Assembly: GCA_005893275.1 (NCBI GenBank)
Contig: VBOW01000032.1
Coordinates: forward strand, 10,088-74,087
From: Candidatus Eiseniibacteriota bacterium
Lineage (GTDB): Bacteria > Eisenbacteria > RBG-16-71-46 > SZUA-252
Length of the DNA stretch: 64,000 nt
Direction: 5' to 3'
Part shown: piece after piece, positions 1 through 64,000 of the stretch
How the letters are laid out: each line of letters starts with the position of its first letter
Numbering within the stretch: position 1 is the stretch's first letter
The notes under the pieces: generated by a model
What the model saw: only the letters and a program-made list of their open reading frames with translations
Told to the model about the DNA's origin: nothing
Databases searched by the model: none
Position numbers and translations under genes: made by a program

Positions 1-1288
1 ACGTCGGCCGGTTCCCAAAACCCAGCCCCCCCGTCACGAGCTGCAGACCGGCGTCCGCCATTCCCATCCACAGACCGCGCTCGAATCCCTGATGGAAATT
101 GCGGACCTTGTAGAGCTCCGACCAGACCCAGGACTCGCGCACCCGGCGATCGTAGCCGGCCATCGCCTCCGCTCCGAAATCCTGCTTTAGAAGAGCGTCG
201 AACGCAGTCTCCGCCGCAAGCATCCCCGACTTCATCGCCGTGTGGACTCCTTTGAGCCGCTCCGAGTTCAGGAGCGAGGCGTTGTCGCCGCAAAGGAGCC
301 CGCCGGGCCAGGAGAGACGTGGCACCGAGTAGTAGCCCCCCTCGGGTATGGCTTTCGCGCCGTACGAATGGAGCGTCCCCCCCTCGAGCAGCTTCGCGAC
401 GAAGGGATGCAGCTTGAACGCCTGCATCAGGCCGTGCGGATCGGTCGTGGGGTCCCAGTAGTCGAGCCCCACGACGAATCCCACGGACCAGCGGTCCTGA
501 TCCATCCCGTAGATGAACCCGCCGCCGAAGGTCTTAGAGTCGAGCGGGTGGCCCATCGTGTGAATGACGCGCCCCTTCGGCACGCGGCCCTTGGGCATGC
601 GCCAGACTTCCTTGATCCCGGTCGCGTAGATCTGGGGCGCGCGGCCTTCCTGGAGCTTGAGCTGCGGGGTGAGCCGCTTGGTCAGGGAGCCTCTCACGCC
701 CTCGCAGAGGACGGTGACCTTCGCGCGGATGTCTGCGCCCGGCTCGAAATTGGGCTTCCGGTTACCGTGGCGGTCGATCCCCTTGTCGCCGGTGCGCACC
801 CCGACCATCCGCTCCCCTTCGAAGAGCCCCTCGACGGCGGCCATCCCCGGGAGCACGTAGGCCCCCGTGTCTTCGACGAGCCCTCCCATCCACTTCTCGA
901 AATTGCCCAGCGAGATGACGTAGTTCCCGTGGTTTCGAAGCGGCGGAGGGAGAAGGGGGAACCGGAGTTGCCCGGATCTCGTGAAGAAGAAGAGATCGTC
1001 GCTCGTGACCTCGCTCTCGATCGGGGCGCCCTTCTCCTTGAAATCGGGGATCAGCTCGCGCATCGCCCGCGGGTCCAGGATGCAGCCCGAGATCCCGTGC
1101 GCGCCGATCGCGGAGGCCTTCTCGAGCACCGCGATCGAGATCTCGCCGAGCGCCTTGGCCTGGTCCTGCGCCGTGGCCTGTTTGTGCTGCTCGAGGAGCT
1201 GGGTCAGGCGCAGCGCGCCCGCGAGCCCCGCCGGGCCGCCGCCCACGAAGAGGACGTCGACTTCGAGGACGTCCCGCTGATCGCTCAC
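1..1288 (-). CDS. electron-transfer flavoprotein:ubiquinone oxidoreductase (ETF-QO), partial: C-terminal part runs off the window start
   Basis: Minus-strand translation from GTG at 1288 reads VSDQRDVLEVDVLFVGGGPAGLAGALRL..., an FAD GxGxxG N-terminus typical of ETF-QO/FixC. The frame stays open to position 1. The listed + ORF 242..1429 is its antisense shadow. The GTG overlaps the trxB stop (GTGA). Confidence 0.75.
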   Translation of the reverse strand, partial: MSDQRDVLEVDVLFVGGGPAGLAGALRLTQLLEQHKQATAQDQAKALGEISIAVLEKASAIGAHGISGCILDPRAMRELIPDFKEKGAPIESEVTSDDLFFFTRSGQLRFPLLPPPLRNHGNYVISLGNFEKWMGGLVEDTGAYVLPGMAAVEGLFEGERMVGVRTGDKGIDRHGNRKPNFEPGADIRAKVTVLCEGVRGSLTKRLTPQLKLQEGRAPQIYATGIKEVWRMPKGRVPKGRVIHTMGHPLDSKTFGGGFIYGMDQDRWSVGFVVGLDYWDPTTDPHGLMQAFKLHPFVAKLLEGGTLHSYGAKAIPEGGYYSVPRLSWPGGLLCGDNASLLNSERLKGVHTAMKSGMLAAETAFDALLKQDFGAEAMAGYDRRVRESWVWSELYKVRNFHQGFERGLWMGMADAGLQLVTGGLGFGNRPT

Positions 1289-2277
1289 TTGCGGCGCGCC
1301 CCGTCCCGGCCCGCCGCGGCCACGGCGGGAGCCGGCGTGCTCGAGGAGTGTTTCAGCTCTTCCAGATACCGCTCGGCGTCGAGGGCGGCCATGCAGCCGG
1401 TCCCCGCGGCGGTGACCGCCTGGCGATAGACCGAATCCTGCACATCCCCGGCCGCGAACACGCCCGGCACGCTCGTCCGCGTTCCGCCGAACGTGCGGAT
1501 GTATCCGTTCGGCTCGAGCTCGAGCTGTCCTTGGAAGAGCGCGGTGTTCGGCTGGTGTCCGATCCCAATGAAGAGCCCTTCCGCCGGGACGACCGTGGTG
1601 TATCCCGTTTTCAGGTTCTGGATCTTCACTCCCGTGACCTTGCCGAGGCCGGAATCCAACACCTCCTGGACAATCGAATCCCACAGGAAGGATATTTTCG
1701 GGTTCGCCATGGCTCGGTCCTGCATGATCTTCGAGGCGCGCAGCTCGTCGCGGCGGTGAATCACGGTCACGTGGCTCGCGAACTTGGTGAGAAAGTTCGC
1801 CTCTTCCATCGCGGTGTCGCCGCCGCCCACGACCAGGACGCGCTGGTTCTTGAAGAAGTACCCGTCGCACGTGGCGCACGCCGAGACGCCGTGCCCCATG
1901 AGCTTCGCCTCGCTCGAGATTCCGAGGAGCTTGGCGACGGCGCCGGTCGCGATGATCAGGGTGCGCGACGTGTACTTTTTTCCGTGCGCGACAACCTCGA
2001 AAGGAGCCTTCTTGAGGTTCACCGATTCTACTTCGGCCGTGATCAGCTCCGTGCCGAAGCGAGCCGCCTGGGCGCGCATGCGCTTCATGAGGTCGGGCCC
2101 CATGATCGCATCCTCGAACCCGGGATAATTCTCCACGTCGGTCGTGATCGTGAGCTGGCCGCCGGGCTGGGCGCCTTCGAAGAGCAGCGGCGAGAGGTTG
2201 GCGCGCGCGGCGTAGATCGCCGCGGTCAAGCCCGCGGCGCCGGAGCCCAGAATGACGACCTGACGAGTCTCGGCCAT
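1285..2277 (-). CDS. trxB: thioredoxin-disulfide reductase
   Basis: GSGAAGLTAAIYAARA FAD motif, CATCDG redox-active dithiol, and a second dinucleotide motif VVGGGDTAMEEA. Start taken at MAETRQ (ATG at 2277..2275) rather than the upstream ORF start. Confidence 0.9.
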   Translation of the reverse strand: MAETRQVVILGSGAAGLTAAIYAARANLSPLLFEGAQPGGQLTITTDVENYPGFEDAIMGPDLMKRMRAQAARFGTELITAEVESVNLKKAPFEVVAHGKKYTSRTLIIATGAVAKLLGISSEAKLMGHGVSACATCDGYFFKNQRVLVVGGGDTAMEEANFLTKFASHVTVIHRRDELRASKIMQDRAMANPKISFLWDSIVQEVLDSGLGKVTGVKIQNLKTGYTTVVPAEGLFIGIGHQPNTALFQGQLELEPNGYIRTFGGTRTSVPGVFAAGDVQDSVYRQAVTAAGTGCMAALDAERYLEELKHSSSTPAPAVAAAGRDGARRK

Positions 2278-2517
2278 GGAACCTATGTTCCCCTTCCGGG
2301 TTAGGAGTGCTGGTGTCGCGTCCGGCGGGCGCCGGAATCGCCGCAGGGAGCGCCGCATCCAAGTGCAGGCCTCCGAACTATAGAAAATGGACGCGCCACG
2401 TTCAACGTACTACTTGGACGCCGCGAGATGCCGGAGGGATCGTGTGATAGAGTCCCCGGCTCACGGGGCGGGCCACGCTCTCCCCGTGCAACCCTGTTTC
2501 CGGAGGACACCACGACC

Positions 2518-3195
2518 ATGAAACGGTTACGCTCGCTCCCCTCGGCATTCCTGCTCCTCGCGGCGCTCGTCCTGGCCGCGCCCACCCAAGCGGCTCCACA
2601 AACCTATGAGATCGACCCCGTGCACTCGCGCGTGGAGTTCACGATCCGACACATGTTCAGCAAGGTGACGGGCAACTTCGGCAAATTCCAAGGGACGATC
2701 CACTACGACCCGGCCGCTCCCCTGGCGTCCTCCGTGAATGCGGAGATCGACGCGAGCAGCATCGATACCAACAACGATCGCCGGGACGGGCACCTCAAGA
2801 GCCCCGACTTCTTCGATGCCGCGAAGTATCCCACCCTCACGTTCGCGAGCACCAAAGTCTCGCCTGTAGCGGATGGCAAGCTCAAGGTCGAAGGCACTCT
2901 CACCATGCATGGCATCGCGAAACCCGTCGTCCTGGACGCTGCCTTCCTCGGCTCCGGCCCCGGGCTCGACGGCGTGACGCGCGCCGGGTTCGAGGCAACG
3001 ACGAAGGTGGACCGGAAGGACTACGGGATCGTCTGGAACAAGGCGCTCGACCAGGGGGGCACGCTCCTCGGGGACGAAGTGCAGATCAATCTCGAGATCG
3101 AAGCGGTGGCGCCCCAGCCGGACAGCGGGAGCCAGGACCAGAAGACCGAAGTAAAGACGGAGAAGAAGGAGGCGGGCTCGAAGAGCGCGAGGTAG
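2518..3195 (+). CDS. YceI-family periplasmic polyisoprenoid-binding protein with signal peptide
   Basis: MKRLRSLPSAFLLLAALVLAAPTQA signal peptide followed by a YceI-like fold (EIDPVHSRVEFTIRHMFSKVTGNF...). Start at the ATG at 2518, inside the longer listed ORF. Confidence 0.8.
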   Translation: MKRLRSLPSAFLLLAALVLAAPTQAAPQTYEIDPVHSRVEFTIRHMFSKVTGNFGKFQGTIHYDPAAPLASSVNAEIDASSIDTNNDRRDGHLKSPDFFDAAKYPTLTFASTKVSPVADGKLKVEGTLTMHGIAKPVVLDAAFLGSGPGLDGVTRAGFEATTKVDRKDYGIVWNKALDQGGTLLGDEVQINLEIEAVAPQPDSGSQDQKTEVKTEKKEAGSKSAR

Positions 3196-3197
3196 GC

Positions 3198-4148
3198 CTA
3201 AGCCTGGAGCGGGCGCGATAGCCACCGCCGCATCCATGCCGTGACGGCCTCGACCATGTCGAGGAGCTGCGGCGGGGTGCGGCGGATTCTATCTCCGGCC
3301 TGGAAGGAGTGCCCCGCGCCTTCGAGGATCAAGAGCTCGGTCATCACGGAGGACGCGTGGGAGGCGATCTCGACGGCGTTCTCGGGGGGGACGACGGCGT
3401 CCCGGTCCCCCTGCACGACCAGAAGCGGAGCCCCGAGCGATTCGATGGCGCGCGCCGCGTCGTAGCGATCGCGGTTCCGCGTGAAGTCCTCCCACAGGTC
3501 CGGGCCGAGCCGAAGGTGGGTACGCGTGCGGAAATCGTAGATCGGCGCGTCCTCGCCGCGCTCCCACGCCGCGGTCTGCTCCGGTTTCCAAACGCCGATC
3601 CTGAACGGCGCGGCCAGGGTCGCCACGCAACCGATTCTCCGGTTGGACGCCGCGTGAAGAAGCGCGAGCGTTCCGCCGCGGCTGTGCCCGATGAGCCCGG
3701 CGCGCGCCGCCCCGGGCGCGAGCGCCCATGCCACGACCCGGGCGAGATCCGCGAGCTCCTTGGCGTAGGTATTCCGGCGGAAGCGTTCCGGCTCGGTGAA
3801 CGCGCCGTCGCGACCCGCGATCCCGGATCCGGAGACGCTGAAGGTCACCGCCGGGAAGCCTGCCTCGGCCATTCTGCCCGCGAGCATCGGGAAAAATCCC
3901 CAATCCTTGTAGCCGCGGAATCCGTGGAGGAGGACGATCGGCGGGCGGGGCAGAGTCGCGGATGGCGGATTGTCGGGATGGGCGGCCGGAGGCGCATAGA
4001 GATCGAGCCTGAGCGGGCCGCCGTCCGCTCCCTCGATCTCAACCGGCTCTGGCGATGAGATCTCGGGCAAGATCCGGGAGAACCGGAAGATCTCCCTCCA
4101 CGAACCGGTGATTTCGAAGCTGAGCGGGCGCGATCCAGCGCAGCTCAT
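3198..4148 (-). CDS. alpha/beta hydrolase fold protein
   Basis: LLHGFRG oxyanion-hole region and GHSRGG nucleophile elbow, with a DRD...H C-terminal part. The start is uncertain: ATG at 4148 was chosen, and the listed ATG at 4229 overlaps the upstream NUDIX gene by 190 nt. Confidence 0.6.
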   Translation of the reverse strand: MSCAGSRPLSFEITGSWREIFRFSRILPEISSPEPVEIEGADGGPLRLDLYAPPAAHPDNPPSATLPRPPIVLLHGFRGYKDWGFFPMLAGRMAEAGFPAVTFSVSGSGIAGRDGAFTEPERFRRNTYAKELADLARVVAWALAPGAARAGLIGHSRGGTLALLHAASNRRIGCVATLAAPFRIGVWKPEQTAAWERGEDAPIYDFRTRTHLRLGPDLWEDFTRNRDRYDAARAIESLGAPLLVVQGDRDAVVPPENAVEIASHASSVMTELLILEGAGHSFQAGDRIRRTPPQLLDMVEAVTAWMRRWLSRPLQA

Positions 4149-4443
4149 CGCACTGGATGGGGGTGGGCGTGCCGTAGAGCAGATCGCAGAAATGGAAATA
4201 CAGGCTGACCCTGCGATCCGGATAGACATGGGTCAGGGCCCGCCACAGAGGTCCCACCTCGATCTCGATCCCGACCTCCTCGAGCATCTCCCTTTTCAAG
4301 CAGTCCGGGATGCTCTCCCCTCGTTGGCGCTTCCCGCCGGGAAATTCCCAGCGCCCGCCCTGGTGATCTCCGCTCTGCCTCCGGGCGATCAGCACTTCCG
4401 ACCCGTTCCAGAGGATTCCGGCCGCGACCTCGTATATGCGCAC
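4039..4443 (-). CDS. NUDIX hydrolase (MutT-like)
   Basis: Nudix box GGKRQRGESIPDCLKREMLEEVGIE. Start proposed at GTG 4443..4441, immediately after the upstream gene's stop. The alternative start is ATG at 4518. Confidence 0.7.
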   Translation of the reverse strand: MRIYEVAAGILWNGSEVLIARRQSGDHQGGRWEFPGGKRQRGESIPDCLKREMLEEVGIEIEVGPLWRALTHVYPDRRVSLYFHFCDLLYGTPTPIQCDELRWIAPAQLRNHRFVEGDLPVLPDLARDLIARAG

Positions 4444-4448
4444 CGGGC

Positions 4449-5270
4449 TCAGTTCGCCTTCGTCGGAAGGGAAGCGAGCTTCAGCTCGCGATTCAAGAAG
4501 TCGATCGTCCGTCGCCACGCGTCCTTGGCGGCTCCAGCGCGGTATCCCCCCCAGGGATTGTTCACGTTCGCGAAGGCGTGTCCCGCACCGGGGTAGATCT
4601 TGAAATCGACCTTCTTCCCGGCCTTCCGCAGGGCGGCTTCGAACTGGCGCACTTGCTCGGGAGTGGGGCCCTGGTCCTCCGCGCCGAAATTACCCAGGAC
4701 GGCGGCCTGGAGCCCGCGGATCGCCCTCTCGTCGGTGATCGGAGCGCCGTAATACATCACGCACGCCCTGATCCCGGGATCCGCCGCGGCGAGGCGGATC
4801 GCGTGCTTCCCACCCATGCACCACCCGATCACGCCGACCGCATGCGCCCGGACGTCCTCACGGCTGCGCAGGAAATCGGCGGCGGCCTGAAGCGTCGTCA
4901 TCGCGTCCTCATCGGTGAGACCGCTCATGAGCTCGTGTGCCGTGGCTTCGTCGTACGCAACCTTTCCGTGGTAAAGATCGGGGGCGAAGGCCACGTAGCC
5001 GTGCGCGGCCAGGCTGTCCGCCTGTTGCTTTACCCAATCGTTGAGCCCCCACCATTCCTGGATCACGATGATGCCCGCATGGGTGCCGGCGCCCTTCGGC
5101 AGCGCCAGGTAGCCCGAGAGCCTGGTCTTCCCTTGCGTCGTCTGGATCATGCTTCCCTTGATCACGCCGTGCGGGGGTGCGGCGGCTGGGGCCGCTTTGG
5201 GCGCGACCGCCCACAGGCACAGGAGCGCCGCCAGCATTCGCGGCCCGTAGGCCCCGAGGGTTCGCTTCAT
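4449..5270 (-). CDS. dienelactone hydrolase family protein, secreted (signal peptide)
   Basis: N-terminal signal (MKRTLGAYGPRMLAALLCLWAVAPKAAPA) and DLH-type motifs (GWCMGG nucleophile elbow, AGHAF). The ATG overlaps the queG stop (ATGA). Confidence 0.8.
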   Translation of the reverse strand: MKRTLGAYGPRMLAALLCLWAVAPKAAPAAAPPHGVIKGSMIQTTQGKTRLSGYLALPKGAGTHAGIIVIQEWWGLNDWVKQQADSLAAHGYVAFAPDLYHGKVAYDEATAHELMSGLTDEDAMTTLQAAADFLRSREDVRAHAVGVIGWCMGGKHAIRLAAADPGIRACVMYYGAPITDERAIRGLQAAVLGNFGAEDQGPTPEQVRQFEAALRKAGKKVDFKIYPGAGHAFANVNNPWGGYRAGAAKDAWRRTIDFLNRELKLASLPTKAN

Positions 5271-6535
5271 GCCGTCCTCTCTCCTTCCATGCTGGAGGTG
5301 GATGCGGCGGCCGTGCCCTCCGCGAGCGCCGCACGAATTTCAACGAGCACGTCCCGAGACGTCTCCCGCTTCGCCGCATCGCGCAGCGTGGCCCGAGCCG
5401 AGCGGCCCCCGATCCTACCCAAAGCCCAGGCCGCATGGCCACGCACCACGGGATCGGGATCCCGCGCCAGCGCGCGCGAGAGCGGCTCGACCGAGCGCCG
5501 GTCTCCCAGGTTGCCAAGCGCCACCGCGACGTTGCGCACGAACCCGGATCGCTTGGCTCTCAGAATGGCCGTGCCCTGAAATCGGGCGCGAAACGCGTCG
5601 TCGTCGAGGAATAGCAGAGGAATCAGGTGCGGCGTCTGCTGATCCGGGCGTTCGGCGAAGTCGGGGTTCTGGGTCTCCACCGCGAACCGATTCCAAGGAC
5701 AGACTTCCTGGCAATCATCGCATCCGAAGATCCTCGACCCGATGAGCGGCCTCATGTCCGCCGGAATCGCCCCGCGGTGCTCGATCGTGAGGTAGCTGAT
5801 GCACCGCCGCGCGTCGAGCTGATAGGGGCCTACGATCGCGCCGGTGGGGCATGCCGTGATGCATCGCGCGCATGTGCCGCAGTAGTTGCGCGCCGGCACG
5901 TCCGGCTCGAGGGCGAGATCGGTCAGGATCTCGCCCAGGAAAAACCAGGAGCCGGCGCCCTTCCGGATGAGATTCGTGTTCTTGCCGATCCAACCGATTC
6001 CGGCCTCTTCCGCCCATGCCCGGTCGAGCATCGGCCCGGTATCCACGTACGCGAGCCAGCGCGCATCCGGGCACATCGCGCCGATGGCGTGCGCCAGGTG
6101 CCGGAGCCGCCGGCGAATCCGTTTGTGGTAGTCGCGGCCCCACGCGTACCGCGCGATACGCCCCCGAGGCGGCGCGCCGGGACCCGTGGTGGGCCAGTCC
6201 CCCCGGTAGTACGGCAGCGACACCGAGATTACGGTCCTCGCTCCCTGGAGAACGGCGCGGGGGTCGGAGCGGCGCTCCGGGTTCCGCGCGATCCAGCCCA
6301 TCGTGCCGTGCCGGCCCGCTCGAAGCCACGCTCGAAGCCTTTGTGCGTGGCGCGACTCGCCGGCCCGGGCGAAGCCGATCGCGTCGAAGCCGAGGGCCCG
6401 CGCCTCGTCCCGGATGCGCCCCTTCAGTCCATCCGCCGAATCCGCAGCCGGCCGCGCGGCGCCCGGATCGATCCTGGGGCTGAATTCACCCGCGGCTCCC
6501 GCTGTGCTAGCATTCCCATGTGACGGCTTCATCGG
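5267..6535 (-). CDS. queG: epoxyqueuosine reductase
   Basis: 4Fe-4S ferredoxin motifs (CGTCARCITACPTGA and CDDCQEVCPWN), DGLKGRIRDEARALGFDAIGFA N-terminal region and C-terminal HEAT-like repeats, all typical of QueG. The start is uncertain: ATG 6535 or GTG 6586. Confidence 0.75.
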   Translation of the reverse strand, partial: PMKPSHGNASTAGAAGEFSPRIDPGAARPAADSADGLKGRIRDEARALGFDAIGFARAGESRHAQRLRAWLRAGRHGTMGWIARNPERRSDPRAVLQGARTVISVSLPYYRGDWPTTGPGAPPRGRIARYAWGRDYHKRIRRRLRHLAHAIGAMCPDARWLAYVDTGPMLDRAWAEEAGIGWIGKNTNLIRKGAGSWFFLGEILTDLALEPDVPARNYCGTCARCITACPTGAIVGPYQLDARRCISYLTIEHRGAIPADMRPLIGSRIFGCDDCQEVCPWNRFAVETQNPDFAERPDQQTPHLIPLLFLDDDAFRARFQGTAILRAKRSGFVRNVAVALGNLGDRRSVEPLSRALARDPDPVVRGHAAWALGRIGGRSARATLRDAAKRETSRDVLVEIRAALAEGTAAASTSSMEGERTA

Positions 6536-6540
6536 ATGGT

Positions 6541-7191
6541 ATGCCTCTTTTCCCGTTGCCCGACGTTGTCTTTTTTCCGAAGACACTCTTGCCGCTCCAT
6601 ATCTACGAGCCGCGCTACCGCGCCCTCGCCTCGGAAGCGCTCGAGCACGATCAGGTGATCTGCACGGCGCTTCTCCGGCCGGGCTGGGAGGCCGACTACT
6701 ACGGCTCGCCGGAAGTGTACTCCGTCGGCTGCATCGGGAGAATCGTCCAGCACCAGAAGCTGTCGGACGGCCGTTACAACATCACGCTCCAGGGCGAGGC
6801 GAAGGTTCGTATCCAGGAGCACGTTCGGATGGAGCCCTATCGCCTCGTTCGCGTCGCGCCCATTCAGGACGACGACGGCTGGATGCGGGAGGAGCGGGTA
6901 GCCCAAGAAGCCGCGGACTTGGTGCGGCTCTTTCGCCAGGTCCACGAAGGCCAGGGCCCCTCACTCCTCCTGGCCGATACGTTCGGGCAGAACATGAGCC
7001 CCGAATCGATTCTGAACACCGTGGCGATGCACCTCAACGTCGAGCCTGACCTGAAAGAAAGGCTTCTCGAGATGGACAGCCTCGACGCCCGGTACCGTTC
7101 CGTGCTCGAGATCCTCCGCAACGCGACGACGACCCAGGAGCGGATCGAGCGTGTGCGCCATCTCTACCCGCGCGACAAGCGGATCAACTGA
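6541..7191 (+). CDS. Lon N-terminal (LON substrate-binding) domain-only protein
   Basis: MPLFPLPDVVFFPKTLLPLHIYEPRYRAL is the canonical LonN/PUA-like opening. It is about 217 aa with no AAA+ or protease domain. Confidence 0.75.
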   Translation: MPLFPLPDVVFFPKTLLPLHIYEPRYRALASEALEHDQVICTALLRPGWEADYYGSPEVYSVGCIGRIVQHQKLSDGRYNITLQGEAKVRIQEHVRMEPYRLVRVAPIQDDDGWMREERVAQEAADLVRLFRQVHEGQGPSLLLADTFGQNMSPESILNTVAMHLNVEPDLKERLLEMDSLDARYRSVLEILRNATTTQERIERVRHLYPRDKRIN

Positions 7192-7192
7192 C

Positions 7193-7942
7193 GTGGACAT
7201 CGGCCGGCTGATCGCGCGCCTGAGAGACGCGCATCCCGACGCGACCTGCGCGCTCCGGCACCAAGATCCCTTCCAGCTCCTCGTCGCGACGATTCTCTCG
7301 GCGCAGTGCACCGACGAGCGGGTGAACCAGGTGACCCCCGTGCTCTTCTCGCGGTTCCCGAACGCAGAGTCCATGAAGGACGCCGACCCCAAGGATCTCG
7401 AAGAAATCATCCGATCCACCGGTTTCTACCACAACAAGGCGAAGGCCATTCGCGGAGCCGCGGAGCGGATCGTGGCGGCCTACCAGGGGCGGGTGCCCCC
7501 GCGCATGGACGACCTCCTCACGCTCCCGGGGGTGGCCCGGAAGACCGCCAACGTCGTCCTGGGCGTGGGCTACGGCGTGGCGGATGGGATCGTGGTCGAC
7601 ACGCACGTCGATCGCGTGTCGCACCGCTTGGGCCTCACGCGCGCGGCGACGCCGGTCCAGGTCGAGCGGGGTCTCATGAAGATCCTGCCGCGGTCGGAGT
7701 GGATCCACTTCGCGCATCTGCTCATCTTTCACGGCCGGCGGGTTTGCACCGCCCGGAGCCCCAGATGCGGCGTGTGTTCCGTGCAAGACCTCTGCCCGAG
7801 CGCCCCGCTCTTCTTGAGCGGAAAGGCCCCCGCGAGGGAAATCGCCGGGCGTGCTCGGACCGCCGGCGCGGGGCCTGCGCGCCGTCCATCGCCGAAACGC
7901 AAGGCGGCGAGGCCTGCCGCCCGGAGGGCAAAGCGGAGGTGA
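7193..7942 (+). CDS. nth: endonuclease III (DNA glycosylase/AP lyase) with C-terminal Lys/Arg-rich tail
   Basis: HhH-GPD motif (LPGVARKTANVVL), catalytic region, and a 4Fe-4S loop CTARSPRCGVCSVQDLC. GTG start at 7193 directly after the upstream stop. The last ~40 aa are KR/AP-rich. Confidence 0.85.
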   Translation: MDIGRLIARLRDAHPDATCALRHQDPFQLLVATILSAQCTDERVNQVTPVLFSRFPNAESMKDADPKDLEEIIRSTGFYHNKAKAIRGAAERIVAAYQGRVPPRMDDLLTLPGVARKTANVVLGVGYGVADGIVVDTHVDRVSHRLGLTRAATPVQVERGLMKILPRSEWIHFAHLLIFHGRRVCTARSPRCGVCSVQDLCPSAPLFLSGKAPAREIAGRARTAGAGPARRPSPKRKAARPAARRAKRR

Positions 7943-8439
7943 CGGCTCATGCGCTACCCGGCACCCGCGCGCCGGACTTCAATCTTCCGCTCGTCGGCGC
8001 CGGCTACCGGGGGCTCGCGGATTTGATCCACCCGGGCGGCGGCGTGCTCGTTTTCTTCAAAGAGGACTGCCCCGCGAGCGAGCTCGTGGTTCCGCGCCTC
8101 GGTCCGCTCGCGGGTGCGCTCGAGCGAGAGGAGAGGTTCTTCCTCGCGGTCGCGCAGGATTCGGAAGAGACGGCGCGGGCGTTTCGTGATCGGCACCATC
8201 TTCGGTTTCAGATCGCGTGGGAAGAGGCGCCCTACGCGGCCTCGAGAGCCTACGGGATCGAGACCGTGCCCGCCCTCTTCATCGTGGATGGCACGGGCGT
8301 GATCGCCGAACGCGTGGAAGGATTCATCAAGTCGGAGTACCTGGCGCTCGGCGCCGGGATCGAGCAAGCGCTTGCCTTGGGGGCCGCTCCGCCGGTGTTG
8401 GAACGCCCCGAGGAGCTGCCCGCACTGAGACCCGGCTGA
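7939..8439 (+). CDS. peroxiredoxin / AhpC-TSA (redoxin) family protein
   Basis: APDFNLPLV...GGVLVFFKEDCPASE matches the Prx peroxidatic-Cys motif (FxxxCPTE-like). GTG start overlaps the nth stop (GTGA). Confidence 0.7.
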   Translation: MTAHALPGTRAPDFNLPLVGAGYRGLADLIHPGGGVLVFFKEDCPASELVVPRLGPLAGALEREERFFLAVAQDSEETARAFRDRHHLRFQIAWEEAPYAASRAYGIETVPALFIVDGTGVIAERVEGFIKSEYLALGAGIEQALALGAAPPVLERPEELPALRPG

Positions 8440-8477
8440 ATGTCTCGCACGGCCGCCGGGGACGGCTAGGGGGAACC

Positions 8478-9185
8478 ATGAAACCTGCGCTGGGCGTCAC
8501 GATCACGTGGCTGGGACACGGGACGGTGCTCTATCGGTCCGAGAAAGGGAAGACGGTGCTCGCCGACGCATGGGTGGACGGCAATCCCGCCTGCCCACAG
8601 GCCGCCAAGGCGCTTCCTCCGATCGACCTCCTCGTGATCACGCACGGTCATGGCGATCACATGGGAGATTGCCTCGCGATCGCCAAGAAGCACGCCCCGG
8701 ATATCGTCTGCATCCACGAGATCGCGCAGTATCTGGAGGCGAAGGGGGTGCGGAAGGTTCACGGGATGAATAAGGGCGGGACGCAGGCTCTGCACGGCCT
8801 TCGGGTGACCATGGTCCACGCGGTGCACTCGAGCACGATCTCCGAGGGCGACCGCCTCCTGCCCGCCGGGGAAGCGTGCGGGTACGTCATCGAGTTCGAG
8901 AACGGCACGCGCGTGTATCATGCGGGGGATACCGCCGCCTTCTCCGACATGAGGCTGATCGGAGAGCTTTACAAACCGACGATCGCCGCGTTGCCGATCG
9001 GGGATCTCTATACCATGTCGCCCCTCGAGGCGGCGGCCGCGGCGAAGATGCTCGGCGTGAAGGCCGTGGTGCCGATCCACCACTCGACCTTCCCGGCTCT
9101 GACCGGGACGCCCGTCGCGCTGCGCTCGAATCTCAAGGGCTCGGGGATCGACGTCCTAGAGCTGAAACCGGGCGAGTCCGCCTAG
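8478..9185 (+). CDS. metal-dependent hydrolase, UPF0173 / MBL-fold family
   Basis: ITHGHGDHMGD metallo-beta-lactamase motif. Start at MKPALGVTITWLGHG. Confidence 0.8.
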   Translation: MKPALGVTITWLGHGTVLYRSEKGKTVLADAWVDGNPACPQAAKALPPIDLLVITHGHGDHMGDCLAIAKKHAPDIVCIHEIAQYLEAKGVRKVHGMNKGGTQALHGLRVTMVHAVHSSTISEGDRLLPAGEACGYVIEFENGTRVYHAGDTAAFSDMRLIGELYKPTIAALPIGDLYTMSPLEAAAAAKMLGVKAVVPIHHSTFPALTGTPVALRSNLKGSGIDVLELKPGESA

Positions 9186-9189
9186 CCCT

Positions 9190-10731
9190 TCAGTCGAAGT
9201 AGACCCGCTCCAGGAGCCCTTCGGCCGTGAGGCGGAAGGGCTTTCGTTCGCGAAAGAGCTCGCGCGACGGCGCGCGGACTCCACGCACCGGATGAATCGC
9301 GCCCATCCGGATCCAGGGCCGGATCGAGCGAAGCAGCTCGGCGGGCCCGGGATGCGGGTGCGGCGCCAGCGTGAGGTCCAGGACCTCTCCCGAGCCTGCC
9401 CGGGTGAGCGTGCACCCGCAGGGAACGCGGATGATGATCCCGCTGAAAGCTCCCAGCGACCGGTGACGGATCGGAAACTCGTGGACGTGGAGGAGCTGCT
9501 CCCGCGAGCCCTCGCGCGATCGAAGGGGCGTGGAGTGCCGCGCGAGCTTGGCGGACGCGGGGAGATGGAGCGCGGCTCGGATCGCGGCGAGACCCCCGGG
9601 GCGCTCGGGATCGAGCGCGCGAAGCGGGCTCAACCGCCCCGCCCCTTGCTTGCGCCCTCTCTTCCGTCCGGCCTTCTCCCCGGGGAGCGCCGGTAGCTCG
9701 ATCCCATGTCTCGCGAATCCCGCCTCGATCCCCGCGGTGGCCAGGCCCCCCTCCTCGATCTGGTCGGTCCCTCTCATGAGCGCGCCGATATCGCCGTAGC
9801 GCGCCGATCCCGGGGGAAGCTTCTCGATCGCCCGCGCCAGGAGTCTGCCCAGAAGGCGCCGCGCGTGCTCGACGGCTTCATCTCCCTCCATCTTCTTCAA
9901 AGCGCTCGCCAGAACCCAGACCAGGGCATCGTAGAAGGCGCCGGTGAACACCCGCGAAAACGAATGCGGCTCGGCCGCGAGCTCCGTGTCGCCGGCGCCC
10001 GGGGGGAGCGTATCGGGCAGGGCGTAACGGAAACCGTTCCGCGCATCGCGCAGCCGGGTAGGGTCGCTCACGGCGCCCGGACCGAAGTTGTCGTAGATCG
10101 CGCGCCCCAGCGCCTCGGCGAGGCGCGACACCTGGTTGCTCCGATCCCACGCGCCGGCCGCCTCCTCGAGGAGGGCGCGGCGCACGGCGGGATCGGTGAG
10201 CGTGACCAGGAGGGCCGAGCAGTCGGCGAACGCCTCGTGGAAGGACGCGGTCTCAAGATCGGCCGTCGACCAGAACCCCGGCTGGTAGACGTCCAGCACC
10301 GCGTGCCCGGCCTCGTGCGCCACGATGTCCAGGCTCTCCGCCGCGTAGACCGTGCGGCCGGTCTTCTGGTCAATGTCGTAGAAGAACTGGAGGCTCTTTC
10401 GGTCGTAGAAGGCGTTCAGGTCCTTACCGGCGCGCAGCCTCACGCGGAGCGGGCGCCCGTCGTGCCATTGCGTGAAGTCGCGATCGAAGAGGTCCTCCCA
10501 CACGCGGATCGTCCGGGCAAGCGCGACCTCTCCCTGCCAGTACTGAAACGCGAGGGTTCCCGGAGCGTACGGCGCGGGCGCGTAGCGTGGGCCGTCGATC
10601 GTAAAGGAGGGCTCGCTTGCGGAGGGGCTCACGGGCGTTGCCGGCTGGAGACCCACGGGCGCGTCGGGGTCGTTGGGATAGAAGCGGATCTCGGACGTGG
10701 AGCGGGCCTTCTTGCGCCTCGTGGGGGTCAC
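9190..10731 (-). CDS. thermolysin-like (gluzincin, HExxH...E) zinc metalloprotease, no signal peptide
   Basis: VAHEAGHAV followed 18 aa later by ETASFHEAFAD, matching the M4-type HExxH + NEAxSD arrangement. GTG start at 10731 overlaps the PolX stop (GTGA). There is no ATG between the PolX stop and the HExxH region. Confidence 0.6.
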   Translation of the reverse strand: MTPTRRKKARSTSEIRFYPNDPDAPVGLQPATPVSPSASEPSFTIDGPRYAPAPYAPGTLAFQYWQGEVALARTIRVWEDLFDRDFTQWHDGRPLRVRLRAGKDLNAFYDRKSLQFFYDIDQKTGRTVYAAESLDIVAHEAGHAVLDVYQPGFWSTADLETASFHEAFADCSALLVTLTDPAVRRALLEEAAGAWDRSNQVSRLAEALGRAIYDNFGPGAVSDPTRLRDARNGFRYALPDTLPPGAGDTELAAEPHSFSRVFTGAFYDALVWVLASALKKMEGDEAVEHARRLLGRLLARAIEKLPPGSARYGDIGALMRGTDQIEEGGLATAGIEAGFARHGIELPALPGEKAGRKRGRKQGAGRLSPLRALDPERPGGLAAIRAALHLPASAKLARHSTPLRSREGSREQLLHVHEFPIRHRSLGAFSGIIIRVPCGCTLTRAGSGEVLDLTLAPHPHPGPAELLRSIRPWIRMGAIHPVRGVRAPSRELFRERKPFRLTAEGLLERVYFD

Positions 10732-12458
10732 GCCCGGCGGCTCCTCATGAGGGCGAGCGCGCGATCGACCGCGAGCGTGTTCACGACGTCTCCTTGGGTG
10801 AGCCACGCTTTCCGCGCGACGCCGACGCCGTAACGGAGATCGGCGTATCCGCTCGCGTGGTGCGCGTCGGGATTGATCGCGAAGCGGGCTCCCCGTGCCT
10901 TCGCTTTCAGGACCTCGCGCCAGTCCAGATCGAGACGGTGTGGGTTCGAGTTGATCTCCACGAAGACTCCCTCCGCGGCGGCGACCTTGAAGACCTCCTC
11001 GAGCGCGATCGGGTACCCGTCCCGTTCCAGGAGGAGGCGGCCCGTCGGGTGCGCCAGGATGGAGACGTAGCGATTCCGGAGCGCGCGCGTCACCCGTTTC
11101 GTCATCTCGGCCTCGCTCATGTTGAGATTGGTGTGCACGGACGCCACCACGTAGTCGAGCTTCTGGAGCACGCGGTCGGGGTAGTCGAGGCTTCCGTCCG
11201 GCAGGATATCCACTTCGGCGCCTTTCAGGATCCTCAGTTTCTTGGATTTGGCATTCCAGGCGTCGACCTCCTCCCACTGGCGCGCAAGGTCCGCTTCGCT
11301 CATGCCCCTCGCGTAGCGCGCCGAGAGGCTGTGGTCCGCGAGGCCGAGGTAGGAGGCGCCCCACGCGACGGCGGCTTCGGCCATCTCGACGAGGGTGGAG
11401 CGGCCGTCGCTGTACGTGGTGTGACAGTGCAGGATGCCCCGGATGTCGCGCGTCGTGATGAGCTTCGGGAGCGTCTTCGTCTCGGCGGCCTCGATCTCGC
11501 CTCGGTTCTCCCGCAGCTCGGGCTCGATGTAGGCGAGGCCGAGCACCCGAAACAGGTCCCCCTCGTTCGAGACCGGCGCGTGGCGTTTTCCCGAAAGCTC
11601 GTACTCGTTCAGGCTCATGCCGCGATCGAGGGCGCGGCTCCGGACCCGGACGTTGTGCGCGACGCTGCCCGTGAAGTAATGGAGCGCGAACGGGAACTGC
11701 TTGGGCAGAACGAGCCTCAGATCCACCGCAAGTCCCGAGGGGAGGCGGATCGACGTCTTCGTCTCGCCGCTCGCGATGATCGCCGCGGACTCGACCAGCC
11801 TGAGGAAGGCCTTGGTCACCTTGTCCGGCTTCTCGGTCGCGACGAGGAGATCCACATCCTTCACCGTCTCGAGCCACCTCCTCAAGCTTCCCCCGACCTC
11901 CGCCTCGAGGACGTCCGCGTGATCCCGGAGCTTTGCGATCAGCTCCTCGGCGATCGGCCGCACCTGGCTCGCGAGGGAGCGGTCCGCGCCCTTCTCCAAG
12001 AGAGCGATCCCCTCGAGGATTCGCCTCTCCGACTGCTCCCCGAATCCTTTGAGCGCGCGAATCAGTCCCTTCTCCCCCGCCGCCTTCAGCTCCGCGATCG
12101 AGGTGATTTCGAGCTTCTCGCCGAGAACGCGCACGCGCTTGGCGCCCAGCCCCGGCACGCGGACCATGTCCAGGTAGCCGGGAGGGATGGAGTCGACGAG
12201 CGCCTCATAGAAGGCCATATGCCCGGTCTTCCACAGCTCGCTGACCCGCTGCGCCGTGCTTTCTCCGATGCCGGGGACTTCGGTCAGGGTGCCCGCCTCG
12301 ATGATCTCGCCCAGATCCTCGGTCAGCCCGTCGATCGCATGCGCCGCGTTCTGGTAGGCGCGGACCTTGAACGGGTTTTCGCCCTTGAGCTCGAGCAGCG
12401 TCGCGATTTCCTCGAGGATGCGCGAGACGTCTCGCTTGTCCACAAGGGCTCCGCTCAT
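10728..12458 (-). CDS. DNA polymerase X family protein with C-terminal PHP phosphoesterase domain
   Basis: Pol beta-like N-terminus (HhH, GIGESTAQRV, nucleotidyltransferase GSLRRWLETVKDVDLLV) and a PHP domain (HCHTTYSDG ... HSLSA). Start at MSGALVDK (ATG 12458), overlapping the upstream stop (ATGA). Confidence 0.85.
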   Translation of the reverse strand: MSGALVDKRDVSRILEEIATLLELKGENPFKVRAYQNAAHAIDGLTEDLGEIIEAGTLTEVPGIGESTAQRVSELWKTGHMAFYEALVDSIPPGYLDMVRVPGLGAKRVRVLGEKLEITSIAELKAAGEKGLIRALKGFGEQSERRILEGIALLEKGADRSLASQVRPIAEELIAKLRDHADVLEAEVGGSLRRWLETVKDVDLLVATEKPDKVTKAFLRLVESAAIIASGETKTSIRLPSGLAVDLRLVLPKQFPFALHYFTGSVAHNVRVRSRALDRGMSLNEYELSGKRHAPVSNEGDLFRVLGLAYIEPELRENRGEIEAAETKTLPKLITTRDIRGILHCHTTYSDGRSTLVEMAEAAVAWGASYLGLADHSLSARYARGMSEADLARQWEEVDAWNAKSKKLRILKGAEVDILPDGSLDYPDRVLQKLDYVVASVHTNLNMSEAEMTKRVTRALRNRYVSILAHPTGRLLLERDGYPIALEEVFKVAAAEGVFVEINSNPHRLDLDWREVLKAKARGARFAINPDAHHASGYADLRYGVGVARKAWLTQGDVVNTLAVDRALALMRSRRA

Positions 12459-13093
12459 AGCCTCAGGCTGACGGTGACTCCGTCCCGGATCGGCAGGAGG
12501 GTCGTGAAGAAATCGGGGGCGTGAAACAGCGCGCGGGTCAGCTCGAGAATGCCGCGCGTGCGCCGGTCGGGGCGGGCGCGCATGACCCTGCCGCTCCAGA
12601 GCATGTTGTCGGAAATCAAGAGGCCTCCCCGCCGGAGCTTCTTTCGGGCGAGGGGGAGGACGCGGGGGTACTGGTCCTTGTCGATGTCGTTCAGGATCAC
12701 GTCGAAACGGCCGCGCTCCGACGACAGGAGCTCGAGCCCGTCGCCTACGAGCGGCCTGACCCGGGCGGCGAGCCGCGCGGATTTCAGGTACTTCATGGCG
12801 AGGCGCGAATTGGCGGGATTGCCCTCCGTCATGACGACGAGTCCCCTGGGCCCCACCGCCTGGGCGAACCATACCGCTGAATAGCCGTACCCCGAGCCAA
12901 GCTCGAAGACCCGCCGCGCGTCGATCATGCGCGCGAGCTGAAACAGCACCGGCCCGACGAGGGGGCCGATGATCGGGAACCCGTTGCGCTCCGCGTAGGC
13001 TTCCATCGAGCGCAAGATCGGGTGCCTCCGCGTCTGGATCGAGCGGAGATACCGGTTGATCTTCGGATGGGTGATGGGAAAGGGAACGCTCAC
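12455..13093 (-). CDS. class I SAM-dependent O-methyltransferase (caffeoyl-CoA OMT-like)
   Basis: VFELGSGYGYSAVWFA SAM motif I and DVILNDIDKDQY. GTG start at 13093 with GGAGGA 6 nt upstream, rather than the longer listed ORF. Confidence 0.65.
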   Translation of the reverse strand: MSVPFPITHPKINRYLRSIQTRRHPILRSMEAYAERNGFPIIGPLVGPVLFQLARMIDARRVFELGSGYGYSAVWFAQAVGPRGLVVMTEGNPANSRLAMKYLKSARLAARVRPLVGDGLELLSSERGRFDVILNDIDKDQYPRVLPLARKKLRRGGLLISDNMLWSGRVMRARPDRRTRGILELTRALFHAPDFFTTLLPIRDGVTVSLRL

Positions 13094-13130
13094 CTGGGGT
13101 CCTCCTCGAGGGAAGAAACGCCCGGTCGGC

Positions 13131-13556
13131 CTAGGGAAGCTCGGCCAAAGGTCTCCGGCCCGAGAAACCCTCATCGACCGGGTGCCAATGCATGACCCGC
13201 GCCTCGCCGCGCCGCCAGCAAAGGCAAACGACACGGTCCCGGGACATCGTATAGAAGTCGATGAGCCCGAGATCCAAATCGCGGAGAATACAGCCTCGAG
13301 ACGCCACGCGGAGGAGCGCTTCGCGAAATTGGTCCAGCAGCCGGGCGGACTGGGCTTCCTTCTCCCGGAGGTGGCGTACGTCCTGATTCCTGCTCGTCGC
13401 GCCGGAGCCCTCGATGGCGCTCAATACCTGAACCTCGTTCCTCAGGGATGCGATCTCGCGTCCCGTCGCGGAGAGTGAATCCAGCGCTTCTTCCAGGAAC
13501 GGGATGAGCGCGTTCGCCTCATCCACCGAGAAGATTTTGTTTCGGATCCGTTCCAT
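13131..13556 (-). CDS. conserved hypothetical protein (DUF2203-like)
   Basis: Start at MERIRNKIFSVDEANALIPFLEE... C-terminal WHPVDEGF resembles DUF2203. Family assignment is from memory and is weak. Confidence 0.5.
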   Translation of the reverse strand: MERIRNKIFSVDEANALIPFLEEALDSLSATGREIASLRNEVQVLSAIEGSGATSRNQDVRHLREKEAQSARLLDQFREALLRVASRGCILRDLDLGLIDFYTMSRDRVVCLCWRRGEARVMHWHPVDEGFSGRRPLAELP

Positions 13557-13688
13557 CGGGTCCCCCGGGATCGAGGGTCGCTTTCGTCCAGCGTGCCACG
13601 ACGCGCCTTCAAACTTATCAGACCCTCCCGAGCCCTTGCAACCGGCTGGGGAATCTGCAAGGCTGAGGGCGTGTCCAGGGACCCCTCG

Positions 13689-15218
13689 ATGTCCCGTCGC
13701 GATTTTCTGCGCCGAGGCGCCTACCTCACGTCCGCGATCGCGGCCGGGCTTCCCGAAGCTGTGTCGCTCCTCCATCCCAAGACGGCCGATGCGGCGATCA
13801 TGGGGATCGGCCAGGAGCTGCGCGATGTCCTGAACGAGGAGACCGTGAATCGAATCCTCCAGGAGGCGCTCGCGCGAGGGGGGGACTTCGCGGACGTTTT
13901 CGCCGAGCAGCGCTTTCGGACCGCGATCGTGCTGGACGCGGGGAAGATCGATTCGGTCACGTACGGGTATCCCCGCGGCGCAGGGGTGCGCGTCGCGCGA
14001 CGCAACCAGACCGGATACGCCTTCTCGGATGAGATTTCGTATTCCTCGCTGCTAGACGCCGCGCGCGTCGCATCCACGGTCGTGGAAACCCAGAGCCGCA
14101 CCAATCCGATCGACGTGACCCGGCGGAATCTTCAGCCGCCCTTCACCCTTCAAAATCCCGAGCCGCTCATGCTCGAGACCGCCAAATTCGACGTGCTGCG
14201 GCGGATGGATGCTGCGGCGCGCGGGGTGGACCCGCGCATCGTGTCGGTGCGGATCGAGTACGTGGACGAGGTGCGCGACGTCTTGATCGGCACGTCGGAT
14301 GGCGTCTACGTGCTGGACCGCCAATACCTCCTCAGCGTCTCGTGCGTGCCCGCGGCCCAGGCCGGCGGAAAGCGCGGCAGCGGGCTCGCCACGATGGGCG
14401 GGCGCGTGGAAGCGGACTACTTCGTGCGGCGGAGCCCCGAGGACGCCGCGCGGCAGGCCGCGCTCCAGGCGGTCCGGCTGCTCGACGCCGGGCCCGCGCC
14501 CGCCGGACCGATGCCGGTGGTCGTCGCGCCGGGGTGGGGCGGCGTGCTCATCCACGAATCGCTCGGCCACGCGCTCGAAGGGGACGGAGTCCGGCGCGGG
14601 ACCTCGCTCTTGACCGGCCTCGGCGGGACCCGGGTCGCATCGCCGCTCGTGCGCGTGGTGGACGACGGGCGCTGGCCGAACGGTCGCGGCTCCTCCGCCG
14701 CGGACGACGAGGGCACTCCGGCTCAGCGCACGGTGGCCGTCGAGGCGGGAGTGCTTCAGTCCTACCTCCTCGACAAGCAGAACGCCGCGCTTCTCGGGCT
14801 TCGCTCCACCGGAAACGGACGGCGGATGTCCTACCGGAACTGGCCGATCCCGCGCATGACCAATACCTACATCGATTCCGGTTCCAGCGATCCTGCCTCC
14901 CTCCTGAACGGAATCGCCAAGGGCTTTTACGCCGCGGAGCTGGGCGGGGGATCGGTGGATACGACGAGCGGCAATTTCAACTTCGCGGTGCGGGAGGGCT
15001 ATTGGATCGAAAATGGCCGGCGGACCCGACCGGTCCGGGGAGCGGTCCTCGTCGGCAATTCGCTCGAGACGATGAAGCGGATCGAAGGAATCGGGTCCGA
15101 TCTCGTGATCGAGCTGTCGCGCGGCACGTGCGGCAAGGACGGCCAGATGGTTCCGGTCGGCGTGGGGCAGCCCACGGTGCGCTTCTCCTCGATTACGGTG
15201 GGAGGGCCTTCGATCTAG
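13689..15218 (+). CDS. tldD: TldD-family metalloprotease with twin-arginine (Tat) signal peptide
   Basis: MSRRDFLRRGAYLTSAIAAGLPEAVSLLHP Tat motif, then TldD/PmbA fold (HESLGHALEGD...). Confidence 0.8.
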   Translation: MSRRDFLRRGAYLTSAIAAGLPEAVSLLHPKTADAAIMGIGQELRDVLNEETVNRILQEALARGGDFADVFAEQRFRTAIVLDAGKIDSVTYGYPRGAGVRVARRNQTGYAFSDEISYSSLLDAARVASTVVETQSRTNPIDVTRRNLQPPFTLQNPEPLMLETAKFDVLRRMDAAARGVDPRIVSVRIEYVDEVRDVLIGTSDGVYVLDRQYLLSVSCVPAAQAGGKRGSGLATMGGRVEADYFVRRSPEDAARQAALQAVRLLDAGPAPAGPMPVVVAPGWGGVLIHESLGHALEGDGVRRGTSLLTGLGGTRVASPLVRVVDDGRWPNGRGSSAADDEGTPAQRTVAVEAGVLQSYLLDKQNAALLGLRSTGNGRRMSYRNWPIPRMTNTYIDSGSSDPASLLNGIAKGFYAAELGGGSVDTTSGNFNFAVREGYWIENGRRTRPVRGAVLVGNSLETMKRIEGIGSDLVIELSRGTCGKDGQMVPVGVGQPTVRFSSITVGGPSI

Positions 15219-15219
15219 C

Positions 15220-16569
15220 ATGCCGAGACAGTCCGCGGTCGATCTCGCCGAAAGGATTCGGATCCAAGCCGAGCGCTCCGGCGCGCAGGAAGCGGAGACC
15301 TACTTGGAATCCGGCACGACCACCGAGGCGCGCCTGCGCCAGGGACAGGTCGAGCTGTTCCAGCAATCCTCGATCCTGGGCCTCGGGCTCCGGGTCTTTC
15401 GCGATCGGCGGATGGGGTTTCTCTACACGACCGATCTTCGCGAGACCGTGCTGAACGAGCTCGTCAACCGGACGCTGGCGCTCACCAACATGGCCACCCC
15501 GCGCGACGAGAACAAGATCACGGAGACCCTGGCGGTCACGCAGTCGGATCTGGAATTACGGGATGAGGCGGTCGTTCGGCTCCGCCCCGAGGATCTGATC
15601 CGGTTCGCGCGCACCGCGGAGGAGAGCGCGTTCGCACAGGACAAGAGGATCCAGACCACGAAGGACGTGCGCTGCGGCACTGCGGTGGCGGAGGTCTATT
15701 TCTCGAACACCTACATCGCGCGCCAGACCTATCGCGGGACGACGGTCTGGCTCTCGGCCACTCCGGTGGCGACCCAGGGGTCGCAGCGCAGGGAGGGCTC
15801 CTTCATCGACCGGAAACGCTTCCTGGCGGACCTCGCGAGGCCGGAGCAGATAGGGCAGCGCGCGGTGGAGCGCGCGCTCGCAAAGCTCGGGGGGACGCCT
15901 GTCCCTTCGGCCAGGGTGCCGGTCGTCTTCTCCGCGGAGGCCGCGGGGGTCTTCTTGCAGGGGCTCTTCGCGGCGTTCAGCGCGCTCAACGTGCTCGAGC
16001 AGCGCTCGTTCCTCACCGGGAAGCTGGGGCAAGCGATCGCTTCGCCCGCCGTCACGATCGTCGACGACGGAACGATGCGGCGCGGTCTCGGGAGCCGCTA
16101 TTTCGACGGCGAAGGGGGAGAGACCAACCGCACGGTGGCGGTGGATCGGGGCGTCTTGCGCCAATACCTCCACTCGGCCGCAACCGCGCGAAGGATGAAC
16201 GTTCCTCCCACGGGAAACGGGCTGCGCTCCTACGACACGCTCCCGGCGATAGGGCCGACCAACTTCTACATCGACTACGGCTCCACCGGGACGGACAGGC
16301 TCCGGCGGGAAGTGGACCGGGGCCTCTACGTCACCGGGCTCGCCGGGTTCGGCGTGGATACCGTTTCGGGGGAATACTCGCAGCAGGTGGAAGGGCAGTG
16401 GATCGAGAAAGGAGAGCTGACCAAGCCGGTCGAGGGCGTGACCGTCGCGGGGCGGCTCGACGAGATGCTGCTCGGGATCGACGGCGTCGGCACGGATCTC
16501 GAGTTCCGATCCAACGTGGCCTCGCCCACGATCCGATTCAAGGAGCTGACGGTGGCGGGAGGGGCGTAG
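15220..16569 (+). CDS. pmbA: PmbA/TldE-family protein (TldD partner)
   Basis: PmbA_TldD fold with C-terminal GxGxD-type motifs. It starts 2 nt after the tldD stop and has no signal peptide. Confidence 0.8.
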   Translation: MPRQSAVDLAERIRIQAERSGAQEAETYLESGTTTEARLRQGQVELFQQSSILGLGLRVFRDRRMGFLYTTDLRETVLNELVNRTLALTNMATPRDENKITETLAVTQSDLELRDEAVVRLRPEDLIRFARTAEESAFAQDKRIQTTKDVRCGTAVAEVYFSNTYIARQTYRGTTVWLSATPVATQGSQRREGSFIDRKRFLADLARPEQIGQRAVERALAKLGGTPVPSARVPVVFSAEAAGVFLQGLFAAFSALNVLEQRSFLTGKLGQAIASPAVTIVDDGTMRRGLGSRYFDGEGGETNRTVAVDRGVLRQYLHSAATARRMNVPPTGNGLRSYDTLPAIGPTNFYIDYGSTGTDRLRREVDRGLYVTGLAGFGVDTVSGEYSQQVEGQWIEKGELTKPVEGVTVAGRLDEMLLGIDGVGTDLEFRSNVASPTIRFKELTVAGGA

Positions 16570-16591
16570 GGGGTCGAGGCGGGCGCCGGCG

Positions 16592-17622
16592 TCAGGCCGG
16601 CGACTCCGACGGCTTGGGCTGTGTGTCCCCCTCCTCCTTTGGCGCCGCGTAGAGCTCGCCCACCGTGAATTTCTTCGGCTGCTTCACGTAGATGTAGGCG
16701 GTATTCGCCGCGGCTGCCCCCTCGCTGCACGCGGTGATCAGGAGCTTGTACTTGCCGGGGTACGTCGCGATGTCTCCGCACGAGAGCACGCCTTTGATGT
16801 TCGTGTTCATGATGTTGTCTACCTTGATCTGATTCCCCTCGAGCTCGAGCCCCCACGAGCGGATCACCTTCGTGTCCATGAGGAATCCGATGTTGATCGA
16901 GACCAGATCGATCGGGAGCTCCTGCGTCTCCTCGCTCTTCTTGTTTTTCACGACCACCGTCTCGACCTTGCCGTCATGGTGCGGATCTTGGAGGCCTGGA
17001 TCTCCTCGACGTAGGTGTCCATGCCCTGCCACTTGTCCAGCATGTGGATCAGCGTCACGTCGGCGACGTCCTTGACCGACAACGCCGATTCCAGCGCGCT
17101 GTCGCCGCCGCCGATGATGAGCACGCGTTTCCCCTTGCTCGCCTCCACGTCGGGCATTCCGTAGAAGAGACCCTTGCCCTTGAGCTCGGCCTCGCCGGGC
17201 TTGTTGATTTTTCGGGGCTCGAACGCCCCGCCCCCGGTCGCCACGATCACGCTCCTAGCCTCGTGCTCTCCCTTGGTCGAAGTGACGCGGATCAGGTTCT
17301 GCTCGTCGTCCCGACGGATCATGGTCACGTGCTCGCGCTCGCGAATCTCCGCGCCCATGTGATTCGCCTGGTCCACGAAGTTCTTCCCCAGGTCCTCGCC
17401 CATCACGTAGGTATAGGAAGGGTAGTCGTGGACCGGCTTCTTGGGGTAGAGCGAGGCGAGCTGTCCCCCTGCCACCGCCGTGTCGAGCAGGAGCGTCGAC
17501 ATCCGGCGCATGCGGGTGAAGAGCGCCGCCGAAAGTCCGGCCGGCCCGGCTCCGATGATGAGGATGTCCCAGATCACGATTCGATTATACGTTCCATGGT
17601 TGACGCGAGCGGGAGAAGGCAT
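16592..17622 (-). pseudogene. FNR-type / thioredoxin-reductase-like FAD-dependent pyridine nucleotide-disulfide oxidoreductase, interrupted by a frameshift near 16950-17030
   Basis: ORF 16948..17727(-) carries IIGAGPAGLSAALF...GGGDSALE and ends ...ASKIRTMTARSRRWS*. ORF 16592..17032(-) continues the same family in the -1 frame (HHDGKVETVVVKN...GVLSCGDIATYPGKYKLLITACSEGAAAA). The two frames are both open over 16948..17032. Confidence 0.6.
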
Positions 17623-17771
17623 GCGAGCATACCACACGGGGGCCCCGTTGATCCCACGACGGGGGAAGTGATACCCTGCGTGGGTCATGGTCCCCGGCTT
17701 TTCCAAAACACCCGTCCACCGGCTCATCGAAACAGGCCCAGGAACGCTCGATCGCTAACGCGCCTTCCCTC

Positions 17772-18569
17772 CTGATCCGCGAACCCGACCTCGAAGGCCC
17801 GATCGCGTTCCTCGGAGGCCTCTACAGCAATCACATCGCGCTCCGCGCCGTCCTCGCCGACGCGCGGCGCCGCGGCGCCAGGCGGATTTTCTGTCTCGGC
17901 GATCTCGGCGGGTTCGGTCCCAATCCCGGAAAGATCTACCCGATCCTCGAAGAGTTTCGCGTGACCACGGTCGCGGGAAACTACGATGAATCGCTCGCGA
18001 TGGGGCTCCCCGACTGCGGCTGCGGCTATACGCACCCCTCCGACAACTTCTTCGCGCAGCTTTCCTACGACTACACGAACCGCCGCACGACCGACGCGGA
18101 GCGCGAGCGGCTCGCGGCGCTCCCGAAGTCGATCCGCTTCACCCGCGGCGGGCGGCGCCACCTCCTCTGCCACGGGTCTCCACGCAGGATCAACGAGTTC
18201 CTCTGGGATTCGGCGTGCTCGGACGCGTTTCTGATGCGGCTTCTGCGCGAGGCGGGCGCCGAGACGATTCTGTGCGCGCACACGGGGATCCATTGGCAAA
18301 GAACCCTGGTCGACGGCGGCCTCTTCGTGAACGCGGGGGCCGTGGGGAGGCCGGCCAACGACGGGCGCACCGAGGTCTGGTACGCGTTTTTTGGGGCGGG
18401 GCGCCACGAGGCGGAATTCGTCCCGGTCGCCTACGACTTCGAAGCGCTCGCGCGCGAAATGGAAGAGGAGGGGCTTCCCGCCGAGTTCGTCGAGACGATC
18501 CGGACCGGTTGGTGGACGACCTGCCTGGAGATCCTGCCGGCGAGGGAGCGGGCCCGGGGGAAGTTCTGA
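17772..18569 (+). CDS. calcineurin-like metallophosphoesterase (YfcE/MPP family); start codon unresolved
   Basis: The listed ORF starts at GTG 17961 (VTTVAGNYDE...). The same frame is open upstream and encodes the conserved N-terminal MPP motifs (IAFLGGLYSNH...IFCLGDLGGFG). No ATG/GTG/TTG lies upstream of them, so a CTG at 17772 is proposed. Confidence 0.55.
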   Translation: MIREPDLEGPIAFLGGLYSNHIALRAVLADARRRGARRIFCLGDLGGFGPNPGKIYPILEEFRVTTVAGNYDESLAMGLPDCGCGYTHPSDNFFAQLSYDYTNRRTTDAERERLAALPKSIRFTRGGRRHLLCHGSPRRINEFLWDSACSDAFLMRLLREAGAETILCAHTGIHWQRTLVDGGLFVNAGAVGRPANDGRTEVWYAFFGAGRHEAEFVPVAYDFEALAREMEEEGLPAEFVETIRTGWWTTCLEILPARERARGKF

Positions 18570-18579
18570 TGGAGGCTCG

Positions 18580-19851
18580 TTGCCGCGCCGCGTGATCGCG
18601 GAGTACCTCCGTCGGGTCCGCGGCGCCGGTAGGAACGCGCGGCTCTACCTCTACGGCCTCTTCCTCTGGGGATTGGGCCAGTCGATCTTCTCGCTTCTCT
18701 TCAATCTATACCTGCGCGAGCTGGGGTGGAGCGATTCCGGCATCGGGCAGATCCTCTCCAAGGTCTCGCTCGGCGCCGCGGTCGCGGCCCTGCCCGTCGC
18801 GTTTCTCTTCCGCCGCGTCGCCACCCGGCGGCTTCTGGTCGTCGCGGGGGCGCTCGCCGCGCTCACCTATCTACTCCAAGGGACCCTCGCCGCGCCGGAA
18901 TGGCTGCTCCTCGCGGCATTCGTCTCCGGCATGGTCGTGACGATCTTCCGGCTCTCCATCGCCCCCGTCGTGATGCGCGAGGTGAGCGCCGAATCGCGCC
19001 CGTATCTCTTCAGCGGGGCCTTCACCGTGCTTTTCCTGTCGGCGATCGTGGGCTCCATGTTGGGAGGCGCGCTGCCGCACCTCTTTCACCTCCTGACCGG
19101 GAGCACCCGGCTGACGCTGAGATGGTCGCTCTGGGCGGCGTGCGCGCTGACGCTCCTCGCGTCGATCCCGTTTCATCGAATGGAAACGGCCGGCCCCTCG
19201 CCGGGGAAGGGAATGCCGCCGACCGCCTGGGATCAGATCCGCGAGCTGGCCGAGGTGGACTGGGGGCTCCAGCTCAAGCTCGCGCTGCCGGCCACGCTCA
19301 TCGGCCTGGGGGCCGGGCTCATTATTCCGTTTCTCAATCTCTACTTCCGCGACCGGTTCGGGCTGACGCCGGCCGGAATCGGGGTGCTCTTCTCGGTGAT
19401 GCAGGGATTCATGGTGGCGGGGAATCTTTTCGGTCCGGCGGTGTCACGCCGGCTCGGGCTCGTGCGCGGCGTCGTATTGACCCAGCTCGCGTCCGTTCCC
19501 TTCATGGTGGCGCTCGCCCTTTCGGGCTCCTTCCCGGTCGTGGTCGCGTCCTTTTTTCTCCGGAGCGGCCTCATGAACATGAACCAGCCGCTCACCACCC
19601 ACTTCGCGATGGAGGTTGTGCCCGAGCGCGAGCACGCGATCACGAACAGCCTGCTTTCGCTCGCCTGGTTCGTGGCCTGGAGCGTGAGCGCCGATATCGG
19701 CGGCACCCTGATCGAACGCCGCGGGTACACCGAGCCTCTCCTCCTGGCAGCTCTTCTCTATGTCCTCGCCTCGGTCCTCTATTGGCTTTTCTTCCATAGG
19801 GTTGCGGAGGTGAGGGTCCCCCGGTCCGAGGTCGAGCTACCCGACGCCTGA
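18580..19851 (+). CDS. MFS transporter
   Basis: 12-TM hydrophobic profile. TTG at 18580 lies 5 nt after GGAGG; GTG 18592 is the alternative start. The listed upstream M start overlaps the MPP gene and looks spurious. Confidence 0.7.
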   Translation: MPRRVIAEYLRRVRGAGRNARLYLYGLFLWGLGQSIFSLLFNLYLRELGWSDSGIGQILSKVSLGAAVAALPVAFLFRRVATRRLLVVAGALAALTYLLQGTLAAPEWLLLAAFVSGMVVTIFRLSIAPVVMREVSAESRPYLFSGAFTVLFLSAIVGSMLGGALPHLFHLLTGSTRLTLRWSLWAACALTLLASIPFHRMETAGPSPGKGMPPTAWDQIRELAEVDWGLQLKLALPATLIGLGAGLIIPFLNLYFRDRFGLTPAGIGVLFSVMQGFMVAGNLFGPAVSRRLGLVRGVVLTQLASVPFMVALALSGSFPVVVASFFLRSGLMNMNQPLTTHFAMEVVPEREHAITNSLLSLAWFVAWSVSADIGGTLIERRGYTEPLLLAALLYVLASVLYWLFFHRVAEVRVPRSEVELPDA

Positions 19852-19998
19852 GCCCCTTTTGGGCGCGCTCAAGGTTCCCGCCGGGGATGCCGATATCTAC
19901 ATCCGTCTAGGTCAAGGGGACCGCGCGGCATCGCCGTCGCGGCGCGGTCGCGGGATGGGCGGAAGGAGTCACTTCGTTCATGTAAGGGGGAACACGCA

Positions 19999-20595
19999 AT
20001 GAATCGGACTCGGTTTGCCTTGGCTCCATTCACGTTCGTGTTGGTCACGGCGTTTGCCGCAGCGGCTTGGGCTACGCCCAGCGTAGGCACGCTGGAAATC
20101 AGCGGTGGCTACGCGAAGTCCTCGCTGGAAGCGGCCTCTCCTTTCTCCACCGATTCACCCAGCGGCGGGATCTCCTTCGGCGCTGGCTACTTCCGCAGCA
20201 TCGCCCCCAAGACGTCGTGGGGCATCGAGGCCGCGTACGACAATCTAGGGTCCATAGACTGGACGGACGGCACGGATAACTACACCAGCTCCGTCAGCAT
20301 GGTGCGCGTGACCCCGGAATTCAGGATGAATTTCGGCGCCCCGGTGGGCCCGAGCTTCTTCGCCCAGGCGGGTGGCGGTTACTACGGCGTGTCGGTCAAG
20401 GAAGCGGACAATACGACGTCGACCGAGCTGAGCGCCAGCGATGGGAAATTCGGCTTCAACTTTGGCGCGGGCGTCGGATTCCCGATGGGGCCGAAGACGA
20501 AGCTCAACATTCAGGGAAACTACCACTCGGTCTCGACCGAAGGGCAGAGCACGAACTATCTCGGCTTCCGCGCCGGGCTAGCGCTCAATCTGTAA
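19999..20595 (+). CDS. outer-membrane beta-barrel protein (OmpW/OmpA-like) with signal peptide
   Basis: MNRTRFALAPFTFVLVTAFAAAAWA signal. Alternating aromatic/Gly beta-strands ending ...GFRAGLALNL. SD-like AAGGGGG upstream. Confidence 0.75.
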   Translation: MNRTRFALAPFTFVLVTAFAAAAWATPSVGTLEISGGYAKSSLEAASPFSTDSPSGGISFGAGYFRSIAPKTSWGIEAAYDNLGSIDWTDGTDNYTSSVSMVRVTPEFRMNFGAPVGPSFFAQAGGGYYGVSVKEADNTTSTELSASDGKFGFNFGAGVGFPMGPKTKLNIQGNYHSVSTEGQSTNYLGFRAGLALNL

Positions 20596-20620
20596 TCGCA
20601 GACGGTAGTATAGGATTCAT

Positions 20621-20655
20621 GGGGGGACGCCCGACGGCGTCCCCCCGATTTTTTT
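20621..20655. terminator. intrinsic terminator between convergent genes: perfect 11-bp GC stem (GGGGGGACGCC/GGCGTCCCCCC), 4-nt loop, T7 run
   Basis: Sequence 20621..20655 reads ggggggacgcc cgac ggcgtcccccc gattttttt. Confidence 0.85.
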
Positions 20656-20687
20656 GCGGAGGAGCTGAGCAGCGGATGGGAGACGGA

Positions 20688-22100
20688 CTACGCCCCGCCG
20701 GGGTGGGTCATCCCCTCCGGGGAGAACACCTTCGCGATCTGCTCCTCGGTCATGAGCTTCTTCTCCCGAACCAGATCCACGACCGTCTTCCCCGTCTTCA
20801 GCGATTCCTTCGCGATCTCCGCCGCCTTGAGATAGCCGATGTGGGGATTGAGGGCGGTCGCGAGCGCCGTCGAGCGCTCGAAGTAGCGGCGGCAGACCTC
20901 CTCGTTCGCCGTGATCCCGTCGATGCACTTCTCGCGCAGTCCCTGGAGCGCCGGGGCAAGGATCGCTAGCGCGCGGGTGAGGTCGTGGGCGATGACCGGC
21001 ATCATCACGTTCAGCTCGAGCTGGCCCGCCTGGGAAGCGTAGGCGATGGTGGTGTCGTAGCCGATCACCTGGAAGCAGACCATGTTGGTCATCTCGAGCA
21101 TCACCGGATTCACTTTGCCCGGCATGATCGAGGAGCCCGGTTGGACCGCGGGCAGCAGGATCTCGTAGAGGCCTGTGGTCGGGCCGCTCGCGAGAAGCCT
21201 TAGGTCGTTCGCGATCCGCGTGAGATCGAGGCAGAAGCCGCGGAGGTCGGAAGATACCCGGACGAACGGCGCCATGCTCTGCATGGCCTCGAACAGGTTC
21301 TTCGCGGGATGGAACGGCGCGCCGGTCAGCGCGGCGATGTGCTTCACAGCGCGCGCGCGATACTCGGGGTGCGCGTTGATGCCGGTTCCCGCCGCGTTTC
21401 CCCCGAGCCCCAGCGCGAGCAATCCCTCCCGGCTCCGCCCGAGCGATTCCGCCCATCCCGAAACGGAGGCCTCGTATCCGGAGAACTCCTGCCCCAGGGT
21501 GACCGGCACTGCATCTTGTAGATGCGTCCGACCCGCTTTGAGCACGTGCGAGAACGCCTTCGCGCGGGAAGCGAGCGAGCGGGCGAGCGCCGACATCTCC
21601 TCGAGTACCGGACCGATCAGGGTGTAGGCCGCGAGGCGAATCGCGGTCGGAACCACGTCGTTCGTGGACTGGGCCATGTTGACGTGGTCGTTCGGGCTCA
21701 CGAGCGTCGTGTCCCCTCGTGCTCCGCCGAGAATCTCGCACGCGCGGTTCGCGATTACCTCGTTCACGTTCATGTGGAAGGAGGTTCCGGCGCCCGCCTG
21801 ATAGGCGTCGACCACGAAGTCCCTGTCGAATGTTCCGGCGAGCACCTCCTCGGCGGCCTGGAGGATGGCCTCACCCTTCTTCCGGTCGAGCGCGCCCACT
21901 TCCATGTTGGCGCGGGCGGCCGCGATCTTGACGCGCGCCGCGGCCCGCACCATCTCGACATGGAGGCGCTCGCCGCTGATCGGGAAGTTCCGGACCGCGC
22001 GGGCGGTCTGGACGCCGTAGTAGGCGTCGGCGGGGACTTCGAGCGTCCCCAGGGAATCGCGCTCGATCCGGGTCTTCGGCCGTGAGGTCACGTCAGGCAA
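20688..22100 (-). CDS. aspA: aspartate ammonia-lyase (class II fumarase/aspartase family)
   Basis: GSSIMPGKVNP signature. SPNDHVNMAQSTNDVVPTA and the TRIERDSLGTLEVPADAYYG N-terminus match AspA better than FumC. Confidence 0.8.
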   Translation of the reverse strand: MPDVTSRPKTRIERDSLGTLEVPADAYYGVQTARAVRNFPISGERLHVEMVRAAARVKIAAARANMEVGALDRKKGEAILQAAEEVLAGTFDRDFVVDAYQAGAGTSFHMNVNEVIANRACEILGGARGDTTLVSPNDHVNMAQSTNDVVPTAIRLAAYTLIGPVLEEMSALARSLASRAKAFSHVLKAGRTHLQDAVPVTLGQEFSGYEASVSGWAESLGRSREGLLALGLGGNAAGTGINAHPEYRARAVKHIAALTGAPFHPAKNLFEAMQSMAPFVRVSSDLRGFCLDLTRIANDLRLLASGPTTGLYEILLPAVQPGSSIMPGKVNPVMLEMTNMVCFQVIGYDTTIAYASQAGQLELNVMMPVIAHDLTRALAILAPALQGLREKCIDGITANEEVCRRYFERSTALATALNPHIGYLKAAEIAKESLKTGKTVVDLVREKKLMTEEQIAKVFSPEGMTHPGGA

Positions 22101-22788
22101 GGAGCGTCTCCTGCACCGGGGAATTCCAGGGAGCCTCGACGACCGGACGATCCCAGACCCCGGCGAACGACTCGCGCAGCCGCGCGAGCACCTCGCGGCG
22201 GGGCGGGGCTTCGCCGAGCAGCGTGCGAAGCGAGCCGACCCCCAAATGGCGGATGCCGCACGGGTGGATCCAGTCGAAGTGGCCGAGATCGGGGTCCACG
22301 TTGAGCGCGAATCCGTGGAAGGTGATCCAGCGCCGGACCGCGACCCCGATTGCCGCGACCTTCCGGTCGCCGACCCACACCCCGGTGTAGGGAGGGCGGC
22401 GCGTGGCGCGCAGACCGTACGCCGCGATCGCGCGGATCAGGACTTCCTCCAGGTCTCGAAGGTACCGGTGCAGGTCGCGTCCCGAGGGAAGGCCCGAAAG
22501 GGCGAGGATGGGGTAGGCCACGACCTGGCCGGGGCCGTGATAGGTGACGTCCCCGCCGCGCTCGACCGGGACGATGTCGACCCCGCGCGCGCGAAGCTCA
22601 CCATCGGACGCCCGGAGGCTCTCCGCGCGGCCCGCGCGCCCGACCGTGAGGACCGGGTCGTGCTCGACGAAGTAGATCGCGTCGCCGCACGCGTCCGAGG
22701 CCCGGGCGGTCACGGCGCGGCGCTGAACCTCGAGCGCCTCCCGGTAGGGCACCCGTCCCAAGTCGTACGCCGCGATGGGCGAGGTCAT
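22093..22788 (-). CDS. lipB: lipoyl(octanoyl) transferase
   Basis: LipB catalytic region (RGGDVTYHGPGQ ... C-x ... HPCG). Overlaps aspA by 8 nt. Confidence 0.85.
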   Translation of the reverse strand: MTSPIAAYDLGRVPYREALEVQRRAVTARASDACGDAIYFVEHDPVLTVGRAGRAESLRASDGELRARGVDIVPVERGGDVTYHGPGQVVAYPILALSGLPSGRDLHRYLRDLEEVLIRAIAAYGLRATRRPPYTGVWVGDRKVAAIGVAVRRWITFHGFALNVDPDLGHFDWIHPCGIRHLGVGSLRTLLGEAPPRREVLARLRESFAGVWDRPVVEAPWNSPVQETLLA

Positions 22789-22795
22789 GCGGGCC

Positions 22796-24154
22796 TCAGA
22801 TGGAATCGAGCAGCCAGCTCTCGGCGTCTTCGAGCAGCTCCTTCACGCGGTGGAGGAACTGGACCGCGGGGGTCCCGTCCACCAGGCGGTGATCGAAGCT
22901 CAGGACGAGGGTCATCATGTTGCGAATCACGATCCGGTGATCGCGGACCACGGGGCGCTCCTGGATCAGGTGAACGCCCAGGACCCCCACCTCGGGGTAG
23001 TTGATGATCGGCGTCGACGCGGTCGCGCCGAACATGCCGGCGTTCGTGATCGTGAACGTCCCGCCCTGGATGTCGTTCAGGGTGAGCTTGTCCGCGCGCG
23101 CCCGGTGGCCGAGGTCTTCGATCTCCTGCGCGAGCTGGAGCAGGGTCTTTCGGTCCGCATCGTGCACCACGGGGACGATGAGCCCCTGGTCGCGATGCAC
23201 GGCGACGCCGATGTTGTAGAACTTCTTGTAGTGGACCTCGGTCTCGGTCATCGACGCGTTCAGGATCGGAAACTCCCGCAGCGCCCGCACGACGGCCTTC
23301 ATGATGAACGGCATGTACGTGAGGTTGACGCCGTAGGTGCTCTTGATCCTTTCCTTGAGACGCGCCCTCATTTCCACGAGCGCGGTCATGTCCACCTCAT
23401 CCCACGTGGAGCAATGGGCCGCCGAGTGTCTCGAGCGGAGCATGTTCTCCGCGATCTTCTTGCGCACGTTGGTGAGCGGCTGGACCACCTCCTCCCGCGA
23501 GCCGGGTGGCGCGAAGGCGGGGGCGGGGATCGGCTTCAGGGGCTTGGGGGGCGCTGCCGCGGGAGCCCGTCCGGGAGCGCTGCCCGGCGCCGCTTGGGGG
23601 GCGGGCGCGCCGGCTCCGGCCGACGCGGCGATCCTCCCCGCCTCGATGTGGTTCAAGACGTCCTCGCGCGTCACGCGGCCGCCCATGCCGCTGCCGCGAA
23701 TGCTCGAGAGATCGAGGCTATTTTCTCGTAGAAGCTTTCGCACCGCGGGCGAAACCCTCTGGTCGTCGCCCGATGGGGCCTCGGCGACCGCGGTTCCCGC
23801 CCGCGCGGGGGCGGGCTCACGCGCGGGAGCCGGGGGCTGCCCGGGCGCCGGCGGGCGCGCGCCTGGTTGCGGCCCTCCCGCGGGCGCCGCCTGGGCCCCG
23901 GCGGAAAGCGACTCACCAGCCTGGAGGATCACGCCGAGCTGCTGGCCTACCTGGGCGACCGTCCCTTCCGGAACCGTGATCTTGCCGAGGGTGCCCGCGG
24001 CGGGGGCGGGGAGCTCGATATTGATCTTGTCGGTGATGATCTCGACGATCGGCTCGTCTTTGGCGATCGGCTCGCCTTCTTTCTTCAGCCACTTGCCGAC
24101 CGTCCCCTCGACGACGCTCTCGCCCAGCTGCGGCACAACGATCGTGACGGGCAT
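22796..24154 (-). CDS. dihydrolipoamide acyltransferase (E2) of a 2-oxoacid dehydrogenase complex
   Basis: N-terminal lipoyl domain (EIITDKINIELPAPAAG), Ala/Pro linker, E3-binding domain, and catalytic DHRLVDG motif. Confidence 0.9.
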   Translation of the reverse strand: MPVTIVVPQLGESVVEGTVGKWLKKEGEPIAKDEPIVEIITDKINIELPAPAAGTLGKITVPEGTVAQVGQQLGVILQAGESLSAGAQAAPAGGPQPGARPPAPGQPPAPAREPAPARAGTAVAEAPSGDDQRVSPAVRKLLRENSLDLSSIRGSGMGGRVTREDVLNHIEAGRIAASAGAGAPAPQAAPGSAPGRAPAAAPPKPLKPIPAPAFAPPGSREEVVQPLTNVRKKIAENMLRSRHSAAHCSTWDEVDMTALVEMRARLKERIKSTYGVNLTYMPFIMKAVVRALREFPILNASMTETEVHYKKFYNIGVAVHRDQGLIVPVVHDADRKTLLQLAQEIEDLGHRARADKLTLNDIQGGTFTITNAGMFGATASTPIINYPEVGVLGVHLIQERPVVRDHRIVIRNMMTLVLSFDHRLVDGTPAVQFLHRVKELLEDAESWLLDSI

Positions 24155-24187
24155 CCCTTCCTCCGGCCCAGGTCCCGCGGGACCCGG

Positions 24188-25222
24188 TTAGTAAGCGACT
24201 GTTTCGCGGATCGCCTGCGCGATCCGGTTTGCGTCGGGAAGATACGTTTCCGCGAGCGTAGGCGCGAACGGCTCCTGCGGCGCGTCGGGCGGCGACACGC
24301 GCCGCACCGGTGCATCGAGGAAGGAGAAGCCATCCTCGGCGATCATCGCGCCGATCTCCGCGCCGACCCCCATCGTCTTGGAGCTTTCGTAGACAACGAC
24401 CACCCGCGCCGTCTTCTCTACCGACGTCAAGATGGTCTCCTTGTCGTAGGGAAGCAGGGTGCGAAGGTCGATCACCTCGACCTCGATCCCTTCCGCCGAG
24501 AGCTTCTCGGCGGCTTCGAGGGACCGATGGAGCATGAGCGCGTAGGACACCACCGAAACGTGTTTTCCTTCGCGCACCACGGCCGCCTTGCCGAGCGGCA
24601 CGGTGTAGTCGTGGGTGGGCACGGGTCCCTTGATCGTGCGGTAGAGGCGCTTGTGCTCGTAGTAGAGCACGGGATTCTGGCCGCGGAACGCCGATTTCAA
24701 GAGCCCCTTGGCGTCGTATGGGGTCGCCGGGGTGACCACGACGAGCCCGGGGCAGTGCATGAACCAGGCCTGATTCGCCTGCGAATGGAAGAGCCCGCCG
24801 CCAACCGCTCCGCCATAGCAGCAGCGGATGACCATGGGGCAGGTGAACATTCCGCCCGAGCGGTAGCGCATCTTGGCGGCGTGCTCCACGATCCCGTCCA
24901 TGGCGAGCGTTATGAAATCGTCGAACTGGATCTCTGGAGAAGGGATCAGCCCCGCGATCGACGCGCCGACGGCACCTTCGACCAGGAAGTTCTCCGAGAT
25001 CGGGCTGTCGATGACCCGCATGGGGCCGAACTTTTCGTAGAGGCCCCTCGTCGCCTTGAACACCCCGCCGTAACCCGCGATGTCTTCGCCGATGAGGAAG
25101 ATGCGCTCGTCCCGCTGCATTTCCTCCATGAGGCCTTCGGTGATGGCCTCGATGTACGTCATGGTCTTCACGTCGGAGCTGATGGCTCCGGGGCCCGGTT
25201 TGGCCGTTTCCGTCATCTTCAT
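24188..25222 (-). CDS. 2-oxoacid (pyruvate/acetoin-type) dehydrogenase E1 component beta subunit
   Basis: Transketolase-like pyrimidine-binding and C-terminal domains. ATG at 25222 overlaps the upstream stop (ATGA). The alternative start is MTYIEA at 25162. Confidence 0.85.
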   Translation of the reverse strand: MKMTETAKPGPGAISSDVKTMTYIEAITEGLMEEMQRDERIFLIGEDIAGYGGVFKATRGLYEKFGPMRVIDSPISENFLVEGAVGASIAGLIPSPEIQFDDFITLAMDGIVEHAAKMRYRSGGMFTCPMVIRCCYGGAVGGGLFHSQANQAWFMHCPGLVVVTPATPYDAKGLLKSAFRGQNPVLYYEHKRLYRTIKGPVPTHDYTVPLGKAAVVREGKHVSVVSYALMLHRSLEAAEKLSAEGIEVEVIDLRTLLPYDKETILTSVEKTARVVVVYESSKTMGVGAEIGAMIAEDGFSFLDAPVRRVSPPDAPQEPFAPTLAETYLPDANRIAQAIRETVAY

Positions 25223-25680
25223 CGCTGCTGGATCTCCGTTGGTGTTTCGTCCTGGGGCAGGCCGCGGAGCCGCTCCGCCCTTCTCGCTTCCGCCGCGCGC
25301 CCTTCGCGCTTTTCTTCCTCCGTCTCGTAGAGGAGCGGTGGCACCGGTACGGGGCGGCCGGCTTTGTCGACCGCGACGAACGTCAAATACGCCGTGCTCG
25401 TCCGCCGGCGCTCTCCGCTCAGCAGATCCTCGCTTTGCACGTCGACCCGGATCTCCATGGAGGTCCGGCCGGCATAGGTCATGCGCGCCGCGATCAGGGC
25501 CATCTGGCCGACCCGGATCGGAGCCAGGAACGAGACCTCGTCCATCGACGCGGTCACCGCCTCGGTCCTACAATGGCGATGCGCCACGATGGCTGCCGCC
25601 ATGTCAATCCAGTGGAGCACCCTGCCGCCGAGGACGTTTCCCATCGTGTTCGCGTCGTTCGGCAGAACGAGCTCGACCAT
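25219..25680 (-). CDS. hotdog-fold acyl-CoA thioesterase (YciA-like)
   Basis: LPNDANTMGNVLGGRVLHWIDMAAAIVA matches the YciA/acyl-CoA hydrolase N-terminus. 153 aa. Confidence 0.75.
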   Translation of the reverse strand: MVELVLPNDANTMGNVLGGRVLHWIDMAAAIVAHRHCRTEAVTASMDEVSFLAPIRVGQMALIAARMTYAGRTSMEIRVDVQSEDLLSGERRRTSTAYLTFVAVDKAGRPVPVPPLLYETEEEKREGRAAEARRAERLRGLPQDETPTEIQQR

Positions 25681-25717
25681 TTCGACCCGCGTCTCCCGCG
25701 GGGTCTTGCCCCCCTGC

Positions 25718-26686
25718 TTAGGCGAGCGGGGCGTACACGTCCTCCAGGATCTCGTGGGGCTCGGGGTGCGGGCTCTTCTCCGCGAACTCGATCGCCTCCT
25801 CGATCTCCCTCTCGATCCGCTGGACCGTCGCCTGCTTGTACGACTCGTCGATGATCCCGCGCTCCATCAGAACCTTCTCGAACCGGGGGACCGGATCGCG
25901 TTTTTTCCAGTACTCGAGCTCTTCCTGGGTCCGGTAGTTGGCGGGGTCGATTTCCGAATGCCCGTACCACCGGTAGGTCTTCATCTCGATCAGCGTCGGG
26001 CCTTCCCCGCGACGGGCGCGACGGATCGCGTCCTGCGAGGTCTCGTAGGTCACGAGGAGATCGTTCCCGTCGATCGTGACGCCGGGGAAGCCGTAGGCCT
26101 TCGCGCGTTCCGAAACGTCCTCGACGGGCACGCCGAGCGACGCCGGCACCGACTCGGCCCAGAGATTGTTCTGCACGACGAAGACGCAGTTCAGCTTGTG
26201 AATGCCCGCGAAGTTCAGGGCTTCGTGCCATGCCCCGTTCGAGGTGGCTCCCTCCCCGACGAAGCAGACCGCCACGTTGTCCTTCTTCTGGAACTTGTAG
26301 GCGAGCGCGCACCCGGTGGCGATCACGGTCTGGGCGGCGATCGTGGATGCGGGGGTGATGATCCCGAGGGGTTTCCATCCATAGTGGCAGGGGTGGGACT
26401 TCCCCCGATCCGGGCTGTCCTTACGCGCGAAGAGCTCCGCCATGACGTATTTGAGCGGCATCCCCTTCGTGATGGCGGCGCCCATCTCACGATGTTGAAT
26501 CCCGATCGTATCTTCCGGCCGAAGGCCGTAGCAGGGACCCACCACGGTGGCTTCCTGCCCCACTGCGCTGAAGTAGGTGCCGTGAAACCGGCCCTGCTTG
26601 AAGAGCTTTCGACAGCGCTCGTCGGTTGTGCGGACTAGAGTTAGGTAGTAATAGAGCCCTTTCAGCTCGTCATTGGATACGGGCAT
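25718..26686 (-). CDS. 2-oxoacid (pyruvate/acetoin-type) dehydrogenase E1 component alpha subunit
   Basis: TPP-binding GEGATSNGAWHEALNFA and YRWYGHSEID phosphorylation-loop-like motif. Start at MPVSND (ATG 26686) with GAGGAGGA directly upstream. Confidence 0.85.
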   Translation of the reverse strand: MPVSNDELKGLYYYLTLVRTTDERCRKLFKQGRFHGTYFSAVGQEATVVGPCYGLRPEDTIGIQHREMGAAITKGMPLKYVMAELFARKDSPDRGKSHPCHYGWKPLGIITPASTIAAQTVIATGCALAYKFQKKDNVAVCFVGEGATSNGAWHEALNFAGIHKLNCVFVVQNNLWAESVPASLGVPVEDVSERAKAYGFPGVTIDGNDLLVTYETSQDAIRRARRGEGPTLIEMKTYRWYGHSEIDPANYRTQEELEYWKKRDPVPRFEKVLMERGIIDESYKQATVQRIEREIEEAIEFAEKSPHPEPHEILEDVYAPLA

Positions 26687-26916
26687 GCATCCTCCTCGAT
26701 CTACCTCGGGCGCTTTGCCGATCGGAGTCGGGAAAGCGCCGGACACCAGCCGGTTACGCTAACACACGCCGGCGGACCTTCCAATGGGCATCGAACCCCG
26801 CGATCCACGCATCGTATATAGATGTAACATCCCTATTTTCATTTCGATTCGCCCGCAGCGCTGGTATCATCGTGCGCCCCATAAGGTATGGAGGCGTTCC
26901 GTCCCAGGGAGATTAG

Positions 26917-27996
26917 ATGAGCGAAACGGTCATAACGGAGTCCAACGTCTTGGACGCGCTCCGGTCGGTCATGGATCCGGACCTCCGCCGGGATATCGTC
27001 TCGCTCAACTTCGTCCGCAACATGAAGATCGAAGGCGGAACGGTGTCCTTCGATGTGAACCTGACCACCCCCGCGTGCCCGGTCAAGGACCGCCTTAGGG
27101 AGCAATCGCGTCAGGCGGTGCTGGAACACGTTCCGGGAGTCAAGGATGTGCGCGTGAACATGACCGCCGAAGTGCGCCGGCCGCCCGCCCCCGAGACCAG
27201 CCGGATCCGCGGCGTCAAGAACATCGTCGCCGTCGGAAGCGGGAAGGGGGGCGTCGGAAAATCCACCGTGGCCGCGAACGTGGCCGTCTCGCTCGCCCGG
27301 AGCGGCGCGAAGGTGGGCCTTCTGGACGCGGACATCTACGGACCCAGCATCCCGATCATGATGCGCTCGCAGGAAGAGCCGGAAATCCGGGAACAAGTGA
27401 TCCAGCCGGTCGACGCGCACGGTGTCAAGCTCATGTCGATGGGATACCTGAGCGGGGAGATGCCGCTCATCTGGCGCGGACCGATGGCGCACAAGGCGCT
27501 TCAACAGAGTCTCCTCGGGGTGAACTGGGGGGACCTCGACTACTTGGTCGTGGACCTGCCGCCCGGAACCGGGGACGTCCACCTCACGCTCGTCCAGACC
27601 GTGCCCGTGACCGGTGCCGTGATCGTCTCCACGCCCCAGGACGTGGGGCTCCAAATTTCGATGAAGACGCTCCGGATGTTCCAGCAGACGAAGGTGCCCC
27701 TCCTGGGCGTCATCGAGAACATGAGCTACTACATCTGCCCGCACTGCGGTGGGCGGGACGAGATCTTCGGTCACGGCGGCGCGGCGCGCGCCGCGGAGTC
27801 GCTGGGCGTGCCGTTCCTCGGCGAGATCCCGCTCGACCCCGCGATACGAAAACACAGCGACACCGGAACGCCGGTCGTGCTCGCGCAGCCCGAGTCCGCC
27901 TCGGGGCGCGCATTCGCGGAGGTCACGGGGAAGCTGGCGCAGCAGGTCAGCATCCAGGCGTTCCGAAGCGTTCCTCTCACGATCGTCGAGGAGTAG
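26917..27996 (+). CDS. mrp: Mrp/ApbC Fe-S cluster carrier ATPase
   Basis: N-terminal DUF59-like domain, Walker A GKGGVGKST, and the CPHCG cluster-ligand motif. Confidence 0.9.
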   Translation: MSETVITESNVLDALRSVMDPDLRRDIVSLNFVRNMKIEGGTVSFDVNLTTPACPVKDRLREQSRQAVLEHVPGVKDVRVNMTAEVRRPPAPETSRIRGVKNIVAVGSGKGGVGKSTVAANVAVSLARSGAKVGLLDADIYGPSIPIMMRSQEEPEIREQVIQPVDAHGVKLMSMGYLSGEMPLIWRGPMAHKALQQSLLGVNWGDLDYLVVDLPPGTGDVHLTLVQTVPVTGAVIVSTPQDVGLQISMKTLRMFQQTKVPLLGVIENMSYYICPHCGGRDEIFGHGGAARAAESLGVPFLGEIPLDPAIRKHSDTGTPVVLAQPESASGRAFAEVTGKLAQQVSIQAFRSVPLTIVEE

Positions 27997-27997
27997 C

Positions 27998-28324
27998 GTG
28001 CTCACGGCTCCCGAGGAGCGGGCGACGCCCGCCGAGATCAGGAAGAAAAGCGGCGAGTCGATCGCCATTCGGTGGACCGACGGACACGCGAGCACCTTCG
28101 GCGCCCGCTATCTGAGGGGCCGCTGCCCCTGCGCGCAATGCGTGAGCGAGACGTCGGGGGAGCGGCTGGTGTCGGAGGAGCACATCCGCCCCGATATCGC
28201 GATCGAGGCGGCGCGAACGGTCGGGAACTACGCGCTCCACTTTTCATTCAGCGACGGCCATACCACCGGCATCTACAGCTTCGACTACCTGAGACGGGTC
28301 TGCCCGTGCGAGGACTGCGCATGA
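27998..28324 (+). CDS. DUF971-like small Cys-rich protein (two CPCxxC motifs)
   Basis: GTG at 27998 (GAGGAG 5 nt upstream) begins VLTAPEERATP.... Contains CPCAQC and CPCEDC. The family call (gamma-butyrobetaine hydroxylase N-terminal-like) is from memory. Confidence 0.5.
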   Translation: MLTAPEERATPAEIRKKSGESIAIRWTDGHASTFGARYLRGRCPCAQCVSETSGERLVSEEHIRPDIAIEAARTVGNYALHFSFSDGHTTGIYSFDYLRRVCPCEDCA

Positions 28325-29304
28325 AGATCGAAACGACGCTGTCCGGGAGCTTCCCGAAGCTCCCGCTGGAACCCGGAGCGCCCAACGTCCGGGTCGTTCG
28401 GAACCGGATGGACCAGGGAAAGGCGACCGACCGCGACCTCGTCGAGGCGACCCGAGAGACCACGCGGCGCATCATCGCATTACAGGAATCCGCCGGCGTC
28501 GACATCCCGGTGGACGGCCAGGTGGCCTGGGACGACGAGCAGACGTACTTCGCGCGCGGGGTCCAGGGATTCGAGATCGCGGGCTTGATCCGCTACCTGG
28601 ATAGCAACACGTACTACCGCCAGCCCGAAATCGCCGGCCCGCTCTCCTGGACGCGGCCGGTCACGGTCGAGGATTTCCGGACGGCGCAGGGCATGGCGCA
28701 CCGGCCGCTCAAGGCCGTGCTGCCCGGCCCCTACTCGCTGTACCGGTTCTCCAAGGACCGCCACTACCGGAGCCCAGAGGAAGCGGCCCGCGCCATCGGA
28801 GAGGTCCTCGCCCGCGAGGCGAAGGCGCTCGAGGAGGCCGGGGCCGCGTGGATCCACTTCGAGGAGCCGTGGCTGGGGCGCGCCAGGGCCTCGGACGCAT
28901 CCCTCGTCCGGGCGGCGCTCGAGCCGCTGTTCCGCGGGCGAAAGGCGAAGACCGTGCTCCACGTTCCTTTCCGCGCCCCGGCGGCCGTGTTCGACGCGGT
29001 CCGGGATCTCACGTGGAGCGTGCTGGGGCTCGACCTGGTCGAGGCACCCGATGCGTGGAGTTTGATCTCCAAGGTGCCCGAAGGGCGCACCGTCGCGCTC
29101 GGGCTCATCGACGCGCGCAACACGAGGCTCGAAGACCCCTCCGACGTCGCCAAGGCGGTCGGCCGGGCGCGTGCGATGAGGTCCGATCTCGCGTGGCAGC
29201 TCTGCCCGACCGCGAGCCTCGAATACCTGCCCGTCGATCGCGCCGCGATGAAAGTCTCGCGCCTCACCGAGGCGGCACGCCTCGCTTCAGGGAACGGAGG
29301 ATGA
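28321..29304 (+). CDS. MetE-like protein lacking the zinc ligands (resembles the MetE N-terminal, non-catalytic half)
   Basis: MKIETTLSGSFPK...VDIPVDGQVAWDDEQTYF matches the MetE N-domain pattern (dLLPvGDFaWyDhvl). HVP replaces the HxC zinc motif. ATG overlaps the upstream stop (ATGA). Confidence 0.7.
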   Translation: MKIETTLSGSFPKLPLEPGAPNVRVVRNRMDQGKATDRDLVEATRETTRRIIALQESAGVDIPVDGQVAWDDEQTYFARGVQGFEIAGLIRYLDSNTYYRQPEIAGPLSWTRPVTVEDFRTAQGMAHRPLKAVLPGPYSLYRFSKDRHYRSPEEAARAIGEVLAREAKALEEAGAAWIHFEEPWLGRARASDASLVRAALEPLFRGRKAKTVLHVPFRAPAAVFDAVRDLTWSVLGLDLVEAPDAWSLISKVPEGRTVALGLIDARNTRLEDPSDVAKAVGRARAMRSDLAWQLCPTASLEYLPVDRAAMKVSRLTEAARLASGNGG

Positions 29305-30284
29305 TCATGCCGCGTGGACTCTGGACGACGACCGTCGGGAGCTTTCCGAAGCCGCCGCACCTCGAGCGCGCGCGGAACCAGTTCGCCCGCGGCGAAATCT
29401 CCGCCGAGCGACTGAACGAGCTCGAGCGGGAAGCCACGATCGAGGTGATCCGCTCCCAGGAGGAAATCGGGCTCGATATTCTGGTCGATGGAGAGCTCTA
29501 TCGCGGCGACATGACCACCTTCTTCGCGGAGCGGATGGACGGGTTTCAGATCTCGAACCCGGTCCGCTCCTACGGAAACCGCTATTACCGAAAGCCCGTC
29601 GCCACGGGCCCGGTGCGGCGCACCGACCCCTGGACGGTGGATTGGTGGAAATTCGCCCAGAGCCAGACGTCGAAGCCGGTGAAGGGGATGCTGACGGGCC
29701 CGTACACGATGATGGACTGGTCCTTCAACGAGCACTATCCGTCGCGCGAGGCGCTGGCCATGGATCTGGCCGAGGCGATTCGCGAAGAGGCGATCGCGCT
29801 CGTGGAGGCGGGAGCGAAGTTCGTCCAGGTGGACGAGCCGGCGATCTCGGTGCGCCCGGAGGAGCTCAAGCTCGCGGTCCGGGCCCTTGGCCGCGCCGTG
29901 GAGGGCGTGAAGGCGAAGACCATCACGCATATCTGCTATGGCGATTTCGACGTGATCTACCCCGCGCTCCTCGATCTCCCGGTCGACATGATCGATCTCG
30001 AGATGGCGAACAGCCGCTACGACCTCCTGGACCGGTTCCGGCAGCATCGTTTCACGAAGGAGATCGGGTACGGCGTGCTCGACGTGCACTCGCATCGGAT
30101 CGAGACCAAGGAGGAGGTGAAACAGGGAATCCTCCGCGGCCTCGAGATATTGAAGCCGGAGCAAATGTACATCGATCCCGACTGCGGCCTGAAAACGCGC
30201 ACCGTGGAGGAAGCGAAGGAAAAGCTCGCCGTGATGGTGGCGGCCGTGCGCGAGGTGCGGAAGGAGCGTGGCATCACGGCGTGA
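29301..30284 (+). CDS. core cobalamin-independent methionine synthase (MetE C-terminal catalytic-domain homolog) with intact Zn ligands
   Basis: TTVGSFPKPPHLERARNQFARGEIS, ITHICYGDF (HxC) and DPDCGLKTR match MetE catalytic-domain motifs. ATG overlaps the upstream stop (ATGA). Confidence 0.8.
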   Translation: MIMPRGLWTTTVGSFPKPPHLERARNQFARGEISAERLNELEREATIEVIRSQEEIGLDILVDGELYRGDMTTFFAERMDGFQISNPVRSYGNRYYRKPVATGPVRRTDPWTVDWWKFAQSQTSKPVKGMLTGPYTMMDWSFNEHYPSREALAMDLAEAIREEAIALVEAGAKFVQVDEPAISVRPEELKLAVRALGRAVEGVKAKTITHICYGDFDVIYPALLDLPVDMIDLEMANSRYDLLDRFRQHRFTKEIGYGVLDVHSHRIETKEEVKQGILRGLEILKPEQMYIDPDCGLKTRTVEEAKEKLAVMVAAVREVRKERGITA

Positions 30285-31525
30285 CCCCGGATAGCCCGGT
30301 CGATCTCTCCGGTCTCAAGATCGACCGCGACGCGCCGGCTCCCGGAACCGGCCGCCCGAGGCGCGCCATCCTCTGGGGCGCGTTCACGGTGGTGGCGCTG
30401 GCCGGGGCAGCCTTCGCCTACCGCGCTTTGAATCCCGTCTCCGTTCCGGTCGGGGTGGCCCGCGCGGAGCCCCTGGGAGGGGTTCCCGGCGCGGGAGGCG
30501 CGGAGATCCTGACGGCGAACGGCTACGTTGTGGCGCGCCAGCGCGCCTCCGTCTCGACCGAGGTGGCGGGGCGGCTGAACCAGCTTTTCGTCGAGGAAGG
30601 GAGCCGGGTCCGGAGGGGGCAGGTCCTCGGGGTGCTCCAAAACGCGGATCAAAAGTCCGCGCTCGCGAGCGCACGGGCGGCGCTCGCCTCGGCGGAGGCC
30701 CGCGAAGCGGAGGCCGCGGCCACCGCGCGCGAGACCGCTCTCGCGAGGGGGCGCGCCGTCCAGCTCCACTCGAAGGGGCTCGTGAGCCAGTCCGAGCTCG
30801 ATCGGGCGGTCGCGAGCGATGACGTGGCGCACGCCCGCGTCCAGAGCGCCGAGGCGGAGACAAGGAACACGTCGGCCCGGGTCCAGTCGGCCCAGGTCGA
30901 TTACGACAAGACGTTCATCCGCGCGCCCTTCGCGGGAGCGGTGCTCCGGAAGGAAGCGGAAGTCGGCGAAATCGTGAGCCCGATTCCCTCCACCGGCGGG
31001 CTCACGCGCGGGGCGATCGTGACGATGGCGAACCTCGCGACGCTGGAAGTCGAAGCGGACGTGAACGAGGGCTATGTCTCCCGGGTGCACGAGGGCATGC
31101 GGGCCGAGATCACCCTGGACGCCTATCCCGAGGAGCGCTTCCCCGGCCACGTGAGGCAGATCGTTCCGACCGCGGACCGCCAGAAGGCGACGGTTCTCGT
31201 GAAGGTCGCGTTTGATCGGCTGGATCCGCGCGTCCTTCCCGAGATGGGCGTCAAGACCACGTTCCTCGCGGACGCCGGGGCCGTCGCGGGAAAGAGCCCG
31301 GCGGCCGCGGCGGTGGTCGCGATCCCGAAACGCGCGGTGCGCGAGGCCGAGGGCCGCGCGGTGGTCTACGTCGTGGAGGGAGGGCGCGCGGTCATGCGGG
31401 GCGTGTCGCCGCGCCCCCTCGCCGGCGACCGCGTGGCGGTGAGCGGGGGTTTGGCTCCCGGGGAGCTCGTGATCGTGGAGGCTCCGTCCACGCTGGGTGA
31501 CAAGAGCCGCGTCCGTGTCAAATAG
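30281..31525 (+). CDS. efflux periplasmic adaptor (membrane fusion protein, HlyD/MacA family)
   Basis: N-terminal TM segment, coiled-coil and beta-barrel MFP regions. GTG start overlaps the upstream stop (GTGA). Confidence 0.8.
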
Positions 31526-31541
31526 CGAGCGGAGGAATTTC

Positions 31542-32228
31542 GTGCCATCCGAGAACGGCGCCCTGGTCCATCTTCACGACGTGCACAAGGTCTATCACCG
31601 GGACCGGATCGAGGTCCCTGTGTTGCAGGGAATCAACCTGGACGTGAGGGAAGGGGAATTCCTCGCCCTGATGGGGCCCAGCGGCTCGGGAAAATCGACG
31701 CTGCTCAACCTGATCGCGGGAATCGACACCCCGACCCAGGGGGAGGTGCGCGTCGCGGGGGAATCCCTGGGAACCCTGAAGCCCTCGCGCCTCGCCGCGT
31801 GGCGCGCCCGGCACATCGGTTTCATCTTTCAGCTCTACAACCTGATTCCCGTGTTGACCGCCTTTCAAAACGTGGAGCTGCCGCTCCTTCTCACGCGGCT
31901 CTCCGCGAGGGAAAGGAAGAAGCGCGTGCTCTTCGCCCTCGGGCTGGTCGGGCTCGAGGGCCGCGCCAAGCACTTCCCACGCCAGCTCTCGGGGGGCGAG
32001 GAGCAGCGCGTCGCCATCGCGCGCGCGATCGTGGCCGATCCGACTCTTCTGGTCGCGGACGAGCCCACGGGGGACCTCGACGCGAGGAACGCGGCCGAAA
32101 TCCTCACGCTCTTGAAGCGTCTGAATGAGGAGCTGAAAAAAACCATCCTCATGGTGACCCACGATCCCCACGCGGCGGAGAGCGCGCACGTGATCTTCCA
32201 TCTGGACAAGGGCGTGCTCCAGCCTTGA
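31542..32228 (+). CDS. ABC transporter ATP-binding protein (MacB/LolD-type)
   Basis: Walker [10 protein letters not shown], signature [14 protein letters not shown], Walker [16 protein letters not shown] start with GGAGGA 5 nt upstream. Confidence 0.85.
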
Positions 32229-33373
32229 AGTACCTCGGGCTCATCTTCGCCAATCTCATGCGCTCGAAGCGGCGGACCTTCCTCACGGTCTTCTCGATCG
32301 CGATCGCGCTCTTTCTCTTCTGCACGTTGCGGACGGTGATCACCTCCTTCGAGGCCTCGTTAAGGGCCTCGCAGGCCACGCGGCTCGTGGTGCGCCACGC
32401 GGCCTCCCTCGTCTTCCCGCTGCCGCTGGCGTATCGCGAGCGGCTCTCCCGGGTTCCCGGCGTGACCGGCATCTCCTACGGCAACTGGTTCGGCGGCTTT
32501 TACCAGGACCCGAAGAATCAATTCGCCCAGTTCGCGATGGACGTCCCCACGCTTCTGGACCTCTTCCCGGAAGTGATTCTCCCCGCCGGACAGGCGGAGG
32601 CGTTCCGTTCGGAGCGAACGGCGTGCATCATCGGGGCAGCGCTCGCCCGGAAGTACGGGTGGAAGCTGGGGGACCAGATTCCCATCATGGGGACGATTTT
32701 CCCCGGCGAATGGCGCTTCGTGGTGCGCGGGATCTACACCGGGCAGACCAAGGACGTCGACGAGAACACGCTCTTCTTCCACTGGGACTACCTGAACGAA
32801 TCGCTTCCCGAGGGGAGGAAGAGCCTCGTGGGCATCTACTGGCTTCGAATCGCATCCCCCGATCTCGCGGCTTCCGTGAGCGGTCGCGTGGACGCCCTCT
32901 TCGAGAACAGCCCGCAGCCGACCAAGACGGAAACCGAGAAAGCCTTCCAGGCCGGCTTCATTTCCATGATCGGGAACGTCCAGCTCCTGCTCACCATCAT
33001 CGGCTCGGCGATCGTGTTCGCGATCATGCTCGTCACGATCAACACCATGATGATGGCCGCGCGCGAGCGGACCACCGAGATCGCCGTGCTCAAGACCCTG
33101 GGTTTCTCCGACGGCCTCATCCTGCGCCTCGTCGGCGGAGAGGCGCTCTTCCTCTCCCTGTTGGGAGGTGGCCTGGGCTGCGGTCTCGCGGCGCTCGTCT
33201 TCCGGGAATCCGATTTCACCGGGGGAGGATTCTTCCCGAATTTCCGCGTCCTGCCGGAAACCGTCCTCCTCGGGCTGGTCTTGGCCGCTCTGATGGGCCT
33301 CTTGAGCGGGGTCGCCCCCGCCGTTCAGGCCGCCCGTCTCCAGGTCGCATCCGCGCTGCGCAGGGTCGCCTGA
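32225..33373 (+). CDS. ABC transporter permease (FtsX/MacB-type)
   Basis: N-terminal TM segment, large periplasmic loop, then three C-terminal TM helices. TTG start overlaps the ATPase stop (TTGA). Confidence 0.8.
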
Positions 33374-33380
33374 GGGCACG

Positions 33381-34544
33381 ATGGCCGTCCCGCTCGCCTA
33401 CAACCTCCGCAATCTCTCCGCGCGCAAGGTGAGCACCGTCTTGACCGCGCTCGGGATCGGTCTCGTCTCCTGGGTCTTCATCTTCACGTTGGCCCTGGCG
33501 GGGGGATTCCAGTCGGCGCTCCAGGCGACCGGGTCCCACGCGAACGCGATCGTGATCCGGAGCGGCTCGACCGCCGAGCTGACGAGCATCGTGGCGCGCG
33601 AAGCGGCCGCGTCGATCGAGAGCCAACCGGAGATCGCCCGGGCATTGGACGGAGCCCCGCTCGCGACGCACGAGCTCGTCGTGCTCTGGAATCTCGAGCG
33701 GAAGAACGGAACCCAGGCCAACGTGGTCGTGCGCGGCGTCACAGCCAGGTCGATCGCGCTCCGCCCGAAACTCCACCTCGTCCAGGGTCGCATGTTCCGG
33801 CCGGGCCTCGAGGAGGTGGTCGTCGGGAAGCTCGCCGAGGCGAGGATCGCCCACTGCACGATGGGAGATCGCATCAAGCTCGCCGGACGCCAGTGGTCCA
33901 TCGTGGGCGTGTTCGACGCGCAAGGGACCGCGTTCGATTCGGAGATCTGGGGGGATGTGGAGCTCTTCATGCCGGTCTTCGACAGGCCGGTCTATCAGAG
34001 CGTCACGTTTCGCCTGGATGAGCCCTCGCACTTCGGCGCGATCCAGAAGCGCCTGGAAGCCGATCCGAGAATGAGCGTCCAGGTGAAACACGAAGACGAG
34101 TTCTATGCGGCGCAGTCCGCCACGCTCGCCACGCTTCTGCGAGGGCTCGGGCTCTTCGTCACGCTGGTGATGGCGCTCGGCGCTGTTTTCGGCGCGCTCA
34201 ACACGATGTACGCGGCGGTCGGCTCGCGCACGAAGGAGATCGGGACGCTCCTGGCCCTCGGCTTCTCGCGCGGATCGATTCTCACTTCCTTTCTCATCGA
34301 ATCGGTGCTCCTCGCGACGCTGGGCGGCCTCCTGGGCTCGCTCATGGCGCTTCCCGTGAACGGGATCACGACGAGCACGATGAACTTCGCCTCCTTCAGC
34401 GAGATCGCCTTCCGCTTCCAGGTCACGCCCACGATGCTCCTCTCGGGCATGATCTTCGCCGCCATCATGGGCGCGCTCGGCGGATTCTTCCCTTCGCGCA
34501 AGGCGGCGCGACGGGTCATCGTCGAAGCGCTCCGCGAGGCCTGA
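33381..34544 (+). CDS. ABC transporter permease (FtsX/MacB-type), second copy
   Basis: Same architecture as the preceding permease. Confidence 0.8.
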   Translation: MAVPLAYNLRNLSARKVSTVLTALGIGLVSWVFIFTLALAGGFQSALQATGSHANAIVIRSGSTAELTSIVAREAAASIESQPEIARALDGAPLATHELVVLWNLERKNGTQANVVVRGVTARSIALRPKLHLVQGRMFRPGLEEVVVGKLAEARIAHCTMGDRIKLAGRQWSIVGVFDAQGTAFDSEIWGDVELFMPVFDRPVYQSVTFRLDEPSHFGAIQKRLEADPRMSVQVKHEDEFYAAQSATLATLLRGLGLFVTLVMALGAVFGALNTMYAAVGSRTKEIGTLLALGFSRGSILTSFLIESVLLATLGGLLGSLMALPVNGITTSTMNFASFSEIAFRFQVTPTMLLSGMIFAAIMGALGGFFPSRKAARRVIVEALREA

Positions 34545-34599
34545 TCCCGGGCGGCGTCGCGTTGACCCTCCCCCCGGCGTGTGCTAGCGTCGGCGTCCC

Positions 34600-35514
34600 A
34601 TGAGCAAGAACCGAATCAAAATCGGCGTCCGCGACAACCGATTGGGGCGCATCTTGGGCGAGCAGGTCGCCGAGCTCCTGAAGCCGCACGTCGGATCCGC
34701 CGCCTGTGTGCTCGTTCCGGTCGGGCATGCCGCCGAGCGGGGACGCGGCAATTCCGCCCGATGGCCCGGACTTCCCCTGGAGGAGGCGCTGGTTCAGGGC
34801 GAGATCGACATCGCGGTCCAGAACATGAAGGACGTGCCTCCCGAGCCGGCCCAGGGCATCGTGCTCGCGGCGGTGACCGAACGATTCACGCCCTTTGATG
34901 TGCTCATCGCGCGCGATGGGATCATCATGGACGAGCTGCCGGAGGGATCCGCGATCAGCGCCCACACGCCGATCCGGCGCGCGCAGCTTTTGCATTACCG
35001 GGATGATTTCTCCATCGTGGATTTCTCGGGAAGCCTCGAGGAGCGGATGCGGAAGCTCGAGATGGGCGAAGTCGACGGGCTCGTGGTCTCGGCTTCGGCG
35101 GTCGAGCACCTGGGATACCAGGACCGGGTCACCGAGGTTTTCACGACCGAGGTGGTCGTCCCGGCCCCGGGACAGGGCGCGCTCGGCCTGGAGGTCCTGA
35201 AGGGGTCGAAGGAGCTCCTCAAGGCGGCCAAGCATCTCGATGACGCGGTCGCGCGCGCGGAGATCGCGGCGGAGCGCGCCTTCCAGCGCGAGGTGACGGG
35301 CGATCCGTCCGTCCCCATCGGCGCCCTCGCGAAGCTCGACGGCAACACGCTCCATCTCGAGGGCGTGATCGCGGACCGGGAAGGGATCAAGATCTACCGC
35401 GACGAAGAAGAAGGAAAGGCCGGGGATGAAGAGCAGATCGGGGTGCGGCTCGCGCGCCGTCTCCTGCTCGACGGGGCCCGCGCCCTCCTTTCCCCCGCCG
35501 AAAGCTCCCACTAG
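34600..35514 (+). CDS. hemC: hydroxymethylbilane synthase (porphobilinogen deaminase)
   Basis: IKIGVRDNRLGRI..., IDIAVQNMKDVP and the C-terminal cofactor-Cys region. Confidence 0.85.
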   Translation: MSKNRIKIGVRDNRLGRILGEQVAELLKPHVGSAACVLVPVGHAAERGRGNSARWPGLPLEEALVQGEIDIAVQNMKDVPPEPAQGIVLAAVTERFTPFDVLIARDGIIMDELPEGSAISAHTPIRRAQLLHYRDDFSIVDFSGSLEERMRKLEMGEVDGLVVSASAVEHLGYQDRVTEVFTTEVVVPAPGQGALGLEVLKGSKELLKAAKHLDDAVARAEIAAERAFQREVTGDPSVPIGALAKLDGNTLHLEGVIADREGIKIYRDEEEGKAGDEEQIGVRLARRLLLDGARALLSPAESSH

Positions 35515-35520
35515 GGCGTC

Positions 35521-36795
35521 ATGCTCGATCTCAAGCGCATCCGCACCGAGACCGATCGCGTGCGGGAGGCCATCGCATTCAAAAAAACCCAGGCGGACCT
35601 GGACCGGTACCTGCTCCTCGACGAACAAAGGCGCGAGCTCCTTGCCGAAGCCGAGCGGCTGAAGCACGAGCGGAACGCCGTCTCGGAGGAAATCGGCCGT
35701 CTCAAGCGCGCGGGGAAAGACGCCCCCGACAAGGTCGCGGCGATGAAACGGGTCGGGGAGGAGATCAAGACGCTCGATGCGCGAATCGCCGGCCTGGAAT
35801 CGGAGCTCGAGAAGATCCTCGTATGGATCCCCAATGTCCCGCACCCTTCGGTCCCGCGAGCCGGGGACGCCGCGGGGAATGTCGTCGTGCGCGAGTCAGG
35901 CACGTTCCGCAAGCTCGGATTCAAGCCCAAGCAGCATTGGGAGCTCGCCGAGTCGCTCGGGCTCCTCGACTTCGACCGCGCCGGGAAGATCGCGGGCGCG
36001 GGGTTTCTGCTTTTCACCGGACGCGGCGCCCGTCTCGAGCGCGCGCTCATCCAATTCATGATCGATTCGGCGACCCGGCGGGGCTATACGGAGGTGTGGG
36101 CGCCGCATCTCGTCAGGCGGGAATGCCTCTTCGGGACCGGGCAGCTCCCCAAGCTCGAGGAGGACATGTACCGGGTGCAGGGCGAGGATCTGTTCCTCAA
36201 TCCCACGGCCGAAGTGCCGATCACCAACATCTACCGCGAGGAGACCCTGGACGGGGGAAGGCTCCCCATCAATCACGTCGGCTACTGCGCGAGCTATCGT
36301 AGGGAAGCGGGCGCCTACGGCCGCGAGACGCGCGGGATGATCCGCGTCCATCAGTTCGACAAGGTGGAGCTGGTCAAGCTCGTGCGCCCCGAGACATCCT
36401 ACGACGAGCATGAAAAGCTGCTCGCCGACGCGGAGGCGGTGCTCGACGCGCTCGAGCTGCCGCACCGGGTCGTGCTCCTGGCGGCGGGGGACTTGAGCTT
36501 CGCCGGAGCCAAGTGCTACGACCTCGAAACGTGGGCGCCCGGGGAGGACCGGTGGCTCGAGGTCTCCTCCTGCAGCAATTTTGAGGATTTCCAGGCCCGC
36601 CGCGCGGGAATTCGTTTCCGCCCCGGGCCCGGGGCGAAGGCAGAGTACGTCCACACCCTGAACGCCTCGGGATTGGCGCTCCCGCGCACGTTCGCGACGC
36701 TCCTCGAGTACCACCAGACCGAACGCGGATCCGTGCGCCTCCCGGACGCGCTCCTGCCCTACTGGGACGGCGAACGGGAGATCGGGCCCGTCTGA
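35521..36795 (+). CDS. serS: serine--tRNA ligase
   Basis: N-terminal coiled-coil and class II aaRS motifs (FRREAGAYGRETRGMIRVHQF, GAKCYDLETW). Confidence 0.9.
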   Translation: MLDLKRIRTETDRVREAIAFKKTQADLDRYLLLDEQRRELLAEAERLKHERNAVSEEIGRLKRAGKDAPDKVAAMKRVGEEIKTLDARIAGLESELEKILVWIPNVPHPSVPRAGDAAGNVVVRESGTFRKLGFKPKQHWELAESLGLLDFDRAGKIAGAGFLLFTGRGARLERALIQFMIDSATRRGYTEVWAPHLVRRECLFGTGQLPKLEEDMYRVQGEDLFLNPTAEVPITNIYREETLDGGRLPINHVGYCASYRREAGAYGRETRGMIRVHQFDKVELVKLVRPETSYDEHEKLLADAEAVLDALELPHRVVLLAAGDLSFAGAKCYDLETWAPGEDRWLEVSSCSNFEDFQARRAGIRFRPGPGAKAEYVHTLNASGLALPRTFATLLEYHQTERGSVRLPDALLPYWDGEREIGPV

Positions 36796-36805
36796 GGCCC
36801 GGGAC

Positions 36806-38098
36806 ATGCCCGATCTCCGCACCGCCCGGCCGCGGACGGTCCGGCCGCTGCCGTACAAGGTGTTTCTCTTCCTCGCGATCGTTGCCCTCATGGCGGCGCT
36901 CGTGCTTCACTCGAACTATCTGATCAGCCGGCTCAACAACGAAACCCAGAACCTCTGCTACGTCCTCGCCCGGTTTTTCGCGGTCTCCACGTTTCCGGTC
37001 GCCGAGGACCCGTCGTTGATCCCGATCTTCCGCGAGGTCGTGGGGAACATCAATTTTCCGATCATCCTCACGGACACCGGAGGCATCCCACGCGCGTGGA
37101 AGCACATCGGCATCCCTCCGGCGGCCGTTCCCGATTCGGTTCTCCAGCGCGCGGCCGAGACGGGCATCATTCCGCCCGCCGTGAAGAGGATCCAGGACGC
37201 CGCCGCGAAGCTCGATCGTAGGCACGCGCCCATCCCGGTCGAGCGGCTTGGAAATCCGGGCGTGCTCGGAATGGTCCACTACGGCGAGCCCTCGCTGGTC
37301 GCCAAGCTTCGATGGATCCCCTACGTCGAGTTCGGCGTGGTTTTCGCGCTGCTTGTCTTTGGATTTGTCGGCTTTCGCGCCATCGTGGCCGCGGAGCAGC
37401 GATCGCTCTGGGCCGCGCTCGCCAAGGAAACCGCGCACCAGCTCGGAACGCCCCTGTCCTCGCTCCTCGGCTGGTCCGCTCACCTGCGCGAGATGGCCGC
37501 GGGCGCGGATCGGACCCCGGAGCGGATCGAGGCGATCGCATCCGAGATCGATCTCGATCTGGATCGGCTCAACAAGGTCGCTTTCCGGTTCAGCCAGGTC
37601 GGCTCCGTTCCCGCGCTCAAGGAGGGGGATCTAACGCAGGTCGTGGCAGGGGTGGTGGGCTATTTTCGCCACCGCCTCCCGCACCTGGGACATGAGGTGG
37701 AGATCGCGGAGCGCTACGAGGCGATTCCCAGGGTCGCTTTCCACAAAGAGCTGATCGAATGGGTGGTCGAGAACCTGATTCGAAACGCGATCGACGCCGC
37801 CGACAAGCCCAGAGGAACGATCGAGGTGGAATTGGGCTGGCGGCGGGAACGGCGCGAAGTGGAGCTCAGGGTCAAGGACAACGGGCGCGGCATGACGCCC
37901 GCGGAGCGGCGACGCGCGTTTTCGCCGGGGTTCAGCACGAAGCGGCGAGGGTGGGGGCTGGGTCTCGCGCTTGCGAGGCGCGTCGTTCGCGAGTATCATC
38001 GCGGAAAGATCTCGATCGTGGAATCCGTGCCCGGCCAGGGAACGACCGTGGCCGTCGCGCTGCCCGTAGCCCCTTCCCCGAACCCCGGTTCCGCGTAA
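36806..38098 (+). CDS. sensor histidine kinase (membrane-anchored, HisKA + HATPase_c)
   Basis: N-terminal TM helix, H-box ETAHQLGTPLSSL, N/G boxes (NLIRNAIDA, DNGRGM, GWGLGL). Confidence 0.85.
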   Translation: MPDLRTARPRTVRPLPYKVFLFLAIVALMAALVLHSNYLISRLNNETQNLCYVLARFFAVSTFPVAEDPSLIPIFREVVGNINFPIILTDTGGIPRAWKHIGIPPAAVPDSVLQRAAETGIIPPAVKRIQDAAAKLDRRHAPIPVERLGNPGVLGMVHYGEPSLVAKLRWIPYVEFGVVFALLVFGFVGFRAIVAAEQRSLWAALAKETAHQLGTPLSSLLGWSAHLREMAAGADRTPERIEAIASEIDLDLDRLNKVAFRFSQVGSVPALKEGDLTQVVAGVVGYFRHRLPHLGHEVEIAERYEAIPRVAFHKELIEWVVENLIRNAIDAADKPRGTIEVELGWRRERREVELRVKDNGRGMTPAERRRAFSPGFSTKRRGWGLGLALARRVVREYHRGKISIVESVPGQGTTVAVALPVAPSPNPGSA

Positions 38099-38117
38099 TC
38101 CCAGAGCCGAAAGACCC

Positions 38118-39680
38118 ATGGCGTTCCAGAATCGAAAAATTCTTTGGGCCGATGACGAGATCGACCTCCTGAAGCCCCACATCCTGCTCCTGGAATCGAA
38201 GGGCTACCAGGTCACCTCCGTCTCCAATGGAAATGACGCCGTCGCGTGTGCCGCGCGCGAGAAGTTCGACGTCGTCCTGCTCGACGAATCGATGCCCGGG
38301 CTCGGCGGGCTTGCCACGCTCGAAGCGATCAAGGACCAGGACCCATCCGTCCCGGTCGTGCTGGTGACGAAGAACGAAGCGGAATCGCTCATGGACGAGG
38401 CGATCGGGAAGCGCATCGACGACTATCTGATCAAGCCGGTGCGCCCGACGCAGATTTTCCTCGCGCTGAAGCGTCTCCTCGAAGCGGACCGGCTCCAAGA
38501 GAGCCAGCGGGCGCGCGATTACGTGGCGGAGCTGTCGCGGCTCCGCGCGGACTCCACGGGGGGTCTCGACTGGCGCGGTTGGGTCGATCTCTACGCCCGG
38601 AGCGCCCAATGGGACGTGGAGCTCGATCAGGTCGAAGACGCCGGGCTCAAGCAGGCGCACGCGGACCAGAGACGAGAGCTCAACGTCGAGTTCGGCCAGT
38701 ACGTCGAGGCGCGGTATCCCTCGTGGCTTGCCGGAAACGATGCGCCCCCGCTCTCCACGGACGTCCTGGAGCGCTGGGTCGCGCCGATCCTGCGCGAAAA
38801 ACGGCGCGTCTATTTCATCGTCGTCGATTGTATGCGCCTCGACCAATGGCTCACGGTGGACCCCTTGGTCCGGGAATTTTTCGACGTGCAGGTCGACTAC
38901 CACGTCTCCATCCTGCCGACCGCGACTCCGTATTCGCGGAACGCGATTTTCGCGGGGCTCCTTCCCGACGCGATCCAGCGGAGGCACCCCGAGTTCTGGA
39001 ACGAGGGTCCGGGGGACGAGCGGAGCAAGAACCGCTACGAGCGCCAGCTCCTGGACGCGCACCTGAAGCGGCTGTCGCTCGAGCTCCTTTCGCCCCCGAA
39101 GTACATCAAGATCTACAACGTCGAAGAGGCGAACAACGTCAGGCGCAACGTCGTCACGTTCCAGAATATTCCGCTCGTAGCGCTGGTGTTCAATTTCCTC
39201 GATATGCTCACCCACGGGCGCTCCGAATCGGACCTCCTGCGCGAGCTCGCGCCCGACGAGTCCGCGTTCCGGTCGGTGATGCGTTCCTGGTTCCTTCACT
39301 CCTCGCTCTTCGAGGCGCTGAAATGGATGTCGAAGCAGGATTGCACGGTGATCTTGACGACCGATCACGGGGCGATCCTGAGCCGGCGCTCCGCCCTCGT
39401 CTACGGAAACAGGGAGACGTCGACCAATCTTCGATTCAAATTCGGAACGAATCTGGCCTGCGATCCCAAGCATGCCGTTCACGTGAAGGAGCCGAGCCGG
39501 TACCGGCTGCCGGCGGACACGGCGAACAAGAGCTATATCATCGCGAAGGAAGATTTCTATTTCGTCTACCCGACGAATTTCCACGAATACGAGAACAAGT
39601 ACCGCGGGAGCTTCCAGCACGGCGGCATTTCCCTGGAAGAGATGATCCTGCCCACGGTCACACTCACTCCTCGGGGCTGA
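38118..39680 (+). CDS. response regulator with CheY-like receiver domain fused to a PglZ (alkaline-phosphatase-like) effector domain; PorX-like
   Basis: Receiver domain (ILWADDEIDLL...VVLLDESMPGLGG...K). The rest has the PglZ metal-binding pattern (VVDCMRLD, TTDHG, HGG). This receiver+PglZ architecture matches PorX of the T9SS PorXY two-component system. Confidence 0.75.
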   Translation: MAFQNRKILWADDEIDLLKPHILLLESKGYQVTSVSNGNDAVACAAREKFDVVLLDESMPGLGGLATLEAIKDQDPSVPVVLVTKNEAESLMDEAIGKRIDDYLIKPVRPTQIFLALKRLLEADRLQESQRARDYVAELSRLRADSTGGLDWRGWVDLYARSAQWDVELDQVEDAGLKQAHADQRRELNVEFGQYVEARYPSWLAGNDAPPLSTDVLERWVAPILREKRRVYFIVVDCMRLDQWLTVDPLVREFFDVQVDYHVSILPTATPYSRNAIFAGLLPDAIQRRHPEFWNEGPGDERSKNRYERQLLDAHLKRLSLELLSPPKYIKIYNVEEANNVRRNVVTFQNIPLVALVFNFLDMLTHGRSESDLLRELAPDESAFRSVMRSWFLHSSLFEALKWMSKQDCTVILTTDHGAILSRRSALVYGNRETSTNLRFKFGTNLACDPKHAVHVKEPSRYRLPADTANKSYIIAKEDFYFVYPTNFHEYENKYRGSFQHGGISLEEMILPTVTLTPRG

Positions 39681-39686
39681 TTCACG

Positions 39687-40190
39687 TTGAACATCGAGGT
39701 GCGCTCGCTCCTGCGCGGAGCGGGGGATACGCGTTCCTTCGGCAGGCGCCTCGGCGCCCTGGCACTTCCAGGCGACTGGGTCGCCCTCACGGGCGATCTG
39801 GGCACCGGCAAGACGACCCTGGTCTCCGGGATTGTCGACGCCGTTCATCCGGGGATGCGGGCACGGAGCCCCACCTACGTGCGCGTGGAGGTTTACGGCG
39901 AAGCTCCCGCGATCGTCCACGTGGACCTTTACCGCTTGCAGGCCCCGGGGGAGTGGGACACGCTCGGAATCGAGGATCTGGCGGAACGGGGAGCAATCGT
40001 GCTCGTGGAATGGGCCGACCGCGCGCCGGACCGGCTCCCGGAGGGCCGGCTGGACCTGTCGCTTCGCTACTCCGGCGAGGCCGCCCGTGAGATTCGGATC
40101 CAGGCGCGTGGGGAACGCTGGCTCACCCTTCTCAAGGAAGGGAAGCTCGACCGGGAATATTGGAGCGATGCGCTATATCCTCGGGATTGA
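39687..40190 (+). CDS. tsaE: tRNA threonylcarbamoyladenosine biosynthesis protein TsaE
   Basis: Walker A GDLGTGKTTL, YjeE family size. TTG start. Confidence 0.8.
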   Translation: MNIEVRSLLRGAGDTRSFGRRLGALALPGDWVALTGDLGTGKTTLVSGIVDAVHPGMRARSPTYVRVEVYGEAPAIVHVDLYRLQAPGEWDTLGIEDLAERGAIVLVEWADRAPDRLPEGRLDLSLRYSGEAAREIRIQARGERWLTLLKEGKLDREYWSDALYPRD

Positions 40191-40884
40191 TACCGCGAAT
40201 CGCTTCGGCTCCGTGGCGCTCGCCGAGGACGGCTCGGCGTCCGTGTGGGAGGGCCTCGCTCCGGGGGAGCATTCGAGCGGGCTTTCGCGCGCGGCGGAGA
40301 GGCTTCTTCGAGAACGAGGTCGGACGCTTCGCGATCTCTCGGGAATCGCCGTCTCGGGCGGTCCGGGATCGTTCACCGGGCTTCGAATCGGGCTCGCGTG
40401 GGCCAAGGGCGTTTGCTTCGGGCTCCCGGTCAAGTTGACGCTCGTCTCGGCGCACGAGGCGAACGCGTACCGGCACCGGCGCGCGCAAGGCTTGATCGCG
40501 ACCGTGCTCCCGGGGGAGCGGGGCCAGGTCCAGGCTTCGCTTTGGTCGGCGGGCGCGGCCTGCCTCTGGGGGCCCGAGCGCGTTTCCGAGGAGGACCTCG
40601 CAGAGGTCCTCCTCGAGGCCGCGGGCCCGGGGAACACCGCAATCGCGGTCGCGGCACCGGACCTGAAACCGGAGCTTCGCGAGCTGCTCGAGGAAGCGGG
40701 CTACGTCCTCCTGGACCGCGGTTCTAATGATGAGAGGGGAAGCGGCGCCGATTCCCCCCCGCCTGCCGCGGCCGCCGTGGCCGAGCTGGGCGATCGGAAC
40801 CTGCTCGCGGGGCAGAACGAGGATCTTGCGGGAGCCGTGCCCTTCTACGGGCGCACGCCCAACGCGAGGAAGCCTTCGTCATGA
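40168..40884 (+). CDS. tsaB: tRNA threonylcarbamoyladenosine biosynthesis protein TsaB (inactive Kae1 homolog)
   Basis: MRYILGIDTANRFGSVAL...GPGSFTGLRIG. Overlaps tsaE by 23 nt. Confidence 0.8.
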   Translation: MRYILGIDTANRFGSVALAEDGSASVWEGLAPGEHSSGLSRAAERLLRERGRTLRDLSGIAVSGGPGSFTGLRIGLAWAKGVCFGLPVKLTLVSAHEANAYRHRRAQGLIATVLPGERGQVQASLWSAGAACLWGPERVSEEDLAEVLLEAAGPGNTAIAVAAPDLKPELRELLEEAGYVLLDRGSNDERGSGADSPPPAAAAVAELGDRNLLAGQNEDLAGAVPFYGRTPNARKPSS

Positions 40885-41354
40885 CGGATCAGGATTCGGT
40901 CCGGATCGTGCCGCTCACGGCCGAGCATCTGGACCAGATCGTCGCGATCGAGCGCACCTCGTTCAGCGACCCCTGGACGCGCGGCATGTTCGAATCGGAG
41001 CTGGACGCAGCCGCGCGGGGCTACGCTCGAGGGGCGATGCGGGGCGAAGATCTCATCGGGTACCTGCTTGCCGTTCTCATTCCGGATGAAGCCCACATCG
41101 GTAATCTGGCCGTGCATCCGGCCCGCCGGCGGCAGGGCATCGCCCAAAGGCTCCTGGATGAGCTCGTGCGCGACGCGGCGCGGGCGGGTGTTCGGAGGGT
41201 GACCCTCGAGGTCAGGCAATCGAATCAGATGGCGCGTAAGTTCTATTATAAGAACGAGTTCATCGATATCGCGATTCGAAAGAACTACTACCGGAGCCCG
41301 GTGGAGGATGCTATCGTGATGTATCGCGTCCTCCCGGAGGATCCGAGCGTATGA
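40881..41354 (+). CDS. rimI: ribosomal-protein-alanine N-acetyltransferase (GNAT)
   Basis: GNAT motif A RRRQGIAQRLL. Position after tsaB is the classic tsaB-rimI arrangement. ATGA overlap. Confidence 0.8.
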   Translation: MTDQDSVRIVPLTAEHLDQIVAIERTSFSDPWTRGMFESELDAAARGYARGAMRGEDLIGYLLAVLIPDEAHIGNLAVHPARRRQGIAQRLLDELVRDAARAGVRRVTLEVRQSNQMARKFYYKNEFIDIAIRKNYYRSPVEDAIVMYRVLPEDPSV

Positions 41355-42478
41355 GCTGGCTGAAGAAGTCAAAAGAAGGGCTCAAGACGCCGCAGCGGAA
41401 ACGGGAGCTGCCGGACGGTCTCTGGACCAAGTGCGAGGACTGCGGCGAGATCCTGTACCACAAGGAGCTCGAGCGGAACCTCTGGACGTGCACGAAGTGC
41501 TCGTACCATTTCCGCATTTCGGCTCGGACCTACCTCAAGATCCTCCTCGATGAGGGGTCCTTCGTCGAGCGCTTCTCCGAGGTGGTTTCCACCGACCCGC
41601 TCAAGTTTCGCGACACGAAACGCTATTCCGACCGGCTGCGGAAGGCCCGCGAGGAAACGTCCCTGAGCGAGGCGATCCTCATGGGTGAGGGGACGATCGA
41701 GGGCCGTCCGCTCGTGATCGGCGTGATGGATTTCTCGTTCCTCGGCGGGAGCCTGGCCTCCGCGTCCGGGGAGCGGATCGCGCGTGGAATCCTGCTCGCG
41801 CTCGAGACCCGGCGGCCGCTCGTGCTTCTCTCCTCCTCGGGCGGCGCGAGGATGTTCGAAGGCATTCTCTCCCTCATGCAAATGGCGAAGACGAATGCCC
41901 TCCTGGCCCGGCTCTCGGATGCGGGGGTCCCATACATTTCGATCATGACCCACCCGACGACGGGGGGTGTGACCGCGAGCTTCGCCTCGGTCGGGGACGT
42001 GATCCTGGCCGAGCCACGCGCCCTGATCGGCTTCGCCGGACCCCGCGTGATCAAACAGACCATCAACCAGGAGCTTCCGGAGGGGTTCCAGCGCTCGGAG
42101 TTTCTCCTCGCGAAAGGGATGGTCGACCGAATCGTGCACCGAAACGAGCTTCGGAGAACCCTCGCCTGGCTGCTCCATTTCTTCGCGGCGGCCGCTCTCT
42201 TGCCTCAAAAGCCGCGCCGGCGCGCGGGGGAAACCCTGGCCCGATTCCGCGCCGTGGGCGGCCCGGTCGCATCCACGCCGCCTCCCCCGCCCGCACCGGA
42301 GGTGCAGCTCAAGCCGTTCGAGTCGGAATCAACGCCGAGCGTGAATGGAGCGCCCGGCGTGGAGAGCCCCGAGGGTCCCGCCAGGCCCCCCGCCGAAACG
42401 CCCGGTGAAACGTCGGGGACGACGCCCGGCGGTTCCGCGGCGTTTCCCGCCGATCGGGAGATACCGATCCGCGAATGA
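41351..42478 (+). CDS. accD: acetyl-CoA carboxylase carboxyltransferase beta subunit with ~90-aa Pro/Ala-rich C-terminal extension
   Basis: N-terminal zinc ribbon CEDCGEILY...CTKCSYH and the CT-beta domain. ATGA overlap. Confidence 0.85.
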   Translation: MSWLKKSKEGLKTPQRKRELPDGLWTKCEDCGEILYHKELERNLWTCTKCSYHFRISARTYLKILLDEGSFVERFSEVVSTDPLKFRDTKRYSDRLRKAREETSLSEAILMGEGTIEGRPLVIGVMDFSFLGGSLASASGERIARGILLALETRRPLVLLSSSGGARMFEGILSLMQMAKTNALLARLSDAGVPYISIMTHPTTGGVTASFASVGDVILAEPRALIGFAGPRVIKQTINQELPEGFQRSEFLLAKGMVDRIVHRNELRRTLAWLLHFFAAAALLPQKPRRRAGETLARFRAVGGPVASTPPPPPAPEVQLKPFESESTPSVNGAPGVESPEGPARPPAETPGETSGTTPGGSAAFPADREIPIRE

Positions 42479-43785
42479 AGGCGCCCGCGAGCGCCACACT
42501 CACCCGGCGCCTTGACGCCATGTATCGCTTCGAGCGCAGCGGAATGCGCCCGGGGCTCGTGGGGATCGAGCGCCTGCTCGAGGCGGCGGGCAGGCCGGAC
42601 CGCGCGTTCGCGTCGATCCTCGTGGCCGGGACGAACGGCAAGGGCTCCACGGCGGCCCACCTCGATTCCATCCTCCGCGCCGCCGGGCTTCGAACGGGCC
42701 TTTACACCTCGCCCCACCTCCTCCGATTCCACGAGCGGATCCGCGTCCAGGGTCGAGAGATCGGGGACGAGACGCTCGAGACCCTGCTCGAGCGCTGGTG
42801 GCCCCGGTTCGAAGCCCAGGGTCCCTCCTTCTTCGAGGCGGCGACCGCGCTCTGCTTCGACCATTTCGCGGCCTCGAATCTGGACATCGCGGTCGTGGAG
42901 GTTGGCCTCGGTGGCCGGCTGGACGCCACGAACATCTTGAGCCCGCGCGTCTCGGTGATCACCACGATCAGCAGCGATCACCGCGAGATCCTGGGCGACA
43001 CCTTGAAGCGGATCGCGGCCGAGAAGGCGGGAATCATCAAGCCCGGCGCCACCCTCGTGTGCGGCGTCCGGGGACGGGAGGCCAAAGCGGTGATCGCCGC
43101 CGCCGCATCGCAGAAGGGGGCGAACGTGAGCTGGCTCGGAAGCGCGGCCCGCTACACCACGCGCGGCTTGAGCCTCGATGGAACCGAGTTCCAGCTCGAA
43201 ACATCCTCGTACTCAGGGAGGCTTCGCACGAATCTCTTGGGAAAGCATCAGGCGAGAAACGCGGCGCTCGCGGCGCTCGCGGCCGAAAAAGTGCTCGAAA
43301 GCCGCCCGCCGGCGGAGATCGCGTCGGCGATCGCGCGCGGCATTCCTCGCGCGCGATGGCCCGCCCGGGCCGAGCTGGTTCGCGAAGAGCCCCCCGTGTT
43401 GGTCGACGTCGCCCACAACGCCGAGGGCGCCCGCGCGCTGGCGGAGACGGTCGGCGCGCTCTTCTCCGAGCGGCGCGTCGCCTTCGTGGTCGCGCTGTCT
43501 CAGGACAAGGCCCACGCCGAGTTCTTGAGGCGGCTGGGCTCGGTGGCGAGCCGCTTCTACCTGACCCAGTTCGAAGGCGAGCGCGCCACGCCCGCCTCCG
43601 CGCTTCTTCGCGCCGCCCCCTCGCGCCATTTGACCTGCGAGGCGATCCCCTCGATTCCAGACGCGCTCGACCGCGCGGTGGCATGGGCCGCGGAGGCCGG
43701 CGGCGTGGTCGTCGTCGCGGGCTCCTTCTTTCTCCTGGCCTCGGCGCTGCCGCATCTCGAGGTCCGCGTACCCGATGCGATTTGA
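42475..43785 (+). CDS. folC: bifunctional folylpolyglutamate synthase / dihydrofolate synthase
   Basis: Mur-ligase P-loop VAGTNGKGST and the FolC C-terminal domain. Conserved accD-folC adjacency. Confidence 0.85.
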   Translation: MKAPASATLTRRLDAMYRFERSGMRPGLVGIERLLEAAGRPDRAFASILVAGTNGKGSTAAHLDSILRAAGLRTGLYTSPHLLRFHERIRVQGREIGDETLETLLERWWPRFEAQGPSFFEAATALCFDHFAASNLDIAVVEVGLGGRLDATNILSPRVSVITTISSDHREILGDTLKRIAAEKAGIIKPGATLVCGVRGREAKAVIAAAASQKGANVSWLGSAARYTTRGLSLDGTEFQLETSSYSGRLRTNLLGKHQARNAALAALAAEKVLESRPPAEIASAIARGIPRARWPARAELVREEPPVLVDVAHNAEGARALAETVGALFSERRVAFVVALSQDKAHAEFLRRLGSVASRFYLTQFEGERATPASALLRAAPSRHLTCEAIPSIPDALDRAVAWAAEAGGVVVVAGSFFLLASALPHLEVRVPDAI

Positions 43786-46700
43786 AGGCCGGCCCGCCGG
43801 CCCGATCCGCGCCCTGCTCGTGGCGCTCGCCATGGCGGCCTCAGGACCGGGAAGCGGACGAGCCCAGAGCCCCGCGCCGGCCCCCGCGGCCGATGAGACC
43901 TATCACCTGAAGGCGGACCGGCTCTCGGGCTCCGCGACGTCGAACGAGGACGTCTACACGGCGATCCACGTCACGGTGGAGCACGGCACCACCACGGTCA
44001 CGGGCGACTCGGCCCGCGTCTTCCGCCAGCGGGAGCTCGTCGTCCTGATGGGCGATGTGAAGATCATCGACGGCAAGACCAGGATGTGGGGGGACGAAGC
44101 ATCCTACGATCGGAGGGCGCGTCTCGCCGTCCTCCGAGGCAACGTCCGTATCCAGGAAGGCACCGCGCGCATCACGGGGCGGGAGGCCCGCTTCTACCGC
44201 AACGAAAACCGGTCGGTGATCGTGGGGAGCCCTCGAATGGAGGATTCCACGAGGATCTTGACCGCCGACCAGATCGAATACGACCGGGCGAAGGACGTGA
44301 TCCTCGCCTCGGGAAACGTGGTGGGCGTCGATCGCGCGGAGAGCACGACGGTGCACGCCGGGCGGGTCCGATACGACCGGCGGGGCGACTATGCGTGGGC
44401 GACCCAGAGCCCGGTCCTCACGATCGAGGAATCGGGAGGGAAGTCGACCCAGGTGCGCGGGCTCTCCATGGAATTCGACAACGCAAAACGCGCGGTCTTC
44501 ACGGTCGGCGATGTCCAGGTGGAGCGCGACCAGCTTCGAGCCAAAGGGGATCGCGGGGAGTTCTACCAGTCGGAGAACCGCGCCCTTCTGGTTGGGAATC
44601 CGCGCGCGTGGGACGAGGAGGGAGAGGTTCAGGGAGACACGCTCGAGATCCGAATGGCGCAGCGTCGCGTCGAGTCTGTCCAGGTGCGCCCCCACGCCGC
44701 CGTGAGCTACGAAGCGAAGGGCGAGCGCGGGCGGGGGGAGCGCAGCCACGCGGCCGGCGACACCGTGACGCTCTTTCTTCCGGACCAGGAATCGCGCAGG
44801 GCGGTCATCGTCGGGCACGCGCAGAGCTCCTACTGGCCGGCGAGCGAGGACAGCGCCCAAGGCGGGCGCAACATCTCGAGCGGGGACAGCATCATCGTGG
44901 AATTCGCTCACGGACGGGCCCACCGGGCGACGGTGGTGGGTCGGAGCGAGGGGACCTATTTCATGGCGGCGGAAGGGGACACGAGCCGCGCGCAGCAGGA
45001 GGAGCGGGTTCGATACCGCGGCGAACGGGTCATCTACGACGTGGACCGGAACGAGGTGAACGTGGTCGGCTCGGCGGACGTGACGTACAAGGAGCTGCGC
45101 CTGAACGCGGAGCGCGTCTCGTTCAACACGAAGACCGAGCGGATGCGCGCCGAAGGCGATCCGGTGCTCTACGACGGCAGGGATCGGATCACGGGCCAGA
45201 CCATGACCTACGACCTGTCGATTCGCCGAGGCACGATTTACGCGGGCAAGACGGCGTATGAGAAGGGCTTCTATTACGGGGAGCAGATCCGGAAGGTCTC
45301 CGACGACGTCCTCGACGTGAAGAACGGGAGCTACACCACGTGCGATCTGGACTCGCCCCACTATCACTTCGGAAGCAGCAAGATGAAGATCCTTCTCCAC
45401 GACAAGGTGATCGCACGGCCCGTCGTGTTCTACATCAAGCACATTCCGGTGCTCGCGCTCCCTTTCTACATCTTTCCCATCAAGCCGGGGCGCCATTCCG
45501 GCTTTCAGCTCCCGCAAGTAGAGTTCGGCTCCTCGAGCGCGGGGGGGAAGTTCATACGCAACCTCGGATACTACTGGGCGGTGAACGACTACCTGGACGC
45601 GACCGGATGGGGGGACTACTACCAGGAGACGCGGTGGATCGCCCACGCGCAGACGCGGTACAACAAGCGATACCGGTGGTCGGGCGAGATCAACTCCTCG
45701 TTCGAGCACACGCTCGTATCGGGCGCCGATCGGTGGGATCTCTTCGGGCGGCACTTCCAGACCCTGGGCCCCAATTTCACGCTCACCGCGCAGGGTAACT
45801 TCGCGAACTCGAGCAATTACCTCCGCGACCAGACCATCGGCCGCTCCGTTCTGCTCCGGGTGCAGCGCAATCTCAGATCGAGCCTCTCCCTGAACAAGAG
45901 CTGGAGCGGGGCCTCGCTCAACTTCGGGCTCCTTCGGAACCAGGACCTCGATCCGGAACGGGGCGGCCCCCCCGAGATCGAGCAGCGGCTGCCCGCGGTC
46001 TCGTTTTCGCTGTCCGCACGGCCGCTGGGGCATCTCGCGCGGGGCAAGGAGCCCGCGCGCCTTCCGTGGCTTTCCTCCACGGTCTTCAGCTTGAGCTCGA
46101 CCCTTCTGAGCGAGCGGAATCGATTCTTCGAGGCTCGGGCGGAGTCGACGGTCGTGCTCGACACCCTGGGGACGCCGGTCGATACAACGGTTCGATTCGT
46201 GGACGTCACGACCGCGCGCACCGCCGTGAGCCACAACATGGGGCTGACGGACGTGAGGACGCTGCTCGGGTTTCTCAAGGTGAGCCCGAACATGAGCTAC
46301 ACCGAGGTCTTCGTCAGCAGGGACGCCGCCGGGAACCGCAATCAGCGGGCGGGAGTCTGGCGCGGGGGGATCGACATGAATACAGCCTTCTTCGGGACGT
46401 TCCGGCCCTCGCTGGGACCGCTCCGGGGGATCCGCCACGTCGTCACCCCTTCGGTCGGTCTGGTGTATCAGCCCGCCTACCCGAAGCTCAATTACCGCGA
46501 CGCCAACGGGAACCTCAAGCCGCGCTTTACCGGCCTCTCCACCTCGCTGGGCGGCCTGGAATCGCGCGCGATGACGTTCTCGATTCGGAACGACATCCAC
46601 GTCAAATGGGGGAGCGCCGCACAGCCCAAGGTGATCAACAACCTGATCCAGCTCTCGACGTCCGGAAGTTACAACTTCCTCGCAGCGAGACAGGGACAAA

Positions 46701-47305
46701 AGCCGCTGTCCGATCTCTCGAGCGTTCTTACCCTTCGTCCGACCGACCGCGGACTGATCAGCATGGGTTTCACCCACAACCCGTACGACGGAAAGCTCCT
46801 CAGCTTCCGCGTCTCGAGCGGCCTTTTCTTCCAAGGGGTGAGGCGAGCCGAGCAGCGGGAGGAGGAGAGGGTGGACTTGGGACCCGGCGCCCAGGCGGTC
46901 GCCGCGCCGACCGGTTGGACGCCCGCGGGACTGCTCCCGGCCGGGCTCCCGTGGACGTTCGGAATTTCGATGAGCTACACCGGCTCGAGCAGCAGGCTCG
47001 CCGCCGGCGGGTACTCGCCGTGGCGCTCGAGCACCACCACGAATGCGTCCTTGGGGCTCAATCCCACGACCAACTGGCGGGTGGATTACTCGGCGCAGTT
47101 CGATTTCAAGAGCCGTCAAATGATTTCCCAGAACTACTCGGTCCGGCGCGAGCTGCACTGTTGGGAAGCGCAATTCACCCGCAGCATCTCCGGAGGAATC
47201 ACCGAGTACTACTTCAAGATCAACGTGAAGAATCTCCCGGAGGTCTATTACGAGCAAGGTTCGCGCGGGTTGCGCGGGTTCGGCGGAATCGAAAATGCTT
47301 TCTAG
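43775..47305 (+). CDS. lptD: LPS-assembly protein LptD-like giant outer-membrane protein (1176 aa) with several tandem OstA/LptA-like N-terminal modules
   Basis: Signal peptide (ALLVALAMAASGPGSG). Repeated OstA_N-like beta-jellyroll segments (GNVRIQEG...ARFYRNE...) over ~500 aa. The C-terminal ~600 aa has an LptD-like barrel (YFKINVKN... terminal aromatic F). Confidence 0.7.
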   Translation: MRFEGRPAGPIRALLVALAMAASGPGSGRAQSPAPAPAADETYHLKADRLSGSATSNEDVYTAIHVTVEHGTTTVTGDSARVFRQRELVVLMGDVKIIDGKTRMWGDEASYDRRARLAVLRGNVRIQEGTARITGREARFYRNENRSVIVGSPRMEDSTRILTADQIEYDRAKDVILASGNVVGVDRAESTTVHAGRVRYDRRGDYAWATQSPVLTIEESGGKSTQVRGLSMEFDNAKRAVFTVGDVQVERDQLRAKGDRGEFYQSENRALLVGNPRAWDEEGEVQGDTLEIRMAQRRVESVQVRPHAAVSYEAKGERGRGERSHAAGDTVTLFLPDQESRRAVIVGHAQSSYWPASEDSAQGGRNISSGDSIIVEFAHGRAHRATVVGRSEGTYFMAAEGDTSRAQQEERVRYRGERVIYDVDRNEVNVVGSADVTYKELRLNAERVSFNTKTERMRAEGDPVLYDGRDRITGQTMTYDLSIRRGTIYAGKTAYEKGFYYGEQIRKVSDDVLDVKNGSYTTCDLDSPHYHFGSSKMKILLHDKVIARPVVFYIKHIPVLALPFYIFPIKPGRHSGFQLPQVEFGSSSAGGKFIRNLGYYWAVNDYLDATGWGDYYQETRWIAHAQTRYNKRYRWSGEINSSFEHTLVSGADRWDLFGRHFQTLGPNFTLTAQGNFANSSNYLRDQTIGRSVLLRVQRNLRSSLSLNKSWSGASLNFGLLRNQDLDPERGGPPEIEQRLPAVSFSLSARPLGHLARGKEPARLPWLSSTVFSLSSTLLSERNRFFEARAESTVVLDTLGTPVDTTVRFVDVTTARTAVSHNMGLTDVRTLLGFLKVSPNMSYTEVFVSRDAAGNRNQRAGVWRGGIDMNTAFFGTFRPSLGPLRGIRHVVTPSVGLVYQPAYPKLNYRDANGNLKPRFTGLSTSLGGLESRAMTFSIRNDIHVKWGSAAQPKVINNLIQLSTSGSYNFLAARQGQKPLSDLSSVLTLRPTDRGLISMGFTHNPYDGKLLSFRVSSGLFFQGVRRAEQREEERVDLGPGAQAVAAPTGWTPAGLLPAGLPWTFGISMSYTGSSSRLAAGGYSPWRSSTTTNASLGLNPTTNWRVDYSAQFDFKSRQMISQNYSVRRELHCWEAQFTRSISGGITEYYFKINVKNLPEVYYEQGSRGLRGFGGIENAF

Positions 47306-47336
47306 CGAAAAACCCGCATCCCCATCAGGAATCCAT

Positions 47337-47365
47337 TTGACACCCCGCGGGGTGCGTCGTAAGTT
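47337..47365 (+). promoter_or_regulatory. putative sigma70-type promoter of hup (TTGACA-N17-TAAGTT)
   Basis: TTGACA at 47337, 17-nt spacer containing the palindrome ccccgcgggg, TAAGTT at 47360, 32 nt upstream of the hup ATG. The -10 hexamer is weak. Confidence 0.3.
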
Positions 47366-47397
47366 GACGCGTCGTTCAGCCGAAAGGAGGTGAAAAG

Positions 47398-47688
47398 ATG
47401 AACAAGACCGAGCTCATCGCCACCGTCGCAAGAAAGACCGGTCTTTCGGCCCGCGAAGCGCGCGCCGCCGTCGAAACGCTGTTCTCCCCAGGCAAGGAAG
47501 GCTTGATCGCGGCCGCTCTCATGTCCGGGAAGAAGGTCCAGATCACAGGATTCGGCACCTTCGAGACTCGCAAGCGGAAGGCACGCGAGGGTCGGAACCC
47601 CCAGACTGGAGAGCGCATCAAGATCGCAGCGTCCCGTTTCCCGGCATTTCATGCGGGAAAGGCACTGAAGGACCGCATCAAGAAATAA
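47398..47688 (+). CDS. hup: HU-family DNA-binding protein
   Basis: MNKTELIATVARKTGLS...GFGTFETRKRKAREGRNPQTGE. AAAGGAGGTG SD 6 nt upstream. Confidence 0.9.
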   Translation: MNKTELIATVARKTGLSAREARAAVETLFSPGKEGLIAAALMSGKKVQITGFGTFETRKRKAREGRNPQTGERIKIAASRFPAFHAGKALKDRIKK

Positions 47689-47709
47689 CCCCCCTACGAC
47701 CGGATTTGC

Positions 47710-47744
47710 GAGGGAGCGGGCAGGGTGCACCTGCCCGCTCCCTC
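47710..47744. terminator. perfect 15-bp GC-rich hairpin (gagggagcgggcagg / cctgcccgctccctc, palindromic gtgcac loop) without U-tract, 22 nt after the hup stop
   Basis: Read directly from the sequence. Likely a transcript 3' end or stabiliser in a high-GC genome. Confidence 0.5.
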
Positions 47745-47764
47745 TGCGCTCTGGGGCCAAATTC

Positions 47765-47794
47765 TTGAACCCGGCATCTTTTGCGGGGTATAGT
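47765..47794 (+). promoter_or_regulatory. putative sigma70-type promoter TTGAAC-N18-TATAGT upstream of the cytochrome gene
   Basis: TTGAAC 47765..47770, 18-nt spacer, TATAGT 47789..47794. Followed by GGAGGTGA (47822..47829) and the proposed CTG start at 47836. Confidence 0.4.
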
Positions 47795-47835
47795 CTTGGG
47801 CGATATTGCCGATTCCAGAACGGAGGTGAGTTTCA

Positions 47836-49179
47836 CTGACCCGATTCCGATCCCTACTCTTTCTTCTTGTCGCAGCGGGGCTTGCGGCTTTGAGCCCGCG
47901 GCTTCTGGGAAAGGGTTCGCCCTGCGACATCCTCATTCAGACCACGACGGATGTGAACGGCGAGCTCGCTCCCTGCGGCTGACACGCTCACCCGCTAGGC
48001 GGGCTCGCCCGGAGGGCGAGCCAATTCAACGTAGGCGCCATGAAGTTCCCGAACCACTTCCGCGTGGACTCCGGGGATTTCTTCGGCACGGCCGGGGAAC
48101 AGGATTCCCTCAAGAGCGCCTTCATGGTTCACGCCATGGATCGGCTCGGGTACGACGTTGTCACGCTCGGGGAGCGTGAGTTCAACTTCGGCCAGGCGTT
48201 CCTTCTCGACACCTTCAAGAAAACGAAGATCGACGTCGTCTCGTCCAACCTGTTTTACGCCGACACGAAGAAGCCGTTCGTGAAGCCCTACGTCATTCGC
48301 AAGATGTGCTCCTTGCGGGTGGCGTTCTTCGGTCTCATCGGGAAGGACATGCGGATCCGCACGCTCGTGAGCGAGCGGGCGCTCGAGGTGAAAGATCCGT
48401 TCGCGACCGCAAAAGCCCTCGTCCCCGAGCTCCGGAAGAAGGCGGACATCGTGGTGCTGCTCTCCCACCTTGGGCTTACGGAGAGTCAACGTCTGACGCT
48501 GGAGGTGCCCGGGATCGACGTCATGGTGTTCGGGCATCAGCCCGGACTATTCCGCGAGATCGCGAAGACGAACGGCGTCATCAACACCCGCGCCGGCGAT
48601 CGCGGGCAATACATCCCCGGCGTGCACCTGGTCATCGAGGATGGCAAGATTTCCTCGTACGACGGCGAGGTCGTGGGGCTGGACGACAAGATCCCCGCGG
48701 ACGACGACATGAATCACCTCGTGGACGCCTTCAACGATGAATTGAACCGGCGCTTCTCCAACAACCCCAATGCCAACACGCCCGAGGTGCGGCCGGTCTC
48801 GGCCTCGGGGGATCATTATCTGGGAGAGAAGAACTGCCGCCGCTGCCACGAGGCCGAGTACCAGATGTACTCCAGCCAGGCCCACGCGCACGCCTTCGAG
48901 ACGCTGACGAAGAACCAGCGCGACTCGACCCCCGAATGCCTGCCCTGCCATGTCGTCGGGTACGGTCAGGCGGGCGGGTTCGCGTCCAAGCAGACCACCC
49001 CCGATCTCGTGAACGTGCAGTGCGAGAATTGCCACGGTATGGGCACCAAACATCCGGAGAAGGGTGACCCCACCGCAGTCGTGGGTCCTGACGTGTGTCT
49101 CACCTGCCACACACACGAGCAGAATCCGAATTTCGACTACGACGAGGCGCTCACGCATATTGTCCACTGGCATCCGTAG
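47836..49179 (+). CDS. exported fusion protein: signal peptide + catalytically degenerate 5'-nucleotidase/metallophosphatase-like domain + C-terminal tetrahaem cytochrome c; in-frame TGA at 47980..47982 (candidate selenocysteine) or a nonsense pseudogene
   Basis: The same frame as the listed ORF 48040..49179 is open upstream and reads LTRFRSLLFLLVAAGLAALSPRLLGKGSPCDILIQTTTDVNGELAPCG-TGA-HAHPLGGLARRASQFNVGAMKFPNHF.... This is a signal peptide followed by 5'-nucleotidase motif I. The downstream part has nucleotidase motifs in degenerate form (SGD, GEREF) and CRRCH, CLPCH, CENCH, CLTCH. The 48040 start alone would give a haem protein with no export signal. No ATG/GTG/TTG precedes the signal peptide; CTG at 47836 sits 6 nt after GGAGGTGA. 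Confidence 0.55.
48002..48022 (+). promoter_or_regulatory. candidate bSECIS-like stem-loop (9-bp stem ggctcgccc/gggcgagcc, GGA apical loop) 31 nt downstream of the in-frame UGA
   Basis: Read directly from the sequence. The geometry fits the general bacterial SECIS description (UGA-to-apical-loop distance in the 16-37 nt range, G in the first loop positions). Confidence 0.35.
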
Positions 49180-50134
49180 GGGAGGCAGGACCGCCCTAGC
49201 CGCCCTCGCATGTCTCCTCATGGCGAGCGGCTCCCCCCGGGCGCAAAGCGTCAAGCTTCGAGCGCTCACCATTCCATCCGACTGCCAGCCGGGCAGTTGG
49301 GTCTCCTACAGCATTCAGGTGGATTCCAAGAACCGGCCCCCGCGCCGGTTCACGCAGAGGCTTGCGGTCGTCGCTCGCGAGGGTTGGGGCGAGGAGTCGG
49401 GGGCGTGGGTGGAGCTCAAGACCGCGGAAGGCGGGAGGACGCGGATCGAACGCGGATTCTTCGCGCAGGGCGAAGCCTCGGATCGGGGGCGTCTCCCGAA
49501 CGCCCCGCTCGTGCTCCGGCGCTACCAGATGCTTACTCCGGACGGACGGCTCTTCGAATATCCGGTCGGCGGGGAAGGCGGGCCGATGCCGGATGAGGAC
49601 ATCTCGGCCATGGACCTTCTCGAATTCAAGGGAATCGCGAAGATCGATTCACTCGCGGCCGACACGCTCCGCGCCGACCGCACGGTCCTCCCCTGCAGCG
49701 TGGAACGAGTAACCCGATATGGAAAAGACGAATGGCCGGCCGAGGACACGACCTTCGTGAACCGCGCGGTCATGACGCGCACCTCGTGGAGGAATCCCTC
49801 GATCCCGGTCACCGGCTACGCGCGGACGATTCTCGAGGTATCAACCGAACGGGCTCCGGCGCGAGCCGTCGCGGATTCGGTCGCCGCGGGCTCGGCCGCG
49901 GGGGGCCCGGCCGCCGAGGAAGCCGCCGCGGGCCCGGCCGGCGCGGACTCGGCCCATTCAGCCCCCGCCGATTCGACGATGCCGATCCTCCGGCCCGCGA
50001 GCCGACGGTTCTTCTACCGAGCCGAGGTTACCCTGCTCCACCTGGGGAAGGACGCCATCCCGGAAATCACCCAGGCTCCGGAGCCCGCCCCGGAAGAAGG
50101 TTCGCCGCGAGCCAAGCCGGGCGCCAATCGCTAG
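49160..50134 (+). CDS. hypothetical secreted protein (Ala/Pro-rich C-terminus)
   Basis: TTG at 49160 gives (M)STGIRRGGRTALAALACLLMASGSPRAQS, a plausible Sec signal. It overlaps the cytochrome gene end by 20 nt. ATG 49220 is the alternative start but gives no signal. No recognisable domain. Confidence 0.45.
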   Translation: MSTGIRRGGRTALAALACLLMASGSPRAQSVKLRALTIPSDCQPGSWVSYSIQVDSKNRPPRRFTQRLAVVAREGWGEESGAWVELKTAEGGRTRIERGFFAQGEASDRGRLPNAPLVLRRYQMLTPDGRLFEYPVGGEGGPMPDEDISAMDLLEFKGIAKIDSLAADTLRADRTVLPCSVERVTRYGKDEWPAEDTTFVNRAVMTRTSWRNPSIPVTGYARTILEVSTERAPARAVADSVAAGSAAGGPAAEEAAAGPAGADSAHSAPADSTMPILRPASRRFFYRAEVTLLHLGKDAIPEITQAPEPAPEEGSPRAKPGANR

Positions 50135-50287
50135 ACGCCACGCGAGCCGGCCTGACGGCGTAGGAACCACCCGCTTCAGCCGCGCCCAAATTTCTCCAGA
50201 TACCCCGCTTCAAGGCCGATACCTGCGACGTGGCCGGCCGGTGTGCGGCCCCGGTCCGTAAACCCTTATTCAGGCGTGGGAGTATCT

Positions 50288-52009
50288 ATGGCGCAAGGTG
50301 GGCGCAAACCGCTCGGGCAGAGCCTCGTGGAGCAGGGACACCTCTCGCGCGAGGGACTCGCCCGCGCGCTCGAGGAGCAGCGTCGCACGGGACAGGCCCT
50401 CCGGGAGGTGCTTCTCCGGCTCGAGCTGGTCTCGGAGGAGGCGATCCTCGACTACTACGAAGGGCAGCTTGGGATTCCGCGCATGGATCTCACGACCTAC
50501 GTCCTCGAGCCGGAAATCGTGCGCCTCGTACCCGAGCGGATCGAGCGGCAGTTCAAGCTCGTCCCGCTGTTCAAGATCGGAGACACCCTCACGATCGCGA
50601 TGGTCGATCCTCTCGACATCGTCGCCTTGGACGAGGTGAAGCTCGCCACTGGGCTCGAGGTCGAGGTGGTCGTCTCTCCGGAACCGCAGATACGCGAGGC
50701 GGTGGATCGCTACCACCCGCTCGGCGGCGGGCTCGAGATCCTCGTTCGGGAGCAGGGGCGGAAGCAAGGCGCCGTGGCCGCGGAAGCCGTGGCCCACGCC
50801 GAGGAGGACGGGCCGGTCATCCGATTCGTGAACGCGGTCGTGCACCAGGCGGTTCGCGAGGGGGCCTCCGACCTCCACTTCGAGCCCGACGAGGCCAATC
50901 TCAGAATCCGCTACCGCGTGGACGGGATTCTCCGCGAAGCGTCCATCCAATCGAAATCGATCCACCCTTCCGTCGTTTCCAGGGTGAAGATCATGGCCCA
51001 GCTCGACATCTCCGAGCGCCGCCTTCCACAAGACGGGCGTGCCCGCATCGAGATTTCAGGGAAGGAATACGACATGCGGGTCTCGACCTTCCCCACGATC
51101 CACGGCGAGAACGTGGTGCTGCGAATCCTGGACAAGTCGAGCGCGTTGCTCGGGACCTCGGAGCTAGGGCTCGCCCCGGGTCCGCTCGCCGAGCTCTCGC
51201 GGATGATCGAGCGGCCGAACGGCATCGTGCTTGTCACCGGCCCGACGGGAAGCGGGAAGACGACGACCCTCTATTCCTGCATCGGAAAGATCAACACGGT
51301 CGAGCGAAACATTGTCACCCTCGAAGATCCCGTGGAGTACCACATTCCGTCGATCCGCCAAACCCAGGTGGATCCGGACATCGGGCTCACCTTCTCGCGC
51401 GGCCTGCGCGCGCTGCTGCGACAGGACCCGGACGTGATCATGGTCGGCGAGATCCGCGACAGCGAAACGGCTGAAATCGCGGTCCGCTCCGCGCTCACCG
51501 GGCATCTCGTGCTCTCGACCCTCCACACCAACGACGCCGCGGGCGCACTGCCGCGGCTTCTCGACATGAAGATCGAGCCGTTTCTTCTCTCCTCGGCGAT
51601 GCTCGGGGTGGTGGCCCAGCGCCTGGTGCGGAGGGTATGCGAGAAGTGCCGCCGCCGAAGCGCGCCGCCGGTCGAGGCGCTCGAGGAGCTGGGGGCAGGC
51701 GCGATCAAAGGCGAGTTCGTCGTCGGCGCGGGCTGCCTGGCATGCGGACAGACGGGGTACCGCGGCAGGATGGGAATCTTCGAGGTGCTGGTCGTCACCG
51801 ACGAAATCCGCGACCTGATCGTCTCGCGCGCCTCGACCGAAGAGCTTGTGCGCGCCGCGCGCCGCGGCGGCATGCAGTCGCTGCGCGATGACGCGCTGCG
51901 CAAGGCGGCCCGGGGGGTCACGACGCTCCAAGAGGTGATCCGGGTCACGCGAAAGAACCTCCTCCTGGCCTCGGACGCGGACCAAGCCACGCTCCCGGCC
52001 CGCGGGTAG
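50288..52009 (+). CDS. pilB: type IV pilus assembly ATPase PilB (GspE family)
   Basis: N-terminal T2SE_N domain, Walker A GPTGSGKTT, Asp/His boxes and tetracysteine CEKC...CLAC. Start at MAQGG (ATG 50288, GGGAG upstream). Confidence 0.9.
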   Translation: MAQGGRKPLGQSLVEQGHLSREGLARALEEQRRTGQALREVLLRLELVSEEAILDYYEGQLGIPRMDLTTYVLEPEIVRLVPERIERQFKLVPLFKIGDTLTIAMVDPLDIVALDEVKLATGLEVEVVVSPEPQIREAVDRYHPLGGGLEILVREQGRKQGAVAAEAVAHAEEDGPVIRFVNAVVHQAVREGASDLHFEPDEANLRIRYRVDGILREASIQSKSIHPSVVSRVKIMAQLDISERRLPQDGRARIEISGKEYDMRVSTFPTIHGENVVLRILDKSSALLGTSELGLAPGPLAELSRMIERPNGIVLVTGPTGSGKTTTLYSCIGKINTVERNIVTLEDPVEYHIPSIRQTQVDPDIGLTFSRGLRALLRQDPDVIMVGEIRDSETAEIAVRSALTGHLVLSTLHTNDAAGALPRLLDMKIEPFLLSSAMLGVVAQRLVRRVCEKCRRRSAPPVEALEELGAGAIKGEFVVGAGCLACGQTGYRGRMGIFEVLVVTDEIRDLIVSRASTEELVRAARRGGMQSLRDDALRKAARGVTTLQEVIRVTRKNLLLASDADQATLPARG

Positions 52010-52012
52010 CCT

Positions 52013-53230
52013 GTGCCCGCGTTCCGATACCGGGCTCTGAGCGCGGCGGGGCAGGCGCAGCAGGGACTGCTCGAGGCTCCCGACCTGGACCAGGCGCTGG
52101 ACCGGATCCATCGCATGGGGCTCACGCCGGTGCGGCTCGAGGCCCACGGCGCGCCCGGCGCCCGCGCCGCCGGGATCCCGTTCCTCCAGAAGAAGGTCAC
52201 AGCGCGGGATCTGATTCTCTTCACGCGGCAGCTCGAGACCATGCTCGACTCGGGTCTTCCGATCCTCTCCGCGCTCGAGATCCTCCATGCCCAGACGACG
52301 CAGCCCAAGCTCAAGCCGGCGATCGACCGCGTACGGTCGGACGTCGAGCAGGGGTCCACGCTCACCGAAGCGTTGCGCAGGCACCCCGACTGCTTTCCCC
52401 GGATCTACGTGAACCTCGTCTTCGCGGGGGAAGAGGGCGGCCTCTTGGCGCAGATGCTGGACCGGGTCGCGAGCCTTCTCGAGTACGAGGCGGAGACGGA
52501 TCAGCGGATCCGTTCCGCCACCTTCTATCCGACCCTGATCGTGACGGAGCTCGTGCTCGCGTTCCTGGTCCTGATCAAGTTCGTTCTGCCGCGTTTCGCG
52601 TCCCTGTTCCGGAATTTCAACACCCAGCTGCCCCTTCCGACCCGCGTGCTCATCGGTCTGAGCGATTTCTTCGAGCACCAGTGGATCCCGTTCGTGTTCT
52701 TCACCGCGTGCGCCGCGGCCGGCGGCGTCCTCTGGAGCCGGACCGCGCGCGGCCGCACGACCATCGACCGATTCGTCATTACCGTCCCGATCTTCGGGCC
52801 GATCTTTCTCATGACGATCATGTCTCGCTTTTCGCGCGTTCTCTCGGCGCTTCTCGGGAGCGGCATCCCGATCGTTCAGGCGCTCGACATCGTGCGCGGG
52901 GTCGTCGGGAACCGGGTGATCGAGGCCGAAATCGACAGGATGCGCGATGGCGTCGTGGCCGGCCAGGGATTGGCCGAGCCGCTCAAGGGGAGCGCGATCT
53001 TTCCGCCCCTGGTGGTCAAGATGCTGGCGGTGGGTGAGGAGACCGGCGCGGTGGACAAGATGCTCCTCCGCGTATCTCGATATTACGACCAGGACGTCGA
53101 TTACGCGGTCAAGAACCTCTCCACGGCGATCGAACCGGTGCTCCTCGTCATCCTCGGCGTGGCCGTTCTCTTCACCGCTTTGGCCGTATTCCTCCCCCTT
53201 TGGAACCTCATGTCCGTGTTCCGCCACTAG
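52013..53230 (+). CDS. pilC: type IV pilus inner-membrane platform protein PilC (GspF family)
   Basis: Two T2SSF repeats. GTG start 4 nt after the pilB stop. Confidence 0.85.
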   Translation: MPAFRYRALSAAGQAQQGLLEAPDLDQALDRIHRMGLTPVRLEAHGAPGARAAGIPFLQKKVTARDLILFTRQLETMLDSGLPILSALEILHAQTTQPKLKPAIDRVRSDVEQGSTLTEALRRHPDCFPRIYVNLVFAGEEGGLLAQMLDRVASLLEYEAETDQRIRSATFYPTLIVTELVLAFLVLIKFVLPRFASLFRNFNTQLPLPTRVLIGLSDFFEHQWIPFVFFTACAAAGGVLWSRTARGRTTIDRFVITVPIFGPIFLMTIMSRFSRVLSALLGSGIPIVQALDIVRGVVGNRVIEAEIDRMRDGVVAGQGLAEPLKGSAIFPPLVVKMLAVGEETGAVDKMLLRVSRYYDQDVDYAVKNLSTAIEPVLLVILGVAVLFTALAVFLPLWNLMSVFRH

Positions 53231-53346
53231 CACGGCGGGCAGGCGGCTCAAGATCGGCAGCCGAATTGCCGATTGCAATTCCGGACCCAGATTAACCAAA
53301 GCCCCGATGGGTGGGGCGAGCGAGGCCAATCATGGAGGTTGTGCGT

Positions 53347-53727
53347 ATGCATCGGAACAGTTCTGAGGGCGGTTTCACCCTGATCGAGCTCGTGATCGTG
53401 ATCGTGATCCTCGGCATCCTCGCCGCGGTCGCGATTCCGAAGTACGAGGACATGCGTGAGCAGGCCCGCGTGGCCACGCTCAAGGGACAGCTCGGCTCGA
53501 TCCGCTCGGCGGTCGCGATCCAATACGCGCGCAACGCCTTGAACGGCTCGGCGGCGTTCCCCGTGTTGAACGGGACCATTTTCGCCGACGGCAATGTCCC
53601 GAAGGAGCCGGTCAACAACTCGAGCGCGGTCAAGACGACGCCGGGTGTCGATAACGCGGGCGGCTGGCAGTACAGCTCGACGACCGGAATCGTGAAGGCC
53701 AACCTGAACGCGTACTCGTCCTACTAA
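53347..53727 (+). CDS. pilA: type IV major pilin (prepilin with class III signal)
   Basis: Leader MHRNSSEG followed by G|FTLIELVIVIVILGILAAVAIP. GGAGG 8 nt upstream of ATG 53347. 126 aa with an AT-richer N-terminal codon region. Confidence 0.85.
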   Translation: MHRNSSEGGFTLIELVIVIVILGILAAVAIPKYEDMREQARVATLKGQLGSIRSAVAIQYARNALNGSAAFPVLNGTIFADGNVPKEPVNNSSAVKTTPGVDNAGGWQYSSTTGIVKANLNAYSSY

Positions 53728-53831
53728 AGCTTACCTTTCAGCGGCTTCAGGGTGGGGCTGAGGTGGGAGCGATGCGCTTCCACCTCTTGCGCCATTCTGG
53801 GGCAGATCCCGTCGTGGATCGGGGGACTCGC

Positions 53832-55811
53832 ATGCGCTGGACCGGCGCGGGGGCAGGAAGCCTCGCCGCCGCGGCGATCGCGGCATCCGTCTATGGCCTG
53901 ACGCTCTCGCCTACCGTCGGAGCGGGGGATAGCGGCGAATTGATCCTCGCGGCTCATTCCCTGGGCATCCCCCATCCTCCCGGGTATCCGCTCTGGACTC
54001 TCCTCGCTCGCGCCGCCGCTGCGTTGCCTTGGGGGACGGTCGCGCTGCGTGTCAACGCGCTCTCGGCGGTTCTAGCCGCGTTTGCCGCGGGGCTCTTCTA
54101 TCTTCTCGCGGCACGATGCGGCCTCCCAAAGGCCGGGCGGCTCGCGGCCACGCTGATCTTCGCCGGATCCACCCTTCTCTGGGACTCCGCGGTCCAAGCG
54201 GAGGTCTACTCGCTCGCGACCGTCGCGTTCGTCGCGCTCTCCCTGGCGGCGTTCGCGGCCAGGTCGAAGGGAGGAGCCTCCGCCCGGGCCGACGCCATTT
54301 TCTTCTTCACGGCGGGCCTGGCGTTGCTCGCGCATCAGACCCTCCTTTTCCCCGCCGTGGTGCTCGCCATCTGGGTGCTGGCGCGCCGGATGAGCCCAGG
54401 ACGGGCGGCGGCCGCCCTCGCGTGGGGGACCGTGGGTTTCTCGATCGTGCTCGCGCTGCCGATCCGGAGCGCCGCCCATCCCTGGTTCGATTGGGGCCAG
54501 GACCACAACCTGGCTTCCCTGTGGGACAACCTCATTCGACGGAATTACGGCGGCCTGCGGCAGAACGCGTTCCGGCTGGACCGCACCGTCGGTGAGATCG
54601 TCTGCATGGGGGGGCTGGTGGCCGCCTCGTGCGGGGCCGTGGGCGCCTCGCTCGCGGCGCTCGGAGCGGTGATCGCGGGCCGGAGGCGCACAGCGCTCCT
54701 GCCGCTCACCGCGGCGTCGCTCGCCATCCCCGCGGCCCTCATCGCGTTCGTCGGCTTCACGCCGGACGCCGAGCATCTCGCGCAGATCGGCCCGTTCTTG
54801 ATTCCGTGCGTAGCGGTCCTGGCCCTGTGGGCGGGCGCGGGCCTCGGGAGGGGGCTCAAGCGCGCTCCAAGGTTCGCCCGCGCCCCGATCGCGGCCGCCT
54901 GTGCGCTCGCCTTGCTTATCCCGGCCACCCTCCACTACCGCCTCTGTGATCGGAACGGATTCCGGCTTCCCGAGCGCTACGGGCGGGATCTCTTGGAGCC
55001 GCTCCCCCGAGGCGCCACGCTCGTTCTGGACGGCGACAACGAGACATTCCTCGCCGCCTATCTCTCGCGGGTCGAAGGCGTGCGCGCCGACCTCGTCCTC
55101 GTCAATCGCCGCGGCCACGTCTTCGGCGACCCCTACGGTCTCGGGGGGGTTCCGCGCTCCAGGTGGACCGAGATCCAGCGCCGTGTCGATCTCGAGCGGC
55201 TCAGGAACACGGCCTCGCCGGTCTACTACGCGACCCCGCCCGAGGATCTCGTGCGATCGGGCGTCCGTTTCCGAAATGAAGGGCTCGTGTACAGGGCGGT
55301 TTTGCCCGAGCGCGCGGGCGCGGACGCGGACACGAACCGGGTGGAAGCCGGCTCCTGGGCCAGGAGCACCGACCTTCTCCCCGGCGGACCGGAACGGTAC
55401 GACTACGTGACGCGGAAGCTGGCGATCACCTATTCCGCGACTCGGTCGCAGGCGCTCTGGGAGGCGGGGCGATACGAGGACGCGCTCCCTTGGTTTGAGG
55501 ACGCGGCCCGGGTGGGATTCGATTTCCCGGAGGCGCGCATGAATCTGGCCGTGGCGGCGGCCGCCGCGGGAAGGCCGGAAGTCACGTTGGCCGAGCTGGT
55601 CGCCGCGATGAGGCTCGCCCCCTACGACCCGGAGCCTTCGGCTCGGCTCGCGGTCTTGTTCGCGGTCGCCGGGCGGTATCGGGACGCGGCGGTCTATTTC
55701 GAGCGGGCGTACAGGATTTCCCCCTCGGTGGAGCTCGCGGCGAACGCTGCGCGGGCCTGGTCTCTGGCCGGGGATCGGGAGCGCGCACGCTACTGGGAAG
55801 CGAAAGGATGA
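53832..55811 (+). CDS. GT-C fold membrane glycosyltransferase (DUF2723 / PMT-ArnT-like) with C-terminal TPR-like domain
   Basis: Multi-TM N-terminal half with an early conserved SGEL motif, soluble C-terminal half with TPR-like repeats. Start taken at MRWTGAG. Located between pilA and the minor pilins. Confidence 0.65.
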   Translation: MRWTGAGAGSLAAAAIAASVYGLTLSPTVGAGDSGELILAAHSLGIPHPPGYPLWTLLARAAAALPWGTVALRVNALSAVLAAFAAGLFYLLAARCGLPKAGRLAATLIFAGSTLLWDSAVQAEVYSLATVAFVALSLAAFAARSKGGASARADAIFFFTAGLALLAHQTLLFPAVVLAIWVLARRMSPGRAAAALAWGTVGFSIVLALPIRSAAHPWFDWGQDHNLASLWDNLIRRNYGGLRQNAFRLDRTVGEIVCMGGLVAASCGAVGASLAALGAVIAGRRRTALLPLTAASLAIPAALIAFVGFTPDAEHLAQIGPFLIPCVAVLALWAGAGLGRGLKRAPRFARAPIAAACALALLIPATLHYRLCDRNGFRLPERYGRDLLEPLPRGATLVLDGDNETFLAAYLSRVEGVRADLVLVNRRGHVFGDPYGLGGVPRSRWTEIQRRVDLERLRNTASPVYYATPPEDLVRSGVRFRNEGLVYRAVLPERAGADADTNRVEAGSWARSTDLLPGGPERYDYVTRKLAITYSATRSQALWEAGRYEDALPWFEDAARVGFDFPEARMNLAVAAAAAGRPEVTLAELVAAMRLAPYDPEPSARLAVLFAVAGRYRDAAVYFERAYRISPSVELAANAARAWSLAGDRERARYWEAKG

Positions 55812-56362
55812 CCCCTCGATGCTCCGCCGTTTCGAACGGGACCCCGCGCGCGGGTCAATCCCCCAACGGCTGCCGGGGATTCACGCTCCCGGAGCTCATC
55901 ATCATCATCTCGATCCTTGGGATTCTGAGCTGGCTCGCCTACCCCAAGGTCGTGGCGATGGACGAGATCAAGCTGGACGCGGCCGCTCGCCGCATGGCCG
56001 CCGATCTCCGCTACGCGCAGAGCCTCGCGATGAGCAAGCGCGTGATCCACGGCCTCCTCTTCGAGCCCTCGCTCGGGCGCTACACGGTATTCGCTCCCAC
56101 GTCCGGGTCGCCGATCACCGATCCCGCGGACCGGGCCAGGCCCATGCGGGTGGATTACACGTCGCGCTCCGAGTTCAAGGGGGTCCTGATCCAATCCGCC
56201 GCGTTCGGGAGCACCCCGGGCGTTACCTTCGACTATTTCGGCGTTCCGCGCGACACGGCCGGGGTCGATCTCACCTCCGATGGCCGCGTCGTCCTGAGCT
56301 ACCAAGGGGTGACCGACACCGTTCTCGTCGCGCCCCAAACCGGAATGGTGACCACCCGATGA
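55808..56362 (+). CDS. minor pilin / pseudopilin (FimT/GspH-like)
   Basis: Prepilin motif G|FTLPELIIIISILGIL after a 24-aa leader. ATGA overlap with the upstream stop. Confidence 0.7.
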   Translation: MTPRCSAVSNGTPRAGQSPNGCRGFTLPELIIIISILGILSWLAYPKVVAMDEIKLDAAARRMAADLRYAQSLAMSKRVIHGLLFEPSLGRYTVFAPTSGSPITDPADRARPMRVDYTSRSEFKGVLIQSAAFGSTPGVTFDYFGVPRDTAGVDLTSDGRVVLSYQGVTDTVLVAPQTGMVTTR

Positions 56363-56808
56363 GCGCGCGCGACGCCCGCCGCGCGGACGGACCGGGCCGA
56401 GCCCCGTCCACGCGCGTCTCCGGCCGCCCGGCGGGGTTCACGCTCGTGGAAATCGTGCTCATCATCGTCATCGCCGCGGTGGCGATCCTCCCGCTCAGCA
56501 TGCTCTTCGCGAACACGTCGATCCGGTCGGGGGACGCACGGAACGCGACGATCGCGGCGCAGCTCGCGCAGGCGAAGATGGAGGAGCTTGCCGCCGACAG
56601 AAACTCGCCCACCCGCGGCTTCTCCTATCTCGTCGCGGCGAACTACCCGGCCGAGAGCCCGGTGCCCGCCTTCCCGGGCTACAGCCGTTCCGTTGCGTTC
56701 GCCTCCGATTCGACCTACGACGGCGTCACATTCCGCACCGTGGGGGTGACGGTCGTCTGTCCCAACATTCCACCCGTGACGCTGACGACATGGTTCACGA
56801 GCTACTGA
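56359..56808 (+). CDS. minor pilin / pseudopilin (PilV/GspI-like)
   Basis: Prepilin motif AG|FTLVEIVLIIVIAAVAI. ATGA overlap. Confidence 0.7.
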   Translation: MSARDARRADGPGRAPSTRVSGRPAGFTLVEIVLIIVIAAVAILPLSMLFANTSIRSGDARNATIAAQLAQAKMEELAADRNSPTRGFSYLVAANYPAESPVPAFPGYSRSVAFASDSTYDGVTFRTVGVTVVCPNIPPVTLTTWFTSY

Positions 56809-57326
56809 TCCCATCGCGGCGGCGCCGCGAGCCGGGCTTCACCTTGCCCGAGCTGCTCATCGTGATCGTGGTCGCTTCGATCGTCGCGGTCGCGTTTTCA
56901 GCCATGTTCATCGAGGCGGTGAAGACCTACCAGTTCATGGACGCCGAGAAGGACATGCTCGAGGACGCCCGATACGCCGAGGAGCGGGTCTCACGCGAGC
57001 TCAAGCGGGTGAAGGACTCGACCAGCATCGTGGCCGCGAGCGCGACCACCCTCGCCTTCGTGGACCGGAGCAACGCCACGGTGAGCTTCTCCTGGAGCGG
57101 CGTCTCCGGAGCGAATCTCCTCTACACCAAGAACGGATCCTCCCAGACGCTCGCCAAGGGCGTGGACTCGCTCGCGTTCCAGTACTGGAAAGAGAACGGG
57201 ACGGCGGCCGCGCCGGTTCTGTCGCCGTCCGCGACCGACATCTGGCGCGTCACCGTCTATATGAGGCTCATCAAGGGCTCCCAAACCGTCTCTTCCTTCG
57301 GCGCCGCATTCCTGAGGTCGCTATGA
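56790..57326 (+). CDS. minor pilin / pseudopilin (PilW/GspJ-like)
   Basis: Prepilin motif PG|FTLPELLIVIVVASIVAV. Confidence 0.7.
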   Translation: MVHELLIPSRRRREPGFTLPELLIVIVVASIVAVAFSAMFIEAVKTYQFMDAEKDMLEDARYAEERVSRELKRVKDSTSIVAASATTLAFVDRSNATVSFSWSGVSGANLLYTKNGSSQTLAKGVDSLAFQYWKENGTAAAPVLSPSATDIWRVTVYMRLIKGSQTVSSFGAAFLRSL

Positions 57327-58759
57327 GCCGGCGCGCTGCGGCCCCGGACGCGGGCTTCTCGGTCGTGCTCGCGGTGTTCTCGATCCTCCTCCTCGTCACG
57401 CTGGGGATCGCGATGGTGTCGATCGTGGTCGAGGACTCCGACCTCTCGGTCGCCCACGTGCAGGAGAACCAGGCGTTCTACGCCGCGCACGCCGGGCTGG
57501 AGTACGCACTGGCCAAGCTTGCGGCGAACTGGTCCTGGGGCGGGCTTCCGTCTCCAGGGAAGAACGTCGGCGCGGGCTCCTTCTGGATCGCCCCCCCCGA
57601 CGCCGTCGATGAGAACGGGAACCCGCTCCCCGCGGGAAGGAAGCGGGTCATCTCCACCGGAGTCGTCGCCGGCACCAAGCGGGAGATCCAGGTGCAGGTC
57701 ACCGGCGGATTGATTTCAACCCACGCGGGCACCGGGGCGGCGGGGTATTCGGGCGACGTCGGCGCGGCCACGTCCGCCCAGCTGCGGCATCCGGAAGGCG
57801 TGGCCGTCGCGTCCAACGGGGACGTCTACTTCGCGGACACCGACAACAACGTCGTCCGCAAGGTGGCGTTCGCGACCGGGGTCATTACCACCGTCGCGGG
57901 GACCGGAAGCCCGGGATCGAGCGGCGACGGCGGGCTCGCGACATCCGCGCAGCTCAAGACCCCGGAAGATGTGTTCGTGACCGCGAGCGGCGACCTCTAC
58001 ATCGCCGACACCGGGAATCACGAGATCCGCAGGGTCTCTGCCGCGACCGGAATCATCACGACGGCTGCCGGGAACGGGAGCCCAGGCTCGAGCGGCGATG
58101 GCGGTGCCGCCACGTCGGCGCGCCTGAACTCCCCGAGGGGCATCGCCGTGGCGTCGAACGGAGACTTCTACATCGGCGACCGTTCGAACAACAAGATCCG
58201 CAAGGTGACGGCCTTGATCGGGCTCATCACGACCTACGCCGGGACCGGGACGGCCGGGTACTCCGGAGACGGGGCGCTGGCGGCCGCGGCGCGGCTGAAC
58301 CGGCCGCAGGGAATCCATCTTGCCTCGAACGGCGATCTCTACATCGCGGATGCGCAGAACAGCGCGATCCGAAAGGTCGCGGCCGGGACCGGGATCATCA
58401 CTACCTACGCGGGCACCGGCGCGGCGGGCTTTTCCGGTGACGGCGGGGCGGCGACATCGGCCCAGCTCAACGGCCCGGAGGCGGTTCACCCGAGCTCGGT
58501 CGGGGACCTCTACATCGCCGACACCGGCAACAATCGGATCCGACGCGTGTCCCCGGGCGGAACGATCACCACCGTCGCAGGCACCGGAACCGCCGGCGCG
58601 GCGGGGGACGGCGGCGCCGCCACGGCGGCCCAGCTCGACACGCCGCGCGGAATCGGCTTGAGCTCCACGGGCGCGTACTACATCGGCGATCGAAACAACA
58701 ACAAGATCCGGAAGGTCATGAGCTTCGCCGTCGTGGCCTGGGTCGAGACGCGGACGTAG
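57323..58759 (+). CDS. PilX/GspK-like minor pilin fused to a six-bladed NHL-repeat beta-propeller
   Basis: N-terminal AG|FSVVLAVFSILLLVTLGIAMV prepilin-like segment, then six repeats of ...GDGG.ATSAQL..P.G.AV...GD.YIAD..N..IRKV (NHL repeat). ATGA overlap. Confidence 0.7.
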   Translation: MSRRAAAPDAGFSVVLAVFSILLLVTLGIAMVSIVVEDSDLSVAHVQENQAFYAAHAGLEYALAKLAANWSWGGLPSPGKNVGAGSFWIAPPDAVDENGNPLPAGRKRVISTGVVAGTKREIQVQVTGGLISTHAGTGAAGYSGDVGAATSAQLRHPEGVAVASNGDVYFADTDNNVVRKVAFATGVITTVAGTGSPGSSGDGGLATSAQLKTPEDVFVTASGDLYIADTGNHEIRRVSAATGIITTAAGNGSPGSSGDGGAATSARLNSPRGIAVASNGDFYIGDRSNNKIRKVTALIGLITTYAGTGTAGYSGDGALAAAARLNRPQGIHLASNGDLYIADAQNSAIRKVAAGTGIITTYAGTGAAGFSGDGGAATSAQLNGPEAVHPSSVGDLYIADTGNNRIRRVSPGGTITTVAGTGTAGAAGDGGAATAAQLDTPRGIGLSSTGAYYIGDRNNNKIRKVMSFAVVAWVETRT

Positions 58760-58770
58760 GGGAGGAGATC

Positions 58771-60561
58771 GTGGGGAGCGACGTCGAGAAAAAGCCACAG
58801 CGGAGAGGGTTCGCGGCCTTCCTTCACGGCGCGCCCGTGCGCGCGGGATCGCTCCTCCCGGCACGTATGCGGTCCCTGCTCGCCGCGCCCTGGCCGGATC
58901 TTGTGGGTGTGGACCTGAGCGACCGCGCGGTGAGGGTGGTGCGCGTGGTGAGGCGCGGCTCCCACGTCAGCCGCATCGAGAGCGCCGAGCGCGCCCTTCC
59001 CACCGCGGACCTGAAGCCGGCCGATCGCCGGGCGGCTCTGCGGAGCGCGCTCCGCGACCTGGTTCGTGAGCAGGCGCTCCGGGGAAAACACGCCTCGGCC
59101 GCCGTCTCGGGAAACGATGTGGTGATTCGGCGCATGTCGCTGCCCGAAATGAGCCGGTCGGACCTTCTGGCCGCGCTCGCCCTCGAATGCCGCAAGCACG
59201 TCAATTTCCCGATCGAGGACGCCGAGATCCGCTACGAGGTCGTGGGTCGGGAAGGCCCTGCCGAGCGCCCCGAGCTCTTGCTCAACGTTTGCGTCGCGCA
59301 CCGCCGCCGGCTTGCGGAGATTCGCGAGGCGGTCGAGGAGTCCGGGCTTCGCGCCTCGCTCCTCACGATCCGGCCCGTGGCGCTTCGCGCGCTCCTGCGC
59401 GCGACCGGCGCGACGGCGCCCGATGAGGTCGTGGCCTATCTCGACATGGGAGCCGCCAACACGCACATCACGGTGCTCAAGGGAGAGGACGTTCGTTTCT
59501 CGCGCGAATTCGGGGTCGGCGGGGCGACTCTGACGGAGGCGCTCCGCGCGATCGTCGTGCCGGGGCAGGGCACGATCGAGCTCTCCTACGAGGAGGCGGA
59601 ATCCTTGAAGCGGGCGCACGGGATCCCGTTCGGTCAGGAAGAGGCGGTCCAGGCCGGCCGCATCCCGCTCTCCGCAGTTTCCATCATGCTCCGGCCCATC
59701 CTCGAGCGGCTGGTGCGCGAGCTCTGGAACTCCTTCGACTACTGCAACGAACAGTTCCAGGGTGAGACCGTGACCCGGCTCGTGCTCCTGGGCGCGGGCT
59801 CCCGGGTCAAGAACCTCGCCGATTACCTGACAGGGGTTCTCAAGATCCCCGTCGCTCGGGCCGATCTTGCAGAAAGCATGGCGGATGTCGCGCCGCGGCC
59901 GATGCGCGGGGCTGCATCCGGGGCGGTCCTCCCCTCGGAATCGGGGCTCGGGCTCGCGCTGACCGAACGAGGCGCGCTCAATTTCGCGACCCCGGCCTGG
60001 GCGGGGGTCCCCTACCGGCTCGCCGAGGCGATTCCGCAGCGGGTTGCCGCGGCGGCGGCGGCGGTGCTCCTGATCTCCGTCGCCCTCCCGTCGCATTGGG
60101 GGGTCGTGCAGGAGCGGCGCAGGGTCGAGACGCTCCGGAGGGGCCTCGAGGAGCTCTCGCCGCGCATCGACTCGGTGCGGCGGTTCCGCGCGGCGCGGGA
60201 GGAAGAGACGAGGCTCCATGACTTGCTCGCCCACCTGACCGGGGGTCAGGTGCTGTGGTCGTATGCGCTGCGCGACTTGAGCCATCGGATCGGGCCCGAC
60301 GTGAGGCTGACCTCGTTGGAGGTTCTGGAGCCGCAGGCGGTCGCGGGGGCGGCGGCCGCGGCCGCGCCGGTGTCCCGCGCGAGGCAGATCCGCCTCATGG
60401 GGCTTCTGCGGACGCAGAACCGCAGGCCGGAGGACGTGGTCGGAGAGCTGATGCAGTCGCTCGAAAGCTCCCCGATTTTCGTGCAGGTGCGGCTCGAGGG
60501 ATGCCAAGCGGTGACGGGCTCGGTGAGCAGCTTCACCGTCACCGCGGAAATCGCGGAATAG
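58771..60561 (+). CDS. pilM: PilM-PilN fusion protein (actin-like PilM N-terminal ~370 aa, PilN TM + periplasmic region)
   Basis: LVGVDLSDRAVRVVRV... actin-like ATPase fold, then a TM segment (VAAAAAAVLLISVALP) and a PilN-like coiled-coil. GTG start with GGGGAGGAG directly upstream. Confidence 0.75.
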   Translation: MGSDVEKKPQRRGFAAFLHGAPVRAGSLLPARMRSLLAAPWPDLVGVDLSDRAVRVVRVVRRGSHVSRIESAERALPTADLKPADRRAALRSALRDLVREQALRGKHASAAVSGNDVVIRRMSLPEMSRSDLLAALALECRKHVNFPIEDAEIRYEVVGREGPAERPELLLNVCVAHRRRLAEIREAVEESGLRASLLTIRPVALRALLRATGATAPDEVVAYLDMGAANTHITVLKGEDVRFSREFGVGGATLTEALRAIVVPGQGTIELSYEEAESLKRAHGIPFGQEEAVQAGRIPLSAVSIMLRPILERLVRELWNSFDYCNEQFQGETVTRLVLLGAGSRVKNLADYLTGVLKIPVARADLAESMADVAPRPMRGAASGAVLPSESGLGLALTERGALNFATPAWAGVPYRLAEAIPQRVAAAAAAVLLISVALPSHWGVVQERRRVETLRRGLEELSPRIDSVRRFRAAREEETRLHDLLAHLTGGQVLWSYALRDLSHRIGPDVRLTSLEVLEPQAVAGAAAAAAPVSRARQIRLMGLLRTQNRRPEDVVGELMQSLESSPIFVQVRLEGCQAVTGSVSSFTVTAEIAE

Positions 60562-60570
60562 CGGGAGACC

Positions 60571-61140
60571 ATGACCGTTTCACTCCGACATCCGCTCTTG
60601 GGGCACGCGGCGATCCTCGCCTCGCTGTTGCTCTCGATCGGGGTCGTGCGAACGGTCTATATCGAGCCGAGGGTCCGCGAGGCGCATTCGCTTCGCTCGG
60701 GTGAGGCGCGTCTCCAGACCGAGCTTTTCGATTTGCAATCCGGCATCCATGAAATGGAGGGCTGGACCAAGGCGCACCCCGGGCAGGATCTCTGGACGTT
60801 CCACGTGCGAAAGGCGCTTCCGTCGCGGGACATGGTGGCGGCGTTCCTTCGCTCGATCGTGCCGCTGGCGAACCGGCACAAGGTCAGGACCGAGCTGATT
60901 CAGCCGGCGGGGACTCTGATGGACGAGACGGTGAGCGATGCCGCCGGGAACCCCATGACCTATCGCAGGGCAGAGCTTCGATTTCGGATCTACGCGAAGT
61001 ACCAGGATCTGGGCGAGTACCTGGGCGACATCGAAGCGATGGACCAGCTCGTCGTGGTGCGGTGGGTTTCGCTTCAGAGCGCCGCCGCGAATACCGAGCT
61101 GGCCGCCGACGTGGCGATCTGGCTCTTCGGGACGCCGTGA
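60571..61140 (+). CDS. pilO: type IV pilus assembly protein PilO
   Basis: N-terminal TM helix, coiled-coil and a ferredoxin-like periplasmic domain. Position after pilMN. Confidence 0.65.
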   Translation: MTVSLRHPLLGHAAILASLLLSIGVVRTVYIEPRVREAHSLRSGEARLQTELFDLQSGIHEMEGWTKAHPGQDLWTFHVRKALPSRDMVAAFLRSIVPLANRHKVRTELIQPAGTLMDETVSDAAGNPMTYRRAELRFRIYAKYQDLGEYLGDIEAMDQLVVVRWVSLQSAAANTELAADVAIWLFGTP

Positions 61141-61149
61141 GGGGGAGCG

Positions 61150-61656
61150 ATGGATTGGTTCCGCGACCAGATGAAGAAGGGAATGAACCCGAGGACCTGG
61201 GTCTTGATGGGCTTCCTGGTCGGGGTGCTCTTTTGGGTTCACGCTCTCGACCAGAAGCAGAAGGCGCTCCGGGCGAAACGCCCCGCCGTGACGCTCGCGC
61301 CGGCGACGGCGATCGCTTCGTTCGATCGGAGGAAAGAGCGCGATACGGCACACGCCTCGATGACCCCGCCGGGATGGGGAAGCGATCCCTTCCAGAGGCG
61401 GGTCGCCGACACGAGGGAATCGCCCGGAACCGTGAGGGCGCTCGCCCGGGTCAGCCCGTCGCCGGCGGGAACCGGCCTCTTTTTGCAAGGAATCATGGAA
61501 GGGCCCCTGGGGAAGACGGCGCTCATCAACGGGGACATCTACCGCGAGGGGCAGCGGATCGGATCGCGGGAAGTGATCCAGATCGGTCGGAGGTCGGTGA
61601 TGCTCCTCGACCATGGAAACGTCACGACGCTCATGCTCAAAGGAGAGGGTTCATGA
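61150..61656 (+). CDS. pilP: type IV pilus assembly protein PilP (pilot lipoprotein-like)
   Basis: N-terminal membrane anchor, GSDPF motif and a C-terminal beta-domain. Precedes the secretin. Confidence 0.6.
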   Translation: MDWFRDQMKKGMNPRTWVLMGFLVGVLFWVHALDQKQKALRAKRPAVTLAPATAIASFDRRKERDTAHASMTPPGWGSDPFQRRVADTRESPGTVRALARVSPSPAGTGLFLQGIMEGPLGKTALINGDIYREGQRIGSREVIQIGRRSVMLLDHGNVTTLMLKGEGS

Positions 61657-62966
61657 AACGGCTGGCCGCCGTCCTGGGACTGATCGCCTGGTTGGGCGTT
61701 GGTCCCGCGGCCGCCGCATCCGGGCAGGAGGCACGGGCGTCGTTCAATTTCAAGGACGCGCGCGTGCAGGACGCGATCCGCCTCATCGCGACCCAGTTCG
61801 GCCTGAGCGTCGTCGTTGGAAAAGACGCCGGCGGCACGCTGACCGCGAACCTGAACGGCGTGACGATGGAGCAGGCCATGGCCTACGTGGCCGAGGCGAC
61901 CGGGTGCGAATACACCCTCAGCGACAAGGTCCTCGTCGTGAACCCGGCGGGGCTCCAGTCGCGGGTCTTTCCGCTCCGCTACCTCGATCCCGCCGCCGCG
62001 GCCGAAGCGCTGCAGAAGGTCCTCGGCCCGCGCGGCCAGGCGCAGCCGTTCTCCGGTCGGCCGAAAGAGGGTCTGATCCAACACTCGAGCGCCTTCTCGA
62101 ACGCGCTCATCGTCACCGACACGAGCGCGCGCCTGGCGGACGTGGCGCGGGTGATTTCCGAGATGGACGTGAGGCCCAAGCTGATCGCCATCGAGGCGAA
62201 GCTCGTCGAGACGACACTCGGCCACGACGAGAAGCTGGGCGTGGACTGGCAAATCCGGGCGAGCGCGACCGGGGCGACGCTCCCGACCACGTTCCCGTTT
62301 CCCAAATCGCAAGGGTCCGGAGATTTCACCGGTACGCCGAACCCGAACAACCAGGTCGGCGGCGTCGGTCCGGCATTCCCGCCGGGACAGACGTTTCCGT
62401 TCACGGTTCCTGGAGACTACGTGTTCGGGAAGCTCTCGTTCGAGGAGTTCAACGTCGCGCTCGATATCTTGAAACAGTCCTCCAGCACGAACCTGGTCTC
62501 CGCGCCGAAGATCACGACGCTCGACAACCAGGAAGCGGAGATCATCGTGGGGACGGTTGTTCCGATCGCCCGGTACGAGCACACAGAGCAGACCGGGGCG
62601 CTCCAGATTTCCGGTTACGACGAGAAGAAGGTCGGCGTCAGGCTCCTGGTCACGCCGCACGTGGGGCCCGACAGCACGATGATTCTGGCGGTCAACCCGG
62701 AGATCAGCGAGATCGTCGAATACCGCGGTCAGTTCAATGAGCGCCCCGTGACCTCGACGCGGTCCGCCACCACGCAGGTGGAAGTCAAGAGCGGCGAGAC
62801 CGTCATGATCGGGGGGCTCATCCGGTCGGTCGACATGTCGATCGAGCGAAAGGTGCCCGTCCTGGGCGATATTCCGATTCTCAATTATCTGTTCCGCCAC
62901 AAGACCACCTCGAAGCAGAAGGTGGATCTCATGATCTTCATCACGCCGCACTTGCTCGAGCCGTAG
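61653..62966 (+). CDS. pilQ: type IV pilus secretin PilQ (short form, N0 + secretin domain)
   Basis: Signal peptide MKRLAAVLGLIAWLGVGPAAAA and a secretin domain (VPVLGDIPILNYLFRHKT..DLMIFITPHL). ATGA overlap. AAAGGAGAGGG SD. Confidence 0.8.
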   Translation: MKRLAAVLGLIAWLGVGPAAAASGQEARASFNFKDARVQDAIRLIATQFGLSVVVGKDAGGTLTANLNGVTMEQAMAYVAEATGCEYTLSDKVLVVNPAGLQSRVFPLRYLDPAAAAEALQKVLGPRGQAQPFSGRPKEGLIQHSSAFSNALIVTDTSARLADVARVISEMDVRPKLIAIEAKLVETTLGHDEKLGVDWQIRASATGATLPTTFPFPKSQGSGDFTGTPNPNNQVGGVGPAFPPGQTFPFTVPGDYVFGKLSFEEFNVALDILKQSSSTNLVSAPKITTLDNQEAEIIVGTVVPIARYEHTEQTGALQISGYDEKKVGVRLLVTPHVGPDSTMILAVNPEISEIVEYRGQFNERPVTSTRSATTQVEVKSGETVMIGGLIRSVDMSIERKVPVLGDIPILNYLFRHKTTSKQKVDLMIFITPHLLEP

Positions 62967-62980
62967 GGAGGGAAAAGGTC

Positions 62981-63379
62981 ATGAATCAGACTCAGCCGCG
63001 CGCGCGGGTGCTGGTGGTGGACGACGAGGCGGACCTCGTCCGAATCCTGCAATTCGGACTCGAGGCGATCGGGTACCACGTCGATACGGCATCGGACGGA
63101 CAGGAAGGGCTGAAGAAGGCCCGGGATCTGAAGCCGGACATCATTCTCCTCGACCTCATGCTCCCGAAACTCGACGGGTACAAGGTCTGCCGGCTTCTCA
63201 AATTCGACGAACGATACAAGAACATTCCCATCATCATCCTCTCCGCCCGGACGCAGGAGGGGGACCAGTTGCTCGCGATGGAGATGGGCGCGAATCGATT
63301 CGTCACCAAGCCGTACGACTTCGCCGAAGTGCTGAGCCACATCGAGACGCTCCTGAAATCCGTGCCCACGAGCTCGTAG
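62981..63379 (+). CDS. stand-alone CheY-like response regulator (PilH-like)
   Basis: VLVVDDEADLVRIL...DIILLDLMLPKLDG...K. Receiver domain only. Confidence 0.75.
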   Translation: MNQTQPRARVLVVDDEADLVRILQFGLEAIGYHVDTASDGQEGLKKARDLKPDIILLDLMLPKLDGYKVCRLLKFDERYKNIPIIILSARTQEGDQLLAMEMGANRFVTKPYDFAEVLSHIETLLKSVPTSS

Positions 63380-63464
63380 CGTCGGGGAATTCCCCGCTTG
63401 ACCTCGGGCGGCCGGGGACCGTAGCGTTGTCATGCGATCGCATCGCTCAACTCCAGCCCCTGAG

Positions 63465-64000
63465 ATGACTCCGAAAAACACGACCGAAACCGCATCCGAA
63501 CCCGCGCGCGAGACACGGACCGCTCCCGGGCCGCCCCCGATCGTGGACACCATCCTCGAAACCGTCGGGAACACTCCCATGGTGCGCCTCCGCCACCTCG
63601 CGGCCGAGTGCCCCGCGACGGTGCTGGCGAAGGTCGAATCCTTCAATCCCGGCGGCTCCGTCAAGGACCGCATCGCGGTTGCGATCGTGCAGGAGGCCGA
63701 GGCGAAAGGGCTCCTGAAGCCGGGGGGCATCATCGTCGAGGCGACTTCCGGAAACACGGGAATGGGGCTCGCGCTGGTCGCCGCGGTGAAGGGCTACCGC
63801 GCGATCTTCGTGATGCCGGACAAGGTGAGCAAGGAGAAGATCAATCTATTGAAATCCTTCGGCGCCGAGGTCGTGATCACCCCGACGGCGCTCCCTCCCG
63901 ACTCGCCCGAATCCTACTACGAGGTCGCCAAGCGGATCGGGCGCGAGATGCCGGGCGCCTACCTCGCGAATCAATACTACAACCCCACGAACCCCGAGGC
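63465..64000 (+). CDS. cysK: cysteine synthase (PLP-dependent), 5' part: continues beyond window end
   Basis: DTILETVGNTPMVRL...SFNPGGSVKDRIA (PLP lysine) ...TSGNTGMGLA. In-frame ATGs at 63432 and 63465; the N-terminal extension is unusual. Confidence 0.7.
   Translation, partial: MTPKNTTETASEPARETRTAPGPPPIVDTILETVGNTPMVRLRHLAAECPATVLAKVESFNPGGSVKDRIAVAIVQEAEAKGLLKPGGIIVEATSGNTGMGLALVAAVKGYRAIFVMPDKVSKEKINLLKSFGAEVVITPTALPPDSPESYYEVAKRIGREMPGAYLANQYYNPTNPE

Follow-up and report, generated by a model that had tools for sequence, protein, structure and literature searches.

A PorX orthologue beside a membrane histidine kinase in a Candidatus Eisenbacteria relative, and a porX-tsaE gene pair kept across about a dozen phyla

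[quoted passage not shown] PorY is a kinase of the inner membrane that combines two membrane segments with phospho-acceptor and ATPase domains (PMC4800418), and the residue roles used below for the receiver and PglZ domains of PorX are taken from earlier work (PMC9757075). [quoted passage not shown] Gingipain secretion is reported not to need the phosphodiesterase activity of PorX (PMC11320123), so that the enzymatic output of the protein and its T9SS output may be separate. Recently UbK1, a member of the TsaE family, was reported to phosphorylate P. gingivalis PorX in vitro (Saran et al., J Biol Chem 2026, PMC13241743). The phosphosite is Y79; its mutation left T9SS export unaffected, and roles of PorX beyond T9SS were proposed by the authors, whose report of synteny between porX and tsaE/ubK covers 81 strains of one species (PMC13241743). 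Here we describe a porX locus from a soil bacterium related to Candidatus Eisenbacteria, found in a window (the whole stretch of DNA that was analysed) of 64,000 nucleotides, and compare it with porX loci recovered from other phyla. The features discussed are as follows.

35521..36795, + strand: serS (Pfam), with its end 10 nt ahead of the kinase gene
36806..38098, + strand: sensor histidine kinase, 430 aa, two transmembrane segments (Pfam HATPase_c, PDB kinase cores, hydropathy, family alignment)
36929..37318, + strand: extracytoplasmic sensor domain of the kinase, about 130 aa, of no named family (AlphaFold2 model)
37436..37438, + strand: codon of H211, predicted phospho-acceptor histidine (invariant in kinase alignments)
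38118..39680, + strand: PorX orthologue, 520 aa, as judged from NCBIfam NF052313 and full-length PDB matches
38283..38285, + strand: codon of D56, receiver phospho-acceptor by residue mapping (P. gingivalis D58; role per PMC9757075)
38925..38927, + strand: codon of T270, PglZ nucleophile by residue mapping (P. gingivalis T272; role per PMC9757075)
39699..40190, + strand: tsaE, UbK/YjeE/YdiB family (TIGR00150, Pfam TsaE, motifs)
40168..40884, + strand: tsaB (gene calls, Pfam), overlapping its neighbours
40881..41354, + strand: rimI (gene calls, Pfam), overlapping tsaB

A sequence-only reading of this DNA had described the regulator as a PorX-like fusion of a receiver and a PglZ domain, and this description holds at every point examined. 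The open reading frame is present on the plus strand, and both Response_reg (E=5.5e-23, residues 8-117) and PglZ (E=3.9e-16, residues 229-424) score above the Pfam gathering cutoffs, so the C-terminal half does score as PglZ, and the phospho-acceptor D56 is in place. Membership of the PorX family is directly supported by the curated equivalog model NF052313 (T9SS_RR_PorX, cutoff 300 bits), which the regulator matches over its full length with 651.3 bits, residues 7-519 covering positions 2-513 of the 513 in the model. The PorX structures 7PV7 (E=8e-134) and 8TED (E=1.2e-131) are aligned end to end in a PDB search, much as if ungapped, and global identity to P. gingivalis PorX is 42%. Judging from these comparisons, the regulator is an orthologue of PorX, and it is predicted to have the fold of the solved PorX structures, with a receiver (residues ~7-120), a three-helix bundle (~121-210) and a phosphodiesterase domain of the PglZ/alkaline-phosphatase superfamily with its cap (~229-519). 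In four ENA metagenome assemblies the same contig carries gene calls, made independently, that coincide exactly with the kinase and regulator reading frames.

The metal-binding Thr, Asp and His positions, whose comparison with PorX had been proposed as a check, were all found in the regulator, as was every other residue listed for the two active sites. The receiver pocket is complete with D12, D13, D56, T84 and K106 (P. gingivalis D14, D15, D58, T86 and K108), the metal ligands are D237, D362, H366, D416, H417 and H501 (P. gingivalis D239, D361, H365, D415, H416 and H500), the substrate contacts to pGpG, R274 and N359, are present, and mapping to P. gingivalis PorX also recovers the dimer-interface serines S386 and S390. 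Among 80 orthologues from 13 named groups, the receiver, catalytic, metal-binding and substrate-contact residues, which are those covered by the conservation score, are identical in 80/80, the one exception being N359 at 79/80. Such invariance of the catalytic site over so many groups argues that the enzymatic activity matters, and both a Zn-dependent phosphodiesterase activity and dimerisation upon phosphorylation would be expected of this regulator from its residues.

The membrane histidine kinase that was said to adjoin the regulator on its upstream side is likewise there, with two transmembrane segments, intact H, N, G1 and G2 boxes and a gap of 19 nt between the two genes. Hydropathy places the membrane segments at residues ~17-41 and ~172-198, leaving an extracytoplasmic part at ~42-171. 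Pfam HATPase_c matches with E=8.6e-23 (81 bits) and HisKA weakly, below threshold, and in the PDB search residues ~200-425 align with the structures of ZraS, KinB, CpxA and EnvZ. The phospho-acceptor domain carries the H-box AKETAHQLGTPLSSLLGW with H211, a column that is histidine in every sequence of two alignments (n=19 and n=9; motif KE.AHQLGTP..L.GW), and the catalytic domain has its N box (E322-N327), G1 (D358xGxG) and G2 (G382xGxG). The sensor domain has no Pfam match, and the full kinase has no sensor-specific match in NCBIfam. Its AlphaFold2 model (pLDDT 87.9, pTM 0.81) consists of a long N-terminal helix and a small alpha/beta core. Compared with the PDB this model returns nothing significant, the best TM-score being 0.51 to the extracytoplasmic domain of WalK (7DUD), followed by DctB and PAS sensors. 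The same domain holds conserved positions across phyla in the kinase family alignment. Homolog searches with the kinase returned only kinases of the same lineage or of Zixibacteria, under generic NCBI names. The proposed likeness to PorY stands for the architecture, and for the adjacency to porX that is kept in other phyla, as described below.

The regulator gene starts 19 nt past the kinase gene and is followed 18 nt after its stop codon by tsaE (6 nt with a TTG at 39687 as the alternative start). The tsaE product scores 87.4 bits against TIGR00150 (cutoff 60.1) and carries the motifs GDLGTGKT (Walker A), SPT, HVDLYR and EW. After rimI the run continues with accD, folC and a gene for an LptD-like protein up to 47305, and from serS to this last gene adjacent genes overlap by up to 23 nt or lie up to 19 nt apart. 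Promoter-like and terminator-like sites between 31 and 50.5 kb show no excess over shuffled sequences. In our best explanation of the locus the kinase and regulator genes are co-transcribed. The block serS-HK-porX-tsaE-tsaB-rimI-accD-folC recurs in ten loci by tblastn (L007, L011, L013, L016, L042, L043, L045, L048, L049 and L067), in full or nearly so, since occasionally one tblastn hit is missing. A mobile-element or RNA-element explanation was considered and rejected, as the locus has no Rfam family, no tRNA and no meaningful repeat.

For comparison, 80 species-representative porX loci were collected, of which 74 are informative for neighbour counts. Eisenbacteria sequences with this locus include the 4.16-Mb chromosome OY970342.1, the 2.86-Mb contig JACKCR010000002.1 and the MAG DASXTQ01, which has a PorX of 90% identity. 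The earlier view of the locus as a pair set in a housekeeping run is right in its gene content, with serS upstream and tsaE, tsaB and rimI downstream; as a description of neutral context it fails, since nothing else in the locus is as well conserved as the porX-tsaE pair. These two genes are adjacent on the same strand in 61/74 loci (82%) and in 12 of 13 named groups, with a median gap of ~46 bp, and the reading frames downstream of porX in ten sampled loci all pass TIGR00150 (10/10). The pairing, formerly noted only within one species, is kept across about 12 phyla, and more tightly than tsaE-tsaB; this makes the hypothesis of a UbK-PorX connection testable in other organisms. The published phosphosite is another matter. 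P. gingivalis Y79 corresponds to S77 in the regulator, and this column is highly variable among the 80 orthologues (S in 19, N in 12, D and H in 10 each, G in 9, and so on down to a single Y), which rules out Y79 as the conserved element; a shared UbK phosphosite therefore does not explain the synteny.

The upstream side of porX behaves differently: while the downstream neighbour is constant, the upstream one is the kinase gene in some loci and an SprA, HD-domain or ComEA-like gene in others. In 18/74 loci, from at least six labelled phyla, a kinase of the same family is the immediate upstream neighbour. The labels were taken from the MAG records, and some of them are evidently in error; they read Eisenbacteria, Latescibacteria, Zixibacteria, Poribacteria, Fibrobacteraceae and Gemmatimonadetes, with further MAGs. 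Start and stop codons of these kinase-porX pairs frequently overlap. In several phyla the kinase alignment runs from query residue 17 to 422 and so enters the sensor domain, and in Poribacteria, Gemmatimonadetes and some Latescibacterota that domain is swapped for longer N-termini. No locus from Bacteroidota proper in the 80-locus set has the kinase directly upstream of porX. With a histidine kinase encoded 19 nt upstream, porX at the Eisenbacteria locus is not an orphan, and the adjacency of kinase and porX appears to be the original gene order of the FCB group, from which the orphan porX and porY of Bacteroidota would be derived. In lineages that still have the kinase beside porX, that kinase is a natural choice when the ancestral cognate sensor is sought, and the conserved sensor domain of ~130 aa is a place to look for its ligand.

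Whether regulation by this pair is directed at T9SS has to be judged from several kinds of evidence. In 10 loci of Ignavibacteria/Chlorobi type the gene next to porX on its upstream side is the translocon gene sprA, giving the order sprA-porX-tsaE, and by record label almost all orthologues come from FCB-group phyla, where T9SS is reported or suggested, together with Poribacteria. In the neighbourhood of the Eisenbacteria locus itself, Pfam annotations show neither T9SS core genes nor CTD-bearing cargo within ~90 kb of the parent contigs, a span that is uninformative for the whole genome. Within the window, the unannotated and envelope proteins matched no T9SS family of NCBIfam, and a tblastn search with a SprA fragment gave no match. 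The papers searched make no mention of T9SS in Eisenbacteria. That the Eisenbacteria pair regulates T9SS is thus something we infer.

The explanation that we prefer, with a probability of roughly 0.6, is a co-transcribed two-component system with a PorX-orthologue regulator and an output of the envelope or T9SS type, in which tsaE belongs to the functional unit. The membrane kinase would sense an envelope or periplasmic cue through its small PAS/PDC-like extracytoplasmic domain, autophosphorylate on H211 and transfer its phosphate to regulator residue D56, a phosphotransfer predicted from the arrangement of the pair. Phosphorylation would lead to dimerisation of the regulator, as shown for PorX of P. 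gingivalis and F. johnsoniae, and dimerisation would organise a two-zinc PglZ site, with T270 as the nucleophile and the six ligands given above, that may hydrolyse linear and cyclic oligonucleotides. The output would most likely be envelope or T9SS control of the same kind, and tsaE may provide a second phosphorylation input of UbK type into PorX, or its product may be a co-regulated partner.

The retention of porX-tsaE can also be read as inherited gene order without functional coupling, the adjacency and the whole block from serS to folC simply having descended together while the pair works independently of TsaE. PorX similarity roughly follows the group labels (for 51/69 sequences the closest named sequence belongs to the same group), as would fit vertical descent of the block; conservation is lacking at the UbK1 phosphosite, and TsaE has an established and separate role in t6A synthesis (TIGR00150). 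Inheritance of this sort, however, sits poorly with an upstream side of porX that has been rearranged repeatedly while tsaE stayed unmoved downstream, and with a tsaE-tsaB adjacency that is less retained (35/59 loci, 59%) although its products are subunits of one complex. The porX-tsaE gaps are moreover short enough for co-transcription, and UbK1 is reported to act on PorX in vitro, so that we hold mere inheritance to be a serious but unlikely account. Less probable again, in our estimate, is that PorX and TsaE act here, and perhaps did so ancestrally, in a nucleotide-linked or translation-linked pathway and not in type IX secretion, the phosphodiesterase keeping the turnover of nanoRNAs or oligonucleotide signals matched to the t6A/TsaE ATPase or kinase activity, and T9SS control being a later addition in Bacteroidota. 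The position of porX inside the block from serS to folC, with overlaps or tiny gaps, speaks for such a pathway, as does the stronger retention of porX-tsaE than of tsaE-tsaB; the nucleophile and metal ligands of the PglZ domain are kept in 80/80 orthologues, yet catalysis is reported as dispensable for the T9SS output in P. gingivalis, where loss of the UbK1 phosphosite also leaves export intact and non-T9SS roles have been proposed, and T9SS genes were not found near this locus. The order sprA-porX-tsaE in 10 loci pulls the other way, along with the co-occurrence of PorX and T9SS genes stated in the literature and the near restriction of recovered orthologues to the FCB group (by record labels) plus Poribacteria, and no biochemical link from PglZ activity to TsaE is known.

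Two further readings concern the neighbourhood and the PglZ domain itself. Control of the type IV pilus/T2SS-like cluster that starts at ~50.2 kb had been offered as one possible output, as the cluster lies on the same strand within the same 30-kb neighbourhood and envelope machines are targets of PorX-type regulators. Inspection of the region gives it no support, and it is very improbable: more than 10 kb with accD, folC, LptD-like, HU, cytochrome and hypothetical genes separates the pair from the cluster, which has a stand-alone receiver of its own at its end (62981-63379), and the porX neighbours identified in other loci, within 6 kb on each side, are the kinase, SprA, HD-domain and ComEA-like proteins, TsaE, TsaB, RimI, AccD and FolC, with no pilus gene among them in a comparison not aimed at pilus genes in particular. 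That the PglZ domain marks a component of BREX-type phage defence, as its Pfam match and the weak matches of BREX PglZ models might suggest, has a negligible chance of being right. With NCBIfam the BREX models reach only 83 bits where the cutoff is 250, and PADLOC gives no more than 60 bits, compared with 651 for PorX, and the protein has a receiver domain and the length of PorX. BrxC, PglX, BrxL and other defence genes are absent from the neighbourhood; the original remark that no BREX genes lie nearby extends to ~90 kb around the locus, in which no partner gene occurs. A defence identity is accordingly refuted by model scores and gene context alike.

Beyond the preferred two-component reading, a wider scenario may be sketched, which taken as a whole we regard as doubtful: PorX and TsaE would form an ancient module of the FCB superphylum, the adjacent kinase would be the ancestral PorY, the invariant PglZ site would serve a conserved function that is coupled to TsaE, as UbK kinase or t6A ATPase, and independent of T9SS, and T9SS control as known from P. 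gingivalis would be just one lineage-specific output. The locus and its relatives bear on the kinase input of PorX, on the purpose of its phosphodiesterase domain and on the link with UbK/TsaE.

Set beside the known systems, the regulator is closest to PorX of P. gingivalis (PGN_1019; PDB 7PV7/7PVA) and of F. johnsoniae (Fjoh_2906; PDB 8TED, 8P6F), with which it shares the three-part architecture and the length; those are proteins of Bacteroidota, whereas its host is a relative of Candidatus Eisenbacteria. With the P. gingivalis protein the receiver pocket, two-zinc site, nucleophile, pGpG contacts and interface serines are all identical. The BREX PglZ proteins have a homologous PglZ fold and share its set of metal ligands, but they are without the receiver domain that the regulator has. 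The kinase resembles PorY of P. gingivalis (PGN_2001) in its two N-terminal membrane segments, its phospho-acceptor and ATPase domains and its lack of a recognised cytoplasmic PAS or HAMP domain; however, porY is distant from porX in P. gingivalis, while the kinase gene adjoins porX at the Eisenbacteria locus. The UbK1/TsaE-PorX link of P. gingivalis has its counterpart in gene order, tsaE/ubK lying immediately 3' of porX there and likewise here, but its phosphosite Y79 is not kept in the regulator or in most orthologues.

Two adjacent open reading frames (ORFs) make up the pair:

36806-38098, + strand, histidine kinase, 430 aa
38118-39680, + strand, response regulator (porX), 520 aa

Both had been placed at these coordinates by the sequence-only reading, and this is borne out by codon-position composition, as coding-type GC in the interval is limited to these two ORFs (GC3 0.83-0.84, GC2 0.39-0.46), and by four ENA metagenome assemblies containing this contig, in which independent gene calling gave identical ORFs. 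In Pfam the regulator combines Response_reg (E=5.5e-23, residues 8-117) with PglZ (E=3.9e-16, residues 229-424), and it scores 651.3 bits (cutoff 300) against the NCBIfam equivalog NF052313 ("T9SS response regulator signal transducer PorX"), with model positions 2-513 of 513 covered. Crystal structures of PorX from P. gingivalis (7PV7, E=8e-134; 42% global identity) and F. johnsoniae (8TED, E=1.2e-131) both align with it over the full length. Functional residues taken from Schmitz et al. 2022 (PMC9757075) could be mapped onto it throughout: receiver residues D12/D13/D56/T84/K106 (P. gingivalis D14/D15/D58/T86/K108), the PglZ nucleophile T270 (P. gingivalis T272), the zinc ligands D237, D362, H366, D416, H417 and H501, the pGpG contacts R274 and N359, and the dimer-interface serines S386 and S390. 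Since the C-terminal domain scores as PglZ (Pfam, NF052313) and the phospho-acceptor aspartate is present as D56, both points on which the earlier proposal hinged are answered in its favour, and the regulator is, judged by its sequence, a PorX orthologue, a member of a known curated family in a little-studied phylum. Identity as a BREX component has almost nothing to recommend it, the best BREX PglZ models scoring 83 bits (NCBIfam, cutoff 250) and 60 bits (PADLOC), with the gene context also against it.

The kinase matches HATPase_c (E=8.6e-23) in Pfam, with a sub-threshold HisKA match. Its DHp domain carries a nearly invariant H-box, AKETAHQLGTPLSSLLGW, with H211, its catalytic domain is complete with N, G1 and G2 boxes, and hydropathy indicates two membrane segments (~17-41 and ~172-198) enclosing an extracytoplasmic domain of ~130 aa. 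It shares its architecture with PorY, described as a kinase of ~37 kDa in the inner membrane whose two membrane segments are combined with phospho-acceptor and ATPase domains (PMC4800418); homolog searches with the kinase matched only generically named kinases of the same lineage or of Zixibacteria. The PorX/PorY-type reading of the pair is thus supported, for the regulator by NF052313 and residues and for the kinase by architecture. The sensor region had no Pfam match, and the full-kinase NCBIfam scan gave nothing sensor-specific among the matches listed. AlphaFold2 models the sensor domain with confidence (pLDDT 87.9, pTM 0.81), as a small alpha/beta core preceded by a long N-terminal helix. 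Against the PDB, Foldseek gave no match at E<=0.001 and the best superposition was the WalK extracytoplasmic domain (7DUD, TM 0.51), followed by DctB and PAS-type sensor domains; therefore the modelled domain is at most PAS/PDC-like.

The pair lies in a + strand run of hemC (34600), serS, kinase, porX, tsaE, tsaB, rimI, accD, folC and an LptD-like gene (end 47305), with gaps ranging from a 23-nt overlap to 19 nt. The neighbours named earlier, serS 5' and tsaE/tsaB/rimI 3', are confirmed by Pfam and gene calls, with tsaE identified by TIGR00150 (87 bits, cutoff 60); its Walker A, SPT, HxDxYR and EW motifs are all general TsaE features. Promoter-like and terminator-like sites in the operon region showed no excess over shuffled sequence. 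G+C is 63-70% throughout the window, in which no tRNA, Rfam family or mobile-element-type repeat structure was found. The LptD-like protein (43775-47305, 1176 aa, Pfam LptD_2) has additional N-terminal matches, to LptA (70.9 bits, in two stretches) and to LptC; bridge and translocon of LPS transport may be fused in it. At 48040-50134, after the housekeeping operon and ahead of the pilus cluster, a gene for a cytochrome c554-like protein (379 aa) is followed by one for a 304-aa protein with no match in Pfam, NCBIfam or PADLOC. The window also holds two pairs of tandem paralogues, TldD/PmbA (13593-16569) and two genes of Meth_synt_2 type (cobalamin-independent methionine synthase-like) with a GBBH-like gene ahead of them (28072-30284).

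For comparison across lineages, 80 porX loci from species-representative genomes (handles beginning with L) were retrieved with PorX alignment, 74 of them informative for gene order. Their labels are Eisenbacteria, Latescibacteria, Poribacteria, KSB1, Zixibacteria, Calditrichota, Ignavibacteriota/Chlorobiota, Cloacimonadota, Marinimicrobia, Fibrobacteraceae, Gemmatimonadetes, Rhodothermales/Balneolales and Bacteroidota, which PorX similarity tracks roughly. The family is compact (374 clusters at 50% identity, E<=1e-30, among 1.84 billion representatives), and the mapped receiver and catalytic residues are kept in 80/80 orthologues, except N359 (79/80). The PglZ nucleophile and metal ligands (window residues 237-501) are invariant in all 80, although the phosphodiesterase activity of P. 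gingivalis PorX is reported dispensable for gingipain secretion (PMC11320123), and this suggests a conserved enzymatic role of PorX. The nearest named homologues of both proteins come from MAGs of Candidatus Eisenbacteria (NCBI phylum Candidatus Eiseniibacteriota) and Latescibacteria, the top species-representative match being Eisenbacteria MAG DASXTQ01 (L007; PorX 90% identical, same gene order). Near-identical PorX/kinase proteins are also labelled Hyphomicrobiales, Limnocylindria, Methylomirabilota and Dormibacteraeota (proteins P0067, P0118, P0137, P0170; loci L009, L069), and the kinases of "Ignavibacteriales"-labelled L042 and L045 are 60-69% identical to Zixibacteria proteins, so that these two labels are doubtful; the contigs concerned are probably mis-binned or mislabelled.

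Directly 5' of porX, 18 of the 74 informative loci have a same-family kinase in the same orientation: Latescibacterota 3/3, Zixibacteria 3/3, Poribacteria 2/2, Fibrobacteraceae 1/1, Gemmatimonadetes 1/1 and Eisenbacteria 3/7. It is absent there from Bacteroidota (0/20), Rhodothermales/Balneolales (0/5), Cloacimonadota (0/4), Calditrichota (0/3) and Marinimicrobia (0/2). At three more Eisenbacteria-type loci an M28 peptidase gene, a family-less short ORF or a Cache-MCP gene intervenes, and at L014, also Eisenbacteria-type, a kinase fragment lies ~5.5 kb 5' of porX.

Eisenbacteria inserts between kinase and porX: M28 peptidase (opposite strand) or Cache-HAMP MCP
L008, 4223-5926, - strand
L014, 3399-5144, - strand
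L040, 3666-5876, + strand

Kinase-porX gaps range from an 8-nt overlap to ~200 nt. Kinase alignments in several phyla span query residues 17-422, so the conservation includes the sensor domain; kinases of Poribacteria, Gemmatimonadetes and some Latescibacterota differ in having a longer, unrelated N-terminus. In the Poribacteria (non-FCB) loci L017 and L020 (4410-7545) the kinase stop overlaps the porX start, with no tsaE downstream. The block serS-HK-porX-tsaE-tsaB-rimI-accD-folC, complete or nearly so, recurs under Eisenbacteria, Latescibacteria, Zixibacteria and Fibrobacteraceae labels and in unnamed MAGs. The simplest reading is that the kinase-porX block would be the ancestral FCB arrangement, the kinase having later been lost from this position in Bacteroidota-related lineages, giving the porX and porY described as "orphan" genes in P. 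gingivalis (PMC4800418).

The 3' side of porX is more constant. In 61 of the 74 informative loci porX is followed directly by a co-oriented tsaE gene (UbK/YdiB/YjeE family; median gap ~46 bp), and Poribacteria (two loci) is the sole group lacking it at all its informative loci. The curated TsaE model recognises every one of ten downstream ORFs sampled, from ten lineages (82-124 bits, cutoff 60.1). For comparison, tsaE sits next to tsaB, whose product is a subunit of the same complex, in 35/59 loci, and the genes 5' of porX belong to at least four unrelated families. One of these is sprA, the T9SS translocon gene (PDB 6H3I, E=2e-117; Pfam SprA_N; tblastn), in ten loci of Ignavibacteria, Melioribacter, Chlorobi-type and deep "Bacteroidota" MAGs:

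L023, L028, L029, L030, L032, L034, L036, L038, L041, L054; locus ~1-5950, same strand, sprA directly 5' of porX (sprA-porX-tsaE)

Through genomic context, this adjacency supports a link of PorX to T9SS outside Porphyromonas.

We favour, at a probability of about 0.6, a canonical phosphorelay modelled on P. gingivalis and F. johnsoniae, in which H211 of the kinase would pass phosphate to D56 of the regulator, phosphorylation would lead to dimerisation, and the dimer would organise the two-zinc PglZ site and engage protein partners, the likeliest output being envelope or T9SS control. What the data show directly is the family membership, the kept residues and the gene order; phosphotransfer, enzymatic activity, output and the tie to TsaE are inferred from these. 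The T9SS output is the main weakness of this mechanism: no T9SS genes or CTD cargo were found in ~90 kb of parent contigs read, and the literature search found no account of T9SS in Eisenbacteria. For Poribacteria, a 2014 report describes CTD cargo but no structural T9SS genes (PMC3909097).

A PorX-TsaE module working independently of T9SS seems rather unlikely to us; it would fit the housekeeping setting and the catalytic site kept invariant although reported dispensable for secretion (PMC11320123), and Saran et al. (J Biol Chem 2026, PMC13241743) themselves see PorX roles beyond T9SS. That tsaE adjacency is purely historical synteny is somewhat easier to entertain, if still doubtful, and is compatible with the phosphorelay. 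The pilus operon noted earlier downstream of the pair is indeed present, as a type IV pilus/T2SS-like cluster:

50243-63379, MshEN/T2SSE ATPase, T2SSF, four N_methyl pseudopilins, TPR, NHL-repeat, PilM-like, secretin
62981-63379, stand-alone receiver, 132 aa, last gene of the cluster

Its control by the pair is poorly supported and very improbable, as the cluster lies far off and ends in a receiver gene of its own.

To the phosphorelay the present loci add a candidate cognate kinase encoded in the porX operon. As for TsaE, Saran et al. found ubK1, encoding the sole UbK/YdiB/YjeE/TsaE-family protein of P. gingivalis, 3' of porX in 81 strains, and this synteny led them to UbK1 phosphorylation of PorX at Y79 in vitro; by their account this residue is of limited conservation and gingipain secretion does not need it (PMC13241743). 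In our 80 orthologues the Y79 column is highly variable (S19, N12, D10, H10, G9, E7, Y1; S77 in the window), which rules out a conserved Y79 as the cause of the pairing. Beyond that study, just one paper in the literature searched names PorX and UbK together. Whereas the published synteny concerns one species, the present loci stretch porX-tsaE to about a dozen phyla, turning a single-species observation into a superphylum-wide, deeply conserved pair, in which a functional connection with TsaE may be suspected.

Follow-up and report, generated by a model that had tools for sequence, protein, structure and literature searches.

The window, the 64-kb stretch of DNA that was analysed, comes from an uncultured host organism and carries a type IV pilus gene cluster in the order pilB, pilC, pilA, GT-C glycosyltransferase gene, three minor pilins, PilX-like NHL-repeat gene, pilM-N, pilO, a pilP-like gene and pilQ. 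Profile matches from pilB through pilQ confirm the original prediction that the glycosyltransferase gene is placed inside a complete cluster of this kind. The features are as follows:

50243-52009, + strand, pilB (T2SSE, E = 5.8e-138)
52013-53230, + strand, pilC (T2SSF, E = 9.3e-60)
53347-53727, + strand, pilA, the major prepilin, 126 aa (N_methyl motif, E = 3e-8)
53747-53807, + strand, GC-rich hairpin in the spacer between pilA and the enzyme gene (core 53760-53786, GAGGTGGGAGCG-ATG-CGCTTCCACCTC)
53832-55811, + strand, TMEM260-like (DUF2723) GT-C glycosyltransferase gene, 659 aa (PF11028 match)
55808-56362, + strand, minor pilin 1, GspH/FimU-like (N_methyl, E = 9.5e-6; GspH, E = 1.3e-3)
56359-56808, + strand, minor pilin 2 (weak N_methyl match; GFTLVEIV motif, ATG at 56359)
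56790-57326, + strand, minor pilin 3 (N_methyl, E = 1.2e-6)
57323-58759, + strand, PilX-like protein with an NHL-repeat beta-propeller (NHL, E = 2.8e-34; TEN_NHL, E = 3.4e-41)
58771-62966, + strand, pilM-N fusion, pilO, pilP-like gene and pilQ secretin (PilM_2, PilN and PilO matches; Secretin, E = 4.2e-47)

Neither PilT nor PilD was found in the window, for which Pfam scans of the ~55 ORFs otherwise returned housekeeping genes; searches with Rfam and for tRNAs detected no RNA genes in it. The same Pfam scans detected no polyprenyl-phosphate-sugar synthase, GT2, GtrA-like flippase or other donor gene among the ~55 ORFs of the 64-kb window. An LptD gene lies a few genes upstream.

The open reading frame of the enzyme, on the + strand, ends at 55811 and has two possible starts, at 53763 and 53832. 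The ATG at 53832, which is preceded by GGGGGA, is the start common to 15 homologs, and the many-helix protein proposed at the outset is thereby retained with a corrected length of 659 instead of 660 aa. The gene begins 104 nt after the end of pilA, confirming the placement directly behind the pilin gene that had been likened to that of TfpW, and its TGA stop codon (55809-55811) overlaps the ATG of the first minor pilin gene (55808-55810) in the predicted ATGA (55808-55811). Its GC3 of 0.84, the 180 homologous protein clusters at 50-100% identity and the matches to PF11028 and TPR families identify the frame as a real gene.

A GT-C protein of the TMEM260 family

In a Pfam scan the enzyme scored 84.2 bits for PF11028, against a cutoff of 24.2 (E = 1.2e-23). 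A sequence search aligned residues 2-427 with residues 21-466 of human TMEM260 (9rql_A, E = 8.4e-39), which spans the GT-C module and extends into the Rossmann-like domain, and in a profile search of the PDB TMEM260 (9rql, E = 1.6e-52) was the sole GT-C match by sequence. The confident AF2 model (pLDDT 83.8, pTM 0.84) has a membrane part of about 11 helices followed by a Rossmann-like and a TPR domain, the same layout as in TMEM260; the C-terminal TPR-like domain noted previously is recovered both as Pfam TPR matches (residues 538-637) and as helical hairpins in the model. The Foldseek matches of the model (ArnT, ALG12, AftA/B, ALG9 and STT3) all have the GT-C fold, in agreement with the fold first assigned, and the resemblance to ArnT (TM-score 0.47-0.55) is one of fold only. 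Two divergent pilus-linked copies (L021 and L097) likewise match PF11028, and a PMT_2 match is limited to the divergent ortholog L021 (E = 1e-5).

The enzyme had been described as PMT/ArnT/DUF2723-like, and only the DUF2723 part of this description stands: the Pfam scan (E ≤ 0.01) revealed no PMT or PMT_2 match and no MIR domain, and no PMT or ArnT chain occurs among the PDB sequence matches (E ≤ 10). With PMT/POMT (GT39), TMTC1-4, bacterial Pmt and ArnT (GT83) the enzyme has in common the GT-C fold, an acidic loop-1 residue and, presumably, polyprenyl-phosphate-monosaccharide donors, and with TMTC1-4 also the use of TPR domains, whereas the missing PMT and PMT_2 profile matches and MIR domain separate it from PMT and ArnT. 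TfpO/PilO and PglL are O-antigen-ligase-like (Wzy_C) proteins. A Wzy_C or O-antigen-ligase-like domain is absent from the enzyme, as the Pfam scan (E ≤ 0.01) gave PF11028 and TPR families alone, and a PglL/TfpO (PilO)-type enzyme is ruled out by this result. The enzyme is a TMEM260/DUF2723-family GT-C protein, not a PMT, ArnT or PglL/TfpO protein, and with this family membership and fold established, the core of the original prediction, a GT-C enzyme with a TPR domain that is a candidate for pilin glycosylation, is supported.

Domains and active-site residues

The three domains of the enzyme are encoded as follows:

53832-54956, + strand, transmembrane GT-C module, residues 1-375, ~11 helices (AF2 model)
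54957-55331, + strand, periplasmic Rossmann-like domain, residues 376-500 (strand/helix pattern at 396-490, AF2)
55389-55808, + strand, periplasmic TPR domain, residues 520-659 (helical hairpins at 525-658; Pfam TPR matches as above)

Clusters of Lys and Arg in alternate loops (PKAGR, SKGGASAR, RRMSPGR, GRRRT and LKRAPRFAR) fit an N-in/C-out topology as read from the sequence, and the TPR domain is presumed to be an acceptor-recruiting module.

Human TMEM260 is a protein O-mannosyltransferase that modifies the IPT domains of plexins, cMET and RON (PDB 9rql/9rqm/9rqn). Mutation of each of its residues D52, H67, R264, Y267 and D441 abolishes activity, D441 (inactive as D441A) being the proposed catalytic base, and R355 is a mannose contact whose replacement, R355A, keeps about 20% activity. 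The first five align with D33, H48, R236, Y239 and D402 of the enzyme, which are invariant in the orthologs and in distant paralogs, so that five of the six functionally tested residues are conserved. D33, E36 and H48 (codons 53928-53930, 53937-53939 and 53973-53975) lie in the periplasmic-loop motif GDSGE...HPPGYP, R236 and Y239 (codons 54537-54539 and 54546-54548) are also periplasmic-loop residues, and D402 (codon 55035-55037) lies in an invariant DGDNE motif of the Rossmann-like domain, [DE]GDNETF being common to all pilus-linked copies. The GT-C catalytic Asp that had been sought in the first periplasmic loop is present as D33 of GDSGE, the invariant equivalent of TMEM260 D52. As the catalytic and donor-binding residues are invariant down to 30% identity, selection for catalysis is indicated.

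The likeness to TMEM260 thus comprises significant sequence similarity, the architecture of an 11-helix GT-C module with Rossmann-like and TPR domains, the sugar-recognition motif, the R/Y pair of the donor-loading loop and the catalytic Asp of the Rossmann-like domain. There are also differences. The counterpart of R355 is an invariant proline, P321, and the sugar may therefore not be mannose; the Asn ladder of the TMEM260 TPR domain is not evidently kept in the sequence; and the gene stands in a pilus operon. TMEM260 works in the ER with a dolichyl phosphate carrier, whereas the enzyme described here would reside in the bacterial inner membrane and presumably uses polyprenyl phosphate.

The invariant residues bear on the idea that the protein has lost its enzymatic relevance and serves as a TPR scaffold, chaperone or pilotin-like assembly factor, comparable to PilF/PilW or TfpY. 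Its TPR part gives a faint match to TIGR02521 PilW (E = 0.002), and no separate PilF/PilW-like gene is seen in the cluster. However, that match scores 17.6 bits against a cutoff of 154, on which an assignment as PilW/PilF lipoprotein was rejected, the protein has its anchor in the inner membrane whereas pilotins belong to the outer membrane, and its tested catalytic and donor-binding residues persist among sequences that are only 30% identical; we regard a purely structural role as very improbable.

Relation to TfpW

TfpW of P. aeruginosa group IV is a pilin D-arabinofuranosyltransferase of 646 aa, encoded directly downstream of pilA. It is predicted to have 11 membrane helices, carries a TPR domain at its periplasmic C-terminus and has a GT-C fold for which ArnT is the nearest template. 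The enzyme resembles it in its position directly after pilA, in its length class (~650 aa), in the combination of 11 helices with a C-terminal TPR domain, in its fold and in the pilin-terminator-accessory cassette to which its gene belongs. Position, length and architecture speak for a reading in which it, too, would polymerise D-arabinofuranose oligomers and attach them to the pilin. TfpW was compared by motifs alone, and both of the motifs that define its homologs, DDX in periplasmic loop 1 and YX6PFX7P in loop 4, are missing: a DD dipeptide occurs nowhere in the 659 aa, loop 1 reading GDSGE, and a regular-expression search for YX6PFX7P, strict or relaxed, gave no match in the enzyme. Moreover, the sugar-contact residues are those of a mannosyltransferase-family active site, and no DPPR synthase, DprE1 or DprE2-like gene was found among the ~55 ORFs of the 64-kb window. 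A TfpW-type activity is highly unlikely on this evidence; by analogy, the gene is a positional and architectural counterpart of TfpW, set apart from it by its motifs.

Linkage to pilA

Across ~40 related loci the enzyme gene always follows pilA, in three operon arrangements. All orthologs that are at least 50% identical sit in the order pilB-pilC-pilA-enzyme-minor pilins; in L021 and L047 (enzyme 36-37% identical) the order is pilA-enzyme-pilM, without minor pilins between, and in L097 (30% identical) it is pilQ-pilA-enzyme. The linkage to pilA is established by these comparisons, pilA being the sole constant neighbour of the enzyme gene over the three layouts. The pilus-linked copies form one clade in a simple neighbour-joining tree of 77 sequences, computed without support values, and no pilus gene was found within 8 kb of ~55 paralogs that belong to other phyla. 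A survey that started from the pilins agreed with this: pilins at least 80% identical and in cluster context are followed by the enzyme gene, whereas pilins at most 50% identical, from other phyla, do not. Four near-identical orphan pilin genes (L090, L091, L093 and L094) have no adjoining enzyme gene. The family as a whole is large, as a search with the GT-C module of the enzyme retrieved 13,775 clusters (50% identity) at E ≤ 1e-3 and 6,857 at E ≤ 1e-10.

Within the pilus-linked clade the Rossmann-like (66% identity) and TPR (70%) domains exceed the membrane module (60%) in conservation, and the divergent copies from pilus loci likewise have a better conserved Rossmann-like domain (43-46%) than membrane module (31-38%); paralogs outside pilus loci show the reverse pattern, with the membrane module more conserved than the periplasmic domains. 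The conservation of the periplasmic domains is in keeping with a common acceptor that is itself strongly conserved, as is the pilin, with 83-94% identity among the best 120 of 2225 homologs.

These data also weigh on an active enzyme with another main acceptor, be it the minor pilins, the NHL PilX-like protein (a candidate alternative acceptor or tip protein), PilQ or a broad periplasmic set in which PilA is at most one substrate, as modelled by PglL of Neisseria, a general O-oligosaccharyltransferase. Gene adjacency by itself can neither define an acceptor nor exclude a wider substrate range, and the translational coupling of the enzyme gene to the first minor pilin in this window (ATGA), the four pilin-like genes downstream and the orphan pilin copies without a neighbouring enzyme gene all speak for such a possibility. 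We nevertheless judge it unlikely, because the enzyme gene still follows pilA in the L021 and L047 clusters, which have no minor pilin or NHL gene, because in L097 the pilA-enzyme pair follows pilQ, with pilA alone constant, and because the domains on the acceptor side show an unusual degree of conservation that parallels the near-invariance of the pilin.

An acceptor other than protein (lipid A/LPS, peptidoglycan or exopolysaccharide, for example), glycosylated in the manner of ArnT and the arabinosyltransferases and with the pilus operon providing co-regulation only, is improbable. The best structural matches in the PDB set searched are indeed ArnT, AftA/B and ALG enzymes, and LptD is encoded a few genes upstream, but the only sequence match is to TMEM260, a protein O-mannosyltransferase, whose specific Rossmann-like domain with the catalytic base (D402) and peptide-recruiting TPR domain are both kept, and the linkage is specifically to pilA.

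The pilin and the hairpin behind its gene

The start codon of pilA is preceded, 8 nt upstream, by GGAGG. A candidate sigma-54 -24/-12 promoter upstream of the gene (GGCAG-N5-TTGC, 53256-53269) was rejected as its GG element is not conserved in relatives; in the suspected promoter region TTGCCGATTGCAAT alone is conserved, in the closest relatives only. The prepilin carries the leader MHRNSSEGG, cut as MHRNSSEGG|FTLIELV, and matures to 117 aa without Cys; its best 120 homologs of 2225 are mostly 126 aa long. The suggestion that the major pilin is rich in Ser/Thr does not hold globally, as these residues make up 16 of 117 (13.7%) of the mature protein, and the YSSTTG stretch quoted in its favour varies among orthologs, which makes this a weak argument. 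Conserved Ser/Thr (mature numbering) are only T88/T89 (VKTT), T104 and S115/S116, the last pair within the invariant C-terminus AYSSY. N-glycosylation of the pilin was rejected, given that its three N-x-S/T sequons vary among orthologs (NGS/NGA/NGH; NGT/DGT/TGA). A pilin model built from 26 near-identical homologs (pLDDT 59.8, pTM 0.36) was too poor for judging site exposure.

The acceptors of TMEM260 carry an IPT domain and a sequon of the type ...G-P-x-x-[GA]-G-G-x-x-[ST], whereas the proposed pilin acceptor has neither: [GA]GG..[ST] is absent from the pilin, which has AGGWQY, with Tyr in the Ser/Thr position. The absence of the IPT sequon bears on acceptor specificity, not on the family membership of the enzyme. 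It might be speculated that the invariant A-G-G-W-Q/V-Y of the pilin mimics the TMEM260 sequon, in which case that Tyr or a nearby conserved Thr could be the acceptor.

The spacer RNA behind pilA folds with -61.2 kcal/mol (z = -4.15), a stability reached in 0 of 200 shuffles. The hairpin is kept in 15 loci, with changes on both sides at three of its seven pairs, and a hairpin stands behind every pilin gene of the family, a T tract being added in the orphan copies. The hairpin in the window was revealed by folding and comparison; its weak T run kept it from being flagged by a simple terminator scan. It probably acts as an attenuator or partial terminator through which pilA is expressed at a high level and the accessory genes at a low one, and the same pilin-hairpin-accessory layout, a pilin-hairpin/terminator-accessory gene cassette, has been described for TfpO/TfpW/TfpY in P. 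aeruginosa (PMC11841053).

Proposed function

On balance, and with moderate confidence, we consider the protein to be a catalytically competent, inner-membrane GT-C enzyme of the TMEM260 family that serves as a dedicated accessory of the major type IV pilin. Its acceptor, site, sugar and biological role are what we infer in the following. As the enzyme gene directly follows pilA here and in relatives, the pilin is the most likely target, and the enzyme most likely O-glycosylates the major pilin in the periplasm, with a polyprenyl-phosphate sugar, probably mannose, as donor. Against this reading weigh the lack of donor-synthesis genes in the 64-kb window, the proline in place of R355, the missing IPT sequon of the pilin, the TPR domain with no evident Asn ladder and the orphan pilin genes.

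In the mechanism that we propose, the prepilin would be inserted in the inner membrane so that its C-terminal domain reaches into the periplasm, where the TPR and Rossmann-like domains of the enzyme would grip an extended segment of that domain. The membrane module would take the polyprenyl-phosphate sugar, most likely polyprenyl-phosphate-mannose, via D33, H48, R236 and Y239, and D402 would deprotonate the hydroxyl of a pilin Ser or Thr, leaving a single O-linked sugar before polymerisation. Candidate sites are T88/T89, T104 or S115/S116. Owing to the hairpin after pilA, the genes for the enzyme and the minor pilins would be expressed at a much lower level than pilA. The modification may contribute to pilus stability, or may mask the pilus from pilus-specific phages, as with TfpO/TfpW.

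A bolder formulation, in which a bacterial member of the TMEM260 family is for the first time matched with an identifiable cognate substrate, as a pilin-dedicated O-mannosyltransferase acting on unfolded periplasmic pilin before assembly, is put forward tentatively, as something that falls a little short of probable.

Discussion

Pilin glycosylation by enzymes encoded next to pilA is known from Pseudomonas, where the pilA-adjacent glycosylation genes have been linked to defence against pilus-specific phages. In P. aeruginosa group I, tfpO likewise comes directly behind pilA, and its product modifies the pilin at the C-terminal Ser; TfpO and PglL transfer preassembled oligosaccharides from undecaprenyl-linked carriers and have been described as unrelated to, or structurally distinct from, TfpW. 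The reaction proposed here would share with theirs periplasmic O-glycosylation of a pilin from a lipid-linked donor, and the pilin in this case also has C-terminal Ser residues, in AYSSY. If our reading is true, the enzyme would be a third type of pilin-glycosylating enzyme, unrelated or only distantly related to TfpO/PglL and TfpW, and a third pilA-linked type would suggest convergent recruitment of lipid-linked-sugar transferases.

For the TMEM260/DUF2723 family, no bacterial substrate was found in the searchable literature, and the papers on human TMEM260 mention only "distant homologs in bacteria". The pilin would be the first natural substrate to be put forward for the bacterial branch of this family, which is large, and the tie between this clade and one small, near-invariant pilin offers a two-gene test system for activity, donor and sequon. 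Pilin mannosylation, if true, would be a prokaryotic counterpart of metazoan IPT-domain O-mannosylation, to which it might also be related by descent, and it would provide the first functional hint on the pili of the uncultured phylum Eisenbacteria.

Gene organization of the pilus cluster

The glycosyltransferase gene is listed as an open reading frame at 53763–55811 (+), and its start was taken as the ATG at 53832, which is preceded by a Shine-Dalgarno-like GGGGGA run and is common to 15 aligned homologs (MRWT(R/G)AGAG...). Its TGA (55809–55811) overlaps the ATG (55808–55810) of the GspH/FimU-like minor-pilin gene that follows. The original prediction, a real gene placed after pilA with a stop/start overlap with the first minor pilin, was correct in all but length, the product comprising 659 rather than 660 aa. 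The relevant features are:

43775–47305, LptD
48040–50134 (+), c554-like cytochrome and an unannotated 356-aa ORF, directly upstream of pilB
53347–53727 (+), pilA, a typical prepilin (MHRNSSEGG/FTLIELV...), ending 104 nt upstream of the enzyme gene
53832–55811 (+), enzyme gene
57323–58759 (+), PilX-like minor-pilin N-terminus joined in one protein to a six-bladed beta-propeller of NHL repeats (NHL E = 2.8e-34)
58771–60561 (+), PilM and PilN as a single 596-aa fusion (PilM_2 match at residues 46–371, PilN match at 555–593)

The full type IV pilus cluster comprises pilB, pilC, pilA, the enzyme gene, three minor pilins, the PilX-like protein with NHL repeats, the PilM–PilN fusion, PilO, a PilP-like protein, the PilQ secretin and a single-domain response regulator; no PilT or prepilin peptidase (PilD) gene was found within the 64-kb window. 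All close relatives carry the PilX-like/NHL gene in syntenic position, and its product may be a pilus-tip adhesin. Synteny with the related loci L001–L003 extends to the cytochrome and to a ~330-aa ORF without a family match; HU and LptD precede them there.

The remainder of the window consists of housekeeping genes, with no tRNA and no Rfam family at gathering score in positions 1–64000. Overlapping ORFs at 16592–17032 (−) and 16948–17727 (−) correspond to the C- and N-terminal portions, respectively, of a single Pyr_redox_2 oxidoreductase, a split that likely reflects a frameshift, pseudogene or assembly error. The region 36806–39680 (+) encodes a histidine kinase and, after it, a response regulator (Response_reg E = 5.5e-23) that carries a PglZ domain (E = 3.9e-16).

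The enzyme is a TMEM260/DUF2723 family member

The Pfam scan assigned the enzyme to PF11028 'TMEM260-like' (formerly DUF2723; 84.2 bits against a cutoff of 24.2) with additional C-terminal TPR matches, and returned no PMT, PMT_2 or O-antigen-ligase match. When all PDB chain sequences were searched, human TMEM260, a protein O-mannosyltransferase, was the sole glycosyltransferase membrane-domain match (E = 8.4e-39 over residues 2–427; 1.6e-52 with a 16-sequence profile), all remaining matches falling in the TPR region. Sequence comparison places the enzyme in one GT-C family only, TMEM260/DUF2723; in the Pfam and PDB searches it does not come out as a PglL/TfpO-, PMT- or ArnT-type enzyme, and of the 'PMT/ArnT/DUF2723-like' character proposed originally only the DUF2723 part is retained.

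The confident AlphaFold model (pLDDT 83.8, pTM 0.84) contains around eleven membrane helices, a mixed alpha/beta domain (~396–490) and a TPR domain (525–658), a predicted layout that equals the 'wrist, palm, fingers' described for TMEM260. Foldseek, run against a PDB copy without the new TMEM260 entries, matched the model to ArnT, ALG12, AftA/AftB, ALG9 and STT3, and the fold is therefore GT-C; the original reading of a GT-C protein with a C-terminal TPR domain is supported. Short Lys/Arg-rich loops alternate along the sequence and predicted helices, consistent with an N-in/C-out topology under which the entire C-terminal region, together with the loops carrying GDSGE and R236/Y239, would be periplasmic.

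In TMEM260, a 2026 cryo-EM study assigned D52 and H67 to the sugar-recognition motif and R264 and Y267 to the donor-loading loop; it also identified R355, and D441 of the Rossmann-like domain as the proposed catalytic base. Alanine substitutions at D52 (D52A having been shown to be inactive before that study), H67, R264, Y267 and D441 abolish activity, whereas R355A keeps about 20%. HMMER alignments map these six residues, in the order D52, H67, R264, Y267, R355 and D441, to D33, H48, R236, Y239, P321 and D402. Every position but that of R355 is conserved: the five residues are invariant in the 16-sequence alignment, and both the pilus-linked copies of only 30–37% identity and paralogs of five other phyla retain them. 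As D33 aligns with the essential D52, the objection that a catalytic Asp might be missing from the first periplasmic loop does not apply, and the enzyme is, judged from these residues, catalytically intact. The equivalent of R355, a mannose contact in TMEM260, is lost, so the sugar may be other than mannose. Every testable family feature except this residue was found, and the enzyme is a member of the TMEM260/DUF2723 family.

TfpW, a known pilin glycosyltransferase, shares the position, size and 'GT-C plus TPR' architecture of the enzyme, but its two defining motifs, DDX and YX6PFX7P, are lacking here; judged by these motifs, we do not file the enzyme in the TfpW family. By analogy, it is predicted to work like pilin accessory glycosyltransferases. 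A literature search returned no paper connecting DUF2723 or TMEM260 with pilins.

The enzyme gene is evolutionarily locked to pilA

Three long contigs with orthologs of 55–73% identity share one order, LptD/HU/cytochrome followed by pilB-pilC-pilA-enzyme-minor pilins-...-pilQ-response regulator. In an enzyme-side scan of one genome per GTDB species (79 loci, annotated by script), all orthologs at least 50% identical lie in the pilB-pilC-pilA-enzyme-minor pilins arrangement, and the divergent loci L021 and L047 have pilB-pilC-pilA-enzyme-pilMN-O-P-Q, with minor pilins absent in between. No pilus gene lies within 8 kb of about 55 paralogs (23–35% identical), a set drawn from Hydrogenedentota, Planctomycetota, Nitrospirota, Elusimicrobiota, Kiritimatiellia and Gemmatimonadota, with one (L068) from Eisenbacteria. 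Pilin-side sampling (a metagenome scan plus exact-sequence look-ups) agrees: the enzyme gene comes next after pilins that are at least 80% identical and sit in a cluster, and at L097, with a 60%-identical pilin, it does so in a third layout (pilQ-pilA-enzyme). Downstream of pilins at most 50% identical, which belong to other lineages, there are more pilins and no GT-C gene. In a neighbor-joining tree of 77 family members, calculated without support values, all pilus-linked copies, L021, L047 and L097 among them, group in a single clade. Thus pilA is the sole constant neighbor while the enzyme diverges down to 30% identity, and the enzyme gene is evolutionarily locked to pilA. Another pilus protein could conceivably be the acceptor, or the substrate range be broader than the pilin; the L021, L047 and L097 layouts speak against a main target among the minor pilins or in the NHL protein.

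Judging from the labels of its homologs, the locus is of Candidatus Eisenbacteria type. Five contigs with identical pilus-cluster synteny and enzymes of 55–70% identity (34% for L047) carry other labels (L009, L012, L015, L022 and L047: Latescibacterota, Binatia, Dormiibacterota, Limnocylindrales and Saccharimonadales), probably through mis-binning of Eisenbacteria-type contigs. The sister of the pilus-linked clade is made up of DUF2723 proteins of 900 aa whose TPR regions are long (L028, L036, L054 and L057; about 3500–10700 each) in a conserved context of histidine kinase, DUF4159, DUF4175, DUF2723 and TPR protein; the family seems to have been recruited to distinct gene neighborhoods.

A conserved hairpin separates pilA from the enzyme gene

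The 104-nt spacer folds into a long GC-rich hairpin (core 53760–53786; −61.2 kcal/mol, z = −4.15), the stem of which persists in 15 orthologous spacers; three of the seven consensus pairs show compensatory changes. A comparable hairpin lies 3' of every pilin gene of the family, and in the orphan pilin copies, L097 and L016 a T tract comes after it, the arrangement of a classical intrinsic terminator. The pilin-accessory cassettes described in P. aeruginosa characteristically carry a terminator between the pilin gene and its accessory gene, which is considered to lower expression of the latter (PMC11841053); the present locus therefore resembles a pilin-accessory gene in regulatory design as well as in position. 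Upstream, the motif TTGCCGATTGCAAT (53266–53279, +), about 70–80 nt before the pilA start, is kept in the closest relatives only, and conservation does not support a sigma-54 −24/−12 promoter at the neighboring GGCAG-N5-TTGC.

Domain conservation and candidate acceptor sites

Within the pilus-linked clade, the Rossmann-like (66%) and TPR (70%) domains are more conserved than the membrane module (60%), and in its divergent members the Rossmann-like domain (43–46%) again exceeds the membrane module (31–38%). Paralogs without pilus linkage show the opposite trend, and conservation in TMEM260 orthologs declines toward the TPR. The pilin itself is 83–94% identical among the best 120 homolog clusters, and the periplasmic-domain pattern fits a conserved acceptor.

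Ser/Thr residues conserved in the pilins of all pilus-linked lineages are T88/T89 (VKTT), T104 and S115/S116 (mature numbering), the last pair within an invariant C-terminal AYSSY that ends every pilin adjoining the enzyme gene. Most non-linked pilins examined end otherwise (GENNW, GEASW or GENSY); the pilin on L101, a contig too short to judge linkage, ends in SSY. TfpO acts on the C-terminal Ser of its pilin. The TMEM260 IPT sequon is not present in the pilin; an invariant GGW(Q/V)Y (prepilin residues 104–109), preceded by A, S or T, is similar to the core of that sequon except for a Tyr where the acceptor residue would be, and we regard the sequon-like A-G-G-W-Q/V-Y as a curiosity, not as evidence.

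Four orphan pilin genes (L090, 2381–2881; L091, 2012–2392; L093, 209–724; L094, 1859–2374), 83–87% identical to the window pilin and ending in AYSSY, lie outside any pilus cluster with the enzyme gene absent within 0.7–3.2 kb; they may be extra copies modified in trans. Unrelated to the enzyme, metagenome contig Ga0209603_1001973 (L141, 57–7633) carries 14 tandem pilin paralogs followed by a GspH-like minor pilin, and L162 carries six in tandem.

Proposed function

By analogy with TMEM260 and with TfpW, TfpO and PglL, the donor would be a polyprenyl-phosphate monosaccharide, with mannose as the sugar expected by default; genes for donor synthesis or a flippase were not found within the 64-kb window. 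The groove of the TPR and Rossmann-like domains would recruit an extended stretch of the periplasmic domain of the membrane-anchored pilin, and a single sugar would be moved to a pilin Ser/Thr with D402 as the base, T88/T89, T104 and S115/S116 being the candidate sites. The original proposal of a pilin glycosylation enzyme is supported by the conserved pilA linkage and the retained active-site residues, and is sharpened to a putative pilin-accessory glycosyltransferase from the TMEM260 family. The pilin would thereby provide a testable candidate substrate for a very large uncharacterized bacterial family (13,775 cluster representatives at E ≤ 1e-3).

Follow-up and report, generated by a model that had tools for sequence, protein, structure and literature searches.

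A PilX-type minor pilin with a putatively inserted NHL propeller as a candidate pilus-tip protein in Eisenbacteria

The last minor-pilin gene of a pilus operon in an Eisenbacteria genome encodes a PilX-type protein in which a six-bladed NHL β-propeller appears to interrupt the pilin fold just ahead of its final strand. The gene lies in a 64-kb window, the whole stretch of DNA (64,000 nucleotides) that was analysed. We propose that its product is probably the apical minor pilin, in the PilK/PilX position, of a type IVa-pilus-like machine, which would display the propeller at the filament tip without a need for PilY1. The protein fits the recently described kind of tip pilin that carries its own cargo domain and would be a new example of it.

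Pilin-like module and family placement

The gene and its parts are located as follows.

57323..58759, + strand: PilX-type minor pilin gene with inserted NHL propeller (open reading frame; Pfam NHL and TEN_NHL; 74 full-length orthologue clusters; model pLDDT 82.9)
57323..57355, + strand: leader peptide, residues 1-11, ending in Gly-1 (predicted prepilin-peptidase site between G11 and F12, with putative cleavage)
57356..57709, + strand: pilin-like module, residues 12-129 (models; phmmer relatives; PilX_N matches among relatives; ComZ 6qvi profile match)
57710..58717, + strand: six-bladed NHL β-propeller, residues 130-465 (NHL profiles, repeat register, AlphaFold2 model, Foldseek)
58718..58756, + strand: C-terminal segment, residues 466-478 (MSFAVVAWVETRT), predicted last strand of the pilin sheet and cis donor strand

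The open reading frame is intact and encodes 478 amino acids, with a mature product of ~46.5 kDa, and its ATG start codon shares the tetranucleotide ATGA with the stop codon of the upstream minor-pilin gene. The prepilin-like N-terminus consists of MSRRAAAPDAG followed by FSVVLAVFSILLLVTLG, with FSVVL at the start of the mature chain. Position 5 of the mature protein is a leucine, not a glutamate, leaving the α1 helix without Glu5. Residues G11, F12, S13 and L16 are invariant in the 20 orthologues compared, and a hydrophobic α1 helix of 59 residues (10-68) is modelled, in agreement with the prepilin-type N-terminus described in the first-pass annotation of this DNA. Between the helix and the repeats lies a β-sheet module of ~60 residues (69-129), in which the models place a four-stranded sheet at residues 75-128. 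It should be mentioned that both this module and the conserved C-terminal strand had been overlooked in the first-pass annotation.

The family of the pilin-like module was assigned through its relatives. An exhaustive phmmer search with residues 1-131 as the query yielded 224 relatives, and PilX_N (PF14341; COG4726) was matched by 50 of the 131 relatives scanned with Pfam (E up to 1e-3). The protein itself gave no Pfam match to PilX_N (E up to 10) and no NCBIfam minor-pilin match (E up to 1; residues 1-132), so that its membership in the PilX family rests on homologues. A full-length homologue with 41% identity (P0199) scores 28.7 bits with PilX_N in addition to its NHL match; 29.0 bits are reached by P0142, a close relative without NHL repeats, and 26.3 bits by P0158, all against a cut-off of 25.5. 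Some orthologues carry the JGI name PilX. Comparison of an N-domain family profile with the PDB produced ComZ (6qvi) as the only significant match (E=1.5e-6), with an alignment spanning the end of the helix (QAFY.AEAG) and the strand that precedes the insert. When the N-domain model was compared with the PDB by Foldseek, no match was significant; the best one, to pantothenate synthetase (E=0.15), is spurious. A word-indexed homologue search with the N-domain retrieved only 12 orthologue fragments and no new architectures.

Membership in the GspK family was rejected on sequence, with no T2SSK/GspK match in Pfam or NCBIfam. In an hhalign comparison of the insert-free family alignment with E. coli GspK, only 26 N-terminal columns, corresponding to the hydrophobic segment, were aligned with a probability of 18%. 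The α-helical insert found in GspK between the middle strands is absent; the insert here is all-β and appears to follow the penultimate strand. The earlier description of a PilX/GspK-like minor pilin is thus retained for PilX, via the homologues and ComZ, but not for the GspK family as judged by sequence. There is likewise no match to the PilY1 domain PF05567 in the protein, the propeller being of the NHL type. Having a pilin-type N-terminus and a strand in the same chain, the protein falls outside the PilC/PilY1 class, and its resemblance to that class is functional only.

The NHL propeller and its predicted insertion site

The propeller has a size of 32.8 kDa (~336 aa) and a net charge of about 0. 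In Pfam it is matched by NHL (PF01436, E=2.8e-34, 115.9 bits, cut-off 20) and by TEN_NHL (PF25021, E=3.4e-41, 141.8 bits, cut-off 27.1). Its six copies are in register, with a unit of 171 nt or 57 aa (56 aa in one copy) in place of the ~48 aa given previously. The units had also been described as near-identical at the DNA level; the copies are in fact only 60-78% identical in DNA and 51-70% identical in protein (mean 58%), and Tandem Repeats Finder reported no array inside the gene when run over 57000-59000. Orthologous blades are 73-82% identical, above the identity of sister blades within the protein, and the duplications are therefore old. Recent blade duplication or concerted evolution was considered and ruled out by the same comparison.

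The AlphaFold2 model contains 24 strands in the propeller, forming six four-stranded blades with pLDDT mostly >90. Foldseek aligned this model to solved six-bladed NHL propellers with target-normalised TM scores of 0.86-0.91 for Pizza6, 0.81 for NHLRC2 and 0.81 for SOQ1, and to a teneurin-like protein with E=2e-35 and 42% identity. The nearest relatives of the propeller in both sequence and structure are surface or teneurin-type NHL domains. The domain search, the model and the structural matches agree with one another, and the earlier reading of six NHL repeats forming a propeller is confirmed.

After the propeller, a 25th strand is modelled at residues 468-477, with a pLDDT of 54 for the last eight residues. 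The motif W-x-E-T-R terminates all 74 full-length orthologue clusters, with the exact sequence VVAWVETRT in 65 of them. A C-terminal W-x-[EDQ] is found in 64 of 131 members of the N-domain family, whatever their middle part, and in none of 46 NHL-only proteins. When the propeller is deleted, the remaining sequence can be aligned end to end with short PilX-like proteins of 132-207 aa, in which the Trp is invariant; the propeller therefore appears to be an insertion in the last hairpin. [quoted passage not shown] The propeller had been reported as fused to the last minor pilin. It is indeed part of the same polypeptide, which is the last in the series, but the alignment points to an internal insertion and not to a C-terminal fusion.

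Other relatives carry unannotated inserts at the same site, and one has a Ycf48-like propeller domain somewhere in its chain. The close relatives P0137 and P0142-P0144, which have no NHL repeats, stop exactly at the insertion point without the terminal strand, and the strand is therefore not universal in the subfamily. At locus L083, the gene of a short strand-less relative overlaps by 1 nt with the next gene, whose product is a secreted protein of 200 aa with the C-terminus ...VQWREIVK.

The likeness to ComZ raises the question of whether the filament could be a competence-type pilus, with the propeller serving as a tip DNA receptor in a role similar to that of ComZ. Such a function would suit the ComZ match of the N-domain family and the shared insertion topology, and binding of nucleic acid is known from some NHL propellers; the Foldseek matches of the propeller include Lin41 NHL-RNA complexes. 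However, the propeller has no net positive charge, with values from -3 to +4 and a pI of 5.4-9.3 in 20 orthologues. As the propeller is not basic, a role in nucleic-acid binding was given a low rank. The insert is also unrelated to the ComZ solenoid, its closest relatives are the surface or teneurin-type domains named above, and the scanned proteins of the window revealed no competence genes. We consider a DNA receptor very unlikely.

Even less probable, in our assessment, is that the protein is no filament subunit at all, being an inner-membrane-anchored periplasmic NHL protein, possibly a lactonase or lyase enzyme, that merely resides in a pilus operon. The missing direct match to a pilin family would allow this, as would weak propeller-family matches of the SGL/lactonase, phytase-like and strictosidine-synthase-like types. 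Against it, Gly-1 and Phe+1 are invariant, the N-domain is homologous to PilX_N proteins and to ComZ, and the gene has a fixed place after the PilW-like gene with ATGA coupling. In addition, the C-terminal strand motif is family-wide and unrelated to propellers, and no catalytic signature specific to one blade is visible in the six uniform units.

Operon, conservation and filament class

The operon consists of 13 genes in a PilB-PilC-pilin...PilMN-PilO-PilP-secretin layout. Besides the propeller-bearing pilin gene, it contains the following.

50243..52009, + strand: extension ATPase (PilB/GspE-like) with an MshEN-type c-di-GMP-binding motif (PilB 610.6 and GspE 597.8 bits, both below cut-off; NF053729 45 bits, cut-off 38)
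52013..53230, + strand: platform protein (PilC/GspF-like)
53311..53727, + strand: major pilin, 138-aa precursor with a GFTLIE motif and an uncertain start codon (N_methyl E=3.2e-8)
53763..55811, + strand: TMEM260-like GT-C glycosyltransferase with C-terminal TPRs (PF11028 E=1.2e-23 and TPR families)
55808..56362, + strand: GspH/FimU-like minor pilin (N_methyl and GspH)
56359..56808, + strand: PilV/GspI-like minor pilin, 149 aa (TIGR02523 PilV E=3.5e-5)
56790..57326, + strand: minor pilin in the PilW/GspJ position, 178 aa (N_methyl E=1.2e-6; assigned by position only)
58771..60561, + strand: PilM-PilN fusion, 596 aa (PilM_2 E=6.3e-26; Amuc_1101-family PilM-like)
60571..61140, + strand: PilO-like protein (PF04350, 22.0 bits, at cut-off)
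61150..61656, + strand: PilP-position protein (position; conserved in related loci; no Pfam match)
61653..62966, + strand: secretin with N0 and one N-domain (PilQ/GspD-like; PF00263 E=4e-47; start deduced)
62981..63379, + strand: receiver-only response regulator, conserved at the cluster end

The type IVa pilus set at this operon comprises PilB, PilC, PilM, PilN, PilO, the PilP-position protein and the secretin, with PilN matched weakly (E=0.002, 18.5 bits, below the 22.8-bit cut-off) in its part of the fusion. The junctions at 55808, 56359 and 57323 are ATGA overlaps, and the gene at 56790 overlaps the preceding one by 19 nt. The glycosyltransferase gene sits between the pilin and the minor pilins and is conserved wherever an Eisenbacteria-type locus extends this far.

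As the first-pass annotation had stated, the operon has no pilY1: PF05567/PilY1 is absent from the operon proteins scanned with Pfam and from ten large upstream ORFs of the window, in which Pfam found DNA polymerase X, LptD, TldD/PmbA, an HlyD-type protein, a PglZ response regulator and a multihaem cytochrome. The accompanying statement that the operon is otherwise complete does not hold. A tblastn search with the PilB of the window, covering the 64 kb and the flanking DNA of 15 related loci, revealed no PilB/PilT paralogue; the lack of a retraction ATPase nearby was counted against the pilus explanation. With E. coli GspO as the query, no prepilin peptidase gene was found in the window.

The same protein and operon are present in all 15 related loci, from 15 Eisenbacteria-type genomes, with identical gene order, and one distant lineage (L081) has the same protein in a similar gene order. 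The relatives' operons share the architecture, and the protein always follows the GspH-, PilV- and PilW-like minor pilin genes. Across loci, the propeller is 57-81% identical and the machine proteins are 42-89% identical, so that the propeller is equally conserved. It is noted that conservation at the level of the machine proteins contrasts with that of many fast-evolving adhesins, and it was counted against the explanation of an adhesin-bearing tip.

The gene content must also be weighed against a type II secretion-like pseudopilus. The protein would then be a GspK-equivalent cap, and the propeller would reside in the periplasm or the secretin vestibule, for substrate loading or secretin gating, and would never act as an adhesin. 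This arrangement could account for the lack of a PilT-like paralogue in the window and in the flanks of the 15 related loci. The order of ATPase, platform, pilin, H, I, J, K, L-like PilMN, M-like PilO, C-like protein and secretin mirrors gspE-M, and a cis terminal strand is the condition of GspK in type II secretion. Models of type II secretion and of type IV pili give about equal scores for the ATPase, the platform protein and the secretin; for the secretin the values are 225.7 bits for GspD and 215.8 bits for PilQ, both below cut-off. However, the assembly proteins match PilM_2, PilN and PilO and not GspL/GspM, and tblastn of the window with E. coli GspL, GspM and GspK gave nothing, while GspG matched pilin N-termini only. 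The major subunit agrees with the GspG model over the N-terminal 50 residues only, that is, over the N-terminal helix, with 41.6 bits against a cut-off of 88.85. The short hhalign match to E. coli GspK (26 columns) also speaks against a pseudopilus, as do the separate PilM, PilN and PilO of L081 and the glycosyltransferase gene adjoining the pilin gene. In species with type IVa pili, pilT is often unlinked, and true pili, including those with ComZ or CpaL and the V. cholerae competence pilus, also have cis strands with large inserts. On this evidence, a secretion pseudopilus is unlikely.

Proposed tip architecture and known counterparts

For the favoured type IVa-pilus-like machine, the following sequence of events is proposed. 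The precursor would be cleaved by a prepilin peptidase encoded elsewhere, and the terminal strand 468-477 would complete the sheet of its own pilin module by cis β-strand addition. The folded module could then be recognized by the PilV/PilW-like pair and the GspH-like subunit, giving a complex that would prime filament assembly and remain at the filament tip. The 33-kDa propeller, with both ends anchored to the tip pilin, would be shown at the distal end of the filament. There it may act as the head that binds a ligand, with adhesion to a conserved target, protein or glycan, as the most likely function. The propeller and the strand would take the structural place of the PilY1 propeller and its C-terminal strand, which are supplied in trans in classical type IVa pili. 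With this place occupied, the gene set should need no PilY1.

This proposal can be compared with a published rule, by which pilins of the PilK/PilX family receive their final β-strand either in trans from the PilY1 C-terminus or in cis from the pilin itself (Ellison et al., PNAS 2026, PMC13533445). Adhesin-less systems often have a large insert ahead of the cis strand (PMC13533445). The first-pass annotation had suggested that the propeller may replace PilY1; with its conserved terminal strand, the protein would fit the cis form of this rule (PMC13533445).

The two-protein tip of type IVa pili, PilK/PilX with PilC/PilY1, shares with the present system the H-I-J-K gene order and a β-propeller above the tip pilin. 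It also shares a C-terminal strand of ~10 residues after the propeller, predicted to complete the PilK-type sheet (PMC13533445). In contrast to these two proteins, the pilin, the propeller and the donor strand are here part of one polypeptide, in cis. The domain also differs, being IPR008707/PF05567 in PilC/PilY1 and NHL (PF01436) here, and the protein lacks a vWA domain or any other module of the PilY1 N-terminus. An InterPro survey listed NHL repeats in 22 PilY1 proteins and one pilin, and the architecture of IPR012902 with three NHL repeats was catalogued once (PMC8179133).

[quoted passage not shown] The relation to the present protein covers the pilin-like domain, through the profile match, and the insertion site at the level of the alignment. 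The inserts are different, a triangular β-solenoid of ~380 residues in ComZ and a six-bladed NHL propeller of ~336 aa here. The host phylum and operon layout also differ, and DNA binding is not indicated for the neutral propeller.

GspK/XcpX of type II secretion is also the last of four minor (pseudo)pilins, likewise lacks Glu5, and has two features that are predicted for the present protein, a cis terminal strand and an extra inserted domain. Its insert, however, is an α-helical domain between middle strands of the sheet, whereas the propeller appears to lie in the last hairpin, and the present protein is no member of the GspK family by sequence. CpaL/TadG of Tad pili begins with a minor-pilin-like module, continues with a large central part and rejoins the pilin sheet with a strand at its extreme C-terminus. 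In CpaL, some of the central part can be dispensed with in piliation (PMC13533445). CpaL/TadG belongs to another filament class (T4cP) and has other middle domains, and the likeness is one of architecture. In modular type IV pilins, such as S. sanguinis PilB (vWA) and PilC (lectin) and ETEC CofB, the modules are C-terminal and attached via a linker (PMC8179133). The module here is predicted to be internal, with both ends anchored in the pilin fold. Those modular proteins are accessory pilins, whereas the present protein occupies the position of the core PilK subunit.

A broader idea is that tip architectures of the PilX-like family interconvert freely between cis and trans forms, with PilY1-type adhesins arising by fission of insert-bearing tip pilins or the reverse by fusion. 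The different inserts at the one site would suit this idea, as would L083, where cargo and donor strand would form a separate secreted protein encoded directly downstream of the pilin. We regard the idea as doubtful. If it were true, the Eisenbacteria protein would be a covalent PilK-propeller-donor-strand unit, as expected of the fused counterpart of PilK and PilY1.

For most purposes, the protein is a variation to be expected among modular tip pilins, a class already known. It would be a clear, conserved natural example of the rule proposed in 2026, by which filaments without PilY1 use a tip pilin with its own last strand, preceded by a large insert. Since a β-propeller forms the insert here, one polypeptide would reproduce the set of pilin, propeller and donor strand that is built classically from PilX and PilY1. 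The propeller is a defined domain for the testing of ligands, and short relatives whose putative donor-strand protein is encoded by a separate gene may provide a compact system for tests of β-strand addition. The protein would also give a first view of the pilus tip in Eisenbacteria, an uncultured phylum of soil and sediment.

The gene cluster and its machine

The pilin-propeller protein is encoded in a 13-gene cluster at 50243-63379, all on one strand, in a window of about 67% G+C.

Genes of the cluster
50243-52009, +: PilB/GspE-like ATPase
within 50243-63379: PilC/GspF-like platform protein
within 50243-63379: prepilin, 138 aa
53763-55811, +: TMEM260-like GT-C glycosyltransferase with TPRs, 682 aa (PF11028, E=1.2e-23)
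in cluster: GspH-like minor prepilin, classical G-F-T-L-x-E N-terminus
in cluster: PilV-like minor prepilin, classical G-F-T-L-x-E N-terminus
in cluster: PilW-position minor prepilin, classical G-F-T-L-x-E N-terminus
57323-58759, +: pilin-propeller protein, 478 aa, intact, directly after the minor prepilins
58771-60561, +: PilM-PilN fusion, 596 aa
after the fusion: PilO
between PilO and secretin: PilP-position protein
before the response regulator: secretin
62981-63379: receiver-only response regulator, last gene

The stop codon of the preceding gene and the ATG of the 478-aa ORF share an ATGA overlap. Among the junctions checked, ATGA overlaps also occur at 55808 and 56359, and the gene starting at 56790 overlaps its predecessor by 19 nt. 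Together these overlaps indicate that the genes are co-translated as a set.

The assembly proteins match PilM_2, PilO and, weakly (below the Pfam cut-off), PilN, while the major subunit is GspG-like in its N-terminal helix only. The E. coli GspK, GspL and GspM sequences used as queries found no matches in the window. It is thus unlikely that the machine is a T2SS-like pseudopilus rather than a T4aP-like system, even though T2SS and T4P models give about equal scores with the ATPase, the platform protein and the secretin, the PilM-PilN fusion recalls GspL, and neither a PilT-like ATPase nor a prepilin peptidase was found in the window or in the flanks of related loci.

In the ATPase, which is the extension ATPase, there is a c-di-GMP-binding motif of MshEN type (NF053729, 45 bits, cut-off 38), suggesting that c-di-GMP controls filament assembly. 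The closing response regulator is 75-94% conserved across related loci. The transferase gene, whose product has its TPRs at the C-terminus, immediately follows the major pilin gene and precedes those of the minor pilins, and it keeps this place in every Eisenbacteria-type locus reaching that position. It may be a pilin O-glycosyltransferase; the major pilin ends in ...AYSSY. The PilM-PilN fusion, also matching the Akkermansia Amuc_1101 PilM-like family, is common to the Eisenbacteria-type loci. The genes upstream (38118-39680, 43775-47305 and 48040-49179, all +) include one for a PglZ-domain fusion of a response regulator, one for an LptD of 1176 aa, which marks the organism as an LPS-bearing diderm, and, just before the cluster, one for a multihaem cytochrome (Cytochrome_C554, E=1e-15).

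Pilin module and propeller

The N-terminus reads MSRRAAAPDAG/FSVVLAVFSILLLVTLG, with Gly11, Phe12 and Ser13 invariant among orthologues. Mature position 5, a Glu in assembling pilins, is Leu here; the apical GspK/PilX subunit typically has no Glu5. Residues 1-132 alone gave no Pfam or NCBIfam match, and their model alone gave nothing significant in a Foldseek search of the PDB. With phmmer, run exhaustively against 1.84 billion representative proteins, 224 relatives of this module were retrieved at E up to 1e-3. Pfam PilX_N is matched by 50 of 131 relatives scanned; a full-length homologue 41% identical (P0199) scores 28.7 bits and a close relative without NHL (P0142) 29.0 bits, against a gathering score of 25.5. 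Some orthologues are named 'Tfp pilus assembly protein PilX' by the JGI pipeline, and the only significant solved-structure match of the relatives' profile is ComZ of Thermus thermophilus (6QVI, E=1.5e-6). By Pfam, NCBIfam and comparison with GspK, the protein is not a sequence member of the GspK family, to which the first-pass annotation had likened it. Three large proteins, P0135 (2360 aa), P0160 (2605 aa) and P0221 (704 aa), match residues 93-123 (PPDAVDENGNPLPAGRKRV...) four to eight times each; this repeated short motif is not related to pilins.

The proposed NHL repeats are borne out by matches to PF01436 (E=2.8e-34) and to the teneurin-type NHL domain PF25021 (E=3.4e-41). Six copies stand in strict register at a spacing of 171 nt, with one spacing of 168, so that the unit is 57 aa and not about 48 aa as first described. 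Near-identity at the DNA level was also overstated: copies are 60-78% identical in DNA and 51-70% in protein, and Tandem Repeats Finder called no array in the gene. Each blade is 73-82% identical to the same blade in orthologues, above its similarity to neighbouring blades, which argues that the six-blade arrangement is old.

The AlphaFold2 model (pLDDT 82.9) has an N-terminal helix of 59 residues followed by a small sheet, then six sets of four strands (24 in all), for the most part at pLDDT >90, and one extra strand at 468-477. As anticipated, the repeats model as a propeller, and Foldseek matches solved six-bladed NHL propellers, including a teneurin-like protein (E=2e-35, 42% identity) and designed Pizza6 proteins (TM 0.86-0.91), as well as the SOQ1 lumenal domain and NHLRC2. 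The propeller is neutral in net charge and about as conserved as the machine proteins, which points to a conserved putative ligand rather than a rapidly changing one.

Insertion site, terminal strand and relatives

What is left after removing residues 130-465 matches free-standing PilX-like proteins (132-207 aa) from one end to the other, and the loop joining the last two strands of those proteins is exactly where the propeller sits. By this alignment the propeller is an insertion in the pilin fold, before the last strand. ComZ, too, has its insert between the penultimate and last strands (PMC6561018). The pilin-propeller architecture was read correctly; its topology was not, the propeller lying between the last two strands. 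In the propeller-deleted alignment a Trp is invariant and a Glu nearly so. The C-terminus is W-x-E-T-R in each of the 74 full-length orthologue clusters (exactly VVAWVETRT in 65), and W-x-[E/D/Q] occurs within the last 12 residues of 64/131 PilX-like relatives, irrespective of the protein middle, and of 0/46 NHL-only proteins. From the alignment and the predicted secondary structure we infer that strand 468-477 pairs with the pilin sheet.

In relatives with 39-49% identical N-domains this site is either empty or filled by different sequence without Pfam annotation, and one member of the family has a match to a Ycf48-like propeller family; by these comparisons the site behaves as a module-swapping point. 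Four of the closest relatives without NHL (P0137 and P0142-P0144, N-domain identity 39-41%) stop exactly where the propeller begins and have no terminal W-x-E strand; for P0142, the only one seen in its gene context, the PilM-N fusion is encoded next. At locus L083 (GCA_016235265.1, JACRLI010000030.1, 8001-9082), a short PilX-like protein of 159 aa with no terminal strand (P0141) is encoded with a 1-nt overlap before a secreted protein of 200 aa, whose end, ...VQWREIVK, shows the C-terminal W-x-E motif of the family. This separate protein, carrying the motif after a strand-less pilin, supports reading the motif as a donor strand. The pair resembles the fused arrangement divided over two proteins (trans), with a putative miniature PilY1-like strand donor.

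Orthologues are many (57-88% identity), and homologous operons carry the same fusion: the 13-gene order is identical in the 15 genome loci examined, as far as their contigs extend, most labelled Candidatus Eisenbacteria. A MAG of 50% G+C (L081) has a full-length homologue 41% identical within the same kind of operon, which has separate PilM and PilN genes and no glycosyltransferase gene. Contigs that have the operon with a protein 73-76% identical to this one, or that carry close orthologues of it (L002, L003 and L013, of identical gene order, and those of P0040, P0051 and P0125), are labelled Dormibacterota, Binatia, Latescibacterota, Limnocylindrales or Polarisedimenticolia; they probably come from Eisenbacteria-type organisms and were binned or labelled wrongly in MAGs.

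A putative tip pilin

In PilK/PilX/GspK-type pilins the final strand completes a small sheet and is either part of the pilin (cis) or contributed in trans by the C-terminal ~10 residues of PilC/PilY1; the PilI/PilJ pair recognises the completed unit, and this recognition licenses filament assembly (Ellison et al., PNAS 2026, PMC13533445). Adhesin-less systems often have a large insert before the cis strand, as in CpaL, Thermus ComZ and the V. cholerae competence pilus (PMC13533445). The present protein fits this description, and reproduces in a single chain the pilin, propeller and donor strand of PilX plus PilY1. Among PilY1 proteins, 22 are recorded as having NHL repeats, as is a single catalogued pilin (PMC8179133 supplements).

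Given this fit and the L083 motif, the precursor would be cleaved between G11 and F12, its own terminal strand would complete the pilin sheet in cis, and it would join the GspH-, PilV- and PilW-like subunits in a priming complex; the propeller, of 33 kDa, would be displayed at the tip of the filament and anchored at its two ends. As the first-pass annotation had it, the operon lacks pilY1: no PilY1 domain was found among its Pfam-scanned proteins, or among ten large ORFs scanned upstream. By analogy, the data are consistent with the propeller substituting for PilY1; tip location, PilY1 independence and adhesion are all three what we infer from these comparisons.

The feature is real, and its architecture was read rightly once numbers and topology are corrected. 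It is a new member of a known group, the modular tip pilins of the PilK/PilX position in which an insert precedes the cis donor strand (ComZ, CpaL), themselves a subset of a wider modular pilin class. The fused and split variants within its PilX-like family may help to test the beta-strand-addition model.
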